A DNA stretch of 64,000 nt, from assembly GCA_964644615.1 (NCBI GenBank), contig CAZXXA010000011.1, positions 25,816-89,815 on the forward strand. The letters run 5' to 3'. The notes under the pieces are model-generated. The model searched no databases. It saw only the letters and a list, made by a program, of their open reading frames with translations, and was not told where the DNA came from. The DNA comes from an uncultured Methylovirgula sp. GTDB taxonomy: Bacteria > Pseudomonadota > Alphaproteobacteria > Rhizobiales > Beijerinckiaceae. Both the position numbers and the translations under genes were made by a program. Below are positions 1 to 64,000 of this stretch, in pieces. Each line of letters starts with the position of its first letter. The first letter of the stretch is position 1.

Positions 1-1
1 T

Positions 2-235
2 CTGCTCGTCTTCGGCGAAGCGCCGGCGCATTGGGTGCGCGCGCAACTGCGCCGCTATATCAAGCTTGCCGCACGGCGCGAGAAGCCGCCGCGCTATAAG
101 AAATTGCTTTTGGCACCCGGTGCGCAACCCGATGAACTCGGCATGGCGACGAGCTTCGATCCGATCGATTGCCGCGAGGGCTCAACGGATGATTTGATCC
201 AGAAATTTGTCGGCGAATTATGTCTGACACGTTAG
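2..235 (+). CDS. 3' end of a gene truncated by the window edge; probable TIR-domain or TIR-associated partner of the STAND NTPase
   Basis: Frame open from base 2: LLVFGEAPAHWVRAQLRRYIKLAARR...FVGELCLTR*. Its stop overlaps the STAND start at 220. It resembles, from recollection, C-termini of TIR proteins found upstream of nSTAND1 genes. Confidence 0.5.
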   Translation: MLVFGEAPAHWVRAQLRRYIKLAARREKPPRYKKLLLAPGAQPDELGMATSFDPIDCREGSTDDLIQKFVGELCLTR

Positions 236-2496
236 CAGCGGAGTCCGTACGCGCGCCCTACCCCGGCCTCCGGTCGTTTCGCCGCGATGAGACCCATCTC
301 TTTTTCGGTCGCGAGGACTGTATCCATTCGCTCGTCGATCGTTTGGCGACGACACGCTTCCTCGCCGTGCTCGGCTCGTCCGGCACCGGAAAATCTTCGA
401 TCGTCAAGACAGGTCTTCTTGAGGCGCTGGAAATCGGCCTCATGGAAAGGGCCGGCGCGCGCTGGCGCGTCATCGACTTCCGACCCGGCGGCGCGCCTCT
501 GACCAACCTCGCTCGCGAGCTCTTGAAAACCGGCTCCAAAGGCGAGGAACCGAGCGAGATCGATGCGAAGATGCTGCGCGGCTTCCTAGCCCGCGGCCCG
601 CGCTCGATAATCGAGTGGTGCCAGGACGGCAATCTGCCGGCGAAACCGAAAACCAATCTTTTATTGCTCGTTGACCAATTTGAGGAGCTGTTCCGCTATC
701 AAGGCTATGCCGGCAAGGAGGAATCGGAAGCCTTCGTAGCCTTGCTGCTTGAAAGCGCCAACAGCCCGGAATTTCCGATCTATGTCACGCTGACGATGCG
801 CTCGGAATACCTCGGCGCCTGCGCTCTTATCGACGGGCTCGCTGAATCGATCAGCCGCGGCATGGTCTTGATTCCGCGCATGACGCGTGCGCAATGCCGG
901 CAAGCTATCGAAGGGCCGGCAGAAGTCTGCGGCATCCCGTTCCAAAAGCAAGACCCTCTTGTCAACCAGATCTTGAACGATCTCGCCAATTTCGCGCCCT
1001 GGGACGACAGCGGCTCGAGCGATCAGCTCGATCGCCTTGTGCGCCGCGCCGATCAATTGCCGCTGCTGCAATACACGCTCAATCGGATGTGGCTCGATGC
1101 CAAAACGAATGGCCAGGGCAAGCCGATCAAACTGCGGCTTGCGGACTATCAGGCAATCGGTGGCCTGAGCGGCGCGCTCAACACGCATGGCAATGCGCTT
1201 TTCGACGAGCTCGCGAAGAAAGGACTCGGCATTGTCGTTGAGAATATCTTCCGCGCCCTCGTGAATGGCACGACAGTCGCCGAGGCCGTGCGGCGGCCGC
1301 GGACATTCGGCGATCTCGTCGCACTCTGCGACGGCAATGTACAAGCAGTCGAAGAGGTCCTCTACACATTCTGCGCGCCGGGCTGCAATTTTCTCGCACC
1401 TGAGTTGCGCGATCCGGGGTCGGAGAAACGCGTGCCGCTCAATGCGGGCCAATGGATCGACATCAGCCATGAGAGCCTGATCCGCCAATGGAATAAGATG
1501 GCCGAATGGCTCAATGACGAAACCATTGCCTCGCAAAATTGGCGGCGCCTCAAAGATCGGATGGCGGATGGCGAGCAGATTAGAGGCCGCGAACTGGCCA
1601 ATCTCATCGCCTGGCGGGACGAGACCAAGCCGAACGAGGCCTGGGCGGCGCGCTATGGCGGCAATTTCAAGGAGGCCATGGCCTTCCTGGACAAAAGCCA
1701 ATCGGCCGCGACAGCCCGGCGGCGGGTGTTCTGGATGGCGGGTGTGGTGATCTTCGGAATCCTATTGGCTTCGACGATCACCGCTGGCGCACTTTGGTAC
1801 CGTGCGCAGACTCTGAATGCGACTCTGGATGCACAGAATCGAGATCTTCAAAACAGCAAGGAGCTGCTCGAAAAGCAGAAGACTCTGCTCGAAAGTCAAA
1901 CGAAGGCACTGGAATCTCAGAAGACGGCGCTCGAAACAACGCTGCGCGAAATCAGCGAGATGCGGAAAGAGAAAGTGGATAAGACCGAGCGTCTTGCCAT
2001 CTTCGGACCACCACCGGCTGGCAATGACAAGAGCGAAGACGAGGACGATAAAGTTCCAGCGACGGATAAAATATCGAATACTTTAACGGGACCGACGCCG
2101 AAGGAATTGCCGGGCAGAAAAACTCTCAAGACGATGGATCTTTACGCAGCGCTCTTAGCCGCGTCTATGAAGGTCGATTCGACAACGAGCGTTCCCATCG
2201 TCTTGGTCGACGTCGACAGCCAACCGCATCCGAAAACAATTCCGACGGCCGCACGCATATCCTATGCAGGCGCTGGAGGTACGCTCGACGACAAGATTCA
2301 ACAGAAGATGTCTGCCGACCTATCGAAAGTCGTGAGTACCTGGAACAGCGCGATCATTTTCTTCGGCGGCGATGTAAAGTCCTGGGAAGGCTATAATGCC
2401 GCTTTGCGCGCTATCGAGATCGGCTATCCGAACGTCTATTGGTATCGCGGCGGCCTTGCTGCGTGGCAGGCGCAGAATTTGAAGACCGCGCCGTGA
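220..2496 (+). CDS. nSTAND1-family NTPase with TM helix, coiled coil and C-terminal rhodanese-like domain
   Basis: PYPGLRSF..FFGRE start, Walker A GSSGTGKSS, Walker B LLLVDQFEELF, LPLLQYTL, DISHESLIRQW; TM RVFWMAGVVIFGILLASTITAGALWY; heptads LEKQKTLLESQTKALESQKTALE; rhodanese tail YNAALRA..GYPNVYWYRGGLAAW. Confidence 0.85.
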   Translation: MSDTLAAESVRAPYPGLRSFRRDETHLFFGREDCIHSLVDRLATTRFLAVLGSSGTGKSSIVKTGLLEALEIGLMERAGARWRVIDFRPGGAPLTNLARELLKTGSKGEEPSEIDAKMLRGFLARGPRSIIEWCQDGNLPAKPKTNLLLLVDQFEELFRYQGYAGKEESEAFVALLLESANSPEFPIYVTLTMRSEYLGACALIDGLAESISRGMVLIPRMTRAQCRQAIEGPAEVCGIPFQKQDPLVNQILNDLANFAPWDDSGSSDQLDRLVRRADQLPLLQYTLNRMWLDAKTNGQGKPIKLRLADYQAIGGLSGALNTHGNALFDELAKKGLGIVVENIFRALVNGTTVAEAVRRPRTFGDLVALCDGNVQAVEEVLYTFCAPGCNFLAPELRDPGSEKRVPLNAGQWIDISHESLIRQWNKMAEWLNDETIASQNWRRLKDRMADGEQIRGRELANLIAWRDETKPNEAWAARYGGNFKEAMAFLDKSQSAATARRRVFWMAGVVIFGILLASTITAGALWYRAQTLNATLDAQNRDLQNSKELLEKQKTLLESQTKALESQKTALETTLREISEMRKEKVDKTERLAIFGPPPAGNDKSEDEDDKVPATDKISNTLTGPTPKELPGRKTLKTMDLYAALLAASMKVDSTTSVPIVLVDVDSQPHPKTIPTAARISYAGAGGTLDDKIQQKMSADLSKVVSTWNSAIIFFGGDVKSWEGYNAALRAIEIGYPNVYWYRGGLAAWQAQNLKTAP

Positions 2497-2587
2497 TTGT
2501 CATCGGTGAATTTTCCAATGCGGGGGCGGCGCGCCGCTGGGGTGACTGGGCTCGAACCGCCGCAAGTGCGCGAAAAGCTCAATACGC

Positions 2588-3322
2588 CTAGCGAGGCAGA
2601 TGCGAATGCTGCTTGGCCCAATGCAGCGTCGAATGGGTGGCCAGCGCTTTGCCCATTGGAGGGCTCGTCATCGAGGCGCTTGTCGTCCGAAGATGCAGAT
2701 GACCCATCGCTCCGACGCGCATCGAGGTCTGATGCGCCGTCCCCGTCGCCATCGGAGCGCCCAAGGTCGCTCCGCTATTTTGCATCATGGCCACAGGCCG
2801 CAACGCCATCTCGCCATTCCCCACGGCAGCGACGGGGGCTAGAGCCGTTTCGCTCTTCGTCATTGCTGTCATCGGCTGGGCCGACATATGGCCTTCAGCC
2901 AGGGCCGCGATCGGCCGCAGCGCGGCGCCGCCACTCACGATGGCCGCGACGGGACGCAGCGACGTCCGGCCCTCTGCCAAGCGAGCTACGGGGCCGTTTT
3001 CGATGATTGCAGCGACCGGTCGCAAGCTCGTGGTTCCATGTCGCAGGGCAGCCGTCGGACGCAGCGGAGCTTCATTATTGATGACCGCTGCAACGGGCCG
3101 CAAAGACGTCGCGCTTTTTGCGATAGCGGCGGAGGGTTGCAGGCTGGTCGCGGCGCTCTGCATGGCGAGGGCCGCACCCGGCATGGCCTCGGCGCCCATC
3201 GCCTTCGTCGGCGCGCCGGACAATTCGACCGGCCGACGCATCGATTCATCGGCAGAAGCGGTCAGAGAACCCAATCCAAGCGCGAGACCTAATCCCGCGG
3301 ACAATACATAACGCAACGCCAT
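2588..3322 (-). CDS. Secreted protein with about ten 13-residue repeats (TSLRPVAA-type)
   Basis: GGAG upstream of ATG 3322; signal-like MALRYVLSAGLGLALGLGSLTASA; repeats TSLRPVAAVINNE, APLRPTAALRHGT, TSLRPVAAIIENG, TSLRPVAAIVSGG, AALRPIAALAEGH. Confidence 0.7.
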   Translation of the reverse strand: MALRYVLSAGLGLALGLGSLTASADESMRRPVELSGAPTKAMGAEAMPGAALAMQSAATSLQPSAAIAKSATSLRPVAAVINNEAPLRPTAALRHGTTSLRPVAAIIENGPVARLAEGRTSLRPVAAIVSGGAALRPIAALAEGHMSAQPMTAMTKSETALAPVAAVGNGEMALRPVAMMQNSGATLGAPMATGTAHQTSMRVGAMGHLHLRTTSASMTSPPMGKALATHSTLHWAKQHSHLPR

Positions 3323-3521
3323 AAACGCAGCTCCGATCCTGCGAGATGAAACTGCCATGGGAAGCCCCCTATGTTTTTTTTTGCAAATCCGTTCGACCTG
3401 CGGGAAGACTCAAGAAAGCCCTGCATCGCAATGACGGATTTGTCTCGCGCTAGCGTGGCCATTTCATGGCCCACGCCGCGCATTTTCTGGTCATGCCGTC
3501 GTTTTTATGCGGCGGATTTCC

Positions 3522-4169
3522 TCACGGACTCGCTGCCTTGAAGAACTCGAAGTTCTGGAAGGTAAGTTTCGCCGTCACACCATTTCCGGCACCGCCACCG
3601 ACACCGATGAGCGAGCCATTATCAGGCGGCGTGCCGTTGAACTGCGTCATTTTCTTGCCATTGACGAAGATCGTGGCGACGTGGCCCCGCATCTGAACTT
3701 CGACCTGATTCGTGTCGCCAAGCTGGAATTTGATCGCCGGATCGGGCGTCCAGCTGATCGGCGTCAGCCAGCGGCCGTTAGAAGCGCGGTCGACCTTGTA
3801 ATAGCCCTGTTTGCCGTCGCTGCCGATATTGAGCACATACATGTTCGAATAATCGGTCACCCAGAAGAGGACCAGCGCCTGCGCCTGATCAATGGCGCTC
3901 GCTTCGGCGATCGAGGCCTGCACGCAGATGCTGCCGTCGCCATAATAATCGCTCTGGCTCACGACCCAGCGCAGATAGCCCGGCTGTGGCTGCACGACAA
4001 GCGAACCATTCGCGACACTGAGCGTGTTGTCGGCCTTGCCCCAGCTCGGGTCCAAAGTCTGGAACGTATCCTGGAACGCCGGTTTGCCCGTGCACGCCGC
4101 GAAGGCCGGATCGGTGACCAAAGCGCCGGCGAGCGCGAAGAGACCCATCAGCTTGAATCGCATACCCAT
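3522..4169 (-). CDS. Secreted beta-sandwich protein, concanavalin A/DUF1080-like lectin or glycosidase fold
   Basis: GGAGGAGG RBS before ATG 4169/4163; signal MRFKLMGLFALAGALVTDPAFA; beta-rich with TNQVEVQMRGHVATIFVNGKK and IGVGG..FQNFEF patterns typical of DUF1080-like domains. Confidence 0.65.
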   Translation of the reverse strand: MGMRFKLMGLFALAGALVTDPAFAACTGKPAFQDTFQTLDPSWGKADNTLSVANGSLVVQPQPGYLRWVVSQSDYYGDGSICVQASIAEASAIDQAQALVLFWVTDYSNMYVLNIGSDGKQGYYKVDRASNGRWLTPISWTPDPAIKFQLGDTNQVEVQMRGHVATIFVNGKKMTQFNGTPPDNGSLIGVGGGAGNGVTAKLTFQNFEFFKAASP

Positions 4170-4370
4170 CACCCTCCTCCCGACACAACGGCAGCCGCCG
4201 TCGGATGCCCCACTCGAGTAGCTCGCCCACGGCGAGCGTTCCATCAAGCATCTGAATCCGCGCAATGCCGCGCGGACAGCAATCGCCTTCAACATTGAAA
4301 GACGCGCGAGCGTCTCATAGTTCATGCAACATCGGCCCCGGCGCAGCACCGCTTCGCGACCGCCGGAGGA

Positions 4371-6218
4371 TTATGAATTCGACATCTGCCAGGAATAGAC
4401 CTTGGTCGTGACACTCGTATCCTTATCGGGCCCGACGATGACGAGCGACACGGGCCCGTCCGAGATCGGCTTGTAAGACAGCGACGGATACCACTGGCTG
4501 TCCGTATTGCTGACGATCGTGCGGTTGTTCGCGTCCTTGAGATAGATTGCCACCGGTGTTTCCTTGTCGGCATAGACAAAGACGAAGTATGGAACGCCGG
4601 CCTTCAGAGGAAGCGTCTGGACTTTGATCCGCTGCGCCTTCTTCGTCGTCGGATCGATGCGCATGTCGTTGGAGACGAGCTTGTCGGGCGTCGTCAATAC
4701 GGGCGCCGCCGCGGCCTTCGGGTCAGGCTTGGCGTGATCCATGATCCAAGCGCCGATCACATCGATGCCGCGTCTGAAATTGGCCATCTGCGCCGCCCAA
4801 TAGGGCTTGTCAGCATCGAAGGCAGCCTGGGCGCGGCCTGCCGCCAAATCCGCGACGACATCGATGCGCTGCGCATAATTGATTTCGACGCCGCTCGGCG
4901 CGCCACGGCTCGCCCACTCGCCTTTCGGGCCGAAGGTGCCGGCATTGTTGATCGCAACGATATGGCCGGACGCAGCGACGATCGGACTGCCGGAGCCGCC
5001 GCCCGTCTCCGGGATTGAATGCTGCACGAGATAGCGATGTGCGGGATCGGTTTGCAGGAACAGGAAATCCGTCAGCGCCGTGATATTGCCGAAGTGGACT
5101 TGCGGCGTCGCCGCGACCGTCAGAACCCGATCGCCCGAAACATTCTCATAAGGGAAGCCGGCAGAGGCGAGCGGCATGCCGGGCTTCAATGCCAGGAGTT
5201 CATCCTTCGATGCGAACTCGAGCCGGATCTCGGGCGGCAGTTCCTCTTTGACCGTCAGCAGACCGGCATCATAGCCATAGCCGGAGATTTCGCTGGGCGC
5301 CTGTCCATAGACAGAGGGCACAAAGGCCGGGTCCTTGCCCGAGACGAGTCTTGGAAAATCGATGTAGCCGGGATGGAAGCTGTGCTCGACGACTTCATAG
5401 GGCGTGTGGCCAGTCCCCGACTGCAGCACCAGCAGCTTGTCGCCTGGCTGCAGATTATCGCATTCGGCAATCGTCCGATCCGCCACAGGGAATTTGTCGT
5501 CGCAAATGCCGGCGATATGCGCATTGGTCGCCAAGACATGCGGACCGATCACCCAAGCCGTGCCGAGCGCCGTTTTGCGGCCCTGCGCATCCTGCAGGAT
5601 GACAAGGAAGGTCGCGTTCCAAACTTTATCGATGACGCTTTGGCTGATGCTTGTCGCAGCCGCCGCCTGGCTATGCGCCAAAGCCTGTTTGGCGGCCGTC
5701 TCGTCTTGAGTCAGGCTGGCGATCGTCGCCGCCATCTGCCGCTGATTCTGGTCGTAGATGCGATACCAGATACCAATCACCGCGACGATCAGGATCGCGA
5801 CGAACGCACCCGCCAAACGTATATGATGAAGCTGCGTCGCGGCGGGCACGAATTTATCTTCGCGGCCTGTGACGCCGATGTTCGGACTGAGATCGGCGCG
5901 GTCGATTTTGACTTCGAAGCTCGGACCGTCCTTGCGGCCGAGATGCAAGACCGAATTGGGATCGATGGTTTGATCAGCGCCGACAGGAGTTCCATTGACG
6001 CTGACAAAATGCAGGCCGTGCGAGCCTTCGTGAATATGGATGGTCCAATCGTTGAGATCGCGGACCAGCGCGAAATGCCGGCGCCCAATGAGCTCTTCAT
6101 CAGCGGGATAGACGATGTCGCAATCGGGCTCGCGGCCGAATTCGATTTTCGTTTTGCTGTCGTCGAAGCTTTGGCTCTGTCCCGCGAGCGGGCCGCTCAA
6201 GTGGCGAATGGTAATCAT
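4371..6218 (-). CDS. FHA domain - TM - trypsin-like serine protease - C-terminal PPC-like beta domain
   Basis: FHA: IEFGREPDCDI..IGRRHF..VSVNG..LHLG; TM IRLAGAFVAILIVAVIGIWY; triad TNAH / YDAGLL / GGSGSP. Confidence 0.85.
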   Translation of the reverse strand: MITIRHLSGPLAGQSQSFDDSKTKIEFGREPDCDIVYPADEELIGRRHFALVRDLNDWTIHIHEGSHGLHFVSVNGTPVGADQTIDPNSVLHLGRKDGPSFEVKIDRADLSPNIGVTGREDKFVPAATQLHHIRLAGAFVAILIVAVIGIWYRIYDQNQRQMAATIASLTQDETAAKQALAHSQAAAATSISQSVIDKVWNATFLVILQDAQGRKTALGTAWVIGPHVLATNAHIAGICDDKFPVADRTIAECDNLQPGDKLLVLQSGTGHTPYEVVEHSFHPGYIDFPRLVSGKDPAFVPSVYGQAPSEISGYGYDAGLLTVKEELPPEIRLEFASKDELLALKPGMPLASAGFPYENVSGDRVLTVAATPQVHFGNITALTDFLFLQTDPAHRYLVQHSIPETGGGSGSPIVAASGHIVAINNAGTFGPKGEWASRGAPSGVEINYAQRIDVVADLAAGRAQAAFDADKPYWAAQMANFRRGIDVIGAWIMDHAKPDPKAAAAPVLTTPDKLVSNDMRIDPTTKKAQRIKVQTLPLKAGVPYFVFVYADKETPVAIYLKDANNRTIVSNTDSQWYPSLSYKPISDGPVSLVIVGPDKDTSVTTKVYSWQMSNS

Positions 6219-6312
6219 CGCAGATACTCAAATAAAGATAAGAAAATGCGCCATACCACTAGGGCTTGGCCATAGTGTCCGCAGGCTTTTTAAAAAGCAA
6301 GCCGCATTTCAG

Positions 6313-8202
6313 CTAGGAATTCTGCGGGTTCGACACCGCGGCAACGATGATACGGCTGACCTCCGCCGCCGATCGCGGTCGCAACCATTTGACCGGCGCA
6401 ACCATGCGCCGCAAAAGGCTTATGCACGGCTGTGGGATGCCAGCAGAACGCAGTGATTTCGTAATACCGTTGTCATATCGCCAGAAATTGCGCCCCATTT
6501 TCGGTGCCACGCCGAGCAATTCGAGCGCCATGACCCCTAATGCAAAAAGGTCGGTACGCGCATCGATGCGGCCGCCTTCCTTTTGTTCCGGCGCCATATA
6601 GGCCGGCGTTCCCCGGCCCGAGCGCTCATTGAGGCCGAGAAGCGCAATGCCGAAATCCACGATCACCGGCTGCTTCGTCCCGGCCAGCATGACGTTGTCA
6701 GGCTTGAGATCGCAATGCACGATGTGTGCGGCGTGAATGGCGGAGAGCGCATAAGCGATCTTGGTGATGAGATCGAGCGCTTGCGTAGCCTTCAGCACAT
6801 CCGGCTTGCCGGCATCCTGCAAGACAGCGCGCAGACTGGGCCCGTTGATGAGGTCTTCGACCAGCGTGACTTTGCCATTGGGCTCGACGATCAGGCCGCG
6901 AATGCGCGCGACACCGGGATGATCGACACGTGACGCTGCCGCGACCTCGGTGCGCGCCGTTTCAATCGCCAGGTCGCGCTGCGCGGGATTATAAAGCTGC
7001 GCAAGATCGACGCTCTTGACCGCGACTTCGCCGCCAAGTTCGAGGTCATAGGCACGATAGACGCTGCCTTGTCCGCCTGCGCCGAGCGGCTTGCGATAGA
7101 TGAAGCGACGCGCCGGGTCCTGCGCGGTGGGACTCAGCGCATAGGAATCCCATGTCGTCATATTTTCCGAGCCGCCCGAGGCTGCGAGCGCGAAGCGAAC
7201 CCTGTCGGCATGACCAGTAAGGCCGCGCATGACGGCAATCCGCAGTGCCTTCGATAGAGTCTTCTGCGCATCGTCCTTGCGGCCGAGACCATCGAGCGCT
7301 TTCGCCTGCAGGAGCCGCGCCTTGACCTCGCGGCCGGCGAGATCAGGTTCGCCAAGCGACGTGATAATCTCTTCGAGCTTCGTCTCTGCCAAGGTGAAGT
7401 TGTTTTCCGCCAAAGCGAGTTCTGCTTCTGCCTCGGTGAGTTCCGTCGCCTCGAATGAATTATTGGCTGGCAACTGTGCGCGGGCGGCGTCAAGCAATCT
7501 ATGCGCATCGTCGAATCTGCGCTGCGCGACGGCACAGCGTATATCTTCGATCGCCACGAGATGATGCATGCGCGGATTGGCGGCGGCGAGATCTGCGACG
7601 ATCGACTGCCGGAATTGCAGCGCGTCGTCGATCTGCCCTGCCGCGACGCGCGCCTGCAGCGCACCGACCTGCGCCCTGTGTTTCTGCACATCCGTCAGAT
7701 TGCCGTCCGGAAGATCAAGCGCGCGATCGAAGAGCGGTGCCGCGGCATGCGGACGGCCCATCTCCAATTCGAGCCGCCCCGCCTCGGCGATCGCCCGCGC
7801 CGTGCCGGCCACGTCGTTGGCGGCAAAACTTTCGGCCATGGCACGAAGGAGATCGAGGCCCGCCTCGCGGCCTTCGCCGCACCAGGCATGGACGACGGCA
7901 GCTTCGCGCTTGGCTTCGGCAAGCTGAACGCGATCTTCCAACTGTGCGAAGAGATCGGCGGCTTCGTTGAGATCGCCCAGCGCCTGATCGCGGAAGCCGA
8001 GACGGTTCGTGACAATGCCTTTGGCGAGAAGCCATTGCGCCTTCAAGGCGGGATCGGCGGAGACCGCCGCCGCGATGGCGCGCAGACGCTCGCTGATATG
8101 TGCGGGCCGCACATTGGCGGCGATGGCTTCGCGACAGGCCTTGATGACGGCTTCGGGTGGCAGGCCGGCATCGGATGCGCTGGCGATGTCACTCTCCGTC
8201 AC
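6313..8202 (-). CDS. Cytoplasmic Ser/Thr protein kinase with N-terminal TPR-like helical repeats
   Basis: LGAGGQGSVY, VAVK, HCDLKPDN, DFG, GTPAYMAPE, DLFALG; Ala/Leu helical repeats in the first about 350 aa; AAGAAAGG RBS before GTG 8202. Confidence 0.9.
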   Translation of the reverse strand: MTESDIASASDAGLPPEAVIKACREAIAANVRPAHISERLRAIAAAVSADPALKAQWLLAKGIVTNRLGFRDQALGDLNEAADLFAQLEDRVQLAEAKREAAVVHAWCGEGREAGLDLLRAMAESFAANDVAGTARAIAEAGRLELEMGRPHAAAPLFDRALDLPDGNLTDVQKHRAQVGALQARVAAGQIDDALQFRQSIVADLAAANPRMHHLVAIEDIRCAVAQRRFDDAHRLLDAARAQLPANNSFEATELTEAEAELALAENNFTLAETKLEEIITSLGEPDLAGREVKARLLQAKALDGLGRKDDAQKTLSKALRIAVMRGLTGHADRVRFALAASGGSENMTTWDSYALSPTAQDPARRFIYRKPLGAGGQGSVYRAYDLELGGEVAVKSVDLAQLYNPAQRDLAIETARTEVAAASRVDHPGVARIRGLIVEPNGKVTLVEDLINGPSLRAVLQDAGKPDVLKATQALDLITKIAYALSAIHAAHIVHCDLKPDNVMLAGTKQPVIVDFGIALLGLNERSGRGTPAYMAPEQKEGGRIDARTDLFALGVMALELLGVAPKMGRNFWRYDNGITKSLRSAGIPQPCISLLRRMVAPVKWLRPRSAAEVSRIIVAAVSNPQNS

Positions 8203-8216
8203 GGCAATAGCCTTTC

Positions 8217-9110
8217 TTAATAAGGCGATCCCGGCGCCGTCGGCCCGCTTGGCTTTACGGCGGGATTTTGCCGATCCGGTGACGTGGCCTCAGGATGCAG
8301 ATTTAAAGGGGGGCATGGTTTTGCCGGCGTGTCGGCATGCGGGTCCAGTGCTTTATCTTGCGCGCCGGCAGCGGCTCGCATCTGATCTGCGGGCGCCGCA
8401 TCGCAATTGGAATTGGATTTCGCCAAGGGCTCGGCGCGATGTGTGCCCACCGGGGCTGGCTGGCTGATCGCTGCGCCGGTCGGCGCCGCGGGCTGAGATG
8501 CGGCGGCGGGCGGTGGCGGCGCGCTTTGCGGCGAGGTGTTGACACTGGTCGGCGCTGGGCCGGCCGAATGCCAGAGTTGCACGCCCCCGACGACGACGAC
8601 GAGCAAAGTCGCCGCCATGGCGGCATAGATGCCCCAGTTGAAGCGGTCATTGCCAGCTACTGGCCTCCCGACCCGTATCGGCGCCGGATCCGGCAGCGGC
8701 GCTGCGGCGGCTGCCGCGACCGGTTCTGTCACCGCATTCGGCGCAAAAGCCGCCATCGCTTCGGCCATCAGCGCTGGCGAACCCTGTTGCGATTGCGCTG
8801 GCAGGCCATCGAGAAAGGCCGCAGCGGATTCGAGCGCCGCGCGCGCATCCGAGTCATGCGCCAGTAATCCGATCAGGCGCTCGCGGTCTTCGTCCGACAG
8901 GCGCGCATCGAGATAGGCGGCTAGCTCGTTCGACATCTGCGCATTGGACAACGTCGGCTCGGCAGCACCGAGCGCCAGCGCATCTGCTGCATCGGCAATA
9001 AGACGCGCGCGCAAAATCGCATGGGCGTCGCTGTCGGACGGTACATCGCCGGTCCTGTCCTCCAGTGCCTGAAGCAGCCGCTCAATCGCCATCTGCACGC
9101 TTTCCGTCAT
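8217..9110 (-). CDS. Putative membrane-anchored anti-sigma factor
   Basis: ATG 8 nt after the sigma stop; LAAYLDARLSDEDRERLIGLL anti-sigma-type helix; TM WGIYAAMAATLLVVVVGGVQLW; Pro/Ala-rich tail. Confidence 0.6.
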   Translation of the reverse strand: MTESVQMAIERLLQALEDRTGDVPSDSDAHAILRARLIADAADALALGAAEPTLSNAQMSNELAAYLDARLSDEDRERLIGLLAHDSDARAALESAAAFLDGLPAQSQQGSPALMAEAMAAFAPNAVTEPVAAAAAAPLPDPAPIRVGRPVAGNDRFNWGIYAAMAATLLVVVVGGVQLWHSAGPAPTSVNTSPQSAPPPPAAASQPAAPTGAAISQPAPVGTHRAEPLAKSNSNCDAAPADQMRAAAGAQDKALDPHADTPAKPCPPLNLHPEATSPDRQNPAVKPSGPTAPGSPY

Positions 9111-9118
9111 GAGCCATC

Positions 9119-10318
9119 TTACTTCGTGAGCGACAATTGTGAATCGCCGTTCTCGTGCGCTTCGCGCATCGCAACGAACCAGCGCTGGATCTTCTTCTTC
9201 AGACGGTCGACATCCTCGACTGGACAATGCATCAGCTCGGCAATTTTCCGGCGCGGCATGGGCTCGGCGCCAAAGGCCAGTTGTAGATACAGGCGCTCTT
9301 CATCCGAGAGCGCCGCAGCGCCGGCCCTGATCCGGGCAATCAGCGTCTCCCGCGTCGTCTCTTCCTCCGCGAGAAGCAGCTGCTCCTCCGGCGTCAGCGC
9401 ATAAGATTGGGCAAATTCGCCTTCGATCGCGGCCGGCGCGCCGTCGAGCGAAACGATCTTCGGCTTGGCCGGCGGTGCCGCATGTAACGTCGGCGTTGCC
9501 TCGGTCACCCGCACCAGAGCTGCGCGCAGATCTGGCTCGGAGGGTGCATCCGTCAGGCGGCTCCGCAAAAGATCGGTGAGCCGCGGGATTTCCAACGGGC
9601 AGCCGTCCCAGACCACGGCTTTGTAGATTTCCTGCTCGAGCGGCGGCATACGTTCGATCGCGGCCGGCAGACGGCGGCGCGGAATGTCACGGCGGAGTTC
9701 ATCGGCCAGAAGATTTTTGACGACTTTTAGAACGAAGCCGACGAAACTGCCCTTGCCGCCATATTCGCGCAGCCGTCGGCAATTGCTTTCGACGAGCTTT
9801 ACACAAATGTCTTGATAGATGTCGTCCCATCGCCCCGTCCCCCCATCGAAGGGAAAGCGCTTGGCAATTCGGATCTGTATGTCTTGATCGAAAATGCGCT
9901 TGAACCGGGCCCAGCCGTTTTCCGGATCGGCGAGCAACCGGTCGACAGCGCGGCGGGCCAGCAACTCGCGCGCCAACAGCGCGAGAAAGGAGCCGAGCGA
10001 GGCGCGCCCGTCGAAGGCCTGCAGCCGCTGGTAGTTTTCCTCTTTGAGCTCCGTCAGGACATAGAAAAGCGCTGCATGCTGCTCGTCCTGCTGCGGCGCC
10101 ATTTTGGCGATGGCAGCAGTCAGCGGCGGGATGGCGCGATGCAGAAAGGCGGCGGCCGCCGATGCGTCCCCCGCGACCAGCCGGCCGATCAGCGCGTGAT
10201 CCGCGGCGGGTTCATGCGCGGGAATGGCGGCATGGCGCGACGGTACGACGAACTTAACCAGCGCATGATTGCTATCCTGCGCTGTGGCCCCAGGTCCCAA
10301 AGTTGAATCGCTTTTCAA
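9119..10318 (-). CDS. Sigma-70 family (ECF-like) sigma factor with duplicated region 2
   Basis: Two sigma2-like units (RLQAFDGRASLGSFL and DDIYQDICVKL..RLREYGGKGSFVGFV..NLLADELRR); SLD..TPEE linker; sigma4 LSDEERLYLQL..PRRKIAELM; start codon uncertain. Confidence 0.8.
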   Translation of the reverse strand: MKSDSTLGPGATAQDSNHALVKFVVPSRHAAIPAHEPAADHALIGRLVAGDASAAAAFLHRAIPPLTAAIAKMAPQQDEQHAALFYVLTELKEENYQRLQAFDGRASLGSFLALLARELLARRAVDRLLADPENGWARFKRIFDQDIQIRIAKRFPFDGGTGRWDDIYQDICVKLVESNCRRLREYGGKGSFVGFVLKVVKNLLADELRRDIPRRRLPAAIERMPPLEQEIYKAVVWDGCPLEIPRLTDLLRSRLTDAPSEPDLRAALVRVTEATPTLHAAPPAKPKIVSLDGAPAAIEGEFAQSYALTPEEQLLLAEEETTRETLIARIRAGAAALSDEERLYLQLAFGAEPMPRRKIAELMHCPVEDVDRLKKKIQRWFVAMREAHENGDSQLSLTK

Positions 10319-10483
10319 AACTTGGCCCCGAAACGCTCCGTCCGCCCGTCCGACGCGAAGAGTTAAAGGAATCCCAGCTTCTCTGTCCAGAAAATTGGCC
10401 GATTTGAAGGTTTTGCCAATTTGCGGTCCTGGCCGCTTTTATAATGGTTTGGCTCGAAGAGCGGACGGCGACCAGCAAGCCGG

Positions 10484-12904
10484 TTAGATTGCAATCCTCA
10501 TATAGCGCTTCATATCGGCATCGGGCCGTGGCGCGCCGCGCCGTGACGGGCCCGGATCGACGGCCGGCGGAATCGTGTCGGCATCGCTCCAGAACATGTC
10601 GAGTTCCGCGAGCTTTCCCGTCAGAGACTCGGCTTCACCATGCGTAAAGACACAAAGCATATCGGCGCGCCGCGCCAGATAGGCGTTGACGCTTCGTGAG
10701 CCCTCTTCGATCACCGCCGGATCGCGAAAGGCCGCATCATTCGAATGACCACGCGCGCCGATCCGGACGACTTCGACATAGCTGAAGGCATTGAACAGCT
10801 CGCGGCGCGCCGCAAGCGCTTTGTGGATCTCATGTTCCGCTGTCTTCGCGTCTATATACACGGACTTGAGGTGGCTCACATAAGGCACGCCTTCAAGCGC
10901 GATGAGGCGAAGGTCGACATCCTCAGCGAACGTGCTCCAGCGCGATTTGCGCTTCACCCTTTGCTTGAACAAAGAAGCGAAAGCTTCGACCAGCTTGAAC
11001 TCGCCTGCCGCCAGGGACGCGACAATCGTAATCACATATTGCGCGGAGAGATCGGCGAGCGGCAGCACCAGAAGCCGGCCGATCTCGTTTTGGGCGGCTA
11101 CGCTCAGTGCCGAATTGCGACCGTCTTCGGCGGCGAAGCCGACGACGAACTCCGGCTTGAACCGCCTGCCCTTTTCGCGGGCCGATTCCTTGATGATCGT
11201 CGAGATCAGCGCAATCTGTTTGCGGTCCTTCTCCTGATCTTTCAAACTGACAGAATCGAATGGCACGAGATCATTGTGCAAGCGCAGATCATCGTCGCGC
11301 GCCGGTGAATAGCGCCAGCCTTCCATCACTCGGTCGGCGATCCAACGCTCATGTTCGATGCGCTCAAGCCCTTCCGTCCGGCTGCCCTCCGCCGTCCATT
11401 GCGTTTGCCAGCCTTTGTCGACGGCCAGAAAACTGTCGGAGAATTGGCGTTCCGTAGCAAGGCCCAGCGACCATAATTTGGCGGGGATATGATCCGCGGC
11501 ATGCCGGTCGGCCCGGCGGTACGTCTCGGGCAAGGCAACCCAGGAAACATTGGCGGCTTGGCTCTCGTTTGCGAGTTCGCGGAACGCCGCATGCAAGCGT
11601 TTGGCAAGGCGGTCGCGTTCGCCTTCGCCGAGAATATCGACAGCGAGCGCTTCGCGGCTGAGACCGATCGGAATGATGGAATCGAGTGGATCGACGACGC
11701 GATCCTTGTCGGCAAGATTGAAAAGCGCCCCGCTGCCCTCCGGGTCTTGGAGCGGCATGAAGATCGGCGCGAAGCAGCGGCCGCTGCGCCGGCGCATCGC
11801 GCGCAAGGCCAGAGCCGCAGCAACATTGTCGGCATCTTTCTCAAAACAGAGTGCAATTGCCGTCACCGGCGCGTTCTCGTCACGGCCGAAAAGCACCTCC
11901 CGTTGAACGGTGCCCGCAGCGTCGAGCGGCACGGCAAGCATGTCGCACTGGACGAAGACAATGTCGACCGCCATGTCATATTGCGGCTTTTCGCGCGCGA
12001 AAGCATCGGCCTCGGCCTCGGCGTTTCGGTCGATCACCGTGACGAAGGGCTGCTCCAAAGTGCCGGCAATCGAATCTTGCACCGCCTCTTCGAGAAGCAC
12101 ACGGCCGAGCCGGCCGAAACCGATGATGACCAGATGGACGCGCGCCACGCCTTGCCGATCAGCAGAGGCATAAAGCGGATGCCGCGCCAGCGTATCGCGC
12201 ACCGACAAGCGTGCCTCGTCGTAGATCAAAATGTCGCGCTGAACGCCAAGCAGATCGCCGAATTCATCGGCTATGTCATTCGAATCGATATTGCAGGAGA
12301 TCGGCGGCGCCTTGTCGCCATAGGCCTGCCGGATCGCCCGCACGAGTGCCATATTGCTGGACAGATCGCCCGTATCGATGACGATGCGCTTCGCCTTCGC
12401 CAATCCGACGGGCCGCGCGATATTGGTGAAATTCAGCGGCAGAGTGACCCGCGACCGGCTTGGCGGCAGCTCGCTGTCGTCGGCGACGACATGGGTGGCC
12501 TTGCGCTTCATCGAAGCGAGATAGCCAACCACCTCTCGCGCCGTCGGCGTATCGCCGATAACGACCATATGATCGCGGCGGCGGCTCAAGGCGATCGCGC
12601 GGATCTCCTGCGAGAATAGTGCCCAAACCGCGAGCAGGATCGCGCTCAGCATGATCAGCCGGGCGAGGATCGAGCCGACGATCAGGATGGCGCCTTCGTT
12701 CTTGCCGATGAACCAGCCATCGGCAGTGAAGGCCATAAACAAGAAGGGAATGCGCTCGAACCACGGTACGGGGTGGTGATCGATTTCGATCGGTTCGGTA
12801 ATGAGCCCGATGATGACCAGGACGGCCGCAACGATGCCGCCAAGCAAAAGCAGCTTGAATTTGACGCTTAAACGCCTCGATGAATTTGCTGAGGCATCCG
12901 GCAT
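10484..12904 (-). CDS. Channel-like membrane protein: 2 TM, tandem RCK/TrkA-N, RyR repeats, SLOG-like C-terminus
   Basis: Two hydrophobic helices around FMAFTADG; HMVVIGD and HLVIIGFGRLG Rossmann motifs; RyR motifs SWVALPETYRRADRHAADHI and EHERWIADRVMEGWRYSPARDDDLRLHNDLVPFD. Confidence 0.8.
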   Translation of the reverse strand: MPDASANSSRRLSVKFKLLLLGGIVAAVLVIIGLITEPIEIDHHPVPWFERIPFLFMAFTADGWFIGKNEGAILIVGSILARLIMLSAILLAVWALFSQEIRAIALSRRRDHMVVIGDTPTAREVVGYLASMKRKATHVVADDSELPPSRSRVTLPLNFTNIARPVGLAKAKRIVIDTGDLSSNMALVRAIRQAYGDKAPPISCNIDSNDIADEFGDLLGVQRDILIYDEARLSVRDTLARHPLYASADRQGVARVHLVIIGFGRLGRVLLEEAVQDSIAGTLEQPFVTVIDRNAEAEADAFAREKPQYDMAVDIVFVQCDMLAVPLDAAGTVQREVLFGRDENAPVTAIALCFEKDADNVAAALALRAMRRRSGRCFAPIFMPLQDPEGSGALFNLADKDRVVDPLDSIIPIGLSREALAVDILGEGERDRLAKRLHAAFRELANESQAANVSWVALPETYRRADRHAADHIPAKLWSLGLATERQFSDSFLAVDKGWQTQWTAEGSRTEGLERIEHERWIADRVMEGWRYSPARDDDLRLHNDLVPFDSVSLKDQEKDRKQIALISTIIKESAREKGRRFKPEFVVGFAAEDGRNSALSVAAQNEIGRLLVLPLADLSAQYVITIVASLAAGEFKLVEAFASLFKQRVKRKSRWSTFAEDVDLRLIALEGVPYVSHLKSVYIDAKTAEHEIHKALAARRELFNAFSYVEVVRIGARGHSNDAAFRDPAVIEEGSRSVNAYLARRADMLCVFTHGEAESLTGKLAELDMFWSDADTIPPAVDPGPSRRGAPRPDADMKRYMRIAI

Positions 12905-13303
12905 AGGCGGCTCCAGAATAATTGCTGGAAGCCACAGATTTTTGGGCGAGTCAATCAGACTTCGCCCACCGCAGGTTGCGGATCAGGGCAGCAGGCCCTC
13001 TGGAGGAGCGAGATCAGCAGGGCGATCCATTCTGCGCGAGCAGCGCGCATTATTTGTGTCGGCACAAGCGACATCCGAAACGATGATGAGATCGGCCTTT
13101 TTCCGCCGATTGGGCTTTGACCGAGGCAACCGCCCGCCGGAGCCATTCGGCCCGCCGATGTGTTGCGATGATGACGGAACATCGGGCTCGTGGGCAGCCC
13201 GTTAATCGAAGATGGCCCAGGGTCAGGAGCGCAAGCTTGTCCGAGGCGGGATTGGGCGGCCAAGGCCTGACGCCTCGGCCTGTGTAAAAGAGGGGATGTG
13301 GTC

Positions 13304-13966
13304 CTATTTGACGAAGTTCAGTCGCGTGACCATCTGCACGAGCTCGGTCTGGCGGCAAAGACCCAATTTCTGGAAAATTCGCTTGAGATGGGCGCGCACC
13401 GTGGCGATCTTGACGTCGAGACGCGCGGACACTTCCCGCGGACTGAAGCCTGCCCCGAGCAAGACCGCGACTTCCGCCTCGGCGCGGGTCAGTCCCAGAG
13501 AGCGCAGGCTCTCATTCGATGCTTCGGAGAGATGCGGCTCGGCCAGAAAGACGAAGACGAGCACCAGCGATGCGCCCCGCTCCGCCCTGTCGCGAGCAAG
13601 CGGCTGTGTACGCAGGATCAATGGCCGCTCGCCGCTCGGACGCGGCAGGGCCATATTGCGGACTTCGCCGTCGCGCCGTGCCGCATCAAGCATCGCGTCG
13701 AGCGTCCCCTGCGTGGACGGCAGGCTCGTCCGCAGCCGGTGGCGGGTGACGGTGAGCCCATCGCCGAGCAGACATCGCGCCGCATCGTTCAATGCGGCGA
13801 TCTCCTTATCGGCATCGACAATGATCACGCCGCAGTCGAAATGCTCCAGTAGGGCGGTCAAATCCGCGCTGACCGGCGGATAGTTTCGGGCGGACGGCGG
13901 CGCTGCCGCGGCTTGGAGGGACAGGGTTTCGAAGGCGGTTATCATCGGCGGCATCCTCTGAAGCAA
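13304..13966 (-). CDS. PAS-like plus LuxR-type HTH transcriptional regulator
   Basis: LLEHFDCGVIIVDA..LNDAA; LTRAEAEVAVLLGAG..REVSARLDVKIATVRAHLKRIFQKLG..RQTELV; real start may be 13945 or 13954. Confidence 0.85.
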   Translation of the reverse strand: MLQRMPPMITAFETLSLQAAAAPPSARNYPPVSADLTALLEHFDCGVIIVDADKEIAALNDAARCLLGDGLTVTRHRLRTSLPSTQGTLDAMLDAARRDGEVRNMALPRPSGERPLILRTQPLARDRAERGASLVLVFVFLAEPHLSEASNESLRSLGLTRAEAEVAVLLGAGFSPREVSARLDVKIATVRAHLKRIFQKLGLCRQTELVQMVTRLNFVK

Positions 13967-14087
13967 TCGCTTTTAAAGCGATGATCGGTGGCCGCCGCAG
14001 GCACATCGTGCCCCAGCGCCCCGCAGCTTCAGACGGACGTGGCCGAGATTTCTATGGATTAAACTTATTTAAGAATGGCAGCGGCGC

Positions 14088-14552
14088 TCAATTCGCCGAG
14101 GCGCTTGGAACCCTGCCGATTTCCGCGACCCGCGCTTCCCGGTCGGCCATCAATATGTTCACGCACTCCAGGATTCGGTCGATCTTCTTGACCTCCAGGG
14201 ACGAGAGATTGGTCATCAAAGTCTCGATCTCTTCCTTGGCGGCGAGATTGCACTCGTAGTCGTGCTGTGCCTGAATCCGGTCCCGTTCGCCCTGCCGGTT
14301 CTGGCTCATCATAATGATCGGGCTCGCATAGGCGGCCTGGAACGACAGCACGAGGTTGAGCAGGATGAACGGATAAGGATCCCAGTGCTGGACATAAGCA
14401 ACGAGGTTCAGGGCGACCCAGATCGCCAGAATGACGCTCTGGATCAGAATGAAGGCCCAGCTGCCCACGACTTGCGCGAAGCCATCAGCGAGCCGTGCCC
14501 CGAGGCTCAATTGTTCGTCATGATGTTCATGCCAATTCCGCTTTGGTCGCAT
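14088..14552 (-). CDS. DUF1003 family membrane protein
   Basis: GARLADGFAQVVGSWAF, WDPYPFILLNLVLSFQAAYASPIIMMSQNRQ. Confidence 0.9.
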   Translation of the reverse strand: MRPKRNWHEHHDEQLSLGARLADGFAQVVGSWAFILIQSVILAIWVALNLVAYVQHWDPYPFILLNLVLSFQAAYASPIIMMSQNRQGERDRIQAQHDYECNLAAKEEIETLMTNLSSLEVKKIDRILECVNILMADREARVAEIGRVPSASAN

Positions 14553-14851
14553 ACCCGTCCCTCCTCAGGTGATCGAGCTTAGATCACATGTTTGAAGGGT
14601 GGCAGCAAGCCCGAGACCGGGGGTGGAGAGATGCGGAAATGCAGCAGCCCTTGCGTGGCCAAAAGCGCTTCCGAGCCCAAGCGATCGTCCTTGCCTTAAA
14701 CGAGATGCACCCGTCCGGCCGGATTCCGGGTGGATTCGGTCAGAACGACGATACGATTGGAGATTGGCGCTTTCTAGCGGCCGCCGAAGCGAATCACCAG
14801 CTCAGCGACGGGCCGCGAATGGGAGAGGCCAGCATCGGAAAACATGGGATT

Positions 14852-15085
14852 TCATTTCATATTATTGATGAGCAGCCAGGCGCCAACCACCAACGCCAGA
14901 ATCACTGCGGCCCCGAGCGCGACGGCCAAGGGATTATGGCCCTCGTCCTCATTGTCGGTCTCGGTGGCGGTTGAGGGCTTGGGCTTTTTGCTCTGAGCAG
15001 CCGCGCGCACCTCAGCCAACGATGTAACGCTGCCAATCCCTCCTTCGGCTGGTTTTGGCGGCTGGTCTTGCGGGCTTTCGGACAT
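14852..15085 (-). CDS. Small single-TM hypothetical protein
   Basis: Polar N-terminus followed by TM PLAVALGAAVILALVVGAWLLI. Confidence 0.55.
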   Translation of the reverse strand: MSESPQDQPPKPAEGGIGSVTSLAEVRAAAQSKKPKPSTATETDNEDEGHNPLAVALGAAVILALVVGAWLLINNMK

Positions 15086-15185
15086 TCGCCTTGGCTAGCC
15101 GGAAGCTGCGGGCCGCGCAAATCGGAACTCTGTGATTCGTCGCGCGGCCCGCTTTACGACTTTGAACAGGCCTCAGAATAAGGCC

Positions 15186-15359
15186 TCAAAACAACGCTTC
15201 CCCTGCCATGATCGCCAGAACGATGAAGAGCAGGAAAATCGCGAGCGTGATTCCAAAGAGCACTTTGGCGATTATCGCCGCGCCGGCCGCAATACCGCTG
15301 AAGCCGAGAATACCGGCGACAATCGAAATTAACAGAAAGATCAACGCCCATTTCAGCAT
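15186..15359 (-). CDS. DUF1328 (UPF0391) small membrane protein
   Basis: [35 protein letters not shown]; GGAGG RBS upstream. Confidence 0.9.
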
Positions 15360-15752
15360 CGGTTTTGCCTCCACAGATGGGTTCGTGGGTTGAACGAGCT
15401 TGGGCGGATAGCGTTCCAATGGGGTCAATTTTACCGCGTGAGATGTTCGCCGGCATAAAGAGCAAAAACCGAACGCAAACTTAGGCTTGAGGACGCAAAT
15501 GCGGATTTGCCTTGAGGCGGTCCTTGGATCACGCTGGGCAATTCCGTTCGCCACAATTCAAAAGCCCGTGTGTCGTATCAAATTCCACGAATGGCACGAT
15601 GTATTTGCAAATGAATTTTTCAATCGACAGATCGCTCCGCTTTGTACCAACCTTGATGCATGCCTGTGAATTGATGCCACCCATGCGGACGCGGGGCCAC
15701 TTCAAATGATAGGCTCACCGGGAAGCGATCTGCTGGCTTGGGGGGAATTGTC

Positions 15753-16244
15753 ATGAAACGCCGTGGAATTGGATATCGACCTGCTCTCATCGTGCTGACG
15801 GCCGTCTTTGGCCTCGGCCCTTGTTTCGCGGCGCACGCCTTCGAAGTGACCGAGCAGCAGCGTGAAGCCTGCGAGCCGGACGCCTTTCGTCTGTGCTCGA
15901 ATGAAATCCCCGACATCCCGCGGGTAACGGCTTGCATGACAGCCAACAAGGCCCGTTTGAGCGCCCCTTGCCGCGCGGTCTTCAATTCGATGGCCAATGC
16001 CAATGCACCGACGCGGCAAGCACATGTCGAACGTCATGCCCGCGTCGAACGCGAAGCGCGTGCCGAACATAGAGCGCGCGTGAGGGAAGAAGAGGCTGAG
16101 TGGCACCACAAGAAACACAATAAGGAAGCTGCGCGGCACCACAGGGAAGACTACGAGGGAGCGACCTGGCACCATCGGGTACACCATAAGGAAGTGGTCG
16201 CAGGACGTTATCGGCACCACTACTACGCCGACTACGATCGGTAA
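15753..16244 (+). CDS. Secreted Cys-motif protein with His/Arg/Glu-rich tail
   Basis: Signal peptide; ACEPDAFRLC..VTACM..LSAPCRAVF four-Cys motif common in Rhizobiales small secreted proteins; tail rich in H, R, E. Confidence 0.75.
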   Translation: MKRRGIGYRPALIVLTAVFGLGPCFAAHAFEVTEQQREACEPDAFRLCSNEIPDIPRVTACMTANKARLSAPCRAVFNSMANANAPTRQAHVERHARVEREARAEHRARVREEEAEWHHKKHNKEAARHHREDYEGATWHHRVHHKEVVAGRYRHHYYADYDR

Positions 16245-16270
16245 AAACACGAGCGACGCATCTGATACAC

Positions 16271-16309
16271 AGCGGCGGATTTCGCGAAGCGGAATCCGCC
16301 GCTTTTTTT
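16271..16309 (+). terminator. Rho-independent terminator
   Basis: GCGGCGGATT..AATCCGCCGC stem followed by T7, 27 nt after the stop at 16244. Confidence 0.85.
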
Positions 16310-16646
16310 GCATCGCTTCTCGCATGAGAACTTTCGTTCAGCCGTCGAGGAAGGCCGCAAATTTGCGGAGGCTGCATGCCGCTCCGGAAAGCAGCCGATC
16401 GACTTCGCGCCCGCAGCCAGCTCAACGGGCCGCGCCCAAACGCATCTCAATTCTGTGCATAGGAAGTCGCGAGTACGCACCGTCCCGGCCGACTCGCAAC
16501 GGCATTGGCGGGCGCGACCGTCAGCTGGCAGAACAATAATCTCTGACGCGTCTTTCGTTGACGAGCGACAGCGAGTATCGTTCAACAAAGCTAACCTGCC
16601 GCCTCAACTTCCTAACTTCTCCACGCCGCTTTCATCAGGTCGACGA

Positions 16647-17024
16647 ATGGCGAACAACCTCATTCCCGACGATGTGGAAGATTTCATAGCCCGACATGTC
16701 GACTCGATTGCGCAACTCGAAGCTCTGCTCATCCTGAGAGCATTTTCCGACAAACAATGGGATGTTAGGGAAATATCCAAGCGGCTTTACATCAGCCAAA
16801 CGGATACGCTCGTCGTCTTGTCGCGCCTCTCAGCCGATGGATTTGTTGTGGCCGTTGGCGATAACTATCGCTACGCCTGCGACAATGAAAAAGCGCGCCA
16901 AACGATCGAGCGTCTGGCACAGGCCTATTCCAAACATTTAATCCCAGTAACGAATATGATCCACGCGAAGCCGAGCAAGATTCGGGAATTCTCCGACGCC
17001 TTCAAAATTAGAAGGGACCCGTGA
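16647..17024 (+). CDS. Hypothetical protein, probable winged helix, partner of the DUF5985 pair
   Basis: IPDDVEDFIARHVDSIAQLEALLIL..VTNMIHAKPSKIREFSDAFKIR; stop 1 nt before the next ATG. Confidence 0.7.
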   Translation: MANNLIPDDVEDFIARHVDSIAQLEALLILRAFSDKQWDVREISKRLYISQTDTLVVLSRLSADGFVVAVGDNYRYACDNEKARQTIERLAQAYSKHLIPVTNMIHAKPSKIREFSDAFKIRRDP

Positions 17025-17025
17025 G

Positions 17026-17283
17026 ATGGCAGCAATCATCTATAGCCTGTGCGCGATAGCCGCCCTCTTATGTACGATCCTGCTTTTTCGTGCTTACCGC
17101 CGCAGCCGCTCAAGACTGCTGCTGTGGAGCACGATCGGGTTCGCAGGTCTCACCATCAACAATCTCGCCGTCGTGATTGACGAGATCATGCTGCCATTTG
17201 TCGACCTGTCCGTGCTGCGGAACGTAATCGCCCTGATTTCAATGATGATTTTGCTATGGGGATTGATCTGGGAGGCTCAATGA
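17026..17283 (+). CDS. DUF5985 family membrane protein
   Basis: MAAIIYSLCAIAALLCTILLFRAYRRSRSRLLLWS; three TM segments. Confidence 0.75.
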   Translation: MAAIIYSLCAIAALLCTILLFRAYRRSRSRLLLWSTIGFAGLTINNLAVVIDEIMLPFVDLSVLRNVIALISMMILLWGLIWEAQ

Positions 17284-17552
17284 ACCAGGTAATCAGTTCA
17301 ACCTTGCTTGGCGCAATATCGATGGCATCCCTCGTGGTGGCATTGCTTTTCGCGCGCTTTTGGCGCCAAACACGGGACGATTTTTTTCTATTTTTCTCTA
17401 TCGGGTTCCTGCTCGACTCTGTGACGCGTTTTTTCCTGGCTATCGTCCCGACAGACGAGAAAATCGAGCCTCTTTTCTACGTGTCTCGCTTGGTGACATT
17501 CAGCTTGATCATCATAGCCATTATTCAAAAGAACCGAGCAAAGAGAAAATAG
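17280..17552 (+). CDS. DUF5985 family membrane protein
   Basis: ATGA overlap with previous gene; LLGAISMASLVVALLFARFWRQTRDDFFLFF..YVSRLVTFSLII. Confidence 0.75.
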   Translation: MNQVISSTLLGAISMASLVVALLFARFWRQTRDDFFLFFSIGFLLDSVTRFFLAIVPTDEKIEPLFYVSRLVTFSLIIIAIIQKNRAKRK

Positions 17553-17647
17553 AAGAGGGCACACCACAGTCGCTGGTTCAACCGCGCGCCTTCGGTCAAG
17601 TGCTTCCATGAAGATCGCCGTCTCAGAGTGGCAGACGGCGAAGCCAA

Positions 17648-18172
17648 TCAGACTGTCTGCGCCTGAACGGTTGTTCCATCCATCGCGCCGATTTCGCTGA
17701 GTTCGGACCGGAGCGATATTTGGTCGATGCTCGCCAGCGGCAGACTCGTGAAGGCCGCGATCCGATTCCTCAAATATCGGAAGGCCGCAACAAACGCCGC
17801 CTCGATTTCCATCTCAGTTCCCTCGACAGCTGCTGGATCTTCGATGCCCCAATGCGCAGTGATGGGACAGCCGGGTAAGGGGGGACAGGTTTCGCCGGCG
17901 GCGATGTCGGAGACCGTGAACACGAAATCCATTTCAGGCGCGCCAGCCTTCGTGAATTCGTCCCAGCTTTTCGAACGAAGGCCTTCCGTCGAAAGACCCG
18001 CGTCAGTGATCAGGCGTAGAGCGATCGGATTGACCCCGCTCTTTGGATGGACGCCGGCCGAATAAGCTCGGAAGTGTCCCTTGCCAAGGCCGTTCAGCAA
18101 AGCTTCGGCCATAATTGAGCGCGACGAATTACCGGTACAAAGGAACAGAACGTTGTAAACGGGAGCTTCCAT
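17648..18172 (-). CDS. arsC: LMW-PTP fold arsenate reductase ArsC-like protein
   Basis: NVLFLCTGNSSRSIMAE, SKSWDEF, GETCP, AHWGIEDPA; expected TVCD reads TVSD. Confidence 0.8.
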   Translation of the reverse strand: MEAPVYNVLFLCTGNSSRSIMAEALLNGLGKGHFRAYSAGVHPKSGVNPIALRLITDAGLSTEGLRSKSWDEFTKAGAPEMDFVFTVSDIAAGETCPPLPGCPITAHWGIEDPAAVEGTEMEIEAAFVAAFRYLRNRIAAFTSLPLASIDQISLRSELSEIGAMDGTTVQAQTV

Positions 18173-18331
18173 CGCCTTACTCCGCGCAGCAAGTAGGACC
18201 ACTTTTTCGCAGCAGTCAGGTTTTGCTGTAACGGCCTGAGGGGCGCAAAAGTTTTCCGCCGCTCAGGAAGCGATTCTATCCAATTGCGCAAAAGCCCCGT
18301 TAAACACGCAGGTTTAAGGCATTGAAATCGC

Positions 18332-18407
18332 TGGCGCGCCCAACGGGACTCGAACCCGTGTTTTCGCCGTGAAAGGGCGACGTCCTAGACCGCTAGACGA
18401 TGGGCGC
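18332..18407 (-). tRNA. tRNA-Glu(TTC)
   Basis: Reverse complement GCGCCCATCGTCTAGCGGTCTAGGACGTCGCCCTTTCACGGCGAAAACACGGGTTCGAGTCCCGTTGGGCGCGCCA: 76 nt, TTC anticodon, TTCGA loop, CCA end. Confidence 0.97.
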
Positions 18408-18516
18408 GGGGAATTTGGGGCGAGACGCCCTCAGGATAGGACGGGCGGAGATATAAAGGGCCCCTCCCGCCCTGGCAAGCGCGCTTCGCCCGTTTCAGGC
18501 GCTCCGGCGCAATAGG

Positions 18517-20364
18517 TCACAGGCTTATCTTTGCCGGGATTTCGGCCGGCGCAAGATCGAGCAGCCGCAATTGCACGCGTTCGCGGCCGTTCCAGCGATC
18601 AAGCGCCAGCGTGCCGGCCAAATGCAGGCTGGCGCCGCGTGCCGCCCGCAGCGCCGCGCCGAGCGGTTCCGTCGCGGCCCGAAAGACGATCCCTTCGAGG
18701 CTCATGCCGTCGCCCGCTTTAGCCCGCCAGCGCAAATGGCCTTGGCCGACTTCCGTCAAATCGGTGAGGCGATGCGCCGGAAAGACGAAGACGGGCTCGG
18801 GATTGCCCGCCCCGTAGGGACCCGCCTGTTCGAGGCTCGCATGCAGCGCCGGAGTCGCACCGCCCGCCGTTAGCGCCGCATCGATCAGCAAAGCTTCGCC
18901 GGCGCGCGCTATGTCGACCTGCGGCGCCAAGCGATCTTCGATAAAGGCGCGGAAGGTTTCGAGATTGTCGCGCGCCAACGTTACGCCCGCCGCCATCGCA
19001 TGGCCGCCGCCTTTGACAGCGATGCCCGCTTCAACAGCAGCACGCACGGCATGCCCCAAATCGACGCCGGTGATTGAGCGGCCCGAGCCGGTGCCGAAAC
19101 CCGTGTCGCCGCCATTATCGATGCCATTGCCGAAGGCGATCGCGAAAGAGGGTTTACGAAAGCGCTCTTTCAGCCGCGAAGCGACAAGACCGACGACGCC
19201 CGGATGCCAGCCCTCACCGGCAACGATAATCGCCGCGCGTCCTTCATCTTCCGCGCCGCGCAGAAGCGCCTCGGCGACCGCTTCTTCGAGCGTCGTCATT
19301 TCGATGGCTTGCCGTTCGCGGTTGAGGCGGTCGAGATTTTCCGCGATACGCCGTGCTTCGATACTGTCTTGCAGCGCGAGCAATTTGGCGCCGAGCGCCG
19401 CATCGCCGATGCGCCCGCCCGCATTGATGCGCGGCCCGACGAGAAAGCCGAGATGCGACGGTTTCGGCGGCCCGTCGGCACCCGCGACATCGAACAAGGC
19501 AGCAAGCCCCGGCCGCCCGCGCGTCCGCATCAGCGCGAGCCCCTTCATGACGAAGGCGCGGTTGAGACCAGTGAGTTGCGCGACATCGGCGATCGTCGCC
19601 AGCGCCACGAGATCGAGGCCCAAGAGAAGATCGGGCGCCGGCCGCTCCCTTGTCCAGAAACCGCGTTCGCGCAGAATGCGTTGGGTCGCGACGAGCGTCA
19701 TGAAGACGACGCCTGCGGCGCAGAGCTGGCCGAGATTCGAGAGATCATCCAAGCGGTTCGGATTGACGATCACAGCGTCGGGCAGATTTTCGGGTGCCTG
19801 ATGATGATCGAGCACGAGGACATCGAGGCCGAGGCGTTTGGCCTCGGCAAGCGGCTGATGGCTCATCGTGCCGCAATCGACAGTGACAAGAAGCTTGGCG
19901 CCCTCCTCCGCCAGCGTCGTGATCGCCTGCACATTCGGGCCATAGCCTTCGAAAATGCGATCCGGGATATGAATGCGGAAGGGCGTGCCGGCAGCGCCGA
20001 GATAATCCGCCAGCAGCGCCGCGGAACAGGCGCCATCGACGTCGTAGTCGCCGAAGATGGCAATCATCTCGCCGCTCTCTATTGCAGCAGCGAGACGCTG
20101 CGCAGCCGGCTCCATATCGACGAGAACATAGGGATCGGGCATCAGCCGCCGCAGAGTCGGATCGAGATAGAGCGCCGCGTCTTCCGGCAGAATGCCGCGG
20201 CCGGCAAGCACCCGCGCCAGAAGATCCGAATGGCCGTGCAGCTGCATCATCGCTTGCGCGCGCGCCTGGCCGGCGAGGTCGAGGCGGTCGCGCCACGCGC
20301 GGCCGAGCAAGGAGCGCTCGACGCCGAGAAACGCGCGTTGTTGATTGAGGAGTGAGAGGTTCAC
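18517..20364 (-). CDS. recJ: ssDNA-specific exonuclease RecJ
   Basis: GDYDVDG, TVDCG, LDHH, GPRINAGGR, GGHAMAAG. Confidence 0.97.
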   Translation of the reverse strand: MNLSLLNQQRAFLGVERSLLGRAWRDRLDLAGQARAQAMMQLHGHSDLLARVLAGRGILPEDAALYLDPTLRRLMPDPYVLVDMEPAAQRLAAAIESGEMIAIFGDYDVDGACSAALLADYLGAAGTPFRIHIPDRIFEGYGPNVQAITTLAEEGAKLLVTVDCGTMSHQPLAEAKRLGLDVLVLDHHQAPENLPDAVIVNPNRLDDLSNLGQLCAAGVVFMTLVATQRILRERGFWTRERPAPDLLLGLDLVALATIADVAQLTGLNRAFVMKGLALMRTRGRPGLAALFDVAGADGPPKPSHLGFLVGPRINAGGRIGDAALGAKLLALQDSIEARRIAENLDRLNRERQAIEMTTLEEAVAEALLRGAEDEGRAAIIVAGEGWHPGVVGLVASRLKERFRKPSFAIAFGNGIDNGGDTGFGTGSGRSITGVDLGHAVRAAVEAGIAVKGGGHAMAAGVTLARDNLETFRAFIEDRLAPQVDIARAGEALLIDAALTAGGATPALHASLEQAGPYGAGNPEPVFVFPAHRLTDLTEVGQGHLRWRAKAGDGMSLEGIVFRAATEPLGAALRAARGASLHLAGTLALDRWNGRERVQLRLLDLAPAEIPAKISL

Positions 20365-20443
20365 TGCCTGATTTTAGCGGTTGCTGCGCAAAAATCAGCG
20401 GTGAAGATCGGGGATATCACAGCCGGCGATCTCGCGGGAAAAC

Positions 20444-21079
20444 TTATTCGTTCTTCTCGCGCGCCTGGGTGACGACCTTCTTGAAGCCGTCATAGTCGAG
20501 CGCCGCAGCGACGAGATAAGGCCCGATCAAAAACACCGGCGTCCCCTGAAAGCCCATGCCCGTCGCCTGCGCATCATTGCGGCGGATCAGCGCTTTGATC
20601 TCCGCCATATGCGCTTCAAGATCCTTATTGAGCTGATCGATGTTGATGCCGCTCTCATGCAGCGTTTTGTCGATGGTTGCCTTGTCGGGGCGGCCGGGCA
20701 GCGCCATCAGCGCATTGTGCACGACTTCATATTTGCCCTGATATTTGGCGGCGAGCGCCACTTGTGCCGCATAGACGGAGGTCGCCGCGAGAATTGGCCA
20801 ATCTTTATAGACGAGGCGGATATGGCCATCGTCCTTGACGAGCTTTTGGATCGCCGGTTCTGCCTTCTTGCAGAAAGGGCAATTATAGTCCTCGAAAGCG
20901 ACGATGGTGACGTCACCCTGCGGATTGCCGCCGACCGGCGCTGCCGGGTCGTTGAGGATCATCTCGCGCGTCAGTTCGCTCGGCTTCACGTCCTCGGCGG
21001 ATGCAGCACGCGCAAAAGCGGCCACGCTCAAGAGCATCAAAGCAATCCATGCGATGCGAGCGCGCGCCGATGACGGCAT
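20444..21079 (-). CDS. DsbA family periplasmic thiol-disulfide protein
   Basis: Signal peptide; FEDYNCPFCKK; GTP cis-Pro motif. Confidence 0.92.
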   Translation of the reverse strand: MPSSARARIAWIALMLLSVAAFARAASAEDVKPSELTREMILNDPAAPVGGNPQGDVTIVAFEDYNCPFCKKAEPAIQKLVKDDGHIRLVYKDWPILAATSVYAAQVALAAKYQGKYEVVHNALMALPGRPDKATIDKTLHESGINIDQLNKDLEAHMAEIKALIRRNDAQATGMGFQGTPVFLIGPYLVAAALDYDGFKKVVTQAREKNE

Positions 21080-21250
21080 TGGTTTTCTCCGGATGTGAGC
21101 GGGATCTGGTCAGCCTAGCCGCCCGAGATTCACGGATCTCATTTCACAGAATTATATGCAACAAATAGGGAGGCGCGGGGTTAGTCCGCATCACTTTTTC
21201 GGCACGCGCTAGCGTCCAAACGTCGCCAATCGCCATCAGAATGGAGAGTC

Positions 21251-21625
21251 ATGGCCGAAAATCCCTGCGACATCGCCCGTGCAGCCTATCGCGCTTTCGC
21301 GAATAAGGACCGCGCCGCAATGGAGAAGCTCGTCGCGGCGGACTTCCACTTCACCAGCCCGCTCGACAACCGCATCGACCGCGCCCGCTTTTTCGAGCGC
21401 TGCTGGCCGAACAGCGCCGCGATCGCGGCCTTCGCCTTCATCCATACCGTTGCGATGGGAGACCGCGTGTTCGTGACCTATGAAGGCCGCAGCGCGAACG
21501 GCAAAGCCTTCCGCAACAGCGAGATCATGACAATCCGCAACGGCAAGATCACCGATGTGGAGGTCTATTTCGGCTGGTCGATTCCGCATGAAGCGCCCGA
21601 AGGCGGCTTCATCAATCCAGCTTGA
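21251..21625 (+). CDS. NTF2/SnoaL-like domain protein
   Basis: ADFHFTSPLDNRIDR..FFERCWP..FRNSEIMTIRNGKITDVEVYFG. Confidence 0.85.
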   Translation: MAENPCDIARAAYRAFANKDRAAMEKLVAADFHFTSPLDNRIDRARFFERCWPNSAAIAAFAFIHTVAMGDRVFVTYEGRSANGKAFRNSEIMTIRNGKITDVEVYFGWSIPHEAPEGGFINPA

Positions 21626-22604
21626 ACTTGCTCATCTCGCGGTGTTCGCCGACAATCTTGCGCACAGTACCCGAGAGCGAACGATAGATCAGCGTCTCGG
21701 TGACGATCACGCCCTTCTCGAATCTGACGCCCTTCACCAGAGCCCCGTCGGTGACGCCGGTCAGCGACACGATGACGTCGCCCGAAGCGAGTTCCTTCAT
21801 GTCGTATTTCTTCTTCGGGTTTTTGACGCCCATGCGGGTCGCGCGCTCGACCTTCTCTTCCGTGTCGAGGATGAGACGGCCCTGCATCTGGCCGCCGACG
21901 CAGCGCAGCGCGCCTGCCGCGAGCACACCTTCCGGCGCGCCGCCGATGCCGAGATAGAGATCAACGCCCGTCTCCGGCTGGGTGGTGAAGATGACGCCCG
22001 CGACATCGCCGTCGGTGATGATCTTCACGGCGCAGCCGAGCCGGCGGCAATCCTCGATGATCTGCTTATGCCGATCGCGCTCCAACACCAGCACGGAGAT
22101 TTCGTTCGGCTGGACGCCCTTCGCCTTGGCGAGCGAACGGATGTTTTCTTCCGTCGTCATGTCGAGATCGACAACGCCTTGCGGATAGCCCGGACCAACG
22201 GCGATCTTTTCCATATAAACGTCGGGTGCATTGAGGAGCGCACCTTGTGCGGCCATCGCCATGACGGCGATGGAGCCCGGCATGTCCTTGGCGCAGAGCG
22301 TCGTGCCTTCGAGCGGATCGACCGCGATATCGACCTTCGGGCCCGACGCGGTGCCGAGCTTCTCGCCGATATAGAGCATGGGCGCCTGGTCGCGCTCGCC
22401 TTCGCCGATCACCACTGTGCCGTCGATCGGCAGGCGGTTCAATTCGCGTCGCATCGCATCGACGGCGGCTTGGTCGGCGGCCTTCTCGTCGCCGCGTCCA
22501 CGCAGACGTGCGGCCGCAACGGCGGCACGCTCGGTCACGCGGACCAGTTCGAGGGTGAGGATACGATCGACGATATCCTGGCTCTTGACGACGAGATCGA
22601 CCAA
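21612..22604 (-). CDS. glpX: Class II fructose-1,6-bisphosphatase
   Basis: LELVRVTERAA, VIGEGERDQAPMLYIGE, DIAVDPLEGT, GIGGAPEGV; TTG start at 22604 inferred from RBS. Confidence 0.95.
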   Translation of the reverse strand: MVDLVVKSQDIVDRILTLELVRVTERAAVAAARLRGRGDEKAADQAAVDAMRRELNRLPIDGTVVIGEGERDQAPMLYIGEKLGTASGPKVDIAVDPLEGTTLCAKDMPGSIAVMAMAAQGALLNAPDVYMEKIAVGPGYPQGVVDLDMTTEENIRSLAKAKGVQPNEISVLVLERDRHKQIIEDCRRLGCAVKIITDGDVAGVIFTTQPETGVDLYLGIGGAPEGVLAAGALRCVGGQMQGRLILDTEEKVERATRMGVKNPKKKYDMKELASGDVIVSLTGVTDGALVKGVRFEKGVIVTETLIYRSLSGTVRKIVGEHREMSKFKLD

Positions 22605-22652
22605 GTGATGTTCCCTTCCCTCTCGGATTTTTGACGCGTAAATTCCCAGCAA

Positions 22653-23963
22653 TTACTCGCGCTCGATGCGGATCACCTGCGGTTTTTCGGCGATGAAACC
22701 GTCCTTCACGACGGCTTCGAGCGCCTGATGAATATGCTTTTCATAGGTCGCATGGGTGATCAAAATCACAGGTACGGCAGTATCCGCCCCCGCCTTCTCG
22801 CCCGGGCGGCGGCGCTGCATGATGCTTTCGAGCGAGATGTTGCACTCCGCCATGCGCGTCGCAATCGCCGCGGCGGCGCCCGGCCGGTCATAGACCGAAA
22901 GACGGATATAATAACCGCCTTCATGCATCTGGATCGGCGCCCGTTCGAGCGGCGCGAGCGCCGCGACCGGCAGCGCGAAAGGCGACAGGCGCAGGCCTCG
23001 CGCAATATCGGCGATATCGGCGACGACGGCAGACGCAGTGGCCTCGCCGCCAGCACCCGGACCTACGAGCGTCATCTCATGCACGGCATCGGCATCGATC
23101 GTCACCGCATTGGTAACGCCCATAACCTGGGCAATCGCTGAAGAGCGTGGCACCATCGTCGGATGGACGCGCTGCTCGATGCCGGAAGCGGTGCGATTGG
23201 CGACACCCAAAAGCTTAATGCGATAGCCGAGCTCGGCGGCGGCTACGATATCGGCGAGCGAGATCGATTCGATGCCTTCGATCGCGATCGCCTCGCAGTC
23301 GATTGTGGTGCCAAAGGCAAGCGCGGTGAGGATCGCGAGTTTATGCGCCGTATCCTGGCCGCCGATGTCAAAGCTTGGATCGGCTTCGGCATAGCCAAGC
23401 CGCTGCGCTTCGGCGAGACAATCGGCGAAGGAGAGCTTGTCCGTCTCCATGCGCGACAGGATGTAGTTGCAGGTGCCGTTCAGAATGCCGTAGACGCGCT
23501 CGACGCTGTTGCCGGCGAGCGCTTCGCGCAGCGCCTTCACGATCGGAATGCCGCCGGCGACGGAGGCTTCGAAGGCAAGCGCAACACCCCTTTCTTCGGC
23601 TTTTTTGGCGAGCGCCATGCCATGTTTGGCGAGCAGCGCCTTATTCGCGGTGACGACGGATTTGCCGGCGTCAATCGCCGCGGAGACGGAGGCGAGCGCG
23701 GCACCATCGGCACCGCCGATGACTTCGACGAAGAGATCGACGTCGCGCATCGTCGCCAGCGCCACGGGATCATCGATCCAGGCGATATTGGTGAGATTGA
23801 CGTTACGCGCCTTGTCGCGGTTGCGGGCCGAGACCGCGATAACCTCGATCTTCCGCCCGGCCATGGCGGCGAGAGCTTTATGGCGGCGGTCGAGAAGGCG
23901 CAGGACAGCGAGGCCCACTGTGCCGAGACCGGCAATGCCGACGCGCAGGGGTGGCAACATCAA
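22653..23963 (-). CDS. hom: Homoserine dehydrogenase
   Basis: GIAGLGTVG, VVTANK, FEASVAGGIP, GILNGTCNYIL, C-terminal ACT domain. Confidence 0.97.
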   Translation of the reverse strand: MMLPPLRVGIAGLGTVGLAVLRLLDRRHKALAAMAGRKIEVIAVSARNRDKARNVNLTNIAWIDDPVALATMRDVDLFVEVIGGADGAALASVSAAIDAGKSVVTANKALLAKHGMALAKKAEERGVALAFEASVAGGIPIVKALREALAGNSVERVYGILNGTCNYILSRMETDKLSFADCLAEAQRLGYAEADPSFDIGGQDTAHKLAILTALAFGTTIDCEAIAIEGIESISLADIVAAAELGYRIKLLGVANRTASGIEQRVHPTMVPRSSAIAQVMGVTNAVTIDADAVHEMTLVGPGAGGEATASAVVADIADIARGLRLSPFALPVAALAPLERAPIQMHEGGYYIRLSVYDRPGAAAAIATRMAECNISLESIMQRRRPGEKAGADTAVPVILITHATYEKHIHQALEAVVKDGFIAEKPQVIRIERE

Positions 23964-24180
23964 TGCAAGCCTTAGGAGTCCGAACCGCGGGAATTCAGCG
24001 CGAATGCGCTTTCAGCCGGCGATCGGCCAAGCCCTTGAGAGGAGCAGCGCTTCGGCACCGGCGCCAGCGGTTCTGCCCCATTTCCGCGGCGCGATCAAGG
24101 AAGCTGCCGGGCGCTTTCCAAAGCCGCCTAAGCCCCAGCGCGGACACCGCTTTTGGGCCGGAGCGCCGCCGCCATAATCG

Positions 24181-24606
24181 TCAGAGGACGGGCGACGCCT
24201 TGCCGGATGGCGATTTGACCAGCCAGCGCGGATCGAACCAGCGATCGGCCTCGCCTTCATAAGGCAGGCGGTTAATGTCCCAATGCCGGATGAACGGCGC
24301 ATAGGCCTCATAGACGGACGGGCCGCCGCCGATGAAGACGACACGGTGCGGATAGCGCGCCAAAACCTCGGCCGGCCGCTCGGACGAGCGGATCGTGACC
24401 CATTCCCGCTCCTTATGCGCCCAGTCCGGCACGGCGGCATAGGTGCGCGGCCCCAGAATGATGATATGGCCGCGGGTCAAATCGAAGAATCGCTCGACGT
24501 CCTCGACGAAGGCCCGCTCGCGATTGCCTTCCCAAGGCAGATGGCCATTGAGGCCGAACTGGCCTTGCAGGCCGATGGCGATGACGGCTCGGACATCTGG
24601 CATCAT
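24181..24606 (-). CDS. Dihydrofolate reductase family protein
   Basis: GLNGHLPW, EDVERFFDLTRG, IILGPRT, FIGGGPSVY, EADRWF. Confidence 0.8.
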   Translation of the reverse strand: MMPDVRAVIAIGLQGQFGLNGHLPWEGNRERAFVEDVERFFDLTRGHIIILGPRTYAAVPDWAHKEREWVTIRSSERPAEVLARYPHRVVFIGGGPSVYEAYAPFIRHWDINRLPYEGEADRWFDPRWLVKSPSGKASPVL

Positions 24607-24772
24607 TCTCGTTTCTCATGCGCTGAACGGAACGAGTTCCGGTCGCGCCGCGAAAGCGTGACCGAAACGGTGATGCGCAGATCAAGAAAAGATGCGGTGC
24701 GCGATCACCGATTCCGAGTGTATCGCGCTTTAACGCATGAAGAACAACCGGCGTTAAAGGAGCCGTGGCGGA

Positions 24773-25309
24773 TTACGCCGCGGCCTGATGACCTGCCGCT
24801 TCGAGCGCGACGGCGGCCGATTGGACGATGCCGGCGTAGCGCACGGCGGTCTGGATCGTCTCGGTCGAGACGCCTGCCTCGATCAGCACCTTTTCATGCG
24901 AATCGACGCACATGCCGCAGCCGTTGATCGCCGAAACGGCGAGGCACCAGAGCTCGAAATCGACCTTCGACACGCCCGGATTGGCGATGACGGTCATGCG
25001 CAGCTTCGCCGGCATCGTCTGATAGGTCTTGTTCGAGACGAGATGGGTGAAGCGGTAATAGACATTGTTCATCGCCATGATGGACGCCGCGGCGCGGGCA
25101 GCATCCTGCGCCTTGGGCGAGAGATGCGCAGCCGCCTCGGCTTCGAAGGCTTCGAGCACGCGCGGGTTGCGTGCGGCGATCGCGCAGGCGAGCAGAAGTC
25201 CATATTTGGTCTCTTCGCCGAGGCTCTCGTCATTAACGATTCCCGACAGATTGAGCCGGACATCCTTGGCGAATTCGGGAAGCTGCTGCTTCAGAGCATC
25301 GATCGACAT
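24773..25309 (-). CDS. ahpD: Alkyl hydroperoxide reductase AhpD (CMD family)
   Basis: [44 protein letters not shown]. Confidence 0.93.
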
Positions 25310-25339
25310 GCGCGTCCTTTCGGATTTCGAAATGGAGGA

Positions 25340-25373
25340 GCCGCTGCGAAACGGGAGGACATTTCGCAGCGGC
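25340..25373. other. Perfect 12-bp intercistronic hairpin between ahpC and ahpD
   Basis: GCCGCTGCGAAA-N10-TTTCGCAGCGGC. Confidence 0.7.
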
Positions 25374-25407
25374 CCAAGTCGTAAATAACTCGCGAATGGT
25401 TCGCGAA

Positions 25408-25962
25408 TTACGCGGCCTTCAGAGTCTCGCCGCCGACCTCGCGGTTGCAGGGGCAGAGATCGTCTGTCTGCAGGGCGTCGAGGACGCGCAGCGTATCCTT
25501 CGGAGCGCGGCCGACATTGAGGTTGGTGGCGTAAACGTGTTGGATGACATTGTCCGGATCGACAATGAACGTGTAGCGATAGGCCACGCCATCGGGCGAG
25601 CGCACGCCGAGACCGTCGGTCAGCGAGCCGTTGGTGTCGGCGAACTGCCAGATCGGCAGTTTGGCGAGATCCTTGTGGTTGCGACGCCAGGCGAGCTTGC
25701 AATGCTCATTATCGGTCGAGCCGCCGAGGACGACGCAATTGCGGTCGGCGAATTCCGGCGCGAGGCGGGCGAATTCGGCGATCTCGGTCGGGCAGACGAA
25801 GGTGAAGTCCTTCGGATAGAAAAAGATCACTTTCCACTGACCGGGAAAGCTCGCTTCGGTCACCGTCTCGAAAGCGCTGACATCATTTTCGACATGATGC
25901 TCAAAGCCCGGCTTCACGCCAGTGACCGAGAAATTCGGAAGTTTGGAACCGATCGATGCCAT
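25408..25962 (-). CDS. ahpC: Peroxiredoxin AhpC
   Basis: [21 protein letters not shown]. Confidence 0.96.
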
Positions 25963-26022
25963 TGGGAGGACTCCGCAGTTGGGATGGCTGTTCATAACGC
26001 GATGCCGGCGCGATGCGCAATA

Positions 26023-26039
26023 GCTAGAGTTGTTCTAAA
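26023..26039. promoter_or_regulatory. Possible Irr box (iron control element) upstream of ahpC
   Basis: GCTAGAG-TTG-TTCTAAA versus consensus TTTAGAA-N3-TTCTAAA; right half exact. Confidence 0.4.
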
Positions 26040-26200
26040 CAATGTCAAAACCACCCTCTAAGTAATAGGTTGGAGAAGCAAAATTTGCCGATTTCTGCGA
26101 CGGTCTGCCGCAGAGTGCGCCCGCTTCTGCGTAACGAGATCGCACGTCCGACGCAGCCTCCGTCTTGCCACTTCGCTCCAAGACAGCCACAAGCGCGCCC

Positions 26201-28066
26201 ATGCTGCATTTGAATGACATCACTCTCCGTATGGGGCCGCGGCTTCTGTTCGATCACGCGACGGCCGCTCTGCCGGAGCGCGGGCATGTCGGTTTTGTCG
26301 GGCTCAATGGCGCGGGCAAGACGACGCTGTTCAACATGATCGCCGGCGATATGAGTCCAGACGACGGTGCAATTTCATTGCCACGCCACGCGCGCCTCGG
26401 CCGTGTTGAGCAAGAGGCGCCGGGCGGCCCGCAGAAGCTGGTCGATTTCGTCCTCGAAGCCGACCGCGAGCGTGCGGCACTGCTGCGGGAAGCCGAGACG
26501 GCGCATGATCCGAGCCGCATCGCCGAGATCCAGACGCGGCTGGTCGATATCGATGCACATGCGGCCCCCGCCCGTGCCGCTGCCATCCTCTCCGGTCTCG
26601 GCTTCGATGAGGCGGCGCAGAACCGCGCGCTTTCGGAATTTTCCGGCGGCTGGCGCATGCGCGTTGCCCTCGCCGCTGTGCTGTTTTCCGCGCCCGATCT
26701 TTTGTTGCTCGACGAGCCGACAAACTATCTCGATCTCGAAGGCACGCTTTGGCTCGTCGATTATCTGAGGCGTTATGCCGGCACGATCCTTGTCATCAGT
26801 CACGACCGCGATCTGCTCGATGCCGTGGCCGATCACATTCTGCATCTCGATCAGGCGAAGCTGACCCTCTGGCGCGGCAATTATTCAAGCTTCGAGAAGC
26901 AGCGCCGCGAGCAGCAGGCGATCCAGGCGAAGCTGCAGAAGAAGCAGGAAGACCAGCGCAAACATCTGCAAGCCTTCGTTGACCGCTTCCGCGCCAAGGC
27001 GACCAAGGCGGCGCAAGCGCAATCGCGCCTGAAGATCCTCGCCAAAATGGAGCCCGTCGCGGCGATCGTCGACGGCCATGTCCTGCCCTTCGACCTGCCC
27101 TCGCCACAAAAGCCGCTGAGCCCGCCGATCGTCGCGATGGAAAATGCCGCTGCGGGCTATGATGGCAAAGCGGTGCTGCAACGTCTGTCGCTATCGATCT
27201 CCAACGACGACCGCATCGGCCTGCTCGGCGCGAACGGCAACGGCAAATCGACGTTCGCGAAGCTCGTCGCCGGCCGGCTCGCGGCATTATCGGGCGAAGT
27301 CCGCCGCTCGTCGAAACTCGACGTCGGGTTTTTCGCACAGCATCAGATCGAAGATCTGAACGTGGCGGCGACACCCTATCAATGCGTCGCGCAGCTGATG
27401 CCGGATTCGCCCGAAGCGAAAATCCGCGCCCGCTGTGCGCAAATGGGCTTCCCGAACGTCAAAGCCGACACCAAAGTCGCGCAGCTCTCGGGCGGCGAGA
27501 AGGCGCGGCTCCTGATGGGGCTGTCGAGTTTCTTCGGCCCGCATCTGCTCATCCTCGACGAGCCGACGAACCATCTCGATATCGACAGCCGCGCCGCGCT
27601 GATCGAAGCGATCAACGATTATCAGGGCGCCGTCATCCTCGTCTCGCACGACCGCTATCTGTTGGAGGCCTGCGCCGATCGGCTGTGGCTCGTCGATTCC
27701 GGCACGGTGAAAAGCTTTTCGGGCGATATGGATGATTATACGAGATATGTGCTCGACAAGGCGGCGGCCGCTTCCGCTGCAGCAAAAAACGAAGCCGAGC
27801 CTACGCCGAAAGCCGCAGCAGCGAAGCAGCAAAGAAACGGCCCATCGCTGAAGAAACGTCTCGCTGCGGCGGAAGAGAAGATGAGCCGCTTTCACGACCT
27901 GATCGCGCGCGTCGATCAGGCGCTGGCGGACCCCGATGCCTTCACAAAAGAGCCAGCGAAGGCTGCGCAATTGGCGAAACAGCGCGGCGAATTGGCGGAT
28001 GCGCTTGCCGTCGCGGAAGAAGAATGGCTGACGCTGTCGGGCGAGATGGAAGCGCAGGCGGGCTGA
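26201..28066 (+). CDS. ABC-F family ATPase (YheS-like)
   Basis: Two NBDs: GLNGAGKT / FSGGW / LLLDEPTN and GANGNGKS / LSGGE / LILDEPTN; no TM segments. Confidence 0.95.
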   Translation: MLHLNDITLRMGPRLLFDHATAALPERGHVGFVGLNGAGKTTLFNMIAGDMSPDDGAISLPRHARLGRVEQEAPGGPQKLVDFVLEADRERAALLREAETAHDPSRIAEIQTRLVDIDAHAAPARAAAILSGLGFDEAAQNRALSEFSGGWRMRVALAAVLFSAPDLLLLDEPTNYLDLEGTLWLVDYLRRYAGTILVISHDRDLLDAVADHILHLDQAKLTLWRGNYSSFEKQRREQQAIQAKLQKKQEDQRKHLQAFVDRFRAKATKAAQAQSRLKILAKMEPVAAIVDGHVLPFDLPSPQKPLSPPIVAMENAAAGYDGKAVLQRLSLSISNDDRIGLLGANGNGKSTFAKLVAGRLAALSGEVRRSSKLDVGFFAQHQIEDLNVAATPYQCVAQLMPDSPEAKIRARCAQMGFPNVKADTKVAQLSGGEKARLLMGLSSFFGPHLLILDEPTNHLDIDSRAALIEAINDYQGAVILVSHDRYLLEACADRLWLVDSGTVKSFSGDMDDYTRYVLDKAAAASAAAKNEAEPTPKAAAAKQQRNGPSLKKRLAAAEEKMSRFHDLIARVDQALADPDAFTKEPAKAAQLAKQRGELADALAVAEEEWLTLSGEMEAQAG

Positions 28067-28120
28067 GGCCCCTCCGCCATCGGAGGGGCTGAACGTCCGT
28101 ATGCGCCCTCAAACGATCCT

Positions 28121-28236
28121 TAGAGCATCTTCCGCTCGGATAGAATCATCCGAACGAAAAGAAGATGCTCCAGCTCAATAAGTTAGAGCATGTTCTCGTC
28201 GAAAAAGTCGTGCAACTTTTTCGGAACATGCTCTAG
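28121..28236. repeat. TAGAGCAT-bounded palindromic intergenic repeat (Bru-RS-like element)
   Basis: Two palindromic units: GAGCATCTT..AAGATGCTC and TAGAGCATGTT..AACATGCTCTA. Confidence 0.7.
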
Positions 28237-28826
28237 TTGGCGGGCCGATAGGCTGCCTCAACCAAAGAAGACGGATTTTCGCGTTCGCGCGGCGGCGCCT
28301 TCGTCTCGACGGTCCCGCGACTGGGATGATCCTGCAACTTATAGGGTTCGTGACTCAAGGCCGGATGCGCCGCCATCGCGCCACAGCTCCCATATGTGTG
28401 CGAGACGACCTTTGGATGGCCGCTGCCGTCGCGCACGACGCTCATCATATGCGTGCAGCTCATCCCATTTCCCAATTCCGTCGAGACGACGGCGTATTGC
28501 GTCGCCCCCGGTGCGACGTCGCGCAGACCAACAGGGAACGGCTGCTCCGGCACCCACAGCGGCATGGACGGAAAATCCGTCGCGTCGATGAGCGCATCCA
28601 TCTCACGGTTCATTTCGTCCGAGATGCGATCCATAGCCGTGAAGGGATTCGTACCGAAGGTGATCTGCGGCGGGACATCGCCGCTATAGCGAATCTGGGC
28701 GGTTCCCCCGTCGGGAAGTTGCACAGTTATGCGGTGAAAGGCTGGCGACGCAAGGGCCAGTCCTACGCTACCGGCAAGGGCGCAAGCTGCGATGCCGGCT
28801 AAGAGAACATTTCGAGCGGTTTGCAT
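28233..28826 (-). CDS. Secreted hypothetical protein
   Basis: Signal MQTARNVLLAGIAACALAGSVGLALA; two Cys near the C-terminus. Confidence 0.65.
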   Translation of the reverse strand: MQTARNVLLAGIAACALAGSVGLALASPAFHRITVQLPDGGTAQIRYSGDVPPQITFGTNPFTAMDRISDEMNREMDALIDATDFPSMPLWVPEQPFPVGLRDVAPGATQYAVVSTELGNGMSCTHMMSVVRDGSGHPKVVSHTYGSCGAMAAHPALSHEPYKLQDHPSRGTVETKAPPRERENPSSLVEAAYRPAN

Positions 28827-29070
28827 GAATTGCCTCCTTCATTTCCCTCGAGATGTTGAGACGAAAAAAAAATAGGAATCGATTTCGGCGCGTTTTAGAT
28901 CGGCGAACTGAAATTTTGGTAATGAAAGAAGCGCGCTCTGCTGACGCGGCGGACGGCGATCACATCACATTTGCGAGGTCGGGCCACGCAACCATCTGCG
29001 GCATCGCCGGCGTTAATTTCTGGACAGATGTCCCAATTTCGCGCTTAAGCTGGACCGGAGCGCAACGCGT

Positions 29071-30012
29071 TTGACCCTGGTGACGGACGAATTGAGCGGC
29101 TTTTCCCTCGTGATCCACGGTGGTGCGGGCAGCATCCGTGCACCGGAACGTTTTGAGGCCTCGCTACGTGACATCATCGCGGACGGTGCGGCGCGTCTCG
29201 AAGCGGGTGCATCGGCACTGGATGTCGTCAGCCATTGCGTTGCCCGTCTCGAAGATGATCCGCTCTACAATGCCGGGCGCGGCTCGGTCTTGAATGCGCA
29301 AGGCGCGGTCGAATGCGATGCCTCCATCATGGACGGCCGTACTCTGGACGCTGGCGCGGTTGCGGGCGTGCGCGGCGTCAAAAATCCCGTGCTGCTGGCG
29401 CGCGCTGTCTTGGAAAAGAGCGCGCATGTGCTGCTGATCGGTGACGGCGCCGAAATGTTCGCGCGCGAACATAAACTCGCCTTTGAAGATCCCGCCTATT
29501 TCTTAACCCCACATCGCGTCGCGCAACTCGCGCGGGTTAAGGAAAAGCAGTCGATCGCGCTCGACCACTCAGGTGATGATGCGAAGCTCGGCACGGTCGG
29601 CGCCGTTGCGCGCGATAAGCACGGCAATCTCGCTGCCGCGACCTCAACCGGCGGCCTCGTCAACAAGCAATGGGGACGCGTCGGCGACTCGCCCATCATC
29701 GGTGCCGGCACTTTTGCCGATAATGCGAGCTGCGCCATCTCCTGCACCGGCATCGGCGAAGATTTTCTGCGCACCGCGCTTGCGCGCACCGGCGCGTTCT
29801 TCATCGAAGATCGCGGCATGCAGGCACAAGACGCCGCCGATGAAGCGATCCGCTATCTCACGCGCAAAGTGAAAGGGATGGGCGGCCTCATTCTCATCGA
29901 TCGCAATGGAAGGTGCGCGCGCGCTTTTTCGACGCCCGACATGCTGAGCGCAACGGCCGAAAATAGCGAAATCCGCGTCGACCCGGCAGGATCCGTCACC
30001 CGCGGCGTTTAA
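29071..30012 (+). CDS. iaaA: Isoaspartyl peptidase / L-asparaginase (Ntn hydrolase)
   Basis: IHGGAG, LEDDPLYNAGRG, GTVGAVA, AATSTGG, GRVGDSPIIGAG. Confidence 0.95.
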   Translation: MTLVTDELSGFSLVIHGGAGSIRAPERFEASLRDIIADGAARLEAGASALDVVSHCVARLEDDPLYNAGRGSVLNAQGAVECDASIMDGRTLDAGAVAGVRGVKNPVLLARAVLEKSAHVLLIGDGAEMFAREHKLAFEDPAYFLTPHRVAQLARVKEKQSIALDHSGDDAKLGTVGAVARDKHGNLAAATSTGGLVNKQWGRVGDSPIIGAGTFADNASCAISCTGIGEDFLRTALARTGAFFIEDRGMQAQDAADEAIRYLTRKVKGMGGLILIDRNGRCARAFSTPDMLSATAENSEIRVDPAGSVTRGV

Positions 30013-30137
30013 GCTGAAACCTAAACGAATCCATTGATATAGCTAGCATCCCACCGTTCGCATCGAACGACAGCTTGACATACTCATAACTCCGCGGTTA
30101 TTGGTTTAATAAATAACTGCAGAGTTATGGTTTGCTG

Positions 30138-30461
30138 ATGCGCGCTACCTCCGATGAACTCTTTAGGGTGCTGGCCGATCCGACCCGCCGCGCGATCTTC
30201 GAGCGCCTCTGCCGCCATGGCGAACAGACGGTGCGCGCGTTGACGGATCAGGCCGGCGTCTCGCAGCCGGCCGTCTCGAAGCACCTTGGCGTCCTCAAGA
30301 TCGCTGGCCTGGTTCGCGATCGGCACGAGGGCCGTGAAACCCACTACAGCGCCAAGCCGCAAGGGCTCCGGCCGTTGATCGATTGGATGAGCCATTACGG
30401 CGCATTCTGGAATGACCGTCTCGATCGTCTCGAAGATCTGCTGAAGAGGATGGATCAATGA
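30138..30461 (+). CDS. ArsR/SmtB family repressor
   Basis: FRVLADPTRRAIF, SQPAVSKHL. Confidence 0.92.
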   Translation: MRATSDELFRVLADPTRRAIFERLCRHGEQTVRALTDQAGVSQPAVSKHLGVLKIAGLVRDRHEGRETHYSAKPQGLRPLIDWMSHYGAFWNDRLDRLEDLLKRMDQ

Positions 30462-30886
30462 CCACTACGGATACGCGCAGCCTCGTTATCGAACGCGAAA
30501 TTTCGCATCCGCTCGACAAAGTGTGGCGCGCTCTCACCCAAGGCGCCTTGATGGAGGAGTGGCTCTTGAAGAATGATTTTCAGCCGGTCGTCGGCCACAA
30601 ATTCAAGCTTCGGGCGCCGCCGATGCCGCAGTGGGACGGCATCGTCGATTGCGAAGTGTTGGAAATCGAACCGCAGAAGCGTCTGTCCTACAGCTGGAAT
30701 GTGGGCGAGGCCGCGACGGGCATCGCAACCGTCGTGACGTTCACGCTAACGCCGATCGAAAGCGGCGTTCTCCTGCGCATGGAACAGAGCGGATTCCGCG
30801 CCGATCAGGAACAGAATTACCAGGGCGCCAATTACGGCTGGCAGAAATTCCTCGCCGCGCTCGACCGCGTCGTCGCGAAGCTTTGA
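30458..30886 (+). CDS. SRPBCC/AHSA1 domain protein
   Basis: ATGA overlap; KVWRALT..EWLLKNDFQPVVGHKF..GWQKF. Confidence 0.9.
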   Translation: MTTTDTRSLVIEREISHPLDKVWRALTQGALMEEWLLKNDFQPVVGHKFKLRAPPMPQWDGIVDCEVLEIEPQKRLSYSWNVGEAATGIATVVTFTLTPIESGVLLRMEQSGFRADQEQNYQGANYGWQKFLAALDRVVAKL

Positions 30887-30972
30887 TCTTCGAAGCTTTG
30901 ATCGTCATAGCCGCAGCCCGCGCGTCTGCTCGGGCTGCACGTTCTACGCATCTGATTTGATAGCTACCAACG

Positions 30973-31368
30973 TCAGCGCCGGTATTGCTCGTCGCTGACA
31001 TGTTCCATCCAGTCGACGGCTTTGCCGTCCTGTCTTTCCTGAATGGCGATGTGAGTCATCGCGCTTGTCGGCGTGGCGCCGTGCCAATGTTTTTCGCCGG
31101 GCGCAAACCAGATGACATCGCCCGGACGAATCTCCTCGACCGGACCGTCCCAACGTTGAACCCAGCCGCAGCCGGCGGTGACGATCAGCGTCTGGCCGAG
31201 CGGATGCGTATGCCACGCTGTGCGGGCGCCCGGCTCGAAGGTGACGCTGGCACCGGCAACCCGCGCCGGATCGGGCGGGCTGAAAAGCGGATCGATTCGC
31301 ACAGTGCCAGTGAACCAATCGGCCGGCCCCTTGCCGGACGGCTGCGATCCGCTGCGTTGAATATCCAT
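30973..31368 (-). CDS. Cupin domain protein
   Basis: [43 protein letters not shown]. Confidence 0.92.
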
Positions 31369-31539
31369 GACTCAGACTCCGTCACGATGAAAAGCATTTC
31401 ATGTCATCCATATAGGTCAGCCAGCGCGCCAAAGGTTACATCGATGTTCGTAAGTGACTAAAATGTTCCGTCTTGTGGCTGATGTCCGGTCGTCTATTTT
31501 CCTCCAGTTGCGCAATGAAACGACGCATCGGAGATTTGC

Positions 31540-31941
31540 ATGACATTCGTCACAGATAGATTGGCGAACTATCCGCCATGCTCGCGCGGCGCCAATATCG
31601 CTGCCTGGATCCTTCAAATTCTGCTGGCATTCGCGTTTCTGGCTGCGGCCGGCGCGAAACTCGCGTCCGTACCGATGCTGGTACAGGAGTTTGGACAAAC
31701 GGGCTCGGACAAGAGTTTCGTTATATCATCGCGGCAGTCGAAATCCTCGGCGCGATCGCGCTTCTCGCACCGCGAACAAACCGTCCTTGGAGCACTTTGG
31801 CTCGCCGCGACGATGACCGGCGCGACAATCGCCCATTTGACCCGGCTTCACACATCGCCAATGCCTGCGCTCGTGCTGCTCGCGCTCAGCCTGACGGTCG
31901 CTTGGCTCCGCCGCGATCAGATCGTAGGAATCATGCGCTAA
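31540..31941 (+). pseudogene. DoxX family gene with two compensating frameshifts (about 31700 and 31779)
   Basis: One frame gives WILQILLAFAFLAAAGAKL and VLGALWLAATMTGA; the missing DoxX segment GLGQEFRYIIAAVEILGAIALLAPRT lies in another frame between them. Confidence 0.7.
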
Positions 31942-31971
31942 GCGCGCTAAGCCCTCTTCGGGAGAAGCGGT

Positions 31972-32700
31972 TCAACCGCGATCCGCACGCTTCAACAGCG
32001 CACGCCAATGCCGGCGCCCAACCTGCGCGGTCGCCGCGATATCCTCAATCGCGACAGGCGCGAGTCCTCGCGCCTTTGCACGCTCGAACAACGACGGCGG
32101 CAGCGGCCAGGGCGGCCCCGAAGCCTCCTCCTCTTCACTGCGCGCCCGCGCGACGATGAGAAGCCTGCCGTCCGGCGCGAGAAGCTCGGAGAAAATTCCG
32201 AGCGCCTGATCAATCAAGGGCGCCGAGATCGCCTGCAACGTATAGCACTCATGCACGAGATCGAATCGGCCGCGCCAATCTTTCGGCAGAGCAAAGAGAT
32301 CCGCGACACGATAATCGACATCGCTTTGCGGAAAGCGGCGCTTCGCCCAGGTGATCGCATCGGCGACGAAATCGAAACCCGTCACCTTTGCGCCGGCCGC
32401 GGCAAAACATTCGGCATTGTCGCCGAGCCCGCAGCCGACGTCGAGCACGCGCAGGCCATCGATGCCGCGGATTTGCGCTTTGACGAAAGCCGCCGTCAGC
32501 GGATGCGCCTTGAGATTGGCCCAAGGCACCTGCGCGGGATCATTGTCAGCGCGGCTGTAAACGGTTTCGAACCATTGACGCCGCAGCGGATCGCCGGCTT
32601 CGCCACCGTGCATGGCCGGATCGATCGCATCGAGCACCTTGCGCGCTTCGGCACGCCGCGCCTGAAACTCGGGCGACGCGGGATCGAGCGAGAGAGTCAC
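31972..32700 (-). CDS. Class I SAM-dependent methyltransferase (TPMT-like)
   Basis: VLDVGCGLGDNA, FDLVHECYTLQ; GTGA overlap with the holC stop. Confidence 0.88.
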   Translation of the reverse strand: MTLSLDPASPEFQARRAEARKVLDAIDPAMHGGEAGDPLRRQWFETVYSRADNDPAQVPWANLKAHPLTAAFVKAQIRGIDGLRVLDVGCGLGDNAECFAAAGAKVTGFDFVADAITWAKRRFPQSDVDYRVADLFALPKDWRGRFDLVHECYTLQAISAPLIDQALGIFSELLAPDGRLLIVARARSEEEEASGPPWPLPPSLFERAKARGLAPVAIEDIAATAQVGRRHWRALLKRADRG

Positions 32701-33164
32701 GCTTTCTTTTCCCAGCCGCCGCGCCCGTTCTGCTGCCAATAGGCGAGACTTAGCCCCTGCTCTTTCAGCTGCTTCCACTGCGCGCGGGCAGCAGACAGCT
32801 GATCCTCGTCATTGCCGTCGAACAGGAGGATGAAGCGCTCGTAGAGTTCGCAGGGCTCGTCGGCGATGAGCTTTGCGACATCGGCGCCTTCGACAAAGAG
32901 GCGCAAGCGCGCGCTGTTGGGATTTTCGCTCCCGGTCGTCAGATAGATCGGCTGCAGATCGGCATCGCCGTCGCGCGCCCGGCCATGCGCCAGAAAACTT
33001 GCATCCGCATAGATCCACAGCGTGTCGTCGAGCGCATCAAGACGCTCTTCGGCGCTCGCCTGCACGACGACGCGCCAGCCGCGCTCAAGCGCTTTTTCAA
33101 GCAAGCTCGGCAACGCCCGTTCGAGCGGCTGATGCTGCAGATGATAGAACCAGACTTCAGGCAT
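32697..33164 (-). CDS. holC: DNA polymerase III subunit chi
   Basis: MPEVWFYHL, LDDTLW..SFLAHG, ARAQWK. Confidence 0.93.
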   Translation of the reverse strand: MPEVWFYHLQHQPLERALPSLLEKALERGWRVVVQASAEERLDALDDTLWIYADASFLAHGRARDGDADLQPIYLTTGSENPNSARLRLFVEGADVAKLIADEPCELYERFILLFDGNDEDQLSAARAQWKQLKEQGLSLAYWQQNGRGGWEKKA

Positions 33165-33169
33165 GGCAC

Positions 33170-33336
33170 CGTCATGCGCGGACTTGACCCGCGCATCCAG
33201 AACAAACTTCTGCGGAGACTTTCGATATCCCCGCGAAGTTGGAGCGAACATCTTGAGGGCTTAGCACCTGGATGCGCCGATCATAGGGCGTCCATTAGGA
33301 CGCCCGTCTTTCGACGGGCTATGTCCGCGCATGACG
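33170..33336. repeat. REP-like element (GTCATGCGCGG..CCGCGCATGAC termini) with nested double hairpin
   Basis: Terminal inverted repeats; internal CATAGGGCGTCC..GGACGCCCGTC..GACGGGCTATG. Confidence 0.75.
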
Positions 33337-33346
33337 CCTCCCCCGA

Positions 33347-34978
33347 TCATACCTCGTAATATTTCGCCACCAAACGGTCGAGCAGGCGCACCCCATAACC
33401 CGAGGCCCAGCTTTGATTGATATCCGTCGCGGGCGAACTCATGCCGGTGCCGGCAATGTCGAGATGCGCCCAGGGCGTGCCATTGACGAAGCGCTGGAGG
33501 AATTGCGCCGCGGTGATCGAACCGCCGTGCCGGCCGCCGGTGTTTTTCATATCGGCAAATTTCGAATCGATGAGCTTGTCGTAGGACGGCCCGAGCGGCA
33601 GGCGCCAGACCTTCTCATTCGTCTCTTTGCCGGCGACCGCGAGCCGCTCGCTCAGTTCGTCATTGTTCGAGAACAGGCCCGCATGCTCCTGGCCGAGCGC
33701 GACGAGAATTGCACCGGTCAGCGTCGCCAGATCGATCATGAACTGCGGCTTGTATTTGTCCTGCACATACCAGAGCACATCCGCGAGGACGAGCCGGCCT
33801 TCGGCATCCGTATTGATGATTTCGATCGTCTGGCCGGACATGGATTTGACAATGTCGCCCGGCCGCTGCGCACTGGAGCCTGGCATGTTCTCGACAAGGC
33901 CGATAGCGCCAATCGCATCGACCTTCGCCTTGCGCGCAGCAAGCGTATGCATCAGACCGACGACGCAGGCGGCGCCCGCCATATCGCCCTTCATGTCCTC
34001 CATGCCGGCGGCCGGCTTGATCGAAATACCACCCGTGTCGAAAGTGACGCCCTTACCGATGAAGGCGATCGGCTTCGGCTTGTCCTTGCCCGGTTCCTTG
34101 CCGCCCTTGTTGCCGCGCCAGCGCATAATGACCAGGCGGCTTTCGCGATCGGATCCCTGGCCGACGCCAAGCAGTGCGCCCATGCCGAGCTTCTTCATTT
34201 CGGCTTGATCGAGAATCGTGACTTCGACCCCAAGCTCTTCAAGCTCCTGCGCGCGGCGGGCGAATTCTTCCGGATAAAGGACATTCGCCGGCTCATTGAC
34301 CAGCGAGCGGGCAATCACCACGCCTTCGGCTTCCGCATCGCGGGCCTTTGCTTCGCGCTTCGCCGCGGCCGGATCGGCAACGGCAATCGTGATCTCGGTG
34401 CCGTTCGATTCCTCTTCGTCCTTCTTCTTCGTCTTATAGGTGTCGAATTTATAATCGCGCAGCCGCATGCCCTCGGCGAATTCGGCGGCGGCCGCCGCCA
34501 CATCATGCGGCGCACGTGGCAGATCGAAGGCTACCGCCGCGTTGGCGCCCGCGCCGAGCTTGCCGAGCACGAAACCGCCAAGGCTGATGTAATCTGCCGT
34601 TATGTCGCCGGTGGATTTGCCGGCGGCATCCTTGCCTTTGCCCTTCGGCGCTTCCTCCGGACCTGTGCCTGTGCCGATCACCAGAAGCCGGTCGGCGGCA
34701 AAACCGGCAGGCGCGATAATGTCGAGCGCCGATGAGTTCTTGCCCTTGAATTTTGTCGCACCGGCCGCGCGCTTGATCAACGCCTCGCCATCCGATCCGA
34801 TCAGCTTGCGAGTCGTCGCGCCGAACGCAAAATCCGGACCCATGAAGATCACGAGAGTTTGAGCAGACTTTCCCTTTCCGGAACGCTTCGCAGCGGCCTG
34901 CGCGGACCCTTGGGCCGCGGACCCTTGAGCGTTGAGTGATGCGAGCGCCGCGAAATCAATTTTGATCGATTGAGACAT
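33347..34978 (-). CDS. pepA: Leucyl aminopeptidase (M17)
   Basis: [31 protein letters not shown]. Confidence 0.97.
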
Positions 34979-35243
34979 GTGTGCTGGACTTTCCCAAAAA
35001 CGCTTTGCACCAAAGGTGCTGCCCAAGGCTGCGCGCCATCATGTGGAGCGATGCGGCGACGTGCAAGTGCATAGACCATATGTAATATCATTTTCCGGCT
35101 TCGCCCGCAGCCTGCGGCAGCCCTCCTCTGGAGGACAAACCTCGCGCAGGATCAGACATTTACGCCTCGCCTTGCGATGATACGAACTGCTGAGATCAAC
35201 GGGCTAAGCGTCGGAGGCTCCGCGCCCTGGCGACGCGCTGATT

Positions 35244-35872
35244 CGTGTCGCGGTCATGGTTCCGCGACGCGGCGATTATTTTTGCGTGTCAAACAGGAAC
35301 AGCCGAACGTACCAGGTGGCAGCTTTGGTGTATCTGAATGCATCCCCACACGATGCCTTGATGGCGGCTTAATGCCGCCAGTGACACGCCCGCCACGGCG
35401 CGACGTATTTGCATGAATTCGCCCTTAAAATGCCCTGACATGCTTGCACCCAAGACGCTGACTTTGTAGCCAGTTAGCGGGGGGCGCATGAAGCCGAGAA
35501 AATCGACTCGCGGCGCCGTGTCGGATCGCAACGATCCATTCGGGATGAGGGACATCGGCATCTGCAGTCTGTCTCTCCGGTGCCGGCGCTCGATCTTCGC
35601 GCCCAGCCGCCGGCCAGAGGCATGGATTATACCGTGCGTTCCTCGGCCTGAGCGCGCGGCCTTTCTCACGAAAAAGGGGGTGGCGTTTTGGGAGGCTCAC
35701 CAAAGCCTCGGCGGGCTGGGATCCTAACGACGGATCTACGGCGGAATGGTTACGGCCTTTCCCTTCGGCCCCAGGGCACTGGGTCCGCACCAGCGGATCC
35801 GACCGACTCTCAAGCGGGAGTCGGAACGGTGAGTCACATCCGGAAGGACCTCGGCACACTTGGCACCAGGTC
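35244..35872. ncRNA. Candidate structured non-coding region, family unassigned
   Basis: At least eight short GC stems in about 630 nt and no credible ORF. Confidence 0.3.
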
Positions 35873-35884
35873 GGGAGGTGGCGC

Positions 35885-36970
35885 ATGATCGGCGCAACCC
35901 TCGGCCGCTATCTCTCCTGGCGCTTCTTCTCGACCATCATGCTGGTCTTCCTGACCATCTGCGGCATGGTCTATGTCGTTGACTTTGTGGAACTCTTGCG
36001 TCGCGCAGCCAACCGTCCCGGGGTAACGGCCTCCTTCGTTGCCCTCCTCTCCTTCCTGCGCACCCCCTCGGTTGCCGAGCAGATTCTGCCGTTCTGCGTG
36101 CTGTTCGGCACGATGCAGGCCTTCATTGACCTCACCCGCCGTCTTGAGCTGATCGTGGCGCGCGCCGCCGGTGTCTCGGTCTGGCAGTTTCTCGTGCCGC
36201 CGATCGGCATCGCTCTGCTGATCGGAATCGGCTCGGTCGCTGTCCTGAATCCCATGTCGGCTCAGATGAAGCAGCGGGCCGACGTCTTCGAGAACGAGAT
36301 TTTCGGCACGAGCGGTCAGAGCGCCGGCGATTCCGCCCTCTGGATGCGCCAGACGAGCGTCGACGGCCAAGCCTATCTACACGCCGAGCAATCGGCGAAG
36401 GGTGGCGTCGAGCTCACCGGCGTCCACGCCTATCTCTATGATCCGAAGGGTGAATTCCTCGAAAAAGTGGAAGCCCAATCGGCCCGCCTCCTACCCGGCG
36501 TCTGGCAGCTCAAAAAGGCCGTTGTTGCGGCGCCGGGCGAACCGCCCGAAATGGTCGGCACCTTTCTGATCGCCAGTCAGGTGACGCCGAACAATCTCGC
36601 CGAGACCTTTTTGTCGGCTGAATCTGTACCTTTCTGGTCGCTGCAAAGGATGCGCCGCGAAGCCAGCGAAGCCGGCCTCGATTCGACGAGCTTTAACCTG
36701 CAATATCAGACACTTCTAGCGAGACCTCTGCTGCTCGTTGCGATGGTGCTTATCGCCGCGGCATTTTCATTAAGATTTTTCCGGTTTGGTGGGGTCGGCA
36801 AAATGGTCGGTAGCGGGCTGGGCGCGGGTTTTGCGCTTTACCTCCTGACCAAGATGATTGCCGATCTCGGCGCCTCGGGCCTTCTGAGTGTCCCCGTCGC
36901 GGCATGGTCGCCAGCCATCGTTGGCAGCATGCTGGGGGCGCTTGCGCTCCTGCAACGGGAGGACGGTTGA
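35885..36970 (+). CDS. lptG: LPS export ABC permease LptG
   Basis: TLGRYLS, ELIVARAAGVSVWQFL, FSLRFFRFGG; immediately upstream of lptD. Confidence 0.92.
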   Translation: MIGATLGRYLSWRFFSTIMLVFLTICGMVYVVDFVELLRRAANRPGVTASFVALLSFLRTPSVAEQILPFCVLFGTMQAFIDLTRRLELIVARAAGVSVWQFLVPPIGIALLIGIGSVAVLNPMSAQMKQRADVFENEIFGTSGQSAGDSALWMRQTSVDGQAYLHAEQSAKGGVELTGVHAYLYDPKGEFLEKVEAQSARLLPGVWQLKKAVVAAPGEPPEMVGTFLIASQVTPNNLAETFLSAESVPFWSLQRMRREASEAGLDSTSFNLQYQTLLARPLLLVAMVLIAAAFSLRFFRFGGVGKMVGSGLGAGFALYLLTKMIADLGASGLLSVPVAAWSPAIVGSMLGALALLQREDG

Positions 36971-39594
36971 TGGGGCTGCGTATTCGCCCCTCGAATCAAT
37001 ATGCCCCAGCGCGTTCGGCGTGCCACGGGCAGGCACGTGCTTTTGCCGGCCCGCACGGCGGCCTGCTGGCGCTCGCCTTCCTGTTCCTGACATTCGCCGG
37101 CTTCACCGCGGCCGCCTTCCCGGCGTTGGCTCAAAGCCAGACGACCGGCAAGCCGCCGCAAGGCCAGCCGAATGCGGATGCGCCCGGCGCCAAGCCGAAA
37201 ATGCTCATCCAGGCCGACGAGCTGGTCGACAACAAGGACAAGCACACGGTCACGGCGCAGGGCAATGCGCGAATCTACTACAAGAACCGCATCCTGCAGG
37301 CCGACAGGGTCATCTACGACCGCACGACAAACCGCGTTTATGCCGAGGGCCATGCGTCGCTCACCGAGCCCGACGGCACCGTCCTGCATTCGAATCGCTT
37401 CGACCTGACGCAGGATTTCGCCGACGGTTTCATCGAAAGCCTGCGCGCCGAAACCGCCGACAAGACCTATCTCAGCGCGCCGCGCGCCGAGCGCAGCGGC
37501 AATAATGTGACCGTCTACGAGAAGGGCACCTATACGGCCTGCGCCAGCTGCGCCGAGAATCCGGAAAAACCGCCGTTGTGGCGGGTGCGCGCGATGCGCA
37601 TCATCCACAATCAAGACGAGCAGATGGTGTATTACACCAATGCTTGGCTTGAATTCGTCGGCGTGCCGGTCGCCTATTTCCCGTTCCTGTCGTCGCCCGA
37701 CCCGACGGTGAAGCGCAAATCCGGTCTGCTGATCCCGTCGCTGATCCAGAACAGCTATTTGGGCTGGGGCTTCTCGCAACCGATCTTCTGGGCGCTGGCG
37801 CCAAACTACGACGTCACGCTGACGCCGACCTATTACACGCGCCAGGGCTTCTTCGGCGACGCCTATTTCCGCCATAGGCTCGCGTCGGGCTCCTACTACG
37901 TCCGTGCCAACGGCATCTTCCCGCAGAACCCGGCCGACTTCCCGGCAGCGCCCTATGGCGCCGGCGACCGCCATTTCCGCGGCGAGATCGAAAGCCGCGG
38001 CGACTTCCTGCTCGCACCGAATTGGAACGCCGGCTGGGCGTTCACGGTGATGACGGACAAGTGGTACTATTACGACTTCAAGGTGCCGCAGGCGAACACC
38101 TCCGGCTATTACATCTCCGATCTCACCTCGACCGCCTATCTCGTCGGCCAGAGCAGCCGCAGCTATTTCGATCTGCGCGGCTTCTATTTTGAGGGCCTGA
38201 CGAGCCACGACTTGTCGCAGCAGAACACGACGGCTGCGCCGGTGCTCGACTACAATCGGACGTTCGACATCGATCCCGCCCAAACGCACGGCGTCGGCGG
38301 CGAAGTCGCCTTGGATTTCAATCTCAGCAATGTCTCGGCCGCCGCGGCGAATTATCAGGCCGTCGGCCTGCATCAGTATGATGCGGCGTTCGGCCTCTAC
38401 GACATCTGCAAGACCTATACGCCGGGTACGACCTCGTCGAACTGCCTGCTGCGCGGCATCGGCGGCGATTATTCGCGCGTCACGGCCGATGTCTCCTGGA
38501 AGCGCAAATATGTCGATCCCATCGGCGAGGTCTGGACGCCCTTCGCCTTTGCGCGGGTCAATGGCCAGGCGCTCGATTTGAACACGACCAGCAACTTCAC
38601 GTTCTCATCTTCGAACGGCACGTCGACGATCAGCAATGCGTCGCAAACGAATTTCGGTGTGAACAGCGGCGCCTTCGGCTATTTCATGCCGGGCGTCGGC
38701 ATGGAATGGCGCTATCCCTTCATCACCCAGGCGCCGTTCGGCTCCTTCGAGGCGGAGCCGATCGCGCAGATCATCGCCCGGCCCAATTCTGTTCTGGGCA
38801 ATGTGTCGCCGGTCAACATCGACTCGCAAAGTCTGGTGTTCGACACGTCGAACCTCTTCGCCTGGGATAAATATTCAGGCTACGATCTTTACGAAACCGG
38901 CATCCGGGCGAACTACGGTGCGCAGGCCACCTACCATCTCAACAGCGGCGGCTATGTGAATGCCATGTTCGGCCAGTCGGCGCAGGTCGCAGGAACCAAT
39001 TCCTACACGACCTATAATGCCGCCAATATCGGCTTGAGCTCCGGCCTCGACACGCCCTGGTCGAATTATGTCGCGTCCTTCACTCTCGTGCCGAGCTCGC
39101 TGCTGAGCTTCACCACGCAAGAGCAATTCGACCAGCAGACCTTTGAAGTGAAGCGCGTCGACGTCAACACCAGCGTCAACCTCGGGGCTTGGACGGGCGG
39201 CATCCAATATGCGAATTACCAGGCGCAACCCGTGCTCGGCTATTTCGTCCGGCGCGAGGGTATGGCGATCAGCTCAAGCTATAAGATTACCGACAAATAT
39301 TTCGTGTCGGGCAACATCAGCTTCGATATGAGCCGGCAATTTTATCCGCCGCCCTACGTGATCAGTAACCCCGGGCCGTTCTCGATTTCGAGCTTCGGCC
39401 TGCTCGGCGGCTATAAGGACGACTGCACGACGTTCCAGCTGAGCTATACGAACAATTACGTCGACAATGGTACCGGCTCCTTCAACCACAATCAGACGAT
39501 TGCGGTGAGCCTGCAGTTGCGGACGCTGGGCGACACGGCCTTCTCGCACAATTTCGTCACGACTGCGAACGGCCAGTCGCTTGGCGGCGATTGA
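36970..39594 (+). CDS. lptD: LPS assembly protein LptD
   Basis: IQADELV, YTACASC..PPLW, KRKSGLL, YKDDCTTF; TGATG overlap with lptG. Confidence 0.94.
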   Translation: MGLRIRPSNQYAPARSACHGQARAFAGPHGGLLALAFLFLTFAGFTAAAFPALAQSQTTGKPPQGQPNADAPGAKPKMLIQADELVDNKDKHTVTAQGNARIYYKNRILQADRVIYDRTTNRVYAEGHASLTEPDGTVLHSNRFDLTQDFADGFIESLRAETADKTYLSAPRAERSGNNVTVYEKGTYTACASCAENPEKPPLWRVRAMRIIHNQDEQMVYYTNAWLEFVGVPVAYFPFLSSPDPTVKRKSGLLIPSLIQNSYLGWGFSQPIFWALAPNYDVTLTPTYYTRQGFFGDAYFRHRLASGSYYVRANGIFPQNPADFPAAPYGAGDRHFRGEIESRGDFLLAPNWNAGWAFTVMTDKWYYYDFKVPQANTSGYYISDLTSTAYLVGQSSRSYFDLRGFYFEGLTSHDLSQQNTTAAPVLDYNRTFDIDPAQTHGVGGEVALDFNLSNVSAAAANYQAVGLHQYDAAFGLYDICKTYTPGTTSSNCLLRGIGGDYSRVTADVSWKRKYVDPIGEVWTPFAFARVNGQALDLNTTSNFTFSSSNGTSTISNASQTNFGVNSGAFGYFMPGVGMEWRYPFITQAPFGSFEAEPIAQIIARPNSVLGNVSPVNIDSQSLVFDTSNLFAWDKYSGYDLYETGIRANYGAQATYHLNSGGYVNAMFGQSAQVAGTNSYTTYNAANIGLSSGLDTPWSNYVASFTLVPSSLLSFTTQEQFDQQTFEVKRVDVNTSVNLGAWTGGIQYANYQAQPVLGYFVRREGMAISSSYKITDKYFVSGNISFDMSRQFYPPPYVISNPGPFSISSFGLLGGYKDDCTTFQLSYTNNYVDNGTGSFNHNQTIAVSLQLRTLGDTAFSHNFVTTANGQSLGGD

Positions 39595-39737
39595 TCGGCG
39601 AAGATTAAATCGTGCAGCCGGGCGAAATTTGGAAAATTGCCGCCATTATTTGTGCATAGGGTGGCATAAGTGGCGCCAGGAAACGCGCTTTTTTTGAAGT
39701 TGAGAGGTTTGCAGATGATCTGGGAGGCACAGCCCCG

Positions 39738-40700
39738 ATGAGCCTTGCCGGCCCCATTTTTTCCGATGTCCGCGCCCGTCTGCGGCCGTGGGCAGCCAAG
39801 TCGGGTGTTTTTTTCGCTCTGACCGTTTGTCTCGGCGTCTTCGGCCCGCTGTCGCCTGCCAAAGCGCAGGCGATCGTTGAAACGGTCAACGGCCGTCCGA
39901 TCACCGATGTCGATATCGAACAGAGGATGAAGCTCCTGCGGGTTCTGCATGAGCCTGCGAGCCGTGAAGCGGCGATCTCGAGCCTCGTCGACGATCAGCT
40001 GAGACTTCAGGAAAGCGCCATCTATCAGATCAAGCCGACCGACCAGCAGATTGGCGAAGACATCTCCCGCACCGCGCAGAAGATGAAAATCCAGCCGCAG
40101 GTTCTCTTTTCCGAACTGCAGCGCGCCGGCATTTCCGAACTGCACATCAAAGAGCATTTCGCGGCCATGGTCGGCTTTATGGGCCTGACCCAGGCTTTCC
40201 ACAAAGGCATTGAAGCAAGCGAATCCCAGATCCGCGCGGAGATGGCCAGGGAAGGCGGCAAGGCGGCCGTCACCGAATATCATCTGCGTCAGGTCGTCCT
40301 CATTATCCCGGCCTCGCAAAACAAAAACCTCGGAGTGATCAAGGGCCGCATGGAAGCTGCCCAGCAGCTGCGGCAGCGCTTTACCGATTGCGCCTCGGGA
40401 TTGCCGCTGGCACGCGGCATGGACAATGCTGCAGTTAAGGAAGAGGTCGTCAGCAGTTCGACCCGGCTCACGCCGCAGTTGCGACAGCTCTTCGACAAGA
40501 CGGAGGCCGGCCATCTCACGCCGCCGACCCGCACCGGCGAAGGCATCGAAATGGTCGCGGTCTGCAGCAAGTCCGCATCGAACGACGATACGGCCCTGCG
40601 CACGCAAATTTCCGAGCGTCTCCTCGATACCGAGCTTCAGCAAGACGCTTCAAAACGTCTGAGAGAACTGCGCGCACGTGCCGTCATCGTCAAACCATAG
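39738..40700 (+). CDS. surA: SurA-like periplasmic chaperone
   Basis: [23 protein letters not shown]; position between lptD and pdxA. Confidence 0.8.
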   Translation: MSLAGPIFSDVRARLRPWAAKSGVFFALTVCLGVFGPLSPAKAQAIVETVNGRPITDVDIEQRMKLLRVLHEPASREAAISSLVDDQLRLQESAIYQIKPTDQQIGEDISRTAQKMKIQPQVLFSELQRAGISELHIKEHFAAMVGFMGLTQAFHKGIEASESQIRAEMAREGGKAAVTEYHLRQVVLIIPASQNKNLGVIKGRMEAAQQLRQRFTDCASGLPLARGMDNAAVKEEVVSSSTRLTPQLRQLFDKTEAGHLTPPTRTGEGIEMVAVCSKSASNDDTALRTQISERLLDTELQQDASKRLRELRARAVIVKP

Positions 40701-41739
40701 GACTGCGCCCATCAAATTGCCTCTGGCCGTCACGCGGGGCGATCCCTCGGGCATCGGCCAAGAGATCGCCTTGAAAGCCTGGCTGGCGTTGCACGATGAT
40801 CCGGCGGCGCCGGCCTTTTTCGTCATCGGCAATCCCGACGATCTCTCCGCGCTCGCGGCCCGTTTTGCTCTGCCCGTTCCGGTCATTGCCTGTTCGGCAA
40901 AGGATGCGCCGGCACATTTTGCAAAGGCGCTGCCCGTCGTCTGCCTGCCCGACCGCATGCACGGCAAGCTCGGCGAACCGGCGCTCGATGATGCGGCGCA
41001 AACCGTCCGCGCAATTGAGACGGCTGCCGATCTCATCCGCGCTGGCGAAGCCGGCGGCATGGTCACCAATCCGATTGCCAAGGAGGTCCTGCAACGCGCC
41101 GGTTTTCCGCATCCGGGCCACACGGAATTTCTCGGCGAACTCGCGCAACGCGCGTTTGACGCGCAGAATGTTCGGCCGGTCATGCTCTTATGGTCGGAAA
41201 CGCTCGCCGTCGTTCCGGCGACGATCCACGTGCCGCTCACGCAAGTGCCGAAGCTTTTGACGCGCGAGCTGCTGATCGACACCGGCAGGATCGTTGCGCA
41301 TGATTTTGCGGCGCGCTTCGGGCTAGAATCGCCGCGTCTTGCCTTCACTGGCCTCAACCCGCATGCCGGCGAAAGCGGCCATATGGGCCGAGAAGAGATC
41401 GACATCATCGCGCCGGCCATCGCCGAACTGCGCAAGCAGGGCATCGATGCGCGCGGTCCCTTCCCGGCCGATACTTTGTTCCATCAGGCGGCACGGCAGA
41501 ACTACGATGTCGTCATCGGCATGTACCACGACCAAGCGCTGATCCCGATCAAGACGCTCGCCTTCGACAGCGGCGTGAATGTGACGCTGGGCCTGCCCTT
41601 CGTGCGCACCTCGCCTGACCACGGAACCGCCTTCGACATCGCCCCAGACGGCAAGGCCGATCCGACTAGCCTCATCGCGGCGTTGCATCTCGGCCGACGA
41701 CTGGTAGAGGCGGAGGCGGCGCAAAGCCGGGCAGCGTGA
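40678..41739 (+). CDS. pdxA: 4-hydroxythreonine-4-phosphate dehydrogenase
   Basis: [43 protein letters not shown]. Confidence 0.96.
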
Positions 41740-42590
41740 AGGACGCGCTGCCACCGCTCCGCGAAGTCGTCGCCGCGCATGGCCTCGCAGCGAAGAAATC
41801 GCTCGGCCAGAATTTCCTCTTCGATCTCAATCTCACCGGAAAGATCGCCCGTGCCGCCGGCCCGCTCGATGGCACGACCGTCGTCGAAGTCGGCCCCGGC
41901 CCCGGCGGTTTGACGCGTGCGCTGCTCGCCGAAGGCGCCGCACAGGTGATTGCGGTCGAACGCGACGCGCGCTGCATCGCCGCGCTGCATGAGATCGAAG
42001 CGCATTATCCCGGCAGGCTGACCATCGTCGAAGGCGACGCGCTCAATGTCGATTTCGCCGCGCTCGTTCACGGCATGCAACCGGCGCGGATCTGCGCCAA
42101 TCTGCCTTACAACATCGCCACGGTGCTTCTGACCAATTGGCTCGAAAGCGAGCCCTGGCCGCCCTGGTTCAACCGGCTCGTGCTGATGTTCCAGAAGGAG
42201 GTGGCGCAGCGCATTGTCGCAACTCCGAAGGAACGCGCCGACTATGGCCGTCTCGCCGTGCTGGCCAATTGGCGCTGCACGACGCGCAGTCTCTTCGACG
42301 TGCCCCCTTCCGCCTTCACGCCGCCGCCGAAGGTGGTGTCATCGGTCGTGGAGCTCGTTCCGCGCGCAACGCCCCTGCCCTGCGACGTGAAAATTCTGTC
42401 CGAGGTCACGCAAGCCGCCTTCGGGCAAAGACGCAAAATGCTGCGGCAGAGTCTGAAGAGCCTGGGCGTCGAGCCGAACCCTCTGCTCGAAAAGACCGGA
42501 ATCGATCCGACAAAGCGCGCGGAAGAGATCGATGTTGCTGAATTCGTGGCGCTGGCGAACGCGCTTGCTGCCGCGCGCAGATCGGGCTGA
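41736..42590 (+). CDS. rsmA: 16S rRNA dimethyladenosine transferase
   Basis: [25 protein letters not shown]. Confidence 0.97.
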
Positions 42591-42594
42591 AGCT

Positions 42595-43281
42595 TCAGTC
42601 TTGTTTCAAAAGGTCGGCCACGAAAGCGCCGATGCCCTCCCTACGGCGCGCGACCTTGTCGCGTTCCGCCCTCACAACGGCGAGCAATTCGTCGAAAGTC
42701 TTCTGCAGATCGTCGTTGATGAGCACGTAATCATAGAGCTCCCAGCGCGTGATCTCATTCTTCGCATTGGCGAGCCGCTTGTCGATTGTCTCGCGGCTGT
42801 CCTCGGCGCGCCGTTCGAGGCGCGCTTTGAGCTCCTGCATCGACGGCGGCAGAATGAAAATCGTCACGACATCATCGCCGGCTTTGGCTTTCACCTGCTG
42901 CGTGCCCTGATAATCAATGTCGAAGAGGACGTCGCGGCCTTTGGCCAGAACCTGTTCGACCGGCTCGCGCGGCGTGCCGTAGAAATTGCCGTGCACCTCC
43001 GCCCATTCGAGCAATTCGCCCGAATCGCGCATCGCGTCGAACTGTTTCTTGGTGATGAAGGAATAATGGATGCCGTCGACTTCGCTCGAACGGCGCGGCC
43101 GCGTCGTGACCGAGATCGACAGAGTGAGATCGAGCGTCTTGGTCTGCAGCAGCATGCGGGTGAGCGTTGTCTTGCCGGCGCCCGACGGCGACGACAGGAT
43201 CAGCATCAACCCGCGCCGCGGCAGCGCGTCGGCAGTGGAAACGGGTTTGGCGGACGGAACGGCCTGATCTCCCGCGGGCAT
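42595..43281 (-). CDS. gmk: Guanylate kinase
   Basis: SSPSGAGKTT, SVTTRPRR, EVHGNFYGT. Confidence 0.96.
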   Translation of the reverse strand: MPAGDQAVPSAKPVSTADALPRRGLMLILSSPSGAGKTTLTRMLLQTKTLDLTLSISVTTRPRRSSEVDGIHYSFITKKQFDAMRDSGELLEWAEVHGNFYGTPREPVEQVLAKGRDVLFDIDYQGTQQVKAKAGDDVVTIFILPPSMQELKARLERRAEDSRETIDKRLANAKNEITRWELYDYVLINDDLQKTFDELLAVVRAERDKVARRREGIGAFVADLLKQD

Positions 43282-43285
43282 CAGC

Positions 43286-44170
43286 TCACTCGATATTCTG
43301 GACCTGCTCGCGGAACTGCTCGATTTCGACGCGCAATTCAAGTCCGATCGCAGTGAGACTCGCATCATTCGACTTGGCGCAGAGCGTATTGGCCTCGCGG
43401 CCGAGTTCTTGGGCGAGGAAATCGAGGCGGCGGCCAATCGGGCCGCCCACCGCAAGCAGCTCGCCTGCCGCCGCTATATGGGCGGACAGCCGGTCCAGCT
43501 CCTCGCGGACATCGGCTTTGGCGGCGAGCAGCAGTGCCTCCTGATGCAGCCGATTCGGGTCCAGATGCGCTTGGCCTGCAAGAAGCGCGATCGTTTCGGC
43601 GAGCCTTGCACGGACAGCTTCGGGCTTGCGCGCGGGACATTCATCCGCCGCCTTCTGCAAAGCGGCAAGCCGGGTAAGCCGCTGCTTAAGGACCTGGCCC
43701 AGCGCCTCACCCTCGCCTTCGCGCATGGCAACGAGCGCGGCGAGCGCTTCATCGAGGCTCGCCAGCGCGGCGGCCTGGACCTTCGCGAGTTCGGCATCGT
43801 CGTCGGCGCGGTCGCGGATTTCGACGACGCCGCGAATGCCGAGCAGGCCGTCGAGCGAAGCTGAGCGCAGCTTTTCGCCGAGCGGCATCTGCGTCAGCGC
43901 ATCGGTCAGCTGCTGTAACAGATCGGTATTGATGCGGACCTCGGGGACCGCCGCCTCACGCTGGACGGTCAGCGTCGCATAGCAGGTGCCGCGGGTCAGG
44001 ACCTTCGCCAAACGGGCACGCGCATCGGCTTCGATCGCATCAAAGCCCGGTGCGACACGCAGCCGGAGATCGAGGCCTTTGGCATTGACGGATTTCAATT
44101 CCCAGGCCCAGCGGTAGCTCGCCGCCGCGCCGGCGACACGGGCAAAGCCGGTCATACTGGCCAGTGTCAT
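43286..44170 (-). CDS. YicC/YloC family endoribonuclease
   Basis: SMTGFAR, ELKSVN, DVREELDRL, GRRLDFLAQELGREANT, EQVQNIE. Confidence 0.95.
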   Translation of the reverse strand: MTLASMTGFARVAGAAASYRWAWELKSVNAKGLDLRLRVAPGFDAIEADARARLAKVLTRGTCYATLTVQREAAVPEVRINTDLLQQLTDALTQMPLGEKLRSASLDGLLGIRGVVEIRDRADDDAELAKVQAAALASLDEALAALVAMREGEGEALGQVLKQRLTRLAALQKAADECPARKPEAVRARLAETIALLAGQAHLDPNRLHQEALLLAAKADVREELDRLSAHIAAAGELLAVGGPIGRRLDFLAQELGREANTLCAKSNDASLTAIGLELRVEIEQFREQVQNIE

Positions 44171-44205
44171 TGAAACCTTTGTCTGCAAACCGTGTGTGCC
44201 GGCGC

Positions 44206-46104
44206 CTATTGCAGCGTCGTTACCGTCGGCACTGTCTTGGCGTAGTTCAAATCATACGTCTTGTTCTTAAGCGGGTCGAGCGGCGTCCCTTCGGACGCAT
44301 CGATGATCGACGGATGTCCGTTCTTGGCGGCGGCGATTTGTTTGGGATCGACCGGGGTCTGCGGCTGCGGGGTGAGTCCTGTCGGCAAGGGCTGGCTGGG
44401 ATCGAAGGATTTCGGCGGCGCGCTCTGGGCAATGACGACCGGCGCGACGGGAACGGTCGCCGATGCTGCAGCTGTGGGCGCGGGAGCTGCCGGCGCAGGA
44501 GCCGCAGATGCGGCGTTCGCGGCCGTGGCCGTGTTTGTTGCCGGCGCGGACGGGCCGGCAGCCGCGGCCGAATTGTCGACGGGTCCGTCGAGCAAGGCGG
44601 CTGCCTCCCGGCCATCCGGAACGCCGCGGATCGAAAGCTGGTCGATACCGGGGCTCAGCGCGAAGGAAGCTGTTTTGCTGGATGCGGGTTTCGCGACAGG
44701 CCCCACTTCAAGGGGGGGCCGTTTCGGCGCGGCAGCGGTCGCGGTGGCCAGCTCAGGCGGCATGGAGGGCCCGGTCTTGGCCATGGCCGGGCCGGCAAAG
44801 GCGAGATCAAGCGACGGCGCCGCCCCCTGTGCCAACGGTAAAAGCGACCTCGGCAAAGCGCCGTAGACATCGCCGTCGCCCGCATCGCCGCGCTGATTGG
44901 AGCGGCCTGCCGGTGCCGGCTGCGGCGCGACGTGGTCGACATCGCCGCCGCCGTTTGCCTTGTCCTTGGCTTCCTTCTGGATCTGCCGCCAGTGCGCCAC
45001 ATTGCGGTTGTGCTGTTCCAGCGTGGCCGAAAACACATGGCCGCCGGTGCCGTCGGCGACGAAATAGAGATCCGAGGTCTGCATCGGATTGGCGACCGCC
45101 TCAAGCGCGGCGCGGCCGGGATTGGTGATCGGCCCCGGTGGCAGGCCTTCGATGACATAAGTGTTATAGGGCGTCGGCCGTTCGACTTCGGCATGCTGGA
45201 TCGGCCGCCCGAGCGTGCCCTTCCCGCCGACGAGGCCATAGACGATCGTCGGATCGGACTGCAGACGCATGTGCTTCATGAGACGGTTGAGGAAGACGGC
45301 AGCGACATGCGGCCGCTCCTCCGGCTTGCCGGTCTCCTTCTCGACGATCGAGGCGAGCGTCACGAGCTCATAGGGCGAGCGCAAGATCGGGCTGGGCGTA
45401 CGATGTGCCCAGATCGTCTCGACGAGCTTCTTCTGGTCTTCCTCCATACGCCCGATGAGCGTCGCCCGCGACATGCCGCGCGGAACCTTATAGGTCTCGG
45501 GCAGCAGGCTGCCTTCTTTCGGAATTTCGCGGATATCGCCAAGCAGAAGATCGTTGTGACGCAGCCGCTCGACAATCTGTTCGCTCGTCAGGCCCTCTGG
45601 AATGGTGACCGAATGGAGCACCTGCCGGCCGCTGACCAGAACGTCGATCACGTCGTGGATGCTGGCCTGCTGCTTGAAGAGATATTCGCCAGCCTTAATC
45701 TTCGAGCGCTTGCCGCTCGCCATGACGGCGAAATGGAAGATCAGTGGATTGTCGATGACGCTCTCCGCCTCGAGCTGCGCGACGATATCGCCGAAGTCGG
45801 TGCCAGGCGCGATGTAGACGACCTTATCGGCCGTCAGAGGTCCCGGCTCGTGCAGGCGTTGCGCGCCCCAGATCACGGCGAACATGCCGGCAATCGAGAT
45901 CAGCAGCAGGAAAGACAAAAAACCCGACATCGCCGAAAGCCGCGGCCGGCGCTTGCGCGGCGGCGGCGGCGGCGGCAATTCCGGCTGCAGGGCCTCGTTC
46001 GGGCTTTGGAGGGTCATGCGACGGCTGAAAAAACGGGCTGGCCGCGCCTCTTCGGCGGGCTCATAGGCCGAGTTCATCTCGTCGTCTGGAGCCTTGCTCC
46101 CCAT
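44206..46104 (-). CDS. mltG: Endolytic transglycosylase MltG with Ala/Pro-rich C-terminal extension
   Basis: TIPEG, LASIVEKET, LQSDPTIVYG, LYFVADGTGGHVF. Confidence 0.94.
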   Translation of the reverse strand: MGSKAPDDEMNSAYEPAEEARPARFFSRRMTLQSPNEALQPELPPPPPPRKRRPRLSAMSGFLSFLLLISIAGMFAVIWGAQRLHEPGPLTADKVVYIAPGTDFGDIVAQLEAESVIDNPLIFHFAVMASGKRSKIKAGEYLFKQQASIHDVIDVLVSGRQVLHSVTIPEGLTSEQIVERLRHNDLLLGDIREIPKEGSLLPETYKVPRGMSRATLIGRMEEDQKKLVETIWAHRTPSPILRSPYELVTLASIVEKETGKPEERPHVAAVFLNRLMKHMRLQSDPTIVYGLVGGKGTLGRPIQHAEVERPTPYNTYVIEGLPPGPITNPGRAALEAVANPMQTSDLYFVADGTGGHVFSATLEQHNRNVAHWRQIQKEAKDKANGGGDVDHVAPQPAPAGRSNQRGDAGDGDVYGALPRSLLPLAQGAAPSLDLAFAGPAMAKTGPSMPPELATATAAAPKRPPLEVGPVAKPASSKTASFALSPGIDQLSIRGVPDGREAAALLDGPVDNSAAAAGPSAPATNTATAANAASAAPAPAAPAPTAAASATVPVAPVVIAQSAPPKSFDPSQPLPTGLTPQPQTPVDPKQIAAAKNGHPSIIDASEGTPLDPLKNKTYDLNYAKTVPTVTTLQ

Positions 46105-46338
46105 GAACTCATACCCACCCGTCAGAGCCAGAGCATCTTCTTGCGGTCAGAAAAGCGACGGGGCACGGAAACCGCATCCCGACAACGGATTTCAAAGCTG
46201 CATCAAAGATGTGGCAGTAATGAGAAAGCTCCCAGAGCGGTTAAACTTACATCTTAAACTTGGTCGGAATCAAGCGCATGGCCTGTGTAGGGCCATGCGC
46301 TGAACGCACGATCATGCGATCGATTTTATTCGGGCGGT

Positions 46339-47607
46339 TTATTCGGGCCGGCGGAAGACCAGGCAGGCGTTGGTGCCGCCGAAGCCGAAGGAATTGGACA
46401 GGACGAACTCGACCTTCCGCTTGCGGGCCTGATGCGGCACGAGATCGATCGAGGTCGTGACCGATGGATTGTCGAGATTGAGCGTCGGCGGCACGATCTG
46501 ATCGCGGATCGCGAGGATCGAAAATGCGGCTTCCACCGCACCGGCAGCGCCGAGGAGATGGCCGACCGCCGACTTCGTCGACGACATGGACAGCGAATTC
46601 GAGCCGCCGCCACTGCCGAACAGGCGATCCACCGCCGCAAGCTCGATCTCGTCGCCGAGCTGCGTCGATGTGCCATGCGCATTGATGTAATCGAGATCGT
46701 GCGGCGAGATGCCCGCCCGCTTCAGTGCCGTCTGCATGGCACGGAAAGCGCCGTCCCCGGTGCTCTCGGGCGAGGTGATGTGATAGGCGTCACCCGACAT
46801 GCCGTAACCGATGATCTCGGCATAGATCTTGGCGCCGCGCGCCTTGGCGTGCTCATAGGATTCGAGCACCACGCAGGCGGCACCATCGCCCATGACAAAG
46901 CCGTCGCGATCCTTGTCATAGGGACGCGACGCGCGCTTCGGCTGGTCGTTGAAGCCGGTCGACAGCGCCTTGCAAGCGCAAAAGCCAGCGATGCCAATGC
47001 GGTTGATCGCCGATTCAGCGCCACCCGCGACCATGACTTCCGCGTCTTCATGCGCGATCAGCCGCGCCGCATCGCCGATCGCATGGGTGCCGGTCGAACA
47101 AGCGGTCGCGACCGCCATGTTCGGCCCCTTGAGACTATGCGCGATCGACACATAGCCGCTCGCCAGATTGATGATGCGGCCGGTGATGAAGAAGGGCGAA
47201 ACGCGCCGCGGGCCCTTTTGAATGAGGGTGACCGAGGTTTCGTAGATGCCGCCGAGGCCGCCGACGCCCGAACCGATCAGGACGCCGGTGTTGATCTGAT
47301 CTTCGTAGGTCTCAGGCTTCCAATTGGCATCGGCCAGCGCCTGGGTCGCTGCCGCGACCGCGTAGAGGATATAGTCATCGACCTTGCGCTGATCCTTCGG
47401 GTCCATCCAATCATCGGGATTGAATGTGCCGTCGGCGCCGGCGCCACGCGGCACCTGCATCGCGATTTTGCACGCAAGATCCGACGTCTCGAACCCGACG
47501 ATTGGGCCGGCACCCGATTGGCCGGCAATGAGACGTTGCCAAGATTGTTCGACACCACAAGCGAGCGGCGAAACCATGCCGAGCCCGGTGACCACGACCC
47601 TACGCAT
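46339..47607 (-). CDS. fabF: 3-oxoacyl-ACP synthase II
   Basis: RVVVTGLG, TACSTG, NAHGTST, KSAVGHLLGAAG, NSFGFGG. Confidence 0.97.
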   Translation of the reverse strand: MRRVVVTGLGMVSPLACGVEQSWQRLIAGQSGAGPIVGFETSDLACKIAMQVPRGAGADGTFNPDDWMDPKDQRKVDDYILYAVAAATQALADANWKPETYEDQINTGVLIGSGVGGLGGIYETSVTLIQKGPRRVSPFFITGRIINLASGYVSIAHSLKGPNMAVATACSTGTHAIGDAARLIAHEDAEVMVAGGAESAINRIGIAGFCACKALSTGFNDQPKRASRPYDKDRDGFVMGDGAACVVLESYEHAKARGAKIYAEIIGYGMSGDAYHITSPESTGDGAFRAMQTALKRAGISPHDLDYINAHGTSTQLGDEIELAAVDRLFGSGGGSNSLSMSSTKSAVGHLLGAAGAVEAAFSILAIRDQIVPPTLNLDNPSVTTSIDLVPHQARKRKVEFVLSNSFGFGGTNACLVFRRPE

Positions 47608-47835
47608 CGATCAGACTTGTCTCCCCACCTTGGGCAAATAACTGCGTTTTGGTTGGACCGCGCCCGAAGGCGCTGATCGCGTTCCGCATTCACGCGGCGG
47701 TCGGCTTCGCCTATTTGGCTTGCGCCGCCGCACAATCACGAAGCGACGACACGTTGCAGCAAAAAGGCGAGATGGTTTGGCTTGAGAGAGCCGCCGCAGC
47801 CGTGCGCCGCGAGCTCTCGACGACGCTGCGCGTGA

Positions 47836-48075
47836 TTAGGCGGCGGTCGCCTTTTCGAGGAAGCGGATCGCATCGCCGACCGACACGATCGACTCCGCCG
47901 CGTCATCCGGAATTTCAACGCTGAATTCTTCCTCGAAGGCCATGACGAGTTCAACTGTGTCGAGCGAATCTGCGCCAAGGTCTTCAATAAAATTGGCATT
48001 GTCGACGACCTTGTCGGCATCGACTCCGAGATGCTCGATTACAATCTTCTTCACCCTCTCGGCGACATCGCTCAT
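47836..48075 (-). CDS. acpP: Acyl carrier protein
   Basis: [20 protein letters not shown]. Confidence 0.98.
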
Positions 48076-48362
48076 GGTCCTGCAATCCTCGTCCTATTTG
48101 ACCTGGTTAGAAACAGCCGACATCCAGAAAGGCATTCACGGCACCGGCACGTGAAGGCCCCTCCTTCAAATGCCCGCGAAAGGCAGATCCGAACGGATCC
48201 AACGATAAGAGTGAAACCTCTTGCAGGCCCTGTACGCAAGATCGCTTAGGCAGCGACCTTCCCCCAAATTGACCTACTCGCCAGCTGGCTTGGGGTTGGT
48301 AACATACTTCAAACGCATTGGCGAGAGCCCGTAGAAAATCGCCAATATGTCACATAACTGCC

Positions 48363-49100
48363 TCAGATCATTGCCATTCCGCCGTTGACGTGCAGCGTTT
48401 GTCCGGTCACATAGGCGGCTTCTGCACTGGACAGATATACAACCGCGGCAGCGACATCCTCGCCCGTGCCAAGCCGCCCGGCGGGGACATTCGCCAGAAT
48501 CCCCGCGCGCAATTTTTCATTGAGCACGTCGGTCATCGGCGTCTCGATAAAGCCCGGCGCGATACAATTCACGGTGACATCGCGGGCCGCGACTTCCTTC
48601 GCAAGGCTCTTCGACATGGCGATCATGCCGGCCTTCGACGCGGCATAATTGGCCTGGCCGGCATTGCCCATCGTGCCGATGATCGAGGTGATGCCGATGA
48701 TGCGGCCCCAGCGGCGCTTCATCATGTTCTTGATCGCGGCACGGCTCAGCCGGAAGCCGGCGGTCAGATTGACGGCGAGAACCGTATCCCAATCCTCGTC
48801 CTTGAGACGCATGAGCAGATTGTCGCGGGTGACGCCGGCATTGTTGACGAGAATGTCGAGACTGCCGAGCGCCGCTTCCGCTGCGGGCACAAGCTTCTCG
48901 ACCTGCGCCGCATCGGAGAGATCGCAGGCGATCGTCTGAACCCGGCTGCCCAACTCGCCGGCCAGTTTATCGAGCGCTTCCGTGCGGGTGCCGGAGATCA
49001 CCAGCGTGGCGCCTTGCTGATGCAAAGCCCGCGCGATCGAGGCGCCGATGCCGCCGCTCGCGCCCGTCACCAAAGCCGTCTTGCCGGTTAAATCGAACAT
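48363..49100 (-). CDS. fabG: 3-oxoacyl-ACP reductase
   Basis: TGASGGIG, NNAG, NYAASK. Confidence 0.97.
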   Translation of the reverse strand: MFDLTGKTALVTGASGGIGASIARALHQQGATLVISGTRTEALDKLAGELGSRVQTIACDLSDAAQVEKLVPAAEAALGSLDILVNNAGVTRDNLLMRLKDEDWDTVLAVNLTAGFRLSRAAIKNMMKRRWGRIIGITSIIGTMGNAGQANYAASKAGMIAMSKSLAKEVAARDVTVNCIAPGFIETPMTDVLNEKLRAGILANVPAGRLGTGEDVAAAVVYLSSAEAAYVTGQTLHVNGGMAMI

Positions 49101-49118
49101 GTGACCTCTAATGACGTC

Positions 49119-50069
49119 TCAAAGAGCTTTGTAGGCCTCGACTTCGGCCGGTGTGGCCACGCCGAGGCCGGTCGCCTGATCGGCGATACGCTTCAACAAT
49201 CCAGTCAGAACTTTGCCAGCGCCGAGTTCGACGAACTGCGTCACGCCTTGCGAGGCCATATATTGCACGCTTTCGCGCCAGCGCACCGTGCCCGTCACCT
49301 GGGCGACGAGAAGCTTGCGGATCTCCATCGGGTCCGTCACCGGCGCGGTCGTGACATTGGCGACGACCGGCACTTTCGGAACCGCGACGTCGACCGCAGC
49401 GAGCGCATTGGCCATCACATCGGCAGCCGGCTTCATCAAAGCGCAATGGAAGGGCGCCGAAACCGGCAGCAGAATGGCACGGCGGGCGCCACGCGTCTTG
49501 GCGATTTCGATCGCCTTGTCGACGGCGGCTTTGGAGCCCGACGCGACGACCTGACCGCCGCCATTGTCATTGGCAATCGCACAGACCGCGCCTTCACCGG
49601 CCTCGCTTTGGGCTTCTGCCGCGACTGCAACGCCCGTCTCGTAATCGAGGCCGAGCAAGGCCGCCATCGCGCCTTCGCCTGCAGGCACGGCCTTCTGCAT
49701 CGCTTCGCCGCGCCGGCGCAGTAAGCGCGCGGCATCTGAGATCGAAAAGGCCCCGGCTGCCGCCAGGGCGGAATATTCGCCGAGCGAATGGCCGGCGACG
49801 AAGGCCGCATCCTTGGCAAGATCAAGTCCCGCCTCGGCTTCCAAAACGCGGGTCACGGCAAGGCTCATCGCCATCAAGGCGGGCTGCGTATTGGCAGTGA
49901 GAGTGAGCTCGGCTTCGGGCCCCTCGAACATCAGCGTCGATAGTTTTTGGTGCAACGCTTCATCGACTTCCGCAAAGACGGCCCGTGCGGAGGCAAAGGC
50001 TGCAGCCAATTCCTTGCCCATGCCGACTGATTGCGACCCTTGTCCCGGAAAAACGTAAGCTCGCGCCAT
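49119..50069 (-). CDS. fabD: Malonyl-CoA:ACP transacylase
   Basis: VFPGQGSQ, GHSLGEY, VSAPFH. Confidence 0.97.
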   Translation of the reverse strand: MARAYVFPGQGSQSVGMGKELAAAFASARAVFAEVDEALHQKLSTLMFEGPEAELTLTANTQPALMAMSLAVTRVLEAEAGLDLAKDAAFVAGHSLGEYSALAAAGAFSISDAARLLRRRGEAMQKAVPAGEGAMAALLGLDYETGVAVAAEAQSEAGEGAVCAIANDNGGGQVVASGSKAAVDKAIEIAKTRGARRAILLPVSAPFHCALMKPAADVMANALAAVDVAVPKVPVVANVTTAPVTDPMEIRKLLVAQVTGTVRWRESVQYMASQGVTQFVELGAGKVLTGLLKRIADQATGLGVATPAEVEAYKAL

Positions 50070-50331
50070 GCTTCGCGTCACGCCCCCATCATGTTGCTCG
50101 ATCCGCCGCTGCGAGTGACATTGGAGCGAAGCCCTGTCAAGCCAACAGCTTTGCGGCAAAGCAGCGGCCAATAGCTCAAATAGGCAGCCGACATTCGTGG
50201 GATCAGGCGCGAATTTCGGTTGCAAGGCAATGCTGGCGGGTCATCATGGCCGCCTTAGCGACTCATAAAAGTTTCGCGGACAGCCCTGCATATAGATAGG
50301 CTGTAGCAACAATCTGATCAGGTTCGGCGTA

Positions 50332-50748
50332 ATGGATATTCCCGGAAAAGCCTGCGGCTCATGCAGCATGTGCTGTCAGGTCCTCGATATTGTCGAATTG
50401 AAAAAAGACGCCGGCATTCTCTGTGAGAATTGCGTGCCAGGCGGCGGCTGCGGCATCTATGAGATGCGCCCGGATGTCTGCCGCGACTATGAATGTCTCT
50501 GGAAGACCGATCGCGGCATGACTGCGCAATTGCGGCCCGATCGCGTCGGCACGATCCTGATGGAAGATCCCGACTCCGAACAATATCAGGCCGTTTGCGA
50601 TCCCACCCGGCCGCTCGCTTGGCGCACGCCGCTGGTCTTCAACCATCTCGTCGCGATGGCGAAGGCTGGCCGCACTGTCGTCGCAAAGGCAGGGTTGAAG
50701 GCTTGGCGTATCCATCCCAACGGACAATGGGGCCCGTGGGTTGGATAG
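50332..50748 (+). CDS. YkgJ-like cysteine cluster protein
   Basis: CGSCSMCC..C..C..GCGIYEMRPDVC..YECLW. Confidence 0.8.
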   Translation: MDIPGKACGSCSMCCQVLDIVELKKDAGILCENCVPGGGCGIYEMRPDVCRDYECLWKTDRGMTAQLRPDRVGTILMEDPDSEQYQAVCDPTRPLAWRTPLVFNHLVAMAKAGRTVVAKAGLKAWRIHPNGQWGPWVG

Positions 50749-50902
50749 TTGCTGTCGGCCAAGCTCTAACCGTCCCAGCGCGTCCGGTTAGCGCGCGTGA
50801 ATCAGTATGCATGAAAAAGTGAGTTGCCGTCAGGCACATGCCGGCACTAGGGAATTCATACGGACACCTTGTGGAGTTTCAGGTGGGCTTTTGGAGAAGC
50901 GG

Positions 50903-51793
50903 GTGAGGCTACCCTTCATCAAAACCTTTGCGCTTCTTGCCTTCAGTCTTTCCACGCTCGCATCCGTGCATGCCGAGCAGCGCGTGACCGTCAAGATGCC
51001 CGATGGGCCACGCGAGGCAATCCTGTCGCCGGCACAAAAGCCGGGTCCCAATCCGACCATCATCATTCTGCATGGCGCGACCATTTCCGCCGAGCGCATG
51101 GTGCATGCTTCGGGCTTTGCCGAAGCTGCTGCGGAACGTGGCTTCACCGCGGTGTTCCCGGAAGGCAAGGCGCAGCGCTGGAACGACGCGCGGAACACCG
51201 GTCATTCGAATGTCGATGACGTCGGCTTTTTGAATGCGCTGGCACGTCAATTGATCGCCGCCAAGATCGCCGATCCGACGCGTCTCTATCTCGCCGGCAT
51301 TTCGAGTGGCGGCATGATGGCCTTCACCATGATCTGCGAACCGCAAAGCCCGTTCGTCGGCATCGCGACGGTCATCTCATCCATGCCGAGCAAACTCGAG
51401 TCGACCTGTCACCCCCCGCGTCCGCTGAATGTCGTGATGATGAACGGGACCTCCGATCCGATGGTGCCCTTTTCCGGCGGCAAGGTCGGCTTTCTCGGCC
51501 GCCGCGGCAGCGTCCTCGGGGTCGAGCCGACGGCCGATATTTTTGCCAAGGCACAGGGCTGTGGCAACTATACGCAGGCGATGCTGCCGCAATCGCACGG
51601 CGGTGAAAAGACCCGCGTGAAGGTTCTGAACTGGACCGGCTGCGTGCCGGGATCGAGCGTCCGCCTCTATGAGATCCTGGGCGGCGGCCATCAGATCCCC
51701 GGCGGCCCGACCTTCATTCCCTTCGTCTTCGGCAGCCCCAATCACGATATCCGCGCCGCAAACGAGATTTTAGAGGTATTTTCAGGCTCCTGA
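50903..51793 (+). CDS. Secreted alpha/beta hydrolase (LpqC / PHB depolymerase-like esterase)
   Basis: Signal peptide; IILHG, VDDVGFL, GISSGG, MNGTSDP, GGGH. Confidence 0.88.
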   Translation: MRLPFIKTFALLAFSLSTLASVHAEQRVTVKMPDGPREAILSPAQKPGPNPTIIILHGATISAERMVHASGFAEAAAERGFTAVFPEGKAQRWNDARNTGHSNVDDVGFLNALARQLIAAKIADPTRLYLAGISSGGMMAFTMICEPQSPFVGIATVISSMPSKLESTCHPPRPLNVVMMNGTSDPMVPFSGGKVGFLGRRGSVLGVEPTADIFAKAQGCGNYTQAMLPQSHGGEKTRVKVLNWTGCVPGSSVRLYEILGGGHQIPGGPTFIPFVFGSPNHDIRAANEILEVFSGS

Positions 51794-51955
51794 GCGGGAA
51801 AGACCGAGCCTCAGAGCTTGATTTGGCGGCAAATCTCCTTATAAAGCCCGCTTCCCCGCTTCGGCCGGGGGCTGAACGGAAGACGCGGCACGACCTTAAG
51901 TCCGCCGCGCAGGACCAAAATCCGGCTTCCCGTGTCCCCGCCTTCGATTGTTCAC

Positions 51956-51976
51956 TCGAGCCTTTCCGAGGCTCGA
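51956..51976 (+). promoter_or_regulatory. Hairpin in the rpsF leader, possibly part of an S6:S18 autoregulatory RNA
   Basis: TCGAGCCT-ttccg-AGGCTCGA stem about 45 nt before rpsF; family assignment not verified. Confidence 0.3.
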
Positions 51977-52019
51977 AGGGCTTCGCGCCGGAGCACTAAA
52001 CATCGAGAAAGGCATTCAC

Positions 52020-52499
52020 ATGTCTCTTTACGAGCATGTCTATCTCGCGCGCCAGGATATTTCCGCGCCGCAGGTTGACGCTCTCAATGAGCAGTTCAAA
52101 AATCTCATCGAATCCTTCGGCGGCAAGTTCGAGAAGCTCGAATATTGGGGCGTCAAATCCCTCGCCTATCGGATCAAGAAGAACCGTAAGGCGCATTTTA
52201 CGCTGTTCAACATCTCGGCGCCGCCCGCGGCCATCAATGAGATGGAACGCCTGATGGGCATCAACGAAGACATTCTGCGCTTCATGACCGTGCGCGTCGA
52301 AGAACTCGAGGCGGGCCCGTCGGCGATGATGCGCAAGCGCGATGATGACGATCGCGGCGAGCGCGGTGACCGGGGCGATCGTGGTGATCGCGGCGACCGT
52401 GGCGGTCGTGGCCGGGGTGATCGTGGCGACCGCGGCGATCGCGATCGTGGGCCGCGTCGCGGCCGTGAGGAAGGCGTGAGCGAGGAAGGCGGATTCTGA
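52020..52499 (+). CDS. rpsF: 30S ribosomal protein S6
   Basis: [27 protein letters not shown]; Gly-Asp-Arg repeat tail. Confidence 0.97.
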
Positions 52500-52741
52500 T
52501 GGCTACTTCAGCACCGGCGCGCCGGCCGTTTTTCCGTCGCCGCAAGACTTGCCCGTTCTCCGGCCCGAATGCGCCGAAGATCGACTATAAGGACACGCGT
52601 CTGCTCTCGCGTTACATCTCGGAGCGCGGCAAGATCGTGCCGTCGCGCATCACCGCCGTTTCGGCGAAGAAGCAGAGAGAACTGGCTAAGGCGATCAAGC
52701 GCGCCCGCTTCCTCGGCCTTCTGCCCTATATGATCCGCTAA
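52499..52741 (+). CDS. rpsR: 30S ribosomal protein S18
   Basis: [30 protein letters not shown]. Confidence 0.98.
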
Positions 52742-52857
52742 GGCGCGGCGCGCCGATATCGGCGCGCTGACCAATCGCAACGCATAAAGGCAGCTGACTG
52801 CACATCAGCTGTTCGGCTGGGACCTTTCCCTAACCGCATTTGCGGGACAGCTCGGCG

Positions 52858-53940
52858 ATGAAGAAACAGACGGCTCAGACATTCGACATTCGCTTTCCCG
52901 TCGCCTTCGGCAGCGGGCTTGCGACCGCTTTGCTGTTTCTCGCGGCCCGCCAGCAAGGCGCCTTCGCGGCCTTGATGCTGGCTTCGCTCGCCCCGCTGCC
53001 GATCATGATCGCGACCTTGGGGTTCGGCCATCTGACCGGGCTCGGTGCCGCCATGGCCGCGCCGGTGACGATCGCGGCTTTCGTGTCGGCCGCCAATGCA
53101 GCGGCTTTCTCGACAAAGGTCCTGCTAGCGGCCGGCCTCAACGGGCTGATCTTCGCCGTCGCTTTGTCCCTGCCCGTCTGGGGGCTCGCCTGGCTCGCGA
53201 CGACCGGGCAAAGCCAAGTCTTCCTGCCATGGCTTCGCGGTTTCCTGCATAGCGCGGTTCCTGAGCCTATCGAGAAGCCGACGGCACAGCTACGCTATCC
53301 CTTTGGCGATATGCTTCTGGCGATTGCGATCATCGCGGTCTTCATCGTCAGCATCGTTCTGGTCATCTGGGTCACTCATCAGGGCAGCTATACGGCGGCT
53401 TTGGCGAGCGCTGCAGCGCATGTCGAACCGATGATCATCGAAATGATCGGGCCGCGCGATCTGCCGAAAACGCTCGATCTCATGACGCTGGCCAAGCTGG
53501 TCATCGAGCTCATGCCGGCCGTCGCCGCTTGCCTCATTACATTCGCTCTGACAGCCAATCTCTGGCTCGCCGGCCGCGTCGTCGAGCTGTCTCACCGGCT
53601 GGCCTATCCTTGGCCCGATATCCCGCACAATCTGCGGGTGCCACGCATTCTGGCGCTGGTCCTCGCCGTATGCTGCGGCCTGGCGTTTCTCCATGGCCTG
53701 CCGGGTGCGGTCGCCCGCACGGCGGCTGCCTCGCTCGGCATTCTCTTTGTTTTGCAAGGGCTCGCTGTCGTCCATGACGTGACCCGCGGTATGCGGTTCC
53801 GCACCTCGCTGCTTTGCGGACTTTACCTTGCGATCGGCTTTCTCATGCCCTGGCCGCTCGTCATTTTCGCGGTGATCGGCCTCGTCGATGCAGCACTGAG
53901 CCTGCGCGATAAAAAGCCGACGGCGCCCCCCAAAAGCTAA
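52858..53940 (+). CDS. DUF2232 (YybS-like) membrane protein
   Basis: Multiple TM segments; conserved position between rpsR and rplI. Confidence 0.85.
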   Translation: MKKQTAQTFDIRFPVAFGSGLATALLFLAARQQGAFAALMLASLAPLPIMIATLGFGHLTGLGAAMAAPVTIAAFVSAANAAAFSTKVLLAAGLNGLIFAVALSLPVWGLAWLATTGQSQVFLPWLRGFLHSAVPEPIEKPTAQLRYPFGDMLLAIAIIAVFIVSIVLVIWVTHQGSYTAALASAAAHVEPMIIEMIGPRDLPKTLDLMTLAKLVIELMPAVAACLITFALTANLWLAGRVVELSHRLAYPWPDIPHNLRVPRILALVLAVCCGLAFLHGLPGAVARTAAASLGILFVLQGLAVVHDVTRGMRFRTSLLCGLYLAIGFLMPWPLVIFAVIGLVDAALSLRDKKPTAPPKS

Positions 53941-53958
53941 GAAGAAAGGAAGAAGGAT

Positions 53959-54522
53959 ATGGAAGTTATTTTGCTCGAAAGGATCGCCAAGCTCGGCCAG
54001 ATGGGCGAGAAGGTCCGGGTCAAGGACGGCTACGCGCGCAATTTCCTGCTGCCCTCCGGCAAGGCGCTGCGCGCGACCGAAGCCAATAAGAAGCGCTTCG
54101 AGTCGCAGCGGGTCGAACTCGAGACGCGCAATCTCGAAATGAAGCGCGAGGCTGAAGCTGTCGGCGAGAAGCTCTCCGGCAAGAGCTTCATCCTGATCCG
54201 TCAGGCTGGCGAAACCGGCCACCTCTACGGCTCGGTTTCGAGCCGCGACATAGCCGAGGTCGTCACGGCTGGCGGCTTTACGACGCATCGCAATCAGATC
54301 GTCCTGAAGACGCCGATCAAGACCATCGGCCTGCATGAGGTGCCGGTGCATCTCCATGCCGAAGTCGAAGTGCCGATCACCATCAACGTCGCGCGTTCGC
54401 CGGAAGAAGCGGAGCGTCAGGCGAAGGGCGAAGCGATCAATGTCGTCGAGGAAACCTCGATGGCCGATCTCGGCCTCGAAGTCGGCGCGGCGCTTGCCGA
54501 AGCGGCCGGCGAAGAAGCCTGA
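53959..54522 (+). CDS. rplI: 50S ribosomal protein L9
   Basis: [27 protein letters not shown]. Confidence 0.98.
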
Positions 54523-54667
54523 TGCTTTCTGTCAAGCGCAATGGAACCTTTGGCTCAGCTCCGCTTTATCGGCGGCGAGCCAAGGCGAAGTTGTTTGATG
54601 TCGAGCTTTGATCCTGGCAGGCGCACGAAACAAGAGGGTGCGACGGGCCGGTTAGGGTATCGATCGC

Positions 54668-54790
54668 ATGGCAGCTCCAGAAGATATAAAAAAATCCCAC
54701 ATCGGGATCGAAGGGTTTGACGATCTGACGCTCGGCGGCCTGTCGACAGGCCGCCCGAGTCTCGTCTGCGGTTGGGCCGGCTGTGCATGA
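54668..54790 (+). pseudogene. kaiC: Truncated 5' remnant of a kaiC-like ATPase gene
   Basis: Not in the ORF track; translates MAAPEDIKKSHIGIEGFDDLTLGGLSTGRPSLVCGWAGCA*, matching the KaiC start (TGIEGFDDLT.GGLP.GRP.L.CG.AGCGKT), cut inside Walker A. Confidence 0.8.
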
Positions 54791-56304
54791 GTGCGTCGCC
54801 GCTCGATCAGCTCGACGCCGACCAACTTCGACGCCGCTTGGAAGAAGCCGAAGAGACTCTGCGCGCCATCCGTCAGAGTGAGGTCGATGCGCTTGTCGGC
54901 GGCGGCACGCAATCCGAAGAAATCTTCACCCGCGAAGGCGGCACGGAATCCTACCGCGCCTTCACGGAGGCGATGGATCTTGGCGCTGCGGCGCTCGACA
55001 GTTCGAAGCGGCTCCTCTACGCCAACAATGCGCTCTGCGAACTGCTCGGCCGCTCGTCGCAGAATCTGCATCAAAGCGGGCTATTCGCCGCTTTCGATGC
55101 CGACACCGCCAAGCTTGTCTATGATCTCGTCAGCGCGACGACGCTCGGCAAGCAAACCGCACAAATCAAAGTCGCGCAGCCTGCCGGCGAACGTCATCTG
55201 CTGGTGAAGGCATCGCCGCTGCAGCTCGGATTGACCGCCGGCATTGCCGTTACCTTCACCGACCTTACCGACCAGCTGCGTGCTGCAGCCATTGAAGAAT
55301 CCGAGCGGATCGCCCGCGCCGTCATCGCTTCGGCCAATGAAGCGGTCGTCGTCTGCGATGGCGCCGGCATCATCACCCATATCAATTCCGCCGTTCTGGC
55401 GATCTGCGATGAGGCGCCGATCGGCAAAGCTTTTTCTGAAGCGATTCCCCTCACCTTTCCCAATGTCTCGGGCCTCTTGCGTGAGGACGATCTCCTGGCC
55501 ATGGCCTTTGCCGGCAACTCCGTCCAAGGCATGGAGGCGATCGCGCCCAAGGCGCCGCGCGCCAAAGATCTGCTGGTCTCCGCCGCGCCTTTGATCGTCG
55601 CCGAAGGCCATGTGCGCGGCAGCGTCGTCACCATGGTTGACCTCTCGCAGCGCAAGGCGGCCGAGCGCCAGCAATTGCTGCTGATGGCGGAGCTCGATCA
55701 CCGGGTGAAGAACACGCTCACCCTCGTCATGTCGATCTGCAGCCGCTCGGCCCGCGAAGACGATACGGTCGAGAGTTTCCAGCGCGCCTTCATGGGCCGC
55801 ATCCAGGCGCTCGCTGCGACGCATACGATGCTGGCCGACAAGTCTTGGAACGATGTGACGATCGAAGAGATCGTTCTCGTCGAGCTGACGCCCTATGTTG
55901 GGGCGATCATCGGCGAGCGTATCGATCTGGTCGGTCTGAAAGTGCCGGTCAGTCCGCGCGCCGCCTCGGCGCTCGGTCTCATCTTCCACGAACTCACCAC
56001 CAATGCGATGAAATACGGGGCGCTCTCCTCGCCCGAAGGGCGTCTGCGCATCAGCATCGATCTTGCCAACGCCGCGCCGACTGACGACGGCCATCTGCCC
56101 GTCGTCATCGAATGGGCCGAGACAGGCGGCCCCGCCGTCGAACCGCCGACGCGCCGCGGCTTCGGCGAGATCATCATGTCGCGCAGTCTTTCTTACGCGC
56201 CGGATGGCGGCAGCGAGGTGGAATTCCGGCCCGAGGGCGTCAGGTGCCGCCTGCATGTTCCGAGCCACGATGTGAAGGGCGTGCCGGGCGCTCCTCGCAG
56301 TTGA
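54787..56304 (+). CDS. PAS-PAS HWE-family histidine kinase
   Basis: N-terminal LEEAEETLRAIRQSEVDALV; AELDHRVKN, HELTTNAMKYGALS, EWAETGGP. Confidence 0.92.
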   Translation: MSASPLDQLDADQLRRRLEEAEETLRAIRQSEVDALVGGGTQSEEIFTREGGTESYRAFTEAMDLGAAALDSSKRLLYANNALCELLGRSSQNLHQSGLFAAFDADTAKLVYDLVSATTLGKQTAQIKVAQPAGERHLLVKASPLQLGLTAGIAVTFTDLTDQLRAAAIEESERIARAVIASANEAVVVCDGAGIITHINSAVLAICDEAPIGKAFSEAIPLTFPNVSGLLREDDLLAMAFAGNSVQGMEAIAPKAPRAKDLLVSAAPLIVAEGHVRGSVVTMVDLSQRKAAERQQLLLMAELDHRVKNTLTLVMSICSRSAREDDTVESFQRAFMGRIQALAATHTMLADKSWNDVTIEEIVLVELTPYVGAIIGERIDLVGLKVPVSPRAASALGLIFHELTTNAMKYGALSSPEGRLRISIDLANAAPTDDGHLPVVIEWAETGGPAVEPPTRRGFGEIIMSRSLSYAPDGGSEVEFRPEGVRCRLHVPSHDVKGVPGAPRS

Positions 56305-56459
56305 TGTAAAGCAATTTATCTGAAAATTTTTCGCGTTTGTGGATTACGGTTGGCTTCGGCTGCGGTGACTGATTCTCTCTCCCGTCTCGAAGGCCGCTGT
56401 GCCACAAGAAGGAAATTGCCGGGTGCGAGTGGACGTGACTCGCGGTTCTGACAGAGATC

Positions 56460-64000: not shown

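Follow-up and report, generated by a model that had tools for sequence, protein, structure and literature searches.

The gene cluster at positions 1-12904 of the window (the whole 64,000-nt stretch of DNA analyzed here, from a Methylovirgula-like alphaproteobacterium) is most probably an instance of a recurrent signaling island of immune type, to judge from its predicted protein domains and from the gene neighborhoods of homologs. The island consists of twelve genes in ~18.4 kb (C11:20342-38719), of which the cluster in the window is the larger part; the genes continue for ~5.5 kb upstream of base 1, so that the left edge of the cluster in the window is artificial. The island combines a TIR protein and an nSTAND1 NTPase, two SLOG-type membrane proteins, a pair formed by a Ser/Thr kinase and an FHA-trypsin protease that spans the membrane, a sigma/anti-sigma pair, and secreted proteins encoded at the operon tail (Table 1). 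The kinase-protease pair is apparently the most constant part of such islands and apparently undescribed, and what best ties the cluster together is the combination of TIR with nucleotide receptors of the SLOG/TPR-S kind. The reading of the island as a modular conflict (immune-type), Thoeris-like system that would signal via NAD-derived nucleotides made by TIR has, in our estimate, an even chance of being correct, all the functions being predicted ones.

The preliminary description of positions 1-12904 listed nine genes, and the translations and Pfam searches bear out these ORFs and their domains. The sequence retrieved past base 1 adds the remainder of the TIR gene and the genes for a YbjN-like protein, a SLOG-type protein with four hydrophobic helices (SLOG-4TM) and a secreted ARPP-1 protein; these lay outside the view of the earlier reader, who therefore missed the TIR and SLOG/TPR-S theme. 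The combination had not been recognized as a named system, and indeed no PADLOC-DB v2 model identifies one: the island proteins fit no single named anti-phage system, the matches being generic kinase-domain ones (PD-T4-6, mad6 and MkoA), a weak P-loop one (mad8) and, for the TIR protein, only PDC-S66 and RT-TIR. The protease, sigma, anti-sigma, RyR, SLOG-4TM, YbjN-like and ARPP-1 proteins have no match to any PADLOC model.

Table 1. Features of the island that lie in the window, with positions counted from the first base of the window
Feature	Position	Strand	Characteristics
TIR gene, 3' end	1..235	+	525-aa protein; FxsC-like TIR and long C-terminal region; Pfam TIR_2, E 1.5e-11
nSTAND1 NTPase with TM helix, coiled coil and rhodanese-like domain	220..2496	+	758 aa; Pfam nSTAND1, E 2.5e-81; Rhodanese, E 2e-6
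Repeat protein, secreted	2588..3358	-	about ten 13-residue (T)SLRPVAA-type repeats, from translation
3keto-disac_hyd-like (DUF1080-type) secreted protein, possibly lipoprotein	3522..4169	-	Pfam 3keto-disac_hyd, E 6.6e-7
FHA-TM-trypsin protease	4371..6218	-	615 aa; FHA, E 7e-7; Trypsin_2, E 1.2e-7; C-terminal beta-rich domain
TPR-Ser/Thr kinase	6313..8202	-	629 aa; cytoplasmic MalT-like TPR array; Pkinase, E 7e-33; TPR_MalT, E 3.5e-14
Anti-sigma-like protein	8217..9110	-	297 aa; single-pass, TM residues 157-175; Pro/Ala-rich periplasmic tail
Sigma-70/ECF-type sigma	9119..10318	-	399 aa; NCBIfam sigma70-ECF, 47.6 bits (cutoff 42.9)
Promoter-like box upstream of sigma gene	10362..10390	-	TGGACA, ~16-17 nt, TTTAAC/TTAATC; conserved in this locus, L019, L020 and L023
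RyR membrane protein	10484..12904	-	806 aa; N-terminal TM helices, RCK/TrkA_N-like Rossmann domains, RyR; RyR, E 1.1e-7

The kinase-protease pair and its genomic context

The protease belongs to a family of ~198 clusters (50% identity) detected at E<=1e-30 among 1.84 billion representatives. Its H234, D317 and S411 are invariant across 15 homologs, and the trypsin-like catalytic domain is predicted to be periplasmic, with the FHA domain in the cytoplasm. The FHA domain keeps the GR and His residues, and Gly/Ala replaces the serine of the SxxH motif, i.e., the canonical phosphothreonine-contacting Ser is absent. A Pfam search detects no PDZ domain in this protein. The translation of the kinase gene contains the motifs VAVK, HCDLKPDN, DFG and APE, the catalytic loop being of the non-RD HCD type.

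Gene neighborhoods were compared at 79 loci from several phyla (Alphaproteobacteria, Planctomycetota, Verrucomicrobiota), with the FHA-TM-trypsin gene as the anchor. A homolog of the TPR-kinase, defined by a match that covers the TPR part, adjoins the protease gene in 65 of the 79 loci (at <=1.5 kb in 60), and all four genomes that the order-level sample yielded have it as well. Tandem copies of the protease gene occur, numbering up to 3-4. Within 10 kb of it, SLOG or TPR-S is encoded in 49/79 loci and TIR or nSTAND1 in 32/79 (TIR in 22/79, nSTAND1 in 18/79), and the 55 loci with >=6 kb on both flanks include 49 with the kinase, 41 with a SLOG/TPR-S/RyR-type receptor, 21 with TIR and 17 with nSTAND1; these counts are lower bounds that may be biased, the domain profiles having been built up iteratively from the loci under comparison, with the present one as the seed, and are inflated by shared ancestry, many loci coming from few genera. 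The pair stands alone in some loci, such as L017/L018, and in 5 of the 55 well-flanked ones; it does so in GAS191-type genomes and in Planctomycetota.

Homologs of TIR and nSTAND1 are encoded beside those of the kinase and the FHA-protease in the Methylovirgula-like loci L019, L020 and L023 and in two other lineages, namely G017 (L009) and a Rhizobiaceae MAG (L091), so that the plus-strand gene pair and the minus-strand run do co-occur in homologous neighborhoods, contrary to the refuting outcome named in the preliminary description. In L019, L020 and L023, a TIR-nSTAND1-TPR fusion sits between the anti-sigma and kinase genes; L022 lacks the TIR/nSTAND1 pair, is otherwise colinear and has a TIR-TM-TPR gene instead, and all four loci encode a TIR-like/TPR-S protein. 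Close relatives exchange parts yet retain the categories of parts. Among 151 sampled genomes of the order, the protease is present in 5 (and in 0/3 sampled genomes of the same family); nSTAND1 is found in 4/5 protease-bearing compared with 10/146 other genomes (Fisher p 2e-4), SLOG in 3/5 (p 2e-3) and RyR in 2/5 (p 0.013) of the protease-bearing ones.

The modules are also separable: TIR with nSTAND1 (G117, G063, G095, G143), RyR-SLOG and sigma/anti-sigma each occur without the kinase-protease pair, and the adjacency could therefore reflect clustered independent systems. The island would then be a mosaic of neighbors with no signal flow between them, made up of a suicide module of TIR and STAND, Thoeris-like TIR/SLOG effector modules (one or two), the kinase/FHA-protease pair and an ordinary sigma pair, each of which is known alone elsewhere; the location of TIR/nSTAND1 on the opposite strand and their absence from L022 are compatible with this explanation. 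However, the same few families recur beside the pair in varied order and orientation in distant lineages, whereas restriction-modification, CRISPR and Abi genes do not, and in three loci (L031, L032, L052) the SLOG-4TM gene lies directly 5' of the kinase-protease pair and shares its strand. Furthermore, every protein of the cluster is single-copy in its own genome, and the TIR, nSTAND1, SLOG and SLATT profiles match only this locus, within ~18 kb of a 3.7-Mb genome, save that one TIR profile out of three has a weak match on another contig (E 2.5e-5). Sigma, anti-sigma and kinase genes are joined with operon-tight spacing. We consider such a mosaic possible but unlikely. Of the multi-component system proposed in the preliminary description, one part is supported, namely that the genes did not come together by chance (TIR/nSTAND1 and RyR recur beside the pair), and the other, a single linear cascade, is not.

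The TIR and nSTAND1 proteins

The start of the TIR gene lies 1,342 nt before base 1 of the window (L002:13658). In addition to the Pfam match, the protein is similar to the NCBIfam profile FxsC_Nterm (E 2.9e-9, under the cutoff), and its W91/E95 motif, which includes the catalytic Glu, does not vary when the protein is aligned with four other TIRs of related loci. The TIR and nSTAND1 genes overlap by 16 nt and are translationally coupled. The nSTAND1 match (PF20703) spans profile positions 1-369 of 379; the protein begins at the NTPase module, with no effector fused at the N-terminus, the TIR being encoded by the separate upstream gene. The C-terminal part consists of a TM helix (residues 502-520), a coiled coil and a rhodanese-like domain rather than a TPR/WD40 repeat sensor. 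The rhodanese-like domain is Cys-less, is predicted to be periplasmic and matches the NCBIfam PQQ_CXXCW-like profile (E 5.5e-15, under the cutoff). Relatives with TIR-nSTAND1-TPR or nSTAND1-WD40 layouts exist at other loci; the closest nSTAND1 homologs in protease-free genomes keep the upstream TIR gene, and two of these are also near TPR-S/SLOG.

A presumably active TIR encoded upstream of, and tightly coupled to, an NTPase-sensor gene is shared with the TIR-effector STAND/NTPase systems, i.e., the nSTAND1 systems (Kaur et al. 2021, PMC8195603) and the dyads of TIR-FC (FxsC-like) with ParA/STAND (bioRxiv 10.64898/2026.10.19.760177), as are the nSTAND1 clade and sensors that possibly read inside/outside signals. 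In contrast to these systems, the island NTPase has no ParA domain, TIR and STAND are separate genes, not a fusion, and the TM helix, coiled coil and periplasmic dead rhodanese take the place of the usual TPR/WD40 array. Avs-like tripartite receptors share the nSTAND1 module but differ in the fused N-terminal effector and the C-terminal TPR/WD40 sensor, both of which are missing here.

SLOG-type membrane proteins and associated secreted proteins

The SLOG-4TM protein (644 aa) is the product of a gene a short way upstream of base 1, which lies divergently on the other strand at ~1 kb from the TIR gene, with the YbjN gene between the two. Its N-terminal domain, modeled with AF2 at pLDDT 88.6, is predicted to adopt a SLOG Rossmann-like fold with Gly-rich motifs: the top Foldseek matches are YpsA (E 7.7e-6), ShosA, DprA, the N-terminus of TRPM5, LOG and ThsA-SLOG, and G78 and D80 of the first motif and G185 of the second are invariant. 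Weak Pfam matches to YAcAr and DprA are found in 7/13 family members; a sequence-profile search of PDB with this domain gave no matches. The SLATT assignment is weak (DUF4231, a member of the SLATT clan, E 0.21); four hydrophobic helices are present, and a single-sequence model of the whole protein reached a pLDDT of only 40.

For the second protein, which had been labeled a RyR/SLOG channel, the RyR match is joined by one to TrkA_N (25.4 bits; cutoff 23.8). The SLOG half of that label applies to the homologs: those in G147 and G061 have a true SLOG domain at the C-terminus (E 2e-22), and the present protein aligns with them up to residue 779, yet a SLOG profile built in this work does not match its C-terminus (10484-11180), also with filters off. 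This C-terminus is a divergent or degenerate region colinear with the SLOG of the homologs. RyR homologs adjoin the kinase-protease pair in L022, L027 and G097, and RyR-SLOG fusions and RyR genes with TIR neighbors exist without the pair.

The YbjN-like and ARPP-1 proteins, both secreted, are encoded beside SLOG-type genes; published work assigns ARPP and YbjN-like chaperones to ADP-ribose-centered conflict systems (PMC9503650).

The sigma/anti-sigma pair and the secreted proteins

The sigma factor and its single-pass partner have, at the sequence level, the features of an ECF sigma/anti-sigma pair, and their genes come first in the kinase-protease operon. The sigma family includes 108 relatives, mostly of 350-400 aa. 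The designation "double-sigma2" is based on a 35-residue internal repeat (pairwise E 1e-5), by which the N-terminal extension duplicates part of region 2, and is weaker than originally stated. The partner has no match in Pfam, anti-sigma domains included; it contains the motif AAYLDxxLS...R, typical of anti-sigma N-terminal domains, and is homologous to the partners in free-standing sigma pairs (E 4e-10 and 5e-9). Remeasurement confirms gaps of 8 nt between the sigma stop (9119) and the anti-sigma start (9110) and of 14 nt between the anti-sigma stop (8217) and the kinase start (8202).

The 3keto-like ORF reaches position 4349; M61 is the likely start, and alignments with homologs begin at about residue 57. 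Homologs of this gene are located directly 3' of the protease gene in L019-L024, L029 and L036 and on the opposite strand in L027. The gap of ~40 nt between the two genes in L021 and L022 suggests co-transcription, i.e., read-through from the same operon. The repeat protein has a hydrophobic, signal-peptide-like N-terminus, to which its conservation (in L019 and L023) is limited; it matches no family in Pfam or NCBIfam, and TRF detects no repeat at the DNA level in its gene.

The preliminary description proposed a linear cascade in which the STAND, kinase or channel senses a stimulus, whereupon the FHA-protease cuts the anti-sigma and the released sigma transcribes the two secreted genes. The spacing of the sigma, anti-sigma and kinase genes and the conserved order sigma, anti-sigma, kinase, protease, 3keto-like in L019, L020, L022 and L023 would fit such a cascade, as would the predicted periplasmic location of both the protease catalytic domain and the Pro/Ala-rich tail of the anti-sigma. 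The layout resembles that of DegS, which makes the site-1 cut in RseA: in both cases, a sigma and its single-pass anti-sigma are encoded along with a periplasmic, membrane-anchored protease of the trypsin fold. However, the island protease lacks the PDZ sensor; its FHA domain, which is cytoplasmic, and the kinase encoded next to it suggest that control comes from the cell interior instead. Moreover, the sigma pair accompanies the protease in only 4/79 loci and the present one, all from one Methylovirgula-like lineage, its homologs elsewhere being free-standing two-gene pairs; therefore, cleavage of the anti-sigma, itself putative here, cannot be the conserved role of the protease, most of whose family members lack a sigma/anti-sigma pair. 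The promoter-like box occurs once in the locus (with 3 loose matches genome-wide), no second copy being found before the secreted genes, which, in the case of the 3keto-like gene, might be reached by operon read-through. Thus, neither cleavage of the anti-sigma by the protease nor a link from the sigma to the two secreted genes found direct support, and we regard the cascade as quite improbable compared with the modular conflict system.

Flanking genes and distribution

The genes that border the island are housekeeping ones without mobile-element marks. Integrase, restriction-modification and other known defense genes were looked for in the flanks and none were found; therefore, this is not a generic defense island. 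The bordering genes could also point to non-immune envelope or physiological signaling (for example, envelope stress, cell-cell or developmental signaling, or control over a secreted pathway that processes glycans or proteins) that reuses TIR, SLOG, STAND and kinase domains. Many parts of the island face the periplasm, namely the rhodanese sensor of the PQQ-cluster CXXCW-like type, the protease and the anti-sigma tail, and four of the proteins (3keto-like, repeat, YbjN-like, ARPP-1) are secreted; in Rhizomicrobium, the pair adjoins a CHASE2 cyclase and a cNMP-gated MscS-like channel. Against this explanation stand the patchy distribution in the order, the tandem amplification of the protease gene and the fast turnover of partner genes among close relatives, as well as the presence of TIR with the catalytic Glu, nSTAND1, SLOG, SLATT-like, TPR-S and ARPP proteins, which are otherwise reported from conflict systems. 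A non-immune role therefore appears improbable, and a conflict system is the reading pursued below.

Relation to Thoeris and a possible mechanism

Among the effectors of Thoeris are SLATT, TPR and ion-channel proteins, with type VII combining TIR and SLATT (cADPR), type VIII TIR and CMP-hydrolase-TPR, and type X TIR and an ion channel (bioRxiv 10.64898/2025.12.03.692087). The island resembles these systems in the clustering of a TIR that has the catalytic Glu with membrane or TPR-S proteins whose domains are of nucleotide-receptor type (SLOG, putatively SLATT-like, TPR-S and channel-like), and one locus can carry several effector types. It differs in that the gene coupled to that for TIR encodes an nSTAND1 NTPase, a protein of its own whose sensor is predicted to be periplasmic, the SLOG-4TM gene is divergent and apparently outside the TIR operon, with the YbjN gene intervening, and the PADLOC ThsA/ThsB models match neither the TIR nor the effectors, SLOG-4TM included. 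The main text of that paper mentions no kinase, FHA or trypsin component.

In the conflict system envisaged here, a periplasmic or envelope cue would be read by the rhodanese-like domain of the nSTAND1 protein, leading to NTP-dependent STAND assembly and activation of the TIR partner. The product of the latter, an ADP-ribose derivative, would be bound by the SLOG domains, and the membrane effectors would open. In parallel or downstream, the TPR-kinase would phosphorylate a threonine that is read by the cytoplasmic FHA domain of the protease, so that the periplasmic trypsin domain is switched on from inside and cuts envelope or secreted targets; in the Methylovirgula-like lineage, these may include the anti-sigma tail, with an added transcriptional output. 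Catalytic residues are retained in the TIR (E95), the protease (H/D/S triad) and the kinase (motifs listed above).

PMC8195603 (citing Burroughs and Aravind 2020) traces parts of the ASK signalosome of metazoans (TPR region and kinase) to bacterial conflict systems. The island-type loci are similar in that TPR-S/MAP3K_TRAF_bd-type domains are encoded beside a Ser/Thr kinase, but TPR-S and the kinase are separate proteins here. A tentative and, as a whole, rather doubtful proposal is that the pair serves TIR/SLOG immunity in bacteria as a hitherto undescribed output module of "inside-out" type, in which a cytosolic nucleotide alarm would be converted, via threonine phosphorylation read by the FHA domain, into periplasmic proteolysis, the sigma/anti-sigma pair having been captured in Methylovirgula as a transcriptional branch; if so, TPR-S/SLOG adaptors beside the kinase would make this module the bacterial equivalent, in split form, of the ASK (TPR-kinase) signalosome of animals. 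The pair is apparently new to the literature, with an earlier mention in Burroughs and Aravind 2015 or 2020 possible. Pairs of a nuclease and a trypsin-like protease are recurrently acquired two-gene effector cassettes (PMC12799240); likewise, the present pair is a fixed one, contains a trypsin-fold protease and is joined to several different immune-type sensor modules, but it has a kinase in place of the nuclease, and the protease is predicted to be periplasmic.

Gene content and boundaries of the island

The gene cluster at the left edge of the window is real, non-random and larger than the preliminary description reported. Judging from the sequence comparisons, it is most aptly classed with the TIR/SLOG (Thoeris-like) and TIR-STAND conflict systems, as a new form of these in which a conserved kinase/FHA-protease pair appears to be the new element. 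The ORFs previously listed in the first 12.9 kb are all present, with the domain calls reproduced by ORF calling and by Pfam and NCBIfam searches, and the gaps of 8 nt and 14 nt that separate the sigma, anti-sigma and kinase genes are exact. The window edge truncates the cluster, and extension beyond base 1, which the preliminary description had suggested, reveals four further cluster genes in the upstream DNA (locus L002). Simple hydropathy analysis predicts that the STAND, protease and anti-sigma proteins have a single TM helix apiece and that the RyR protein has N-terminal helices. In the gene of the secreted repeat protein, TRF finds no tandem repeats at the DNA level.

Genes of the island and of its right flank (positions without a contig or locus prefix are window coordinates)
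Feature	Position	Strand	Evidence and remarks
YbjN-domain protein	upstream, within L002:9524-13846 (C11:20342-24661)	-	read from the likely true start, encodes a ~190-aa secreted protein
644-aa protein, putative SLOG-4TM	upstream, within L002:9524-13846 (C11:20342-24661)	-	no Pfam match
Secreted ARPP-1 protein	upstream, within L002:9524-13846 (C11:20342-24661)	-	Pfam E 4.2e-51; outermost gene
525-aa TIR protein, 3' end of gene	1-235	+	TIR_2 E 1.5e-11; 16-nt overlap with STAND start
nSTAND1 with C-terminal rhodanese-like domain	220-2496	+	Pfam E 2.5e-81 and E 2e-6
Secreted protein, about ten 13-residue repeats	2588-3358	-	read from translation
Secreted 3keto-disac_hyd-like protein	3522-4349	-	Pfam
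FHA + Trypsin_2 protease	4371-6218	-	Pfam E 7e-7 and E 1.2e-7
TPR_MalT + Pkinase	6313-8202	-	Pfam E 3.5e-14 and E 7e-33
Anti-sigma-like protein	8217-9110	-	one predicted TM helix; no Pfam match
Sigma-70/ECF-type sigma	9119-10318	-	NCBIfam TIGR02937, 47.6 bits (cutoff 42.9)
RyR + TrkA_N	10484-12904	-	Pfam; RyR E 1.1e-7
LuxR/GerE-type regulator	13304-13966	-	right flank
DUF1003 protein	14088-14552	-	right flank
Low-molecular-weight phosphotyrosine phosphatase (LMW-PTP)	17648-18202	-	right flank
tRNA-Glu(UUC)	18332-18407	-	right flank; followed by recJ

Both flanks consist of ordinary genes (aldo-keto reductase, Hsp20, the LuxR-type regulator, DUF1003, LMW-PTP, tRNA-Glu and RecJ), so that the island comprises twelve genes in about 18.4 kb (C11:20342-38719); these flanks contain no integrase, transposase or known defence genes. 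The GC content is uniform over the region. In the host genome (3.7 Mb, 79 contigs), of which the window is C11:25816-89815, every cluster protein is single-copy, and the TIR, nSTAND1, SLOG and SLATT profiles match only this locus, with the exception of a weak match of one TIR profile (E 2.5e-5) on contig C48. A conserved chromosomal site between the aldo-keto reductase and LigT/LMW-PTP, as in Methyloceanibacter, was considered and rejected given that the reductase shares no more than 31% identity and LigT lies on a different contig.

The kinase/FHA-protease pair

The FHA-TM-trypsin family includes about 200 clusters at 50% identity (E<=1e-30), and the gene is patchily distributed: it is present in 5 of the 151 sampled genomes of the order and in none of the three that were taken from the same family. 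The comparison was anchored on this gene. When one genome from each species was scanned with the homologue alignment, 79 loci with flanks of up to 10 kb were obtained, from Beijerinckiaceae, Methyloceanibacter, Rhizomicrobium, Micropepsaceae, Rhizobiaceae, Planctomycetota, Opitutaceae and others. These loci were searched by local tblastn with the twelve island proteins and with profiles seeded from this locus. A TPR-kinase homologue adjoins the protease gene in 65 of the 79 loci (the match covers the TPR part, not the kinase domain alone), with a gap of less than 1.5 kb in 60 of these; the counts rest on tblastn and profile matches because greedy ORF calling on the GC-rich loci gave antisense artefacts, and many of the 79 loci are related by descent. 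The pair is rare yet widespread, with representatives in several phyla.

Other components are also found around the pair. Homologues of the N-terminal domain of the 644-aa protein are encoded in 37 of the 79 loci and TPR-S (PF20308) in 41, so that 49 loci contain one or the other; TIR is present in 22 loci, nSTAND1 in 18, and either one in 32. When the count is restricted to the 55 loci whose flanks extend 6 kb or more in each direction, the kinase is found in 49, SLOG, TPR-S or RyR-type proteins in 41, TIR in 21 and nSTAND1 in 17. In the 151-genome sample, nSTAND1 is present in 4 of the 5 protease-bearing genomes versus 10 of the 146 others (Fisher p 2e-4), and both the SLOG protein (3/5, p 2e-3) and RyR homologues (2/5, p 0.013) are enriched in the protease-bearing genomes.

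The catalytic triad of the protease (H234/D317/S411) is invariant in the homologue alignment, and the kinase retains the VAVK, HCDLKPDN, DFG and APE motifs. The FHA domain of the protease keeps Gly-Arg and His, with Gly/Ala in place of the phosphate-contacting Ser of canonical FHA domains.

Several lineages show their own arrangements. The FHA-TM-trypsin gene is tandemly amplified in five loci (L019, L020 at 10001-15637, L058, L060 and L081), with two to four paralogues of approximately 52-55% identity. The Methyloceanibacter-type loci (L037-L054, L062, L077 and L079) have a fixed order of TIR-TM-TPR, cNMP-binding/HTH/TPR-S/SLOG and FHA-TM-trypsin genes, with the TPR-kinase gene convergent, followed by two to five tandem genes for secreted S1 (IVGG-type) proteases that could be substrates or form a protease cascade. 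In the Rhizomicrobium-type loci (L066-L087), in which no TIR is detected, genes for a CHASE2 adenylate/guanylate cyclase and a cNMP-binding MscS-like channel immediately precede those for the kinase, a DUF4145-TPR-S protein and the FHA-protease, an arrangement that may be genus-level synteny only.

SLOG, RyR and TIR proteins

The single-sequence AlphaFold model of the entire 644-aa protein is poor (pLDDT 40); its N-terminal domain, modelled from a 35-sequence alignment, is predicted with confidence (pLDDT 88.6). The best structural matches of this domain all belong to the SLOG superfamily, namely YpsA (E 7.7e-6), ShosA, DprA, the TRPM5 N-terminal domain, LOG and the SLOG domain of ThsA. Only the fold search gave such matches; a PDB sequence search with the SLOG profile gave none. 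Weak Pfam matches to YAcAr or DprA, and nothing else consistent, are found in 7 of 13 members, and the C-terminal half contains four hydrophobic helices with a faint match to DUF4231 (SLATT clan). Taken together, these similarities suggest that the 644-aa protein is a SLOG-4TM protein with a putative SLATT-like second half. The same SLOG domain forms the end of the cNMP-binding/HTH/TPR-S protein encoded directly upstream of the protease in Methyloceanibacter-type loci and is part of a DUF4145/TPR-S/SLOG protein in Micropepsaceae-type loci; the equivalent Rhizomicrobium protein consists of DUF4145 and TPR-S only.

The SLOG-like tail ascribed to the RyR protein in the preliminary description holds by ancestry, given that RyR-family membrane proteins in two genomes that lack the kinase/protease pair carry a fused, clearly recognisable SLOG domain at the C-terminus (E 2e-22; G147, L106:8873-11251, and G061, L107:9191-11599). 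It is not detected here by profile, and because the SLOG profile has no match in the C-terminus of the protein from this locus, we call this region colinear with SLOG, not a SLOG domain. RyR homologues adjoin a SLOG-SLATT gene in G048 (L108) and the gene for a 718-aa TIR protein in G129 (L109), and the family looks like a TIR-linked group of channel-type effectors. The TIR proteins come in three forms, an FxsC-like 525-aa protein, TIR-TM-TPR proteins and TIR-nSTAND1-TPR fusions; an invariant W...E catalytic motif is common to five TIR proteins.

Co-occurrence and exchange of modules

The plus-strand pair and the minus-strand run, which the preliminary description joined in one system, do occur together elsewhere. 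Orthologous TIR/nSTAND1 pairs occupy the same convergent position in three related loci (L019, L020 and L023), and in both G017 and a Rhizobiaceae MAG (L091), the kinase/protease pair has as its neighbour a TIR/nSTAND1 pair with 51-53% nSTAND1 identity. Among protease-less genomes, those with the closest nSTAND1 homologues (G117, G063, G095 and G143) retain a TIR gene immediately upstream of nSTAND1, and two of these four encode TPR-S or TPR-S-SLOG within about 6 kb.

The modules are separable, and close relatives swap parts. In L017 and L018, the kinase/protease pair stands alone amid housekeeping genes. The pair itself has exceptions: in two Beijerinckiaceae-type loci (L024:7142-9847 and L036:7166-9826), an MMPL transporter gene is followed by the FHA-protease and 3keto-like genes, with no kinase detected within 10 kb. 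L022 is colinear with the present locus except that the TIR/nSTAND1 pair is missing and a TIR-TM-TPR gene is located at the far end. In L019, L020 and L023, a TIR-nSTAND1-TPR gene is inserted between the anti-sigma and kinase genes, and two or three protease paralogues are encoded in tandem; in these three loci and L022, a gene for a TIR-like/MAP3K_TRAF_bd/TPR-S protein adjoins the sigma gene. Across the loci, the functional categories are constant and the proteins that fill them vary, a pattern reported for conflict systems (PMC9503650).

The sigma/anti-sigma genes

The preliminary description proposed a cascade in which the FHA-protease cuts the anti-sigma protein and the freed sigma factor expresses the two secreted proteins. 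The sigma protein belongs to a family of 350-400 aa, for which no assignment to a named ECF group was found, that is common in Xanthobacteraceae and Bradyrhizobium-like genomes; in the N-terminal extension of the sigma protein, 35 residues of region 2 recur (E 1e-5). In two examined examples (L098:8001-9884 and L099:8001-9981), family members form free-standing pairs with single-pass partners of about 245 aa that are homologous to the anti-sigma-like protein of this locus (E 4e-10 and 5e-9); neither pair has a kinase or FHA-trypsin gene nearby, and a Peptidase_S8 gene adjoins the pair in L098. Only Methylovirgula-like loci have the sigma/anti-sigma pair within the kinase/protease operon. Upstream of the sigma gene, four loci share a conserved TGGACA-N16/17-TTTAAC box. 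No second copy exists in the locus, including the regions before the secreted genes, and only three loose matches are found genome-wide, so that a sigma regulon that includes the secreted genes through a shared box was rejected. In a simple promoter/terminator scan, sites are no more numerous than in shuffled sequence. Given the restriction of the sigma/anti-sigma genes to Methylovirgula-like loci and the lack of the box before the secreted genes, the cascade does not hold as the core logic of the system and is possibly one lineage-specific branch.

Relation to known systems and a possible mechanism

The preliminary description recognised no named system in this combination, and PADLOC likewise detects no matching system. 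No kinase/FHA-protease pair was found in the defence-system catalogues and literature searched (full text included); an earlier mention may exist in the papers in which SLATT and TPR-S were reportedly defined, Burroughs et al. 2015 (NAR) and Burroughs and Aravind 2020 (J Bacteriol). Among the known relatives, Thoeris types VII, VIII and X combine TIR with SLATT, a TPR(-S) hydrolase and an ion channel, respectively (bioRxiv 10.64898/2025.12.03.692087), dyads of TIR and an NTPase, nSTAND1 variants included, have been described (bioRxiv 10.64898/2026.10.19.760177), and nSTAND1 itself has been defined (PMC8195603). A kinase/FHA/trypsin component in this context is not mentioned in the main text of the Thoeris preprint, in the TIR-NTPase preprint, in PMC8195603 or in Kaur et al. 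2020. YbjN-like and ARPP proteins have previously been placed in ADP-ribose-centred systems (PMC9503650).

The chances are about even that the modules of the island are functionally linked and belong to a TIR/SLOG conflict system; any single step of the following scheme is much less probable than this general reading. The STAND protein would sense a periplasmic cue through its dead rhodanese domain, and the coupled TIR would be activated by NTP-dependent assembly. Both membrane proteins might then bind an ADP-ribose-derived product through their SLOG domains, and would permeabilise or gate the membrane. The TPR-kinase, perhaps recruited in other lineages by TPR-S/SLOG adaptors, would phosphorylate a threonine that is read by the cytoplasmic FHA domain of the protease, which would thereby start to cleave envelope or secreted substrates in the periplasm; in this lineage, the anti-sigma tail could plausibly be a further substrate.

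If the modules cooperate, TIR/SLOG signalling would gain a kinase-gated protease outside the cytoplasm, an output of a type so far missing from descriptions of Thoeris-like systems, and a STAND receptor with a periplasm-facing sensor would detect invaders or damage at the envelope, not in the cytosol. The association of the pair with TPR-S proteins would then also be relevant to the origin of ASK-type kinase signalosomes in bacteria. Should the modules be independent, the locus nevertheless illustrates in compact form the clustering of immune-type modules and their changes of partner. The kinase/FHA-protease pair is a concrete candidate for a new signalling cassette.

For the predicted periplasmic rhodanese-like domain of the STAND protein (window 2080-2496), the closest family is that of the CXXCW proteins associated with PQQ catabolism (NCBIfam TIGR03865; E 5.5e-15, which is below the cutoff), an intriguing link given the methylotroph lineage. 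Gly and Ser occupy the positions at which the two Cys of the CXXCW family are expected.

Follow-up and report, generated by a model that had tools for sequence, protein, structure and literature searches.

To our knowledge, the bacterial STAND/NLR-like receptors characterized so far sense proteins inside the cell. Rhodanese sulfur transfer and Cdc25 chemistry both require a cysteine in the active-site loop, and inactive rhodanese domains reportedly serve as regulatory modules. Kaur, Burroughs, Iyer and Aravind 2021 (PMC8195603, supplement) list architectures that join an nSTAND1 NTPase, a transmembrane (TM) helix and a BetaPropeller or TPR module, with TIR partners. Rhodanese is listed among the bNACHT-associated domains, and TM-bearing forms were predicted to sense the periplasm (Kibby et al., bioRxiv 2022.07.19.500537). 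A fusion of rhodanese with nSTAND1 is mentioned neither in the texts nor in the text-form supplements of Kaur 2020 and 2021, and the supplements of the 2021 paper (PMC8195603) lack the word rhodanese altogether.

Here, we analyzed such a fusion gene in a 64,000-nucleotide stretch of contig CAZXXA010000011.1 from an uncultured Methylovirgula sp. (the window; features are listed in Table 1). An earlier note, made from the sequence alone, had described a rhodanese-like domain without its catalytic cysteine at positions 2080-2496, at the C-terminus of a STAND protein, and had interpreted it as a pseudo-enzyme turned ligand sensor.

Table 1. Coordinates of features at the STAND-TIR locus (window positions) and neighboring genes tested as system parts
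Feature	Position	Strand	Details
3' end of the upstream TIR-protein gene	2..235	+	whole gene L003:10658-12235, 525 aa, P0025
Whole STAND gene: nSTAND1 NTPase, TM helix, coiled coil, Cys-less rhodanese-like domain	220..2496	+	758 aa (P0001)
nSTAND1 STAND NTPase module, aa 13-449	256..1566	+	Pfam PF20703, E 2.5e-81
Predicted single TM helix, aa 503-527	1726..1800	+	hydropathy scan and sequence; RRR before the helix
Predicted periplasmic helical coiled-coil-like stalk, aa 528-595	1801..2004	+	heptad-like, Q/E/K/L-rich by inspection
Linker and N-terminal extension of the rhodanese-like domain, aa 596-621	2005..2082	+	G596, P599 clade-conserved; E606 family-conserved
Rhodanese-like domain, C-x4-C-W family, without the family Cys, aa 622-756	2083..2487	+	profiles, AF2, Foldseek
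Former active-site loop, G716-G-D-V-K-S721-W722	2365..2385	+	column comparison with relatives
Tested neighbors, not parts: repeat protein, lectin-like gene, FHA-trypsin, TPR-kinase, sigma and anti-sigma genes			
Tested neighbors, not parts (rest): channel-like protein, ARPP-1, 644-aa protein P0026			

The STAND receptor and its TIR partner

The STAND ORF is intact and encodes a P-loop NTPase of the NLR-like nSTAND1 group. Besides the PF20703 match, it has intact Walker A (GSSGTGKSS, aa 52-60, nt 373-399) and Walker B (LLLLVDQFEE, aa 147-156, nt 658-687) motifs. The C-terminal position that the earlier note had assigned to the rhodanese-like domain, behind a STAND NTPase, was correct. The TIR-protein gene starts 1342 nt before the window, and its stop codon (233-235) lies inside the STAND gene, which starts at 220, so that the two genes share 16 nt; the STAND gene is translationally coupled to the TIR-protein gene. 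Residues 33-107 of the TIR protein match Pfam TIR_2 (E 1.5e-11) and TIR (E 6.7e-8), and at least 80% of 60 homologues have the putative catalytic residue, Glu95. In most of 80 related loci, taken from genomic and metagenomic contigs, a TIR homologue directly upstream adjoins the nSTAND1 gene, and this pairing is conserved across phyla. No system model of PADLOC-DB v2 matched the STAND and TIR pair; only weak local matches were obtained, to mad8 in the P-loop region (E 6e-6) and to PDC-S66 in the TIR (E 7e-8). Because PADLOC holds no model for the pair, a defense role is regarded as putative.

The arginines before the predicted TM helix would place the NTPase inside and the C-terminus outside. 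A hydropathy scan found one equivalent hydrophobic segment after nSTAND1 in most, or nearly all, of the 80 related loci. The eight cysteines of the STAND protein all lie within aa 34-389, and there are none after the TM helix. Residues 528-595 may form a coiled-coil-like periplasmic stalk; their sequence is poorly conserved, with 9-38% identity among orthologues whose NTPases are 64-89% identical. The rhodanese-like domain that follows is predicted to be periplasmic, which changes what it could sense. Free-standing relatives of the domain and caspase fusions carry signal-peptide-like N-termini. The predicted placement behind a TM helix had been absent from the earlier note.

About 31 of 66 nSTAND1 relatives carry a WD40 propeller after the TM helix, and in the closest NTPase relatives the same slot holds TPRs, polytopic membrane modules or modules of no assigned type. 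The protein studied here has the same layout, i.e., a predicted single TM helix, a variable module after it and an adjacent TIR gene. Its rhodanese-like domain fills the variable slot held by WD40, TPR or other modules in sister nSTAND1 proteins. We also considered that the domain might instead anchor or oligomerize the receptor in the envelope, with sensing left to the NTPase or to the C-terminal domains of the TIR protein. The moderate, not diversifying, conservation of the domain is consistent with such a tether or assembly module, as is the presence of two further conserved regions, with no assigned role, beyond the TIR domain of the 525-aa partner. However, close relatives of the NTPase exchange the module in this slot (WD40, TPR or others), which is how STAND sensor arms usually behave, and a wall-binding or outer-membrane-binding motif was not found. 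We therefore regard this explanation as distinctly improbable.

The rhodanese fold and the loss of both family cysteines

The STAND tail is a real rhodanese-fold domain of the large C-x4-C-W branch, and the PQQ_CXXCW proteins are its relatives. The Pfam profile Rhodanese (PF00581) matched aa 660-751 with 28.6 bits in the whole protein and 32.1 bits in the isolated tail, both above the curated cut-off of 22.2 bits. The NCBIfam profile TIGR03865 (PQQ_CXXCW) matched aa 622-756 (nt 2083-2487) with an E-value of 5.5e-15, in agreement with the location given earlier, and the peptide strings quoted there are present. With scores of 55.7 and 59.9 bits the domain stays below the TIGR03865 cut-off of 128.05, and it lacks the C-x(3-4)-C-W motif of that family, as the corresponding residues read G-GDVK-S-W. 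The AF2 model (pLDDT 97.4, pTM 0.92) has the alpha/beta rhodanese fold, and the top PDB matches in Foldseek were exclusively rhodanese-like proteins (probability 1.00, TM about 0.6). Agreement of this kind greatly exceeds what chance would give. Sequence identity of the domain among orthologues is 41-84%, i.e., it is moderately variable. Unlike many immune sensors, the domain is not hypervariable.

In a sequence search of the PDB, the top matches to query aa 18-45 (NTLTGPTPKELP...) were plant LRR receptor kinases. These were rejected as chance LRR-like similarity, because the E-value of each stretch was non-significant and the segment belongs to the family-conserved N-terminal extension.

The former active-site loop reads F714 F715 G716 G717 D718 V719 K720 S721 W722 (nt 2359-2385), whereas relatives have FFC-x4-CW in the same columns. 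Glycine 716, encoded by ggc at 2365-2367, indeed stands where relatives have the first cysteine, as had been noted; however, two cysteines were lost and not one, since G716 and S721 replace both cysteines of C-x4-C-W. In addition, D718 is found where relatives carry glycine. The first loop position, which is a cysteine in active rhodaneses and sulfurtransferases, is thus Gly716, and aa 528-758 are entirely free of cysteine. Among 957 representatives that matched at E<=1e-3, most of the best 150 contain FFC-x4-CWESYN. In the domain set, both cysteines are present in 131 domains and neither in 24 STAND-fused domains and 7 fragments. These 31 Cys-less rows form one clade (SH-aLRT 100) that is nested among about 130 Cys-containing relatives and spans two phyla. 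Independent Cys-less lineages (P0027, P0021, P0144, P0145) also occur. Both family cysteines were therefore lost long ago, and the loss is fixed in one clade. The survey of orthologues that the earlier note had proposed thus ruled out a strain-level mutation.

The remainder of the family signature is kept to at least 92% in the Cys-less as well as the Cys-containing group, i.e., E606, T626, P627, P631, G632, T638, D664, F714, W722, Y725, N726, R730, G735, W741-G745 and W749. The idea that an inactivating mutation occurred recently, or that the domain is a remnant in decay, has the missing cysteine as its sole argument and is hardly credible in view of this strictly kept signature, the intact ORF and a Cys-less state common to 31 tree rows of one clade in two phyla. 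In one clade, both cysteines were dropped and everything else was kept, which implies a Cys-independent binding function of the family scaffold and provides a clean natural experiment on an uncharacterized rhodanese family.

Among 37 non-identical Cys-less members, position 716 is glycine in 19, serine in 17 and cysteine in one, position 718 is aspartate in 30 and glycine in 7, position 720 is lysine in 29, and position 721 is D, S, H or N. With residues varying at 716 and 721, no nucleophile is conserved. That the domain is still an enzyme, with Ser or Asp as its nucleophile or with chemistry like that of phosphatases, could be proposed because Ser occupies position 716 in about half of the clade and Asp718 is frequent. 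Yet residue 716 is Gly in this protein, as in 19 of the 37 members, and the known rhodanese and Cdc25 reactions depend on the loop cysteine, making non-cysteine catalysis very unlikely. The earlier reading as a pseudo-enzyme sensor is supported in part. The term pseudo-enzyme assumes that the Cys-containing parent family consists of enzymes, and a literature search on the C-x4-C-W / PQQ_CXXCW rhodanese family turned up no work on its function. Thirteen other nSTAND1-fused rhodanese domains keep both cysteines; loss of cysteine is thus no requirement for life on a STAND receptor.

The YbjN-like gene and a proposed route of signaling

A divergently transcribed gene that encodes a secreted YbjN-like protein was found at every Cys-less locus with enough flanking sequence, about 10 distinct loci (own locus, L037, L028, L056, L104, L106-108, L110, L113/115, L116, L117). 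At the own locus it lies at L003:9728-10303 on the minus strand, and L109 may hold a stand-alone pair of YbjN-like and Cys-less rhodanese genes. It was present at none of about 70 other nSTAND1 loci and at none of the Cys-containing loci. This co-inheritance with the Cys-less clade is new here. The proteins have signal peptides and a conserved cysteine pair, and the protein matches Pfam PF10722 (E 5.1e-14, 53 bits against a cut-off of 22). The core of its AF2 model (pLDDT >85) matches, with modest scores, E. coli YbjN (6vu7; probability 0.99, TM 0.51, weak Foldseek E-values) and T3SS chaperones. Elsewhere, members of the YbjN-like family are found with no STAND, TIR or rhodanese neighbors. The linkage may go back to one event in the ancestor of a single clade, so that the roughly 10 loci are not independent, and it is no proof of contact with the rhodanese-like domain. 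Apparent YbjN matches in several other loci turned out to be antisense ORFs over the TIR gene and were gone once the query was restricted to the YbjN domain.

The larger neighborhood was rejected as a source of system parts. Of the 80 related loci, only 0-2 share any of the tested genes (Table 1). Most of these recurrences are in L037, the closest relative, and were therefore treated as synteny by descent. Among the Cys-less loci no conserved downstream gene was found, and Pfam analysis of genes further upstream revealed no ARG or rhodanese-phosphatase gene beside the ARPP-1 gene. The rhodanese-type architecture was found in no plasmid record, as none of the 136 matching records covered at least 80% of the query.

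The Cys-less domain is probably a non-catalytic binding module, given its predicted extracytoplasmic sensor position and the fact that it travels with the TIR gene and the secreted YbjN-like gene. The joint explanation we consider best, and hold with middling confidence, is a periplasmic Cys-less binding module with a YbjN-like partner that signals via the STAND NTPase to the TIR protein. The domain would act in the periplasm without thiol chemistry, as the binding module in the sensor slot of the receptor. Its most likely partner would be the co-inherited secreted YbjN-like protein itself, the fold of which resembles type III secretion chaperones, or something that this protein presents. A change in the periplasmic interaction may be relayed through the stalk and the TM helix to the cytoplasmic NTPase, which would then oligomerize and turn on the TIR partner, leading to NAD+ cleavage or signal production.

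Alternatively, the loop might form a cradle in which Asp718 and Lys720 bind a periplasmic small molecule or anion, the YbjN-like gene being a mere neighbor. Rhodanese active-site loops are anion cradles, the loop of the Cys-less clade was remodeled in a conserved manner (D in 30 and K in 29 of 37 members), and the TIGR03865 annotation ties relatives to periplasmic PQQ-dependent catabolism. However, no result points to a ligand, and the strict co-inheritance of a secreted YbjN-like gene with exactly the Cys-less clade would be left unexplained, so that we view a small-ligand sensor as rather unlikely. The ligand sensor proposed earlier stays putative; the sole specific lead is the YbjN-like protein as a candidate partner, not a small ligand.

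Returning to the binding module with a YbjN-like partner, a more specific version is that both together form a two-part periplasmic sensing device (bait, guard or co-receptor) of an NLR-like receptor that spans the membrane and fires a cytoplasmic TIR enzyme. We put this forward tentatively, as a possibility that is open to considerable doubt. If true, a bacterial STAND receptor would watch the envelope space via a dedicated soluble partner, and not cytoplasmic invader proteins. With its 148 residues, the well-folded domain (pLDDT 97, predicted periplasmic) and its candidate secreted partner would be more accessible to study than the WD40/TPR giants, and would offer a tractable case of how an extracytoplasmic signal reaches a STAND NTPase and a TIR effector.

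Comparison with known systems

With the TIGR03865 / C-x4-C-W family the domain shares the fold, the TP..PG stretch, D664, F714, W722, YNAxLRA, WYRGG and W749, as well as an extracytoplasmic location, which is conferred on relatives by signal peptides and, as predicted, on this domain by the TM helix. In contrast to that family, it has G716 and S721 in place of the cysteines, scores 55.7 bits against a cut-off of 128, and is not free-standing but fused to a STAND NTPase. A true PQQ_CXXCW member (229 bits, FYCQRQCW) is encoded separately in the genome, on a different contig.

The MAP-kinase-binding domain of MKP5 (PDB 2ouc), which was among the Foldseek matches, is likewise a rhodanese fold without the catalytic cysteine and offers a precedent for protein docking, while binding by the present domain is putative. 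MKP5, in contrast, is a cytoplasmic protein of eukaryotes in which the domain is joined to a phosphatase, and the two are about 15% identical. The anti-phage Avs/bNACHT STAND proteins have the same tripartite organization of effector, STAND NTPase and C-terminal sensor, with TIR as a common effector; at this locus, however, the NTPase belongs to another clade, a separate protein carries the effector, the predicted location of the sensor is extracytoplasmic, and there is no PADLOC system match. The nSTAND1+TM+BetaPropeller/TPR proteins with TIR partners share the NTPase clade PF20703, the single TM helix after the NTPase and the upstream TIR-protein gene. They differ in having repeat arrays where this receptor has a single Cys-less rhodanese-like domain, and in lacking the gene for a secreted YbjN-like protein, which is specific to the present clade.

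The C-terminal domain and its missing cysteines

The best NCBIfam match of P0001, the product of the first long ORF, was TIGR03865, with a score far under the family cut-off of 128 bits. For aa 611-758, AlphaFold2 gave a model with a mean pLDDT of 97.4 and a pTM of 0.92 from an input alignment of 47 sequences, and its top Foldseek matches against the PDB were all rhodanese-like (6mxv, 3nhv, 2hhg, 3fs5 and others; probability 1.00, TM about 0.6, identity at most 21%). On this model the rhodanese fold of the tail is certain; at such identities, no solved close relative was among the PDB matches. At its N-terminal end, the domain has an extension (NTLTGPTPKELPGRKTL..., aa 617-644, window 2068-2150) that resembles one plant-type LRR unit. 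PDB matches of this segment to LRR receptor kinases were rejected as spurious; the segment is conserved throughout the rhodanese family and is modelled inside the domain.

The earlier note had described a Cys-less rhodanese-like domain at 2080-2496 with Gly at 2365-2367 in place of Cys, and both observations held. The loop reads F714-F-G716-G-D-V-K-S721-W722 (nt 2359-2385), with a ggc codon for Gly716. In relatives, the same alignment columns read FFC-x4-CW, so that two cysteines are gone and not one, the second being replaced by S721. P0001 contains 8 Cys in total, none past aa 389.

Features of P0001 and its neighbourhood (aa, P0001; nt, window; L003, own locus with upstream flank; G000:C11, source genome contig; loop counts from 37 non-identical Cys-less clade members)
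Feature	Position	Strand	Remarks
P0001, first long ORF	220..2496	+	758 aa
nSTAND1 (Pfam)	aa 13-449		E 2.5e-81
Hydrophobic helix	aa 503-527		25 residues; RRR directly before
Q/E/K/L-rich helical stretch	aa 528-595		then Pro/Gly linker
Rhodanese (Pfam)	aa 660-751		28.6 bits, cut-off 22.2
TIGR03865, PQQ-dependent catabolism-associated CXXCW motif protein (NCBIfam)	aa 622-756 = nt 2083-2487		E 5.5e-15, 55.7 bits
Loop position	716		G19 / S17 / C1
Loop position	718		D30 / G7
Loop position	720		K29
Loop position	721		D14 / S11 / H8 / N4
TIR-protein gene	L003:10658-12235, end at window 235		525 aa; 16-nt overlap with STAND start
YbjN-like gene	L003:9728-10303 = G000:C11:23543-24118	-	191 aa; about 1.7 kb before window, divergent from TIR gene
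P0026 gene	L003:7769-9703	-	644 aa, no Pfam match; just upstream of YbjN-like gene
ARPP-1 domain protein gene	L003:6524-7564	-	PF20208, E 4e-51; just upstream of YbjN-like gene

With HMMER, 957 relatives of the domain were retrieved from 1.84 billion representative proteins (E<=1e-3), and FFC-x4-CWESYN was present in most of the best 150. From these relatives and the fetched loci, a set of 186 domains was drawn. Both cysteines were found in 131 of them, and neither in 24 nSTAND1-fused domains; another 13 nSTAND1-fused domains, from longer proteins with TPR repeats after the domain, kept both. Maximum-likelihood analysis joined the 24 Cys-less STAND domains, without exception, and 7 short fragments sharing their motif in a single clade (SH-aLRT 100), nested among Cys-containing domains. 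The loss therefore extends beyond the strain level, as close orthologues lack the Cys too. The hosts were Alphaproteobacteria (Methylovirgula-like MAGs, Xanthobacteraceae) and one acidobacterial MAG. Elsewhere in the family there are at least four more Cys-less lineages (P0021, P0144, P0145 and P0027, the last with the domain twice in tandem), which suggests that the scaffold has a Cys-independent use. The 291-aa metagenome protein P0030, a clade member, reads FFCHDAKSW, with the first Cys present and the second absent, and adjoins P0032 (FFSHDAKSW); its Cys has either reverted from Ser or survives as an intermediate state.

No conserved nucleophile was present in the loop among the 37 non-identical Cys-less members, and leftover enzymology without Cys is highly improbable. 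The family loop Gly has become Asp in most of them. The remaining family-conserved positions (E606, T626, P627, P631, G632, T638, D664, F714, W722, Y725, N726, R730, G735, W741-G745 and W749) are each at least 92% conserved, in Cys-less and Cys-containing groups alike. Among orthologues, identity was 41-84% for the rhodanese-like domain versus 45-97% for the NTPase; the domain evolves faster than the NTPase and yet is clearly constrained. That it is a decaying remnant is effectively refuted.

Membrane topology and distribution

Signal-peptide-like N-termini were found in free-standing relatives and in caspase-rhodanese fusions. The ATPase part of P0001 must be cytoplasmic and, together with the hydrophobic helix and these N-termini, this predicts a periplasmic rhodanese-like domain. 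Across 80 loci encoding nSTAND1 relatives in a collection of species genomes, nearly all nSTAND1 proteins had a single hydrophobic segment straight after the NTPase. The slot that follows the NTPase is classically the variable sensor arm of STAND proteins. In about 31 of 66 relatives, a WD40 propeller came after the membrane segment; at this place the closest NTPase relatives had TPR arrays, polytopic membrane regions or unassigned domains, and a minority carried the rhodanese-like domain. That it serves there as a tether or assembly module is quite doubtful. Further nSTAND1 paralogues lay no more than a few kb away from the rhodanese-type gene (L028:12473-15448, L056:9449-13978, L116:6577-7545, L037:2-1669), and in several loci such paralogues formed tandem STAND receptor arrays.

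The window's genome was alone among the 200 species genomes covered for its taxonomic family in having the STAND-fused version; the others encoded short CXXCW-type proteins of 25-39% identity. Four of five same-genus species gave no match, and the fifth a short protein of 30% identity. The rhodanese-type STAND architecture was absent from plasmid records, and no PADLOC system matched the STAND/TIR pair. The patchy spread over two phyla is consistent with an accessory module that moves horizontally, for which defence is a candidate role only. The bona fide PQQ_CXXCW protein of the source genome (229 bits; L001:1093-1791, contig C46) has C-x3-C-W (FYCQRQCW) versus C-x4-C-W in most relatives of the STAND-fused domain, and its branch in the domain tree is very long. 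Secreted caspase (Peptidase_C14) proteins (P0009-P0011, P0022, P0023) carry one or two C-x4-C-W domains each, and members of the family also occur joined to TIR_2, Trans_reg_C, PDZ, Sel1 and TPR modules. These fusions suggest that signalling or conflict proteins commonly use the family as an extracytoplasmic module.

TIR partner and candidate YbjN-like partner

The upstream protein has an N-terminal TIR domain, and of 60 homologues at least 80% retain E95, the Glu expected for NAD+ cleavage. Most of the 80 loci, from many phyla, have a homologue directly upstream of the nSTAND1 gene. When all other neighbours were tested, only one further conserved gene emerged. Its product combines a YbjN domain (PF10722, E 5e-14) with a Q/P-rich linker, an N-terminus like that of a signal peptide and a conserved Cys pair. 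The AlphaFold2 core (pLDDT >85) resembles, with modest scores, E. coli YbjN and type III secretion chaperones.

The own locus and L028, L037 and L056 all have the YbjN-like gene. In a metagenome scan with the Cys-less domain as query, counting STAND-fused loci with enough upstream flank, it was found in 9 of 9 further loci (L104, L106-108, L110, L113/115, L116, L117). It was present in none of about 70 other nSTAND1+TIR loci and absent from all Cys-containing rhodanese loci checked. The gene is strictly linked to the Cys-less clade and, because this clade is monophyletic, the linkage may be one ancestral event, retained since. A small-ligand or anion sensor acting independently of YbjN is rather unlikely. 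YbjN-like paralogues also occur elsewhere, with no STAND, TIR or rhodanese neighbours. On the metagenome contig L109:1-1076 (Ga0137409_10472250), a Cys-less rhodanese ORF (595-1074; loop FVSRDAKHW) that lacks a TM or signal sequence is separated by 62 nt from a YbjN-like gene (3-533, minus strand), with no TIR or STAND between the two. The two may stand alone as a pair, or the arrangement may result from a deletion or a chimeric assembly.

ARPP-1 proteins are described in ADP-ribose-related conflict systems. In related loci, P0026 recurred in L037 and L041 only and the ARPP-1 gene in none; no ARG or rhodanese-phosphatase gene was seen beside these two genes.

Proposed role and published precedents

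The reading we favour, at even confidence, is that the Cys-less domain would be a non-catalytic binding module on the periplasmic side, in the place of the sensor of an NLR-like NTPase that spans the membrane, that it would probably work with the secreted YbjN-like protein, and that the NTPase would be coupled to a cytoplasmic TIR effector. Of the earlier proposal of a pseudo-enzyme repurposed as a ligand sensor, the Cys-less rhodanese in a sensor slot stands, and the term "pseudo-enzyme" is provisional because no published work on the function of the Cys-containing parent family was found.

In Kibby et al. (bioRxiv 2022.07.19.500537), bacterial NACHT architectures include one with a rhodanese domain, and forms with a TM are predicted to sense in the periplasm. 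The "nSTAND1+TM+..." layout is already in print, with 412 occurrences in the supplementary tables of Kaur et al. 2021 (PMC8195603), in which tables the word "rhodanese" does not occur.

Follow-up and report, generated by a model that had tools for sequence, protein, structure and literature searches.

In this study, we report that a 256-aa repeat protein, here given the working name REP, is encoded by a real gene at the end of a protease gene run in the window (the whole 64,000-nucleotide stretch of DNA that was analysed), and that REP is, on sequence comparison, one clade of an unnamed, hypervariable family of small, basic, Ala/Ser-rich, Cys-free exported proteins. New here is the placement of REP in a hypervariable family that follows a DUF1080 gene and the gene of a protein with an FHA domain, a transmembrane segment (TM) and an HtrA-like protease. 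With a probability of roughly 50%, REP would be disordered, reside in the periplasm and serve this protease/DUF1080 pair as partner, substrate or pseudo-substrate. The features of the REP gene and its upstream region were as follows:

3439..3492, minus strand: conserved intergenic block with 10-bp hairpin GCGTGGGCCAT-GAA-ATGGCCACGC, upstream of the REP gene
3365..3369, minus strand: Shine-Dalgarno-like GGGGG, 6 nt upstream of the REP ATG
2588..3358, minus strand: REP gene, 256 aa, stop 2588-2590, start ATG 3356-3358 (from the ORF list and translation)
3251..3358, minus strand: Sec-type signal peptide, aa 1-36, predicted cleavage ASA-DE
3203..3250, minus strand: conserved N-terminal box of mature REP, DESMRRPVELSGAPTK, family pattern H-[RK]-x-[VI]-E-x-x-G-x-P-T
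2771..3148, minus strand: array of nine full 13-aa units and one remnant, aa 71-196
2966..2992, minus strand: 9-aa remnant unit PVARLAEGR, aa 123-131
2591..2770, minus strand: non-repeat C-terminal region, aa 197-256, Met/His-rich
2591-2656, minus strand: conserved tail MGKALATHSTLHWAKQHSHLPR, last 22 aa of REP

The initial annotation had placed the ORF at 2588-3322. The ORF itself was borne out and its start was corrected: 3322 is an internal Met, and the true ATG lies at 3358, where the start MAVSSRRIG is kept in all orthologues. The Shine-Dalgarno-like sequence is invariant in the six aligned upstream regions (6/6). Conservation of the frame in relatives, a check set at the outset, was found: the REP frame is the sole frame open across all five orthologues, with purifying dN/dS values of 0.13-0.38, and the same frame was called by independent gene callers (JGI, NCBI, Logan). 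A non-functional ORF, arising as a side effect of high G+C content or of an antisense gene, was weighed against this, given that several long overlapping ORFs are present on both strands and that the antisense frame sharing the third positions of REP has a comparable dN/dS (0.24-0.43). On codon positions and dN/dS alone, the sense frame is not distinguishable from that antisense frame, and the decision was made by stop-codon counts. In every orthologue the antisense frame is broken by 3-4 stops and the sense frame is open; moreover, the REP signal peptide, Shine-Dalgarno sequence and start codon are conserved and indels between orthologues are in-frame. A non-functional ORF is thus largely refuted and scarcely credible.

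Secretion had been proposed from the start, and the signal peptide agrees with it, showing by reading a basic n-region, a hydrophobic h-region and an AxA site. A nine-member alignment displayed a Sec signal with an AxA-D/E site, conserved family-wide and kept in distant members as AQA-DG, ASA-DE and ARA-EE, and after it the H-[KR]-x-[VI]-E-x-x-G-x-P-T box. REP is accordingly predicted to be Sec-exported. Tat export was considered and rejected as unlikely, because the twin Arg of the window sequence S-R-R-I-G-A-A is replaced by Pro-Lys in the L001 orthologue (S-P-K-I-G-A-A); the corresponding residues are S-R-N-K and S-R-N-R in the family members P0071 and P0072.

The mature protein (220 aa, pI 11.5, net charge +9) contains no Cys, Phe or Tyr, a single Trp as its one aromatic residue, and 21% Ala. 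It has 9 His, seven of them in the last 50 residues, and 15 Met, with Met and His clustered in the last third, a composition in agreement with the absence of Cys, the one Trp and the His-rich end first described. Within the tail, H242, H246, W247, K249, H251 and H253 are invariant in five close orthologues. The extreme C-terminus is not strictly conserved, as the L013 orthologue stops at HSH and that of L001 at ARPGSY; tails of distant members read 'HSTLHW...KKHSHLPY', 'HQHLPK' and 'QPLPK'.

The Met and His content, together with the four invariant His in the tail, could suggest a metal-binding sponge of the periplasm, of the kind of SilE and PcoE, which REP resembles in being small, Sec-exported and predicted disordered with both residues present. 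SilE is likewise described, in the relevant passages of PMC5008109, as a disordered periplasmic protein with His and Met. REP differs in that it has no conserved HxxM/MxxH arrays and no metal-resistance context (sil, pco and cus genes are absent from the locus). Furthermore, the repeat core is devoid of metal-ligand residues, and the Met count varies among orthologues, being 15 in the window, 6 in L001 and 8-9 in the others. A metal-binding role is disfavoured and highly improbable.

Structure prediction, one of the checks first named, returned no fold. AlphaFold gave a mean pLDDT of 34 for REP from a shallow alignment of five sequences, with the signal helix (aa 6-26) as the sole helix and no secondary structure after residue 27. 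Since the alignment held only 5 sequences, the missing fold is weak evidence of disorder. Together with the basic, Ala-rich, aromatic-poor composition and the rapid divergence of REP, the model nevertheless suggests that mature REP is probably disordered, and we infer disorder in vivo and a periplasmic location.

The description of about ten 13-residue LRPVAA units held in full, as all ten listed units were found exactly as placed. The units are in strict register, with the consensus T-S-L-R-P-V-A-A-I-[VI]-N-[NG]-[GA], and full units begin at aa 71, 84, 97, 110, 132, 145, 158, 171 and 184. The period clearly exceeds chance: there were 41 identical residue pairs at lag 13 and 37 at lag 26, whereas 2000 shuffles never gave more than 28 at any lag. 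Across the 40 units of 5 genomes the conserved positions were L3 (36/40), R4 (30/40), P5 (38/40), A7 (34/40) and A8 (34/40). Most units open with Thr or Ser, beta-branched V/I occupy positions 6 and 9-10, and positions 11-13 are Asn/Gly-rich and turn-like. The position of the 9-aa remnant is a full unit, APLRPSAALSNGQ, in the L013 orthologue and a 12-aa unit in that of L001; a 4-aa deletion common to the window and L003, which removed A-P-L-R, produced the remnant.

The repeat exists only in the protein, Tandem Repeats Finder having returned no DNA-level tandem repeat. Nucleotide identity between units is 51%, falling to 34% at third codon positions and rising to 67% at second ones, so the units are old and maintained by selection on the peptide. 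Mean identity among the units is 43%, and individual units retain a position-specific identity across genomes. Variation in repeat number, which had been put forward as a check, was observed, with 6 to 10 units among orthologues arising through in-frame indels. Distant family members have only 1-3 copies of L-[RQ]-P-x-A-A, which identifies the array as a lineage-specific expansion, and in distant orthologues the whole array is replaced by unrelated, non-repetitive, Ser/Ala-rich low-complexity sequence.

These properties bear on two functions proposed in the initial annotation. The first is a structural polymer, either a tight beta-solenoid or a functional-amyloid-like fibre built of 13-residue rungs, for which the strict period, the turn-like positions 11-13 and the V/I positions speak. 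Curli CsgA and Pseudomonas FapC are secreted functional amyloids with short imperfect tandem repeats and Asn/Gly-rich turns, all of which REP resembles. REP departs from them in its 13-aa units with a central Pro (38/40 units), its want of a Gln/Asn ladder and of aromatic residues in the repeats, and its lack of predicted beta structure, albeit in a prediction from a shallow alignment. In addition, the array is missing in orthologues, where the Ser/Ala-rich sequence stands in its stead, and the locus has none of the genes for secretion or nucleation of the curli or Fap type (CsgB/E/F/G, FapA-F). The polymer is accordingly disfavoured and very improbable.

The second is a multi-core precursor, cut by the neighbouring protease into about ten diffusible 13-mers acting as signals or antimicrobials. 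Tandem units with a conserved core and a variable spacer, a co-encoded protease and the resemblance of V-A-A to small-aliphatic HtrA-type cleavage sites (a textbook preference) would fit such a precursor. Against it, the units are unlike one another and each is kept as such between genomes, no more than 1-3 motifs are present in distant orthologues, and the locus contains no exporter, no maturase or modifying enzyme and no specific peptide receptor. This precursor is also disfavoured, and we regard it as quite improbable.

The hairpin block upstream of REP occurs once in the window, folds as a stem-loop and is confined to repeat-clade loci, where it is near-invariant even in L001, at a coding dS of ~1 from the window. 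It had no match in Rfam and is possibly an operator or RNA element. No convincing shared promoter motif was found upstream of the REP, DUF1080, sigma and RyR-channel genes; a scan for sigma-70 promoters gave nothing, and one for terminators gave chance-level matches only.

REP is the last gene of the protease-sigma run, as first described, following the genes for sigma, anti-sigma, kinase, protease and DUF1080. The two genes immediately preceding it are:

4371..6218, minus strand: FHA - TM - periplasmic S1 protease - beta-sandwich protein (Pfam FHA and Trypsin_2)
3522..4169, minus strand: exported DUF1080 / 3-keto-disaccharide-hydrolase-like (lectin-fold) protein, ~215 aa (PF06439, E 6.6e-07)

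The periplasmic part of the protease, spanning roughly residues 160-615, was predicted with a pLDDT of 84.6, and its best PDB fold matches were the RsgI9 S1C-NTF2 sensor, HtrA1, MucD, DegQ, DegP and DegS. The DUF1080 signal ends AFA-AC, which is lipobox-like, and the Pfam family assignment is a concanavalin-like lectin/glucanase fold. Both neighbours are acidic (S1 domain pI 5.3, net -10; DUF1080 pI 4.7-5.2), in contrast to the basic REP. REP is the fastest-evolving gene of the locus: the window and L001 copies are 50% identical, whereas DUF1080 reaches 93%, the protease 87%, the kinase 76% and nSTAND1 71%. The DUF1080 protein is 93% identical to both the L001 and the L013 copies.

Searches of Pfam, NCBIfam and PADLOC gave 0 matches for REP, and the best PDB sequence match had an E value of 0.71, so that the absence of a recognised family stands. 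A profile search of 1.84 billion representatives recovered two true family clusters only; the other 17 matches were judged spurious, and the seven of them that were fetched were eukaryote-like low-complexity proteins with short tandem repeats (e.g. SSLEPVAAVPEPx). Searching genomes family-wide with the repeat profile returned borderline noise only (E > 1e-3); the distant members, missed in this way, were later recovered by synteny. Literature retrieved for LRPVAA consisted mainly of papers on lactoferrin and other milk- and body-fluid peptides, none bearing on REP.

In the family members tested, the pI was 10.9-12.0 and Ala made up 18-26% of the mature chain, Cys was absent, and aromatic residues numbered 1-5. 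The hhalign comparison of REP with P0071 gave a probability of 91.7% and an E value of 7.8e-7 over aa 1-56; detectable homology to distant members resides in this N-terminal segment, and the C-terminal tails are also common to them. P0073 (L033) and P0075 (L036) are positional analogues with no significant sequence similarity, so at that depth it is position and composition that unite the family.

The order FHA-TM-protease, DUF1080, disordered protein was found in nine distinct loci (window, L001, L013, L030, L031/L040, L033/L034/L042, L036, L039 and L041), with DUF1080 ahead of the disordered protein each time, all in Methylovirgula-type bacteria. The link to the neighbouring protease drawn at the outset is thus upheld by strict synteny. 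In L033 and L034 the trio has no kinase, sigma, STAND or TIR gene beside it, which makes the trio the unit. Protease and kinase genes occur without DUF1080 and the disordered protein in L035, L037 and L024-L029, which indicates that the protease does not need the disordered protein. Since the family trails the same protease and lectin-like gene wherever found, REP is probably a partner or substrate of the protease module.

Downstream of REP, a convergent TIR / nSTAND1-rhodanese pair is present in the window, L001, L002, L003, L030 and L031. The nSTAND1-TM protein, a membrane STAND NTPase, has on its periplasmic side a rhodanese-like domain devoid of Cys. In the window, 91 nt separate the end of the REP gene from the nSTAND1-rhodanese gene, and this proximity, with the recurrence of the pair, could make REP a secreted ligand or co-sensor of the membrane nSTAND1-TM protein and its TIR partner in place of a partner of the protease. 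Such a role is unlikely, as the REP gene runs in the direction of the protease operon and not of the STAND operon, a lipoprotein gene lies between the REP and nSTAND1 genes in most loci, and the trio in L033/L034 has no STAND or TIR gene within 10 kb.

The constant adjacency of DUF1080, with its lectin/glucanase fold assignment, also raises the idea of an O-glycosylated, mucin-like envelope protein bound by DUF1080, with the protease incidental. The Thr/Ser openings of most units and an extremely Ser/Thr/Ala-rich L039 orthologue would suit this; the resemblance is nonetheless compositional only and the locus has no glycosyltransferase or O-oligosaccharyltransferase gene, which leaves a mucin-like protein a quite remote prospect.

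The constants of the family are the signal peptide, the N-terminal box and a His-containing C-terminal tail, around a middle that varies in sequence and length; in the window lineage, L-[RQ]-P-x-A-A has been amplified to about ten 13-residue units that are now under unit-by-unit purifying selection. For the preferred reading, REP as partner of the protease/DUF1080 pair, we infer each step of the interaction as follows. REP would act as a multivalent periplasmic partner of the protease and DUF1080, most likely as a flexible substrate, or a pseudo-substrate, by which the protease is occupied or titrated, its constant ends docking it onto the protease or DUF1080. Protease activity would then depend on the presence or degradation of REP, and hence so would kinase/FHA, sigma/anti-sigma or STAND-TIR signalling downstream.

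The protease decoy proposed initially survives in this looser form, which is the best reading, with its argument from trypsin-resistant Arg-Pro bonds weakened. Arg/Lys-Pro enrichment is confined to the repeat clade, the other lineages tested showing none or a marginal one (p = 0.036-0.85), and Arg-Pro protection was rejected as a family-wide property. Besides this clade-limited enrichment, what weakens the argument is that the protease has an HtrA/DegP-like fold, and S1C enzymes of this type prefer small aliphatic P1 residues. HtrA-class enzymes target unfolded, Ala/Val/Ile-rich chains, and this, like the opposite charges of basic REP and the acidic S1 domain and DUF1080, speaks for the partner reading.

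An unlikely variant would cast REP as bait or antidote, within the periplasm, of an immune module at the level of the envelope, its disordered chain with ten copies of one motif either silencing the FHA-anchored HtrA-like protease or serving as a guarded target. Destruction of REP, by the cell's own protease after kinase signalling or by an enzyme of an invader, would trigger the sigma factor and/or STAND-TIR, and an arms race would lie behind the rapid sequence turnover of the chain. Such a module would resemble the decoy-guard logic of plant immunity, operating within the bacterial periplasm.

As partner of the protease/DUF1080 pair, REP provides a concrete third component for an uncharacterised membrane protease module, with cytoplasmic FHA and periplasmic HtrA-like protease, that travels with STAND/TIR/kinase conflict genes. 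The three-gene unit is small enough for laboratory reconstitution, and, should REP be a substrate or brake of the protease, it would show how intracellular phosphorylation signals are coupled to proteolysis outside. Additionally, the array offers a clean natural case of a short linear motif amplified from 1-3 to about ten copies and then frozen by selection.

Among known systems, the REP locus shares nSTAND1, TIR, S/T kinase, FHA and a trypsin-fold peptidase with conflict systems in which STAND NTPase, TIR, S/T kinase, FHA and trypsin-like domains have been described (Kaur et al. 2020, PMC7159879; 2021, PMC8195603). The relevant passages of both papers mention no secreted disordered or DUF1080 component, the word 'secreted' occurring 0 times in PMC7159879. 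Compared with the systems of those passages, the window protease differs in facing the periplasm.

The window operon, with sigma, anti-sigma and a membrane-anchored HtrA-like protease, recalls the sigma-E pathway. In that pathway (DegS-RseA, or AlgW-MucA) an HtrA-family protease controls an anti-sigma/sigma pair, and small exported envelope proteins (MucE and OMP C-terminal peptides, RseB/MucB) act on the membrane-anchored protease. REP, with its conserved C-terminal tail, bears a likeness to the MucE/OMP peptides, although its extreme C-terminus is not strictly conserved. Sequence similarity is absent, and the trio also occurs without sigma/anti-sigma; the window protease is without a PDZ domain and instead combines FHA on the cytoplasmic side with a beta-sandwich at the C-terminus.

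Among PDB structures, the periplasmic part of the protease, the neighbour of REP and not REP itself, was best matched by Clostridium thermocellum RsgI9 (PDB 7SJY, E 7.8e-10), at 12% sequence identity and a TM-score of 0.33-0.46. To our knowledge, no repeat protein accompanies RsgI9. RsgI9 is an anti-sigma factor with an S1C-NTF2 extracellular sensor, and thus an S1C protease-like module in trans-envelope sigma signalling.

We classify REP, the 256-aa repeat protein under study, as an exported tandem-repeat protein, apparently disordered, that is probably accessory to a protease module of the envelope. A single minus-strand ORF encodes it. The initial annotation had set the upper coordinate at 3322, but the codon there specifies an internal Met and the gene begins with the ATG at 3358, where the N-terminus MAVSSRRIGAA is kept across all REP orthologues and a GGGGG, invariant in the aligned upstream regions, lies 6 nt 5' of the start codon. 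The features are as follows.

2588-3358, minus strand: REP ORF, 256 aa
REP aa 1-36: predicted signal peptide, basic n-region and hydrophobic core, ending ASA/DE
REP, short conserved box: sequence ...RRPVELSGAPTK
REP aa 71-196: repeat array
REP aa 71, 84, 97, 110, 132, 145, 158, 171 and 184: starts of full 13-aa units
REP aa 123-131: 9-aa partial unit
REP C-terminal region: 60 aa, Met- and His-rich
4371-5741: periplasmic part of the FHA-TM-protease

The export signal, with its Sec-type features and ASA/DE end, indicates that REP is probably secreted, as annotated initially. The mature chain (pI 11.5, 21% Ala, no Cys, Phe or Tyr, one Trp) and the Met/His-rich C-terminal region likewise bear out the composition first described, namely no Cys, a single Trp and a His-rich end. 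A metal sponge, a role for which such an end might be considered, is very improbable.

An intergenic block of ~54 nt upstream of REP (window 3439-3492, minus strand) contains a 10-bp hairpin, GCGTGGGCCAT-GAA-ATGGCCACGC, and is nearly invariant in the window and the related loci L001, L003, L013 and L014, despite saturation at synonymous positions in the gene next to it. It lacks both an Rfam match and a T-run, and may regulate the REP gene independently of the operon, as an operator or an RNA element.

Searching 5.8 billion clusters with a word index returned four relatives (P0002-P0005), and one of these stems from a MAG that NCBI labels Methylovirgula sp. In codon alignments the differences fell mostly at third positions, with dN/dS of 0.13-0.38. 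Because the region is G+C-rich with long ORFs in several frames, all six frames were tested. The antisense frame with common third positions gave a similar dN/dS (0.24-0.43) but is interrupted by 3-4 stops in each of the genomes; the sense frame alone is open in 5/5 orthologues, which answers the earlier question of frame conservation in relatives. We conclude that the REP gene is real and that its motif repeats are under purifying selection; a spurious ORF is scarcely credible. The deposited P0004 (173 aa; L002 84-695, NCBI MAG GCA_035493095.1, contig DATJIT010000095.1) begins at an internal TTG; reading from the in-frame ATG 90 nt upstream brings back the conserved signal peptide and lengthens the protein to 203 aa.

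The ten units quoted initially, nine full 13-mers and one 9-aa piece, are all present exactly. Their period exceeds chance, with 41 identities at lag 13 and 37 at lag 26 against a maximum of 28 across all lags in 2000 shuffles. Tandem Repeats Finder found no repeat in the DNA: nucleotide identity between units is 51% (third codon positions 34% vs second positions 67%), and the Leu, Arg, Pro and Ala of the units use mixed synonymous codons. Since third positions have diverged, second positions are kept and the repeat is invisible in DNA, the array must be old and kept up at the level of the peptide. Across 40 units the consensus is T-S-L-R-P-V-A-A-I-[VI]-N-[NG]-[GA], with L3, P5, A7 and A8 each in 34-38 units and R4 in 30. 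Repeat number does vary, a point raised initially: there are 10 units in the window with the remnant counted, 9 in L001, 8 each in L003 and L013, and 6 in L002. The changes are in-frame indels; L002 and L013 differ by exactly 26 aa (two units) and are otherwise dS 0.18 apart, and the 9-aa remnant of the window equals a full unit (APLRPSAALSNGQ in L013) minus A-P-L-R. Units 1-4 and the last unit correspond by position between genomes. The units thus retain individual identity, and concerted evolution has not taken place. That such an array forms a peptide precursor, as once proposed, is improbable.

REP is last in a co-oriented protease-sigma run, as first annotated, in the order sigma-like, anti-sigma-like, TPR-Ser/Thr kinase, FHA-TM-trypsin-fold protease, DUF1080 (3-keto-disaccharide-hydrolase-like) and REP. 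Facing it in convergent orientation is a TIR / nSTAND1-TM-rhodanese pair, and relatives' contigs show the same order. Wider loci were reached by searching with the protease and the well-conserved DUF1080 protein and inspecting the gene behind DUF1080. At every locus with the pair, DUF1080 is followed by a gene for a small exported protein (pI 10.9-12.0, Ala/Ser-rich, Cys-free, aromatic-poor): L030 (P0071), L031 = L040 (P0072), L033 = L034 = L042 (P0073), L036 (P0075), L039 and L041. REP is therefore tied by position to the FHA-TM-HtrA-like protease, as the initial annotation had linked it, and to the DUF1080 protein. That REP is a glycosylated ligand of the latter, which has a lectin fold, seems a poor prospect. 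In L033/L034 the trio stands by itself beside hopanoid/MMPL genes and a ferritin gene, with kinase, sigma, STAND and TIR genes all absent within 10 kb. Because it stands alone there, protease, DUF1080 and disordered protein make up the conserved unit; that REP instead partners the periplasmic rhodanese-like domain of the STAND receptor is unlikely.

More distant protease-kinase pairs (among them pairs at 27-37% identity and L037 at 55%) lack DUF1080 and the disordered protein, and some have other secreted proteins instead, e.g. IVGG-type trypsins. In L026 (11902-12804) and L027 (5693-6724, 6729-7739), from other families of the same order, the pair is accompanied not by these two but by genes for secreted trypsins of IVGG type (S1A), one or two per locus. 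The L037 pair (2020-7854; protease 55% identical to that of the window) adjoins a phage-type integrase gene, which suggests that the module moves on mobile islands. The locus is expanded in a sister lineage (L030 3992-15638, L031 3857-15637), with one fused TIR-nSTAND1-TPR gene, a kinase and three tandem membrane-protease paralogues (615, 623 and ~602 aa), all preceding a single DUF1080 gene and a single disordered-protein gene. In most relatives a 406-438-aa lipoprotein gene (signal ...LTGC / LSGC) lies between the disordered-protein and nSTAND1 genes (L001 11018-12289; L014 1032-2348; L002 989-2209; L030 17806-19056; L031 17592-18842; ends of L040 and L041); the protein has no Pfam match, and the gene is missing from the window and L003, and a search of the window's whole genome found no homologue.

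The periplasmic part of the protease (aa 160-615) was predicted confidently (pLDDT 84.6, 36 sequences). Its best PDB fold match was the S1C-NTF2 extracellular sensor of the Clostridium thermocellum anti-sigma RsgI9 (7SJY), followed by HtrA1, MucD, DegQ, DegP and DegS, and also VesB and VesC; from these top matches the enzyme is HtrA-like by fold. As in the Vibrio proteases VesB/VesC, with their C-terminal beta-sandwich, the last ~115 residues form a separate beta-sandwich of ~9 strands. HtrA-type enzymes cleave unfolded chains after small aliphatic residues, and this weakens the argument that REP is a decoy whose Arg-Pro bonds resist trypsin-type cleavage. Arg/Lys-Pro enrichment is moreover confined to the repeat clade (7 and 10 vs 1.5 expected); elsewhere it is lacking or at most marginal (other lineages, p = 0.18, 0.036, 0.85, 0.29). 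The mechanical DUF1080 ORF (window 3522-4349) comprises 275 aa, orthologues 213-217 aa; the start is likely the Met of MGMRFKL near 4169, and with that start the signal peptide ends AFA-AC (lipobox-like) and a gap of ~200 nt separates the gene from that of the protease.

Homology between P0071 and REP is evident in the signal peptide and in the box HKKIEVQGSPT / RRPVELSGAPT (hhalign: probability 91.7%, E 7.8e-7). The tail AHSTLHW...KKHSHLPY is common to REP and the L039 protein, and P0071 and P0072 end HQHLPK. Middle regions of distant members are unrelated (that of L039 is Ser/Ala/Met/Thr-rich) and hold only 1-3 copies of [LV]-L-[RQ]-P-[VA]-A-A, e.g. AVLQPVAAAAPG, TLRPAITGVSG and LSLRPASRAAS. 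The family thus has constant ends and a hypervariable middle, within which the 13-aa array is a lineage-specific amplification. Rates of change agree: window and L001 share 50% identity in REP, 93% in DUF1080, 87% in the protease, 76% in the kinase and 71% in nSTAND1, and window and L039 share 85% in DUF1080 and 28% in the disordered protein. P0073 and P0075 show no significant sequence similarity and are analogues in position and composition; for loci as distant as L033 and L036, it is synteny and composition that define the family.

As stated initially, REP belongs to no known family, having no match in Pfam, NCBIfam, PADLOC or PDB sequences. An HMM scan of 1.84 billion representatives gave two true REP clusters, the other matches being judged spurious; the seven inspected in sequence are of low complexity, resemble eukaryotic proteins, contain short tandem repeats and were rejected as homologues. 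P0008 (2366 aa) and others drawn by the profile are unrelated eukaryote-like proteins with short tandem repeats (SSLEPVAAVPEPx, ALRPETALAVSKH), and they caution that Ala/Pro/Val-rich repeats of period 13 have independent origins. The repeat clade was found only in the window genome and four metagenome/MAG relatives, and did not turn up in 200 sampled same-family genomes, 5 of them of the same genus; the wider family is present in several same-genus genomes (L039-L042). AlphaFold, with a shallow 5-sequence alignment, gave REP a mean pLDDT of 34 and a pTM of 0.12, with the signal-peptide helix as sole secondary structure. Composition and absent predicted fold fit an intrinsically disordered protein, the shallow alignment being a caveat, and the amyloid or solenoid suggested initially is distinctly improbable.

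An FHA-FHA-Tryp architecture is given in a passage of a serine-protease survey (PMC2605481); the passages that term searches returned from that survey and from two conflict-system papers (PMC7159879, PMC8195603) do not mention a secreted REP-like component. We favour, at a probability of about one half, REP as a periplasmic partner of the protease/DUF1080 pair. Its constant ends would dock it on the pair and its disordered middle would serve as a multivalent substrate or pseudo-substrate, with the PVAA/I core suited to an HtrA-type site and the basic chain complementing the acidic S1 domain and acidic DUF1080. Presence or degradation of REP could then set protease activity towards other targets, a candidate being the Pro/Ala-rich periplasmic tail of the anti-sigma-like protein. 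Such a role would make REP a functional analogue, presumably and with no homology, of the MucE/RseB-type modulators of DegS/AlgW.

Follow-up and report, generated by a model that had tools for sequence, protein, structure and literature searches.

A probable ECF-derived sigma factor with two sigma2-type domains in Alphaproteobacteria

The minus strand of the window (the whole stretch of DNA analysed, 64,000 nt) carries a gene for what is, in our moderately confident reading, an ECF-derived sigma factor in which the second sigma2 domain (unit 2) and the C-terminal sigma4 do the work, and in which two further domains, sigma2' (unit 1) and sigma4', are degenerate copies that would serve as regulatory docking modules. 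Sigma factors are usually pictured as a fixed series of domains with one copy of each, and the ECF sigma factors as the minimal sigma2-sigma4 form. A plain ECF sigma factor has only sigma2 and sigma4 in about 170-220 aa, and the window protein has four folded domains in 399 aa; because its extra domains are sigma2-like and sigma4-like, it is a derived ECF sigma factor and not a plain member. It belongs to a small alphaproteobacterial family with a conserved doubled-domain layout, apparently not described before. In the literature searched, we found no description of a sigma factor with two sigma2 domains or with the layout sigma2'-sigma2-sigma4'-linker-sigma4. The gene and its parts are as follows.

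9119..10318, minus strand: sigma gene, 399 codons from a TTG at 10318, with an alternative TTG at 10300
10208..10318, minus strand: N-terminal tail (residues 1-37), poorly conserved and predicted to be disordered
9926..10207, minus strand: unit 1, a degenerate sigma2-like domain (sigma2'; residues 38-131)
9665..9913, minus strand: unit 2, the working sigma2 by its retained signature residues (residues 136-218)
9479..9664, minus strand: middle domain of four helices, probably degenerate sigma4-like (sigma4'; residues 219-280)
9383..9478, minus strand: acidic disordered linker (VSLD...TPEE; residues 281-312), at the position of sigma3.2 or the ECF linker
9164..9382, minus strand: C-terminal sigma4, a predicted working -35-binding domain (residues 313-385)

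The two alignable units quoted in the initial annotation lie at residues 90-120 (9959-10051) and 174-204 (9707-9799), in agreement with its approximate coordinates. BLASTP of one half of the protein against the other gives an E value of 8e-6 (31% identity over 35 residues). The profile-profile comparison of unit 1 with unit 2 gives a probability of 96.6% (E 5.7e-10) for 32 homologues, and hhalign with 76 homologues gives 97.7% (E 1.4e-12) over 75 columns that span three helices of each unit; the cross-controls of sigma2 units against sigma4 segments stay below 1% (E 0.2-0.4). Reference sigma2 and sigma4 profiles were made from 13 canonical ECF sigma factors of the same genome. Both units match the canonical sigma2 profile by hhalign (unit 1, 93.8%, E 1.8e-7; unit 2, 95.7%, E 9e-9), and both score below 1% against the canonical sigma4 profile. 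The two sigma2-type domains are thus real, but their description as a tandem duplication goes too far, since unit 1 is about equally close to ordinary ECF sigma2 and to unit 2. When unit 1, unit 2 and the 13 genomic ECF sigma2 domains are placed in one tree, each group forms one clade; with three clades and no root, this tree fits units 1 and 2 as sisters and as non-sisters alike. At the level of sequence, an internal duplication and a domain fusion or insertion would look the same as the origin of the two copies. The tree shows only that the double layout is older than the radiation of the family.

Unit 1 has an ECF-type fold, including the leading 'LV..V.GD' helix. Unit 1 alone yields a confident structure model (pLDDT 95.8), and the top 25 Foldseek matches of this model are all sigma2 domains (TM 0.59-0.67 to E. 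coli sigmaE region 2). The top 11 matches of the unit 1 profile in the PDB are all ECF sigma2 domains, and the unit 1 HMM retrieves from 11,804 genome ORFs only its own protein and three ORFs, all of which are ECF sigma factors according to Pfam. The initial annotation had made its interpretation depend on the N-terminal unit adopting a sigma2 fold and being translated; the models bear out the fold, and the gene starts bear out the translation. From 10300 up to unit 1 the window gene has no in-frame ATG, GTG or TTG, and many homologues have a stop codon at most 45 nt upstream of unit 1 and a start codon directly ahead of it. Close relatives start at an ATG that is absent from the window gene owing to a 6-nt gap. 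The N-terminal tail has a pLDDT below 50 at residues 7-33 and a mean pairwise identity of 12%.

The homologue search yielded 159 clusters (50% identity) at E<=1e-30. All 76 homologues in the alignment carry unit 1, as do most of the 150 matches listed from these 159 clusters; most of the listed matches also have the full-length layout, which recurs at about 40 genomic loci spread over several orders of Alphaproteobacteria. The carriers include Methylovirgula, some Bradyrhizobium and other soil Alphaproteobacteria, which are not standard models. The dN/dS of unit 1 (0.19-0.20, against 0.16-0.24 for unit 2) indicates purifying selection, and its sequences are on average 29% identical in pairwise comparison, the value for sigma4 being 30%. 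Judged by this conservation and selection, unit 1 is functional. The window gene has a TTG start without a clear ribosome-binding site and some database homologues are annotated at about 280 aa, which could point to a mis-assembled or fused gene, or to an untranslated upstream stretch that mimics a domain. The comparative data refute such an artefact and reduce it to a negligible chance, given the breadth of the full-length layout, the dN/dS of about 0.2 and the many loci with a start codon immediately ahead of unit 1. Moreover, we checked two short calls on long contigs, P0067 and P0180 (each about 280 aa), which had looked like natural variants lacking unit 1. Both genes proved to be frameshifted, and the sequence that codes for unit 1 lies upstream in a different frame.

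We compared the signature residues of the two sigma2 domains. Unit 2 retains [ED]165-D166-x-Y168-Q169-[ED]170, N202, D206 and R209, and its C-terminal end is RRRLP; D166 is conserved in 68/76 homologues, Q169 in 70/76, D206 in 72/76 and R209 in 75/76. The Pfam Sigma70_r2 match at residues 150-210 scores 21.9 against 24 bits in the window protein and is recorded in most homologues. In canonical ECF sigma factors, the contact with beta-prime is made by the acidic sigma2.2 motif (PMC8999054). The unit 1 columns matching D166, Q169, D206 and R209 hold A, L/F, E/D/A and L/A/V, respectively, in the 76 homologues. Because unit 1 is stripped of the core-binding and region 2.4 signature and unit 2 keeps it intact, unit 2 is, by these residues, the working sigma2 copy. 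Since unit 1 behaves as a degenerate, non-catalytic copy, the annotation's suggestion that one sigma2 is a decoy or autoinhibitory module is still tenable.

The best-conserved part of unit 1 is the loop [YF]-D-G-R..L.T[FY] (G104 in 67/76 and R105 in 54/76 homologues), which is equivalent to the sigma2 specificity loop. This DGR loop could bind a ligand or nucleic acid instead of docking a protein. It also favours an unlikely alternative in which both sigma2 domains read DNA: unit 1 would sit beside unit 2 on the holoenzyme, where primary sigma factors have sigma1.2 and the non-conserved region, and would capture a second flipped non-template base (discriminator-like or second -10-like), resulting in an unusually stringent promoter specificity. 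The best structural matches of unit 1 are sigmaE region 2 on -10 single-stranded DNA, these same entries being simply isolated sigma2 structures, and the full-length model aligns across about 390-400 columns with Thermus sigmaA, a protein with an N-terminal helical domain ahead of region 2.1. However, unit 1 has no counterpart of the D206/R209 pair or of N202 in regions 2.3-2.4, its mean net charge is -1.6 compared with +4.7 for unit 2, and a search upstream of the family genes found no bipartite double -10 motif. With the region 2.4 D/R pair lost and no net positive charge, unit 1 lends no support to the annotation's proposal that the protein reads two -10 elements.

The domain between unit 2 and the linker had been described as an extra helical insert that follows a sigma4-like start. 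The sigma4-like start is confirmed as LPAAIERMPPLEQEIYKAVVWDG (residues 217-239), which matches Pfam Sigma70_r4_2 below threshold (E 0.0042), as do 10/37 middle-domain sequences. The helical region is also present, but it is not anonymous: it and the sigma4-like start make up a single, dispensable domain that is probably a degenerate sigma4. By hhalign, with controls below 1%, the middle domain matches the canonical ECF sigma4 profile (76.4%, E 2.2e-5) and the protein's own sigma4 (67%, E 5e-5). Its model has four helices in the order found in sigma4, with a 6-8 residue insertion within the turn of the helix-turn-helix. The middle domain alone has no significant match in the PDB (FliA sigma4 at E 0.15), and its HMM retrieves no other sigma4 from the genome ORFs. 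It is absent from about 10 family clusters through several independent losses. A sigma3 reading, raised by the first PDB profile match (FliA residues 99-236), was rejected: Sigma70_r3 is found in 0/37 middle-domain sequences and not in the window protein, and no sigma3 of the PDB is matched. On this moderate evidence, we read the middle domain as a probable degenerate copy of sigma4. The similarity to sigma4 (E 2e-5), the missing Sigma70_r3 and the repeated loss together lead to the layout sigma2'-sigma2-sigma4'-linker-sigma4, in which the call of sigma4' is only probable.

The SLD..TPEE linker and the complete C-terminal sigma4 of the initial annotation are both present. The linker has a pLDDT below 50 at residues 279-305 and a mean net charge of -4; its P310 is nearly invariant in the 76 homologues, and P310 and E311 are invariant in the 32-sequence set. 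The C-terminal sigma4 matches the canonical ECF sigma4 profile by hhalign (95.6%, E 1e-8) and aligns with the sigma4 of FliA and AlgU in PDB profile alignments; its Pfam Sigma70_r4 match at residues 335-376 is below threshold (16.2 against 24.1 bits). The protein thus has both elements of an ECF-type sigma factor, a sigma2 with the region 2.2 and 2.4 residues and a C-terminal sigma4 helix-turn-helix. All Pfam sigma matches of the window protein itself are under the gathering thresholds and the upstream motif searches found no target promoter, which would agree with a sigma-derived regulator (an anti-anti-sigma or DNA-binding protein) that never joins RNA polymerase. We regard this as very improbable: the canonical residues of core binding and of region 2.4 are conserved in unit 2 at about 90% or more, its TIGR02937 match is above the cut-off (47.6 against 42.9 bits), and unit 2, the acidic linker and sigma4 follow in canonical order. 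In addition, the best fold matches of the full-length model, whose pTM is only 0.46, are sigma factors in holoenzyme structures, including SigB, sigma28 and sigma32, and FliA heads the PDB sequence matches of the whole-family profile (E 1.6e-10).

We searched the upstream regions for promoter elements and found one conserved block.

10361..10390, minus strand: upstream block CTGGACAGAGAAG ... TTTAAC, conserved in five Methylovirgula-clade loci

The block looks like a sigma70-type -35/-10 pair with a non-canonical -10. The consensus promoter scan does not call it, and it does not recur above chance elsewhere in the window. No ECF-type autoregulated promoter was found upstream of the family genes. 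A candidate of this kind, TTAGACGG-N11-ATTTTTGCC, was rejected; it is a k-mer pair of one subclade, 120-150 nt upstream of the sigma gene, and is absent from the window.

Three genes downstream of the sigma gene may bear on its regulation.

8217..9110, minus strand: membrane partner gene, 297 aa, with its ATG 8 nt past the sigma stop codon; co-transcribed
6313..8202, minus strand: cytoplasmic TPR (MalT-like) Ser/Thr kinase, whose linkage with the sigma-partner pair is limited to the Methylovirgula clade
4371..6218, minus strand: FHA domain, membrane helix and extracytoplasmic trypsin-like protease, after the kinase

The partner has a conserved 115-aa cytoplasmic domain with the anti-sigma-like motif LAAYLDARLSDEDRERL and without zinc ligands, one membrane helix at about residues 160-180, and a Pro/Ala-rich periplasmic tail. 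About 55 extra conserved residues precede the motif at the N-terminus. A partner homologue lies directly downstream of the sigma gene in about 36/40 loci. It matches zf-HC2 below threshold in 7/29 members (best E 0.014), and its weak match to the anti-sigma RslA (3hug_B; E 0.21) is aligned at the LAAYLDG..ER motif. Its position, topology and sub-threshold similarity suggest an anti-sigma-like protein.

The presence of each domain as one degenerate and one intact copy, together with the extra N-terminal residues of the partner, also fits a reading that we consider improbable, namely that sigma2' and sigma4' form a built-in PhyR-like sigma mimic, and that a signal (kinase, STAND NTPase or proteolysis) shifts the partner, which would bind either the real or the pseudo pair, onto the pseudo pair and thereby frees the real domains, a partner switch within a single polypeptide. 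Sigma mimicry is established in Alphaproteobacteria (PhyR/NepR/EcfG; PMC8999054). However, sigma4' is repeatedly lost from proteins that keep unit 1 and the partner, so a two-domain mimic is not essential, and the sigma factor has no receiver or other switch domain; the Pfam and TIGR-type profile scans gave no match to Response_reg or any other receiver.

In the Methylovirgula clade the genes stand in the conserved order sigma, partner, (STAND NTPase), kinase, FHA-protease, and the linkage of the FHA-protease, like that of the kinase, is confined to this clade. In three related genomes the FHA-protease follows the kinase as 2-3 tandem paralogues. Most family loci are without a linked kinase. 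Only the T110, S191 and S/T309 columns of the sigma factor are at least 60% Ser/Thr, and none of them is tied to the kinase-bearing loci. The annotation's suggestion of a phospho-regulated module does not hold as a family trait, given this restricted kinase linkage and the acidic sigma2.2 motif of unit 2, the loss of which defines ECF43 (PMC8999054). The PADLOC defence models match neither the sigma factor nor the partner, and the kinase gives generic kinase-domain matches only. In several lineages the family is linked with STAND NTPase, TIR, kinase and protease genes of the bacterial-conflict kind, and for this reason its regulon may be of interest.

For the preferred reading, an ECF-derived sigma factor with degenerate docking copies, we infer the following beyond domain identity. 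Unit 2 and the C-terminal sigma4, joined via the acidic linker, would bind core RNA polymerase and the promoter. Sigma2' and sigma4' would be old degenerate paralogous copies that kept their folds, lost the core-binding and DNA-reading residues, and most likely now serve as regulatory surfaces for contacts between proteins. The most likely role of unit 1 is to dock the two extra N-terminal helices of the partner, or to pack on the working domains and so hold the free sigma factor closed, and release from the membrane partner would switch the sigma factor on. In the Methylovirgula clade, the TPR kinase and the FHA-anchored periplasmic protease might drive this release via regulated proteolysis of the partner. 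Two bolder readings, taken together, seem doubtful to us. In one, sigma2' and sigma4' would act inside the polypeptide as a sigma mimic or clamp, in exchange with the membrane partner (a PhyR-style switch in cis); in the other, sigma2' would be a second reader of single-stranded DNA that needs an extra promoter element. We found no description of either way of controlling a sigma factor or recognizing a promoter.

The regulatory add-ons of ECF sigma factors are, to our knowledge, unrelated extensions. This family retains a second sigma2 and usually a second sigma4, each without its contact residues yet kept under purifying selection, which suggests that sigma domains can be put to new use in cis as regulatory modules. 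It is a natural system for asking what the sigma2 fold does off RNA polymerase, and it would extend the list of non-canonical ECF control mechanisms.

We compared the family with known systems. Like the canonical ECF (group 4)/membrane anti-sigma pairs (E. coli sigmaE-RseA and P. aeruginosa AlgU-MucA), it has a unit 2 and a sigma4 that match ECF profiles, an acidic linker, and a co-transcribed single-pass membrane protein with an anti-sigma-like N-terminus. Unlike these pairs, its sigma factor has an extra N-terminal sigma2-like and a central sigma4-like domain and is double the usual length, its partner lacks the zinc ligands and has about 55 extra N-terminal residues, and no ECF-type autoregulated promoter was found. 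The group 3 sigma factors (FliA/sigma28 and SigB) also have a folded domain between sigma2 and a 3.2-like linker, and FliA is the best PDB match. However, the family does not belong to group 3, as its middle domain is dispensable and aligns with sigma4 profiles rather than sigma3 (Sigma70_r3 0/37), and a second sigma2 is missing from the group 3 sigma factors.

The window genome and its closest relatives share with ECF43 (V. parahaemolyticus EcfP/PknT and X. citri EcfK/PknS) a Hanks-type Ser/Thr kinase in the operon. In ECF43 sigma factors the acidic sigma2.2 (DAED) motif is missing, and there is no anti-sigma (PMC8999054, PMC7826278). In contrast, unit 2 keeps the acidic/Q motif ([ED]165-D166, Q169-[ED]170), about 36/40 loci have the anti-sigma-like partner, and the kinase is missing from most loci and adjacent only in the Methylovirgula clade, so an ECF43-like phospho-activated sigma factor was rejected. 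The sigma-like domain of PhyR resembles sigma2' and sigma4' in being degenerate, having lost the RNAP and DNA contacts and offering possible anti-sigma-binding surfaces, a functional analogy only. The degenerate domains of the family are fused in cis to a working sigma factor and interleaved with it, with no receiver match, which sets them apart from PhyR-type mimics, where the sigma-like domain is fused to a receiver. Finally, the ECF121 BldN pro-sigma, ECF36 SigC and ECF12 SigR' also have a regulatory region ahead of the working sigma2 (PMC7826278). Those extensions are described as short and of non-sigma2 folds, whereas the extension of this family is a complete, conserved sigma2 paralogue of about 95 residues.

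The sigma gene and its neighbours in the window are arranged as follows.

9119-10318, minus strand: sigma gene, 399 codons, TTG start
8217-9110, minus strand: membrane anti-sigma-like partner of 297 aa, its ATG at 9110, 8 nt after the sigma stop
6313-8202, minus strand: kinase
4371-6218, minus strand: FHA-TM-trypsin protease
10484-12904, minus strand: RyR/TrkA_N-domain membrane protein of 806 aa, upstream of sigma
220-2496, plus strand, opposite to the others: nSTAND1-rhodanese gene

The two alignable units described in the initial annotation correspond to residues 90-120 and 174-204, and BLASTP of one against the other gives an E-value of 8e-6. From the second TTG (10300) as far as residue 73, there is no in-frame ATG, GTG or TTG; therefore, translation begins upstream of the N-terminal unit (unit 1, residues 38-131), and the suspicion that this unit is not translated falls away. 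The ATG start of close relatives is absent from the window gene, where the alignment has a 6-nt gap.

We compared the family profile of unit 1 with that of unit 2 (residues 136-218), which gives a probability of 97.7% (E 1.4e-12) over 75 columns with three helices on each side, and 96.6% with a smaller alignment. A jackhmmer search of the same genome supplied 13 ordinary ECF sigmas, from which canonical sigma2 and sigma4 profiles were built, and Pfam verified three of these sigmas plus one further ECF ORF. The four segments of the protein show a clean two-by-two pattern against these profiles.

Probabilities of the four segments against canonical ECF profiles
Unit 1: sigma2, 93.8% (E 1.8e-7); sigma4, 0.2%
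Unit 2: sigma2, 95.7% (E 9e-9); sigma4, 0.2%
Middle domain (residues 219-280): sigma2, 0.7%; sigma4, 76.4% (E 2.2e-5)
C-terminal domain (residues 313-385): sigma2, 0.2%; sigma4, 95.6% (E 1e-8)

Searched against the 11,804 ORFs of the genome, the unit 1 HMM matches only the sigma protein itself, with its unit 2 included (i-E 7e-6), and three others (E 4.6e-7 to 3e-3) that are ECF sigmas by Pfam. The best PDB matches of the unit 1 profile are the sigma2 domains of AlgU, SigC, sigmaE, SigW and SigK. Modelled alone, unit 1 adopts a sigma2 fold (pLDDT 95.8, pTM 0.85): the top 25 Foldseek matches in the PDB are all sigma2 domains, with the weak E-values expected of a 100-residue helical domain, and the model superposes on E. 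coli sigmaE region 2 with a TM-score of 0.59-0.67 and an rmsd of about 3.2 Å. The layout is unannotated because single-sequence Pfam misses unit 1. Sources give the relatives no name beyond "sigma-70 family" or, in error, "primary sigma factor".

Column statistics over 76 homologues show that the canonical sigma2 signature is retained by unit 2.

Conserved columns of unit 2 in 76 homologues
[ED]165: E 30/76, D 18/76
D166: 68/76
Y168: 59/76
Q169: 70/76
[ED]170: 64/76
N/R202: N 35/76, R 28/76
D206: 72/76
R209: 75/76

The acidic stretch ahead of the Q is a DAED-type motif, which in ordinary ECFs contacts the beta-prime subunit and whose loss in ECF43 sigmas makes them phosphorylation-dependent (PMC8999054). 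One rival explanation takes the protein for a non-sigma regulator, and this signature counts against it. At the aligned columns, unit 1 has A, A/E and L/F and no D/R pair; it retains the hydrophobic core and a loop of its own, [YF]102-D103-G104-R105-x-x-L108-x-T110-[FY]111. The mean net charge of unit 1 is close to neutral (-1.6), whereas unit 2 is basic (+4.7). Two further rivals are that unit 1 is a second DNA reader, against which these substitutions and this charge count, and that the degenerate domains form an internal PhyR-like mimic.

Unit 1 is not in decay. At 29%, its mean pairwise identity is like that of sigma4 (30%), and its dN/dS in two clades is 0.19-0.20, compared with 0.16-0.24 for unit 2, rough values with dS near saturation. 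At many loci, unit 1 has a start codon immediately before it and a stop codon no more than 45 nt upstream. Two database proteins that seemed to be forms without unit 1 were rejected, since their genes are frameshifted and the sequence of unit 1 lies upstream. In these two family loci, from long-read MAG assemblies, the frameshift falls between the units (L045:2741-3001 and L046:2649-3060), so that the protein given by gene callers is only about 280 aa long; it is either an assembly indel error or a mark of real pseudogenes. In the domain tree, unit 1 sequences form one clade and unit 2 sequences another, and therefore the double layout is older than the spread of the family. Of the proposed tandem duplication, the two sigma2 units stand on their profile matches, but an internal duplication is not demonstrable from the tree.

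Full-length relatives of 350-400 aa number 108 in a protein search and come from Methylovirgula, Bradyrhizobium, Xanthobacteraceae and others, and an exhaustive profile search gave 159 clusters (50% identity) at E<=1e-30, most of the listed matches covering the whole profile. A pattern scan of GTDB species genomes yielded 35 loci, nearly all alphaproteobacterial. Of 201 genomes sampled from the order, only 2 have a member of the family; the genome of the window has one copy.

The "extra helical insert" of the initial annotation is indeed helical, its model having four helices in sigma4 order, but it is better described as what is probably a degenerate sigma4-like domain. Besides its match to canonical sigma4, the middle domain matches the sigma4 of its own protein (67%, E 5e-5); both alignments span 56-58 columns, with 6-8 residues inserted at the turn of the helix-turn-helix, and negative controls stay below 1%. 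Below threshold, Sigma70_r4_2 is found in 10 of 37 sequences and Sigma70_r4 in two. Residues 212-296 alone have no significant PDB match, the sole sigma entry being FliA sigma4 (E 0.15). A sigma3 identity, suggested by the best PDB match of the whole-family profile (FliA residues 99-236), was rejected: Sigma70_r3 matches this segment in 0 of 37 family sequences, and the segment aligns to sigma4 profiles. The middle domain follows unit 2 at a distance of only about 15 residues, which in ECF holoenzyme geometry looks too short to place it on the flap with unit 2 on the clamp. It evolves faster than the other three domains (identity 25%, dN/dS 0.27-0.34), and about 10 clusters lacking it are scattered over the family tree; therefore it is ancestral and was lost several times. 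The linker before the C-terminal sigma4 (residues 281-312) is acidic (mean charge -4) and disordered (pLDDT <50).

At about 36 of 40 loci, the gene directly downstream of sigma is a homologue of the partner. The partner combines a conserved cytoplasmic domain of 115 aa with a single membrane helix and a Pro/Ala-rich outer tail. Its motif, LAAYLDG.LS..ER...L...P..RA.L.SA, is anti-sigma-like without zinc ligands; zf-HC2 matches 7 of 29 members below threshold (best E 0.014), and the similarity to the anti-sigma RslA is likewise sub-threshold (E 0.21). About 55 conserved residues precede the motif, which is unusual for anti-sigma domains.

The genes after this pair differ among loci: several have STAND NTPases, one has TonB_C proteins, and B. 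lablabi has nothing related. The order sigma, partner, TIR-nSTAND1-TPR, TPR-kinase and one to three FHA-TM-trypsin proteases is confined to the Methylovirgula clade. The protease of the window has its FHA domain in the cytoplasm, a single membrane helix and a trypsin-like domain outside; neither the kinase nor sigma has a membrane helix. At two family loci (L002:8389-12372 and L008:8516-12616), the TIR-nSTAND1-TPR protein (1,300 aa) is encoded between the anti-sigma-like partner and the kinase. The window has no STAND gene in this slot, and its nSTAND1-rhodanese gene lies about 4 kb away. The window has a single protease gene after the kinase, and in three related genomes the same position holds two or three tandem paralogues of 53-80% identity (G201:C1:1165350-1170983, G202:C144:14671-18399 and G203:C10:25500-31134). 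A RyR/TrkA_N homologue (E = 0) is also upstream of sigma in the other loci of the clade, with extra genes (MAP3K_TRAF_bd/TPR-S) in between.

The five Methylovirgula-clade loci have in common a sigma70-like block (TGGACA, 16-17 nt, TTTAAT-like) upstream of sigma, and no ECF-type motif was found as a common element there. In the window, a perfect 8-bp inverted repeat, AAATTGGC-N15-GCCAATTT (10392-10422, minus strand), adjoins the conserved -35-like CTGGACAG block on its upstream side; it is not conserved in the four related loci aligned and may be the site of a regulator, peculiar to this genome. In the RyR-sigma intergenic region, a terminator-like hairpin with a T-run is called on the plus strand (10423-10436), and no convincing plus-strand gene ends there. 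One large subclade conserves a bipartite element, gTTAGACGG-N11-ATTTTTGCC, about 120-150 nt upstream of sigma (L017, L018, L022, L025, L027-L035, L038 and L040; 270 nt in L042), which is absent from the window. Part of it is often an inverted repeat, and its opposite strand resembles an ECF-type promoter (GGCAAAAA ... CGTCTAA).

Beside the established domain identities, residue-keeping copies, selection on unit 1 and near-constant neighbour, we propose a mechanism whose steps are of decreasing likelihood. Most likely, unit 2 with the linker and sigma4 would be a working ECF-type sigma, and, next in likelihood, the membrane partner would sequester it. Third in likelihood, unit 1, with the middle domain where present, would provide protein-protein modules, either a second docking site for the extra helices of the partner or a means of holding the free sigma closed. 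Fourth, the kinase and FHA-protease of the Methylovirgula clade could control removal of the partner. The searchable literature yielded no account of a sigma having two sigma2 domains. In the ECF reclassification, N-terminal extensions are rarer than the canonical C-terminal extensions and, as a rule, shorter; they are not presented as sigma2 folds (PMC7826278).
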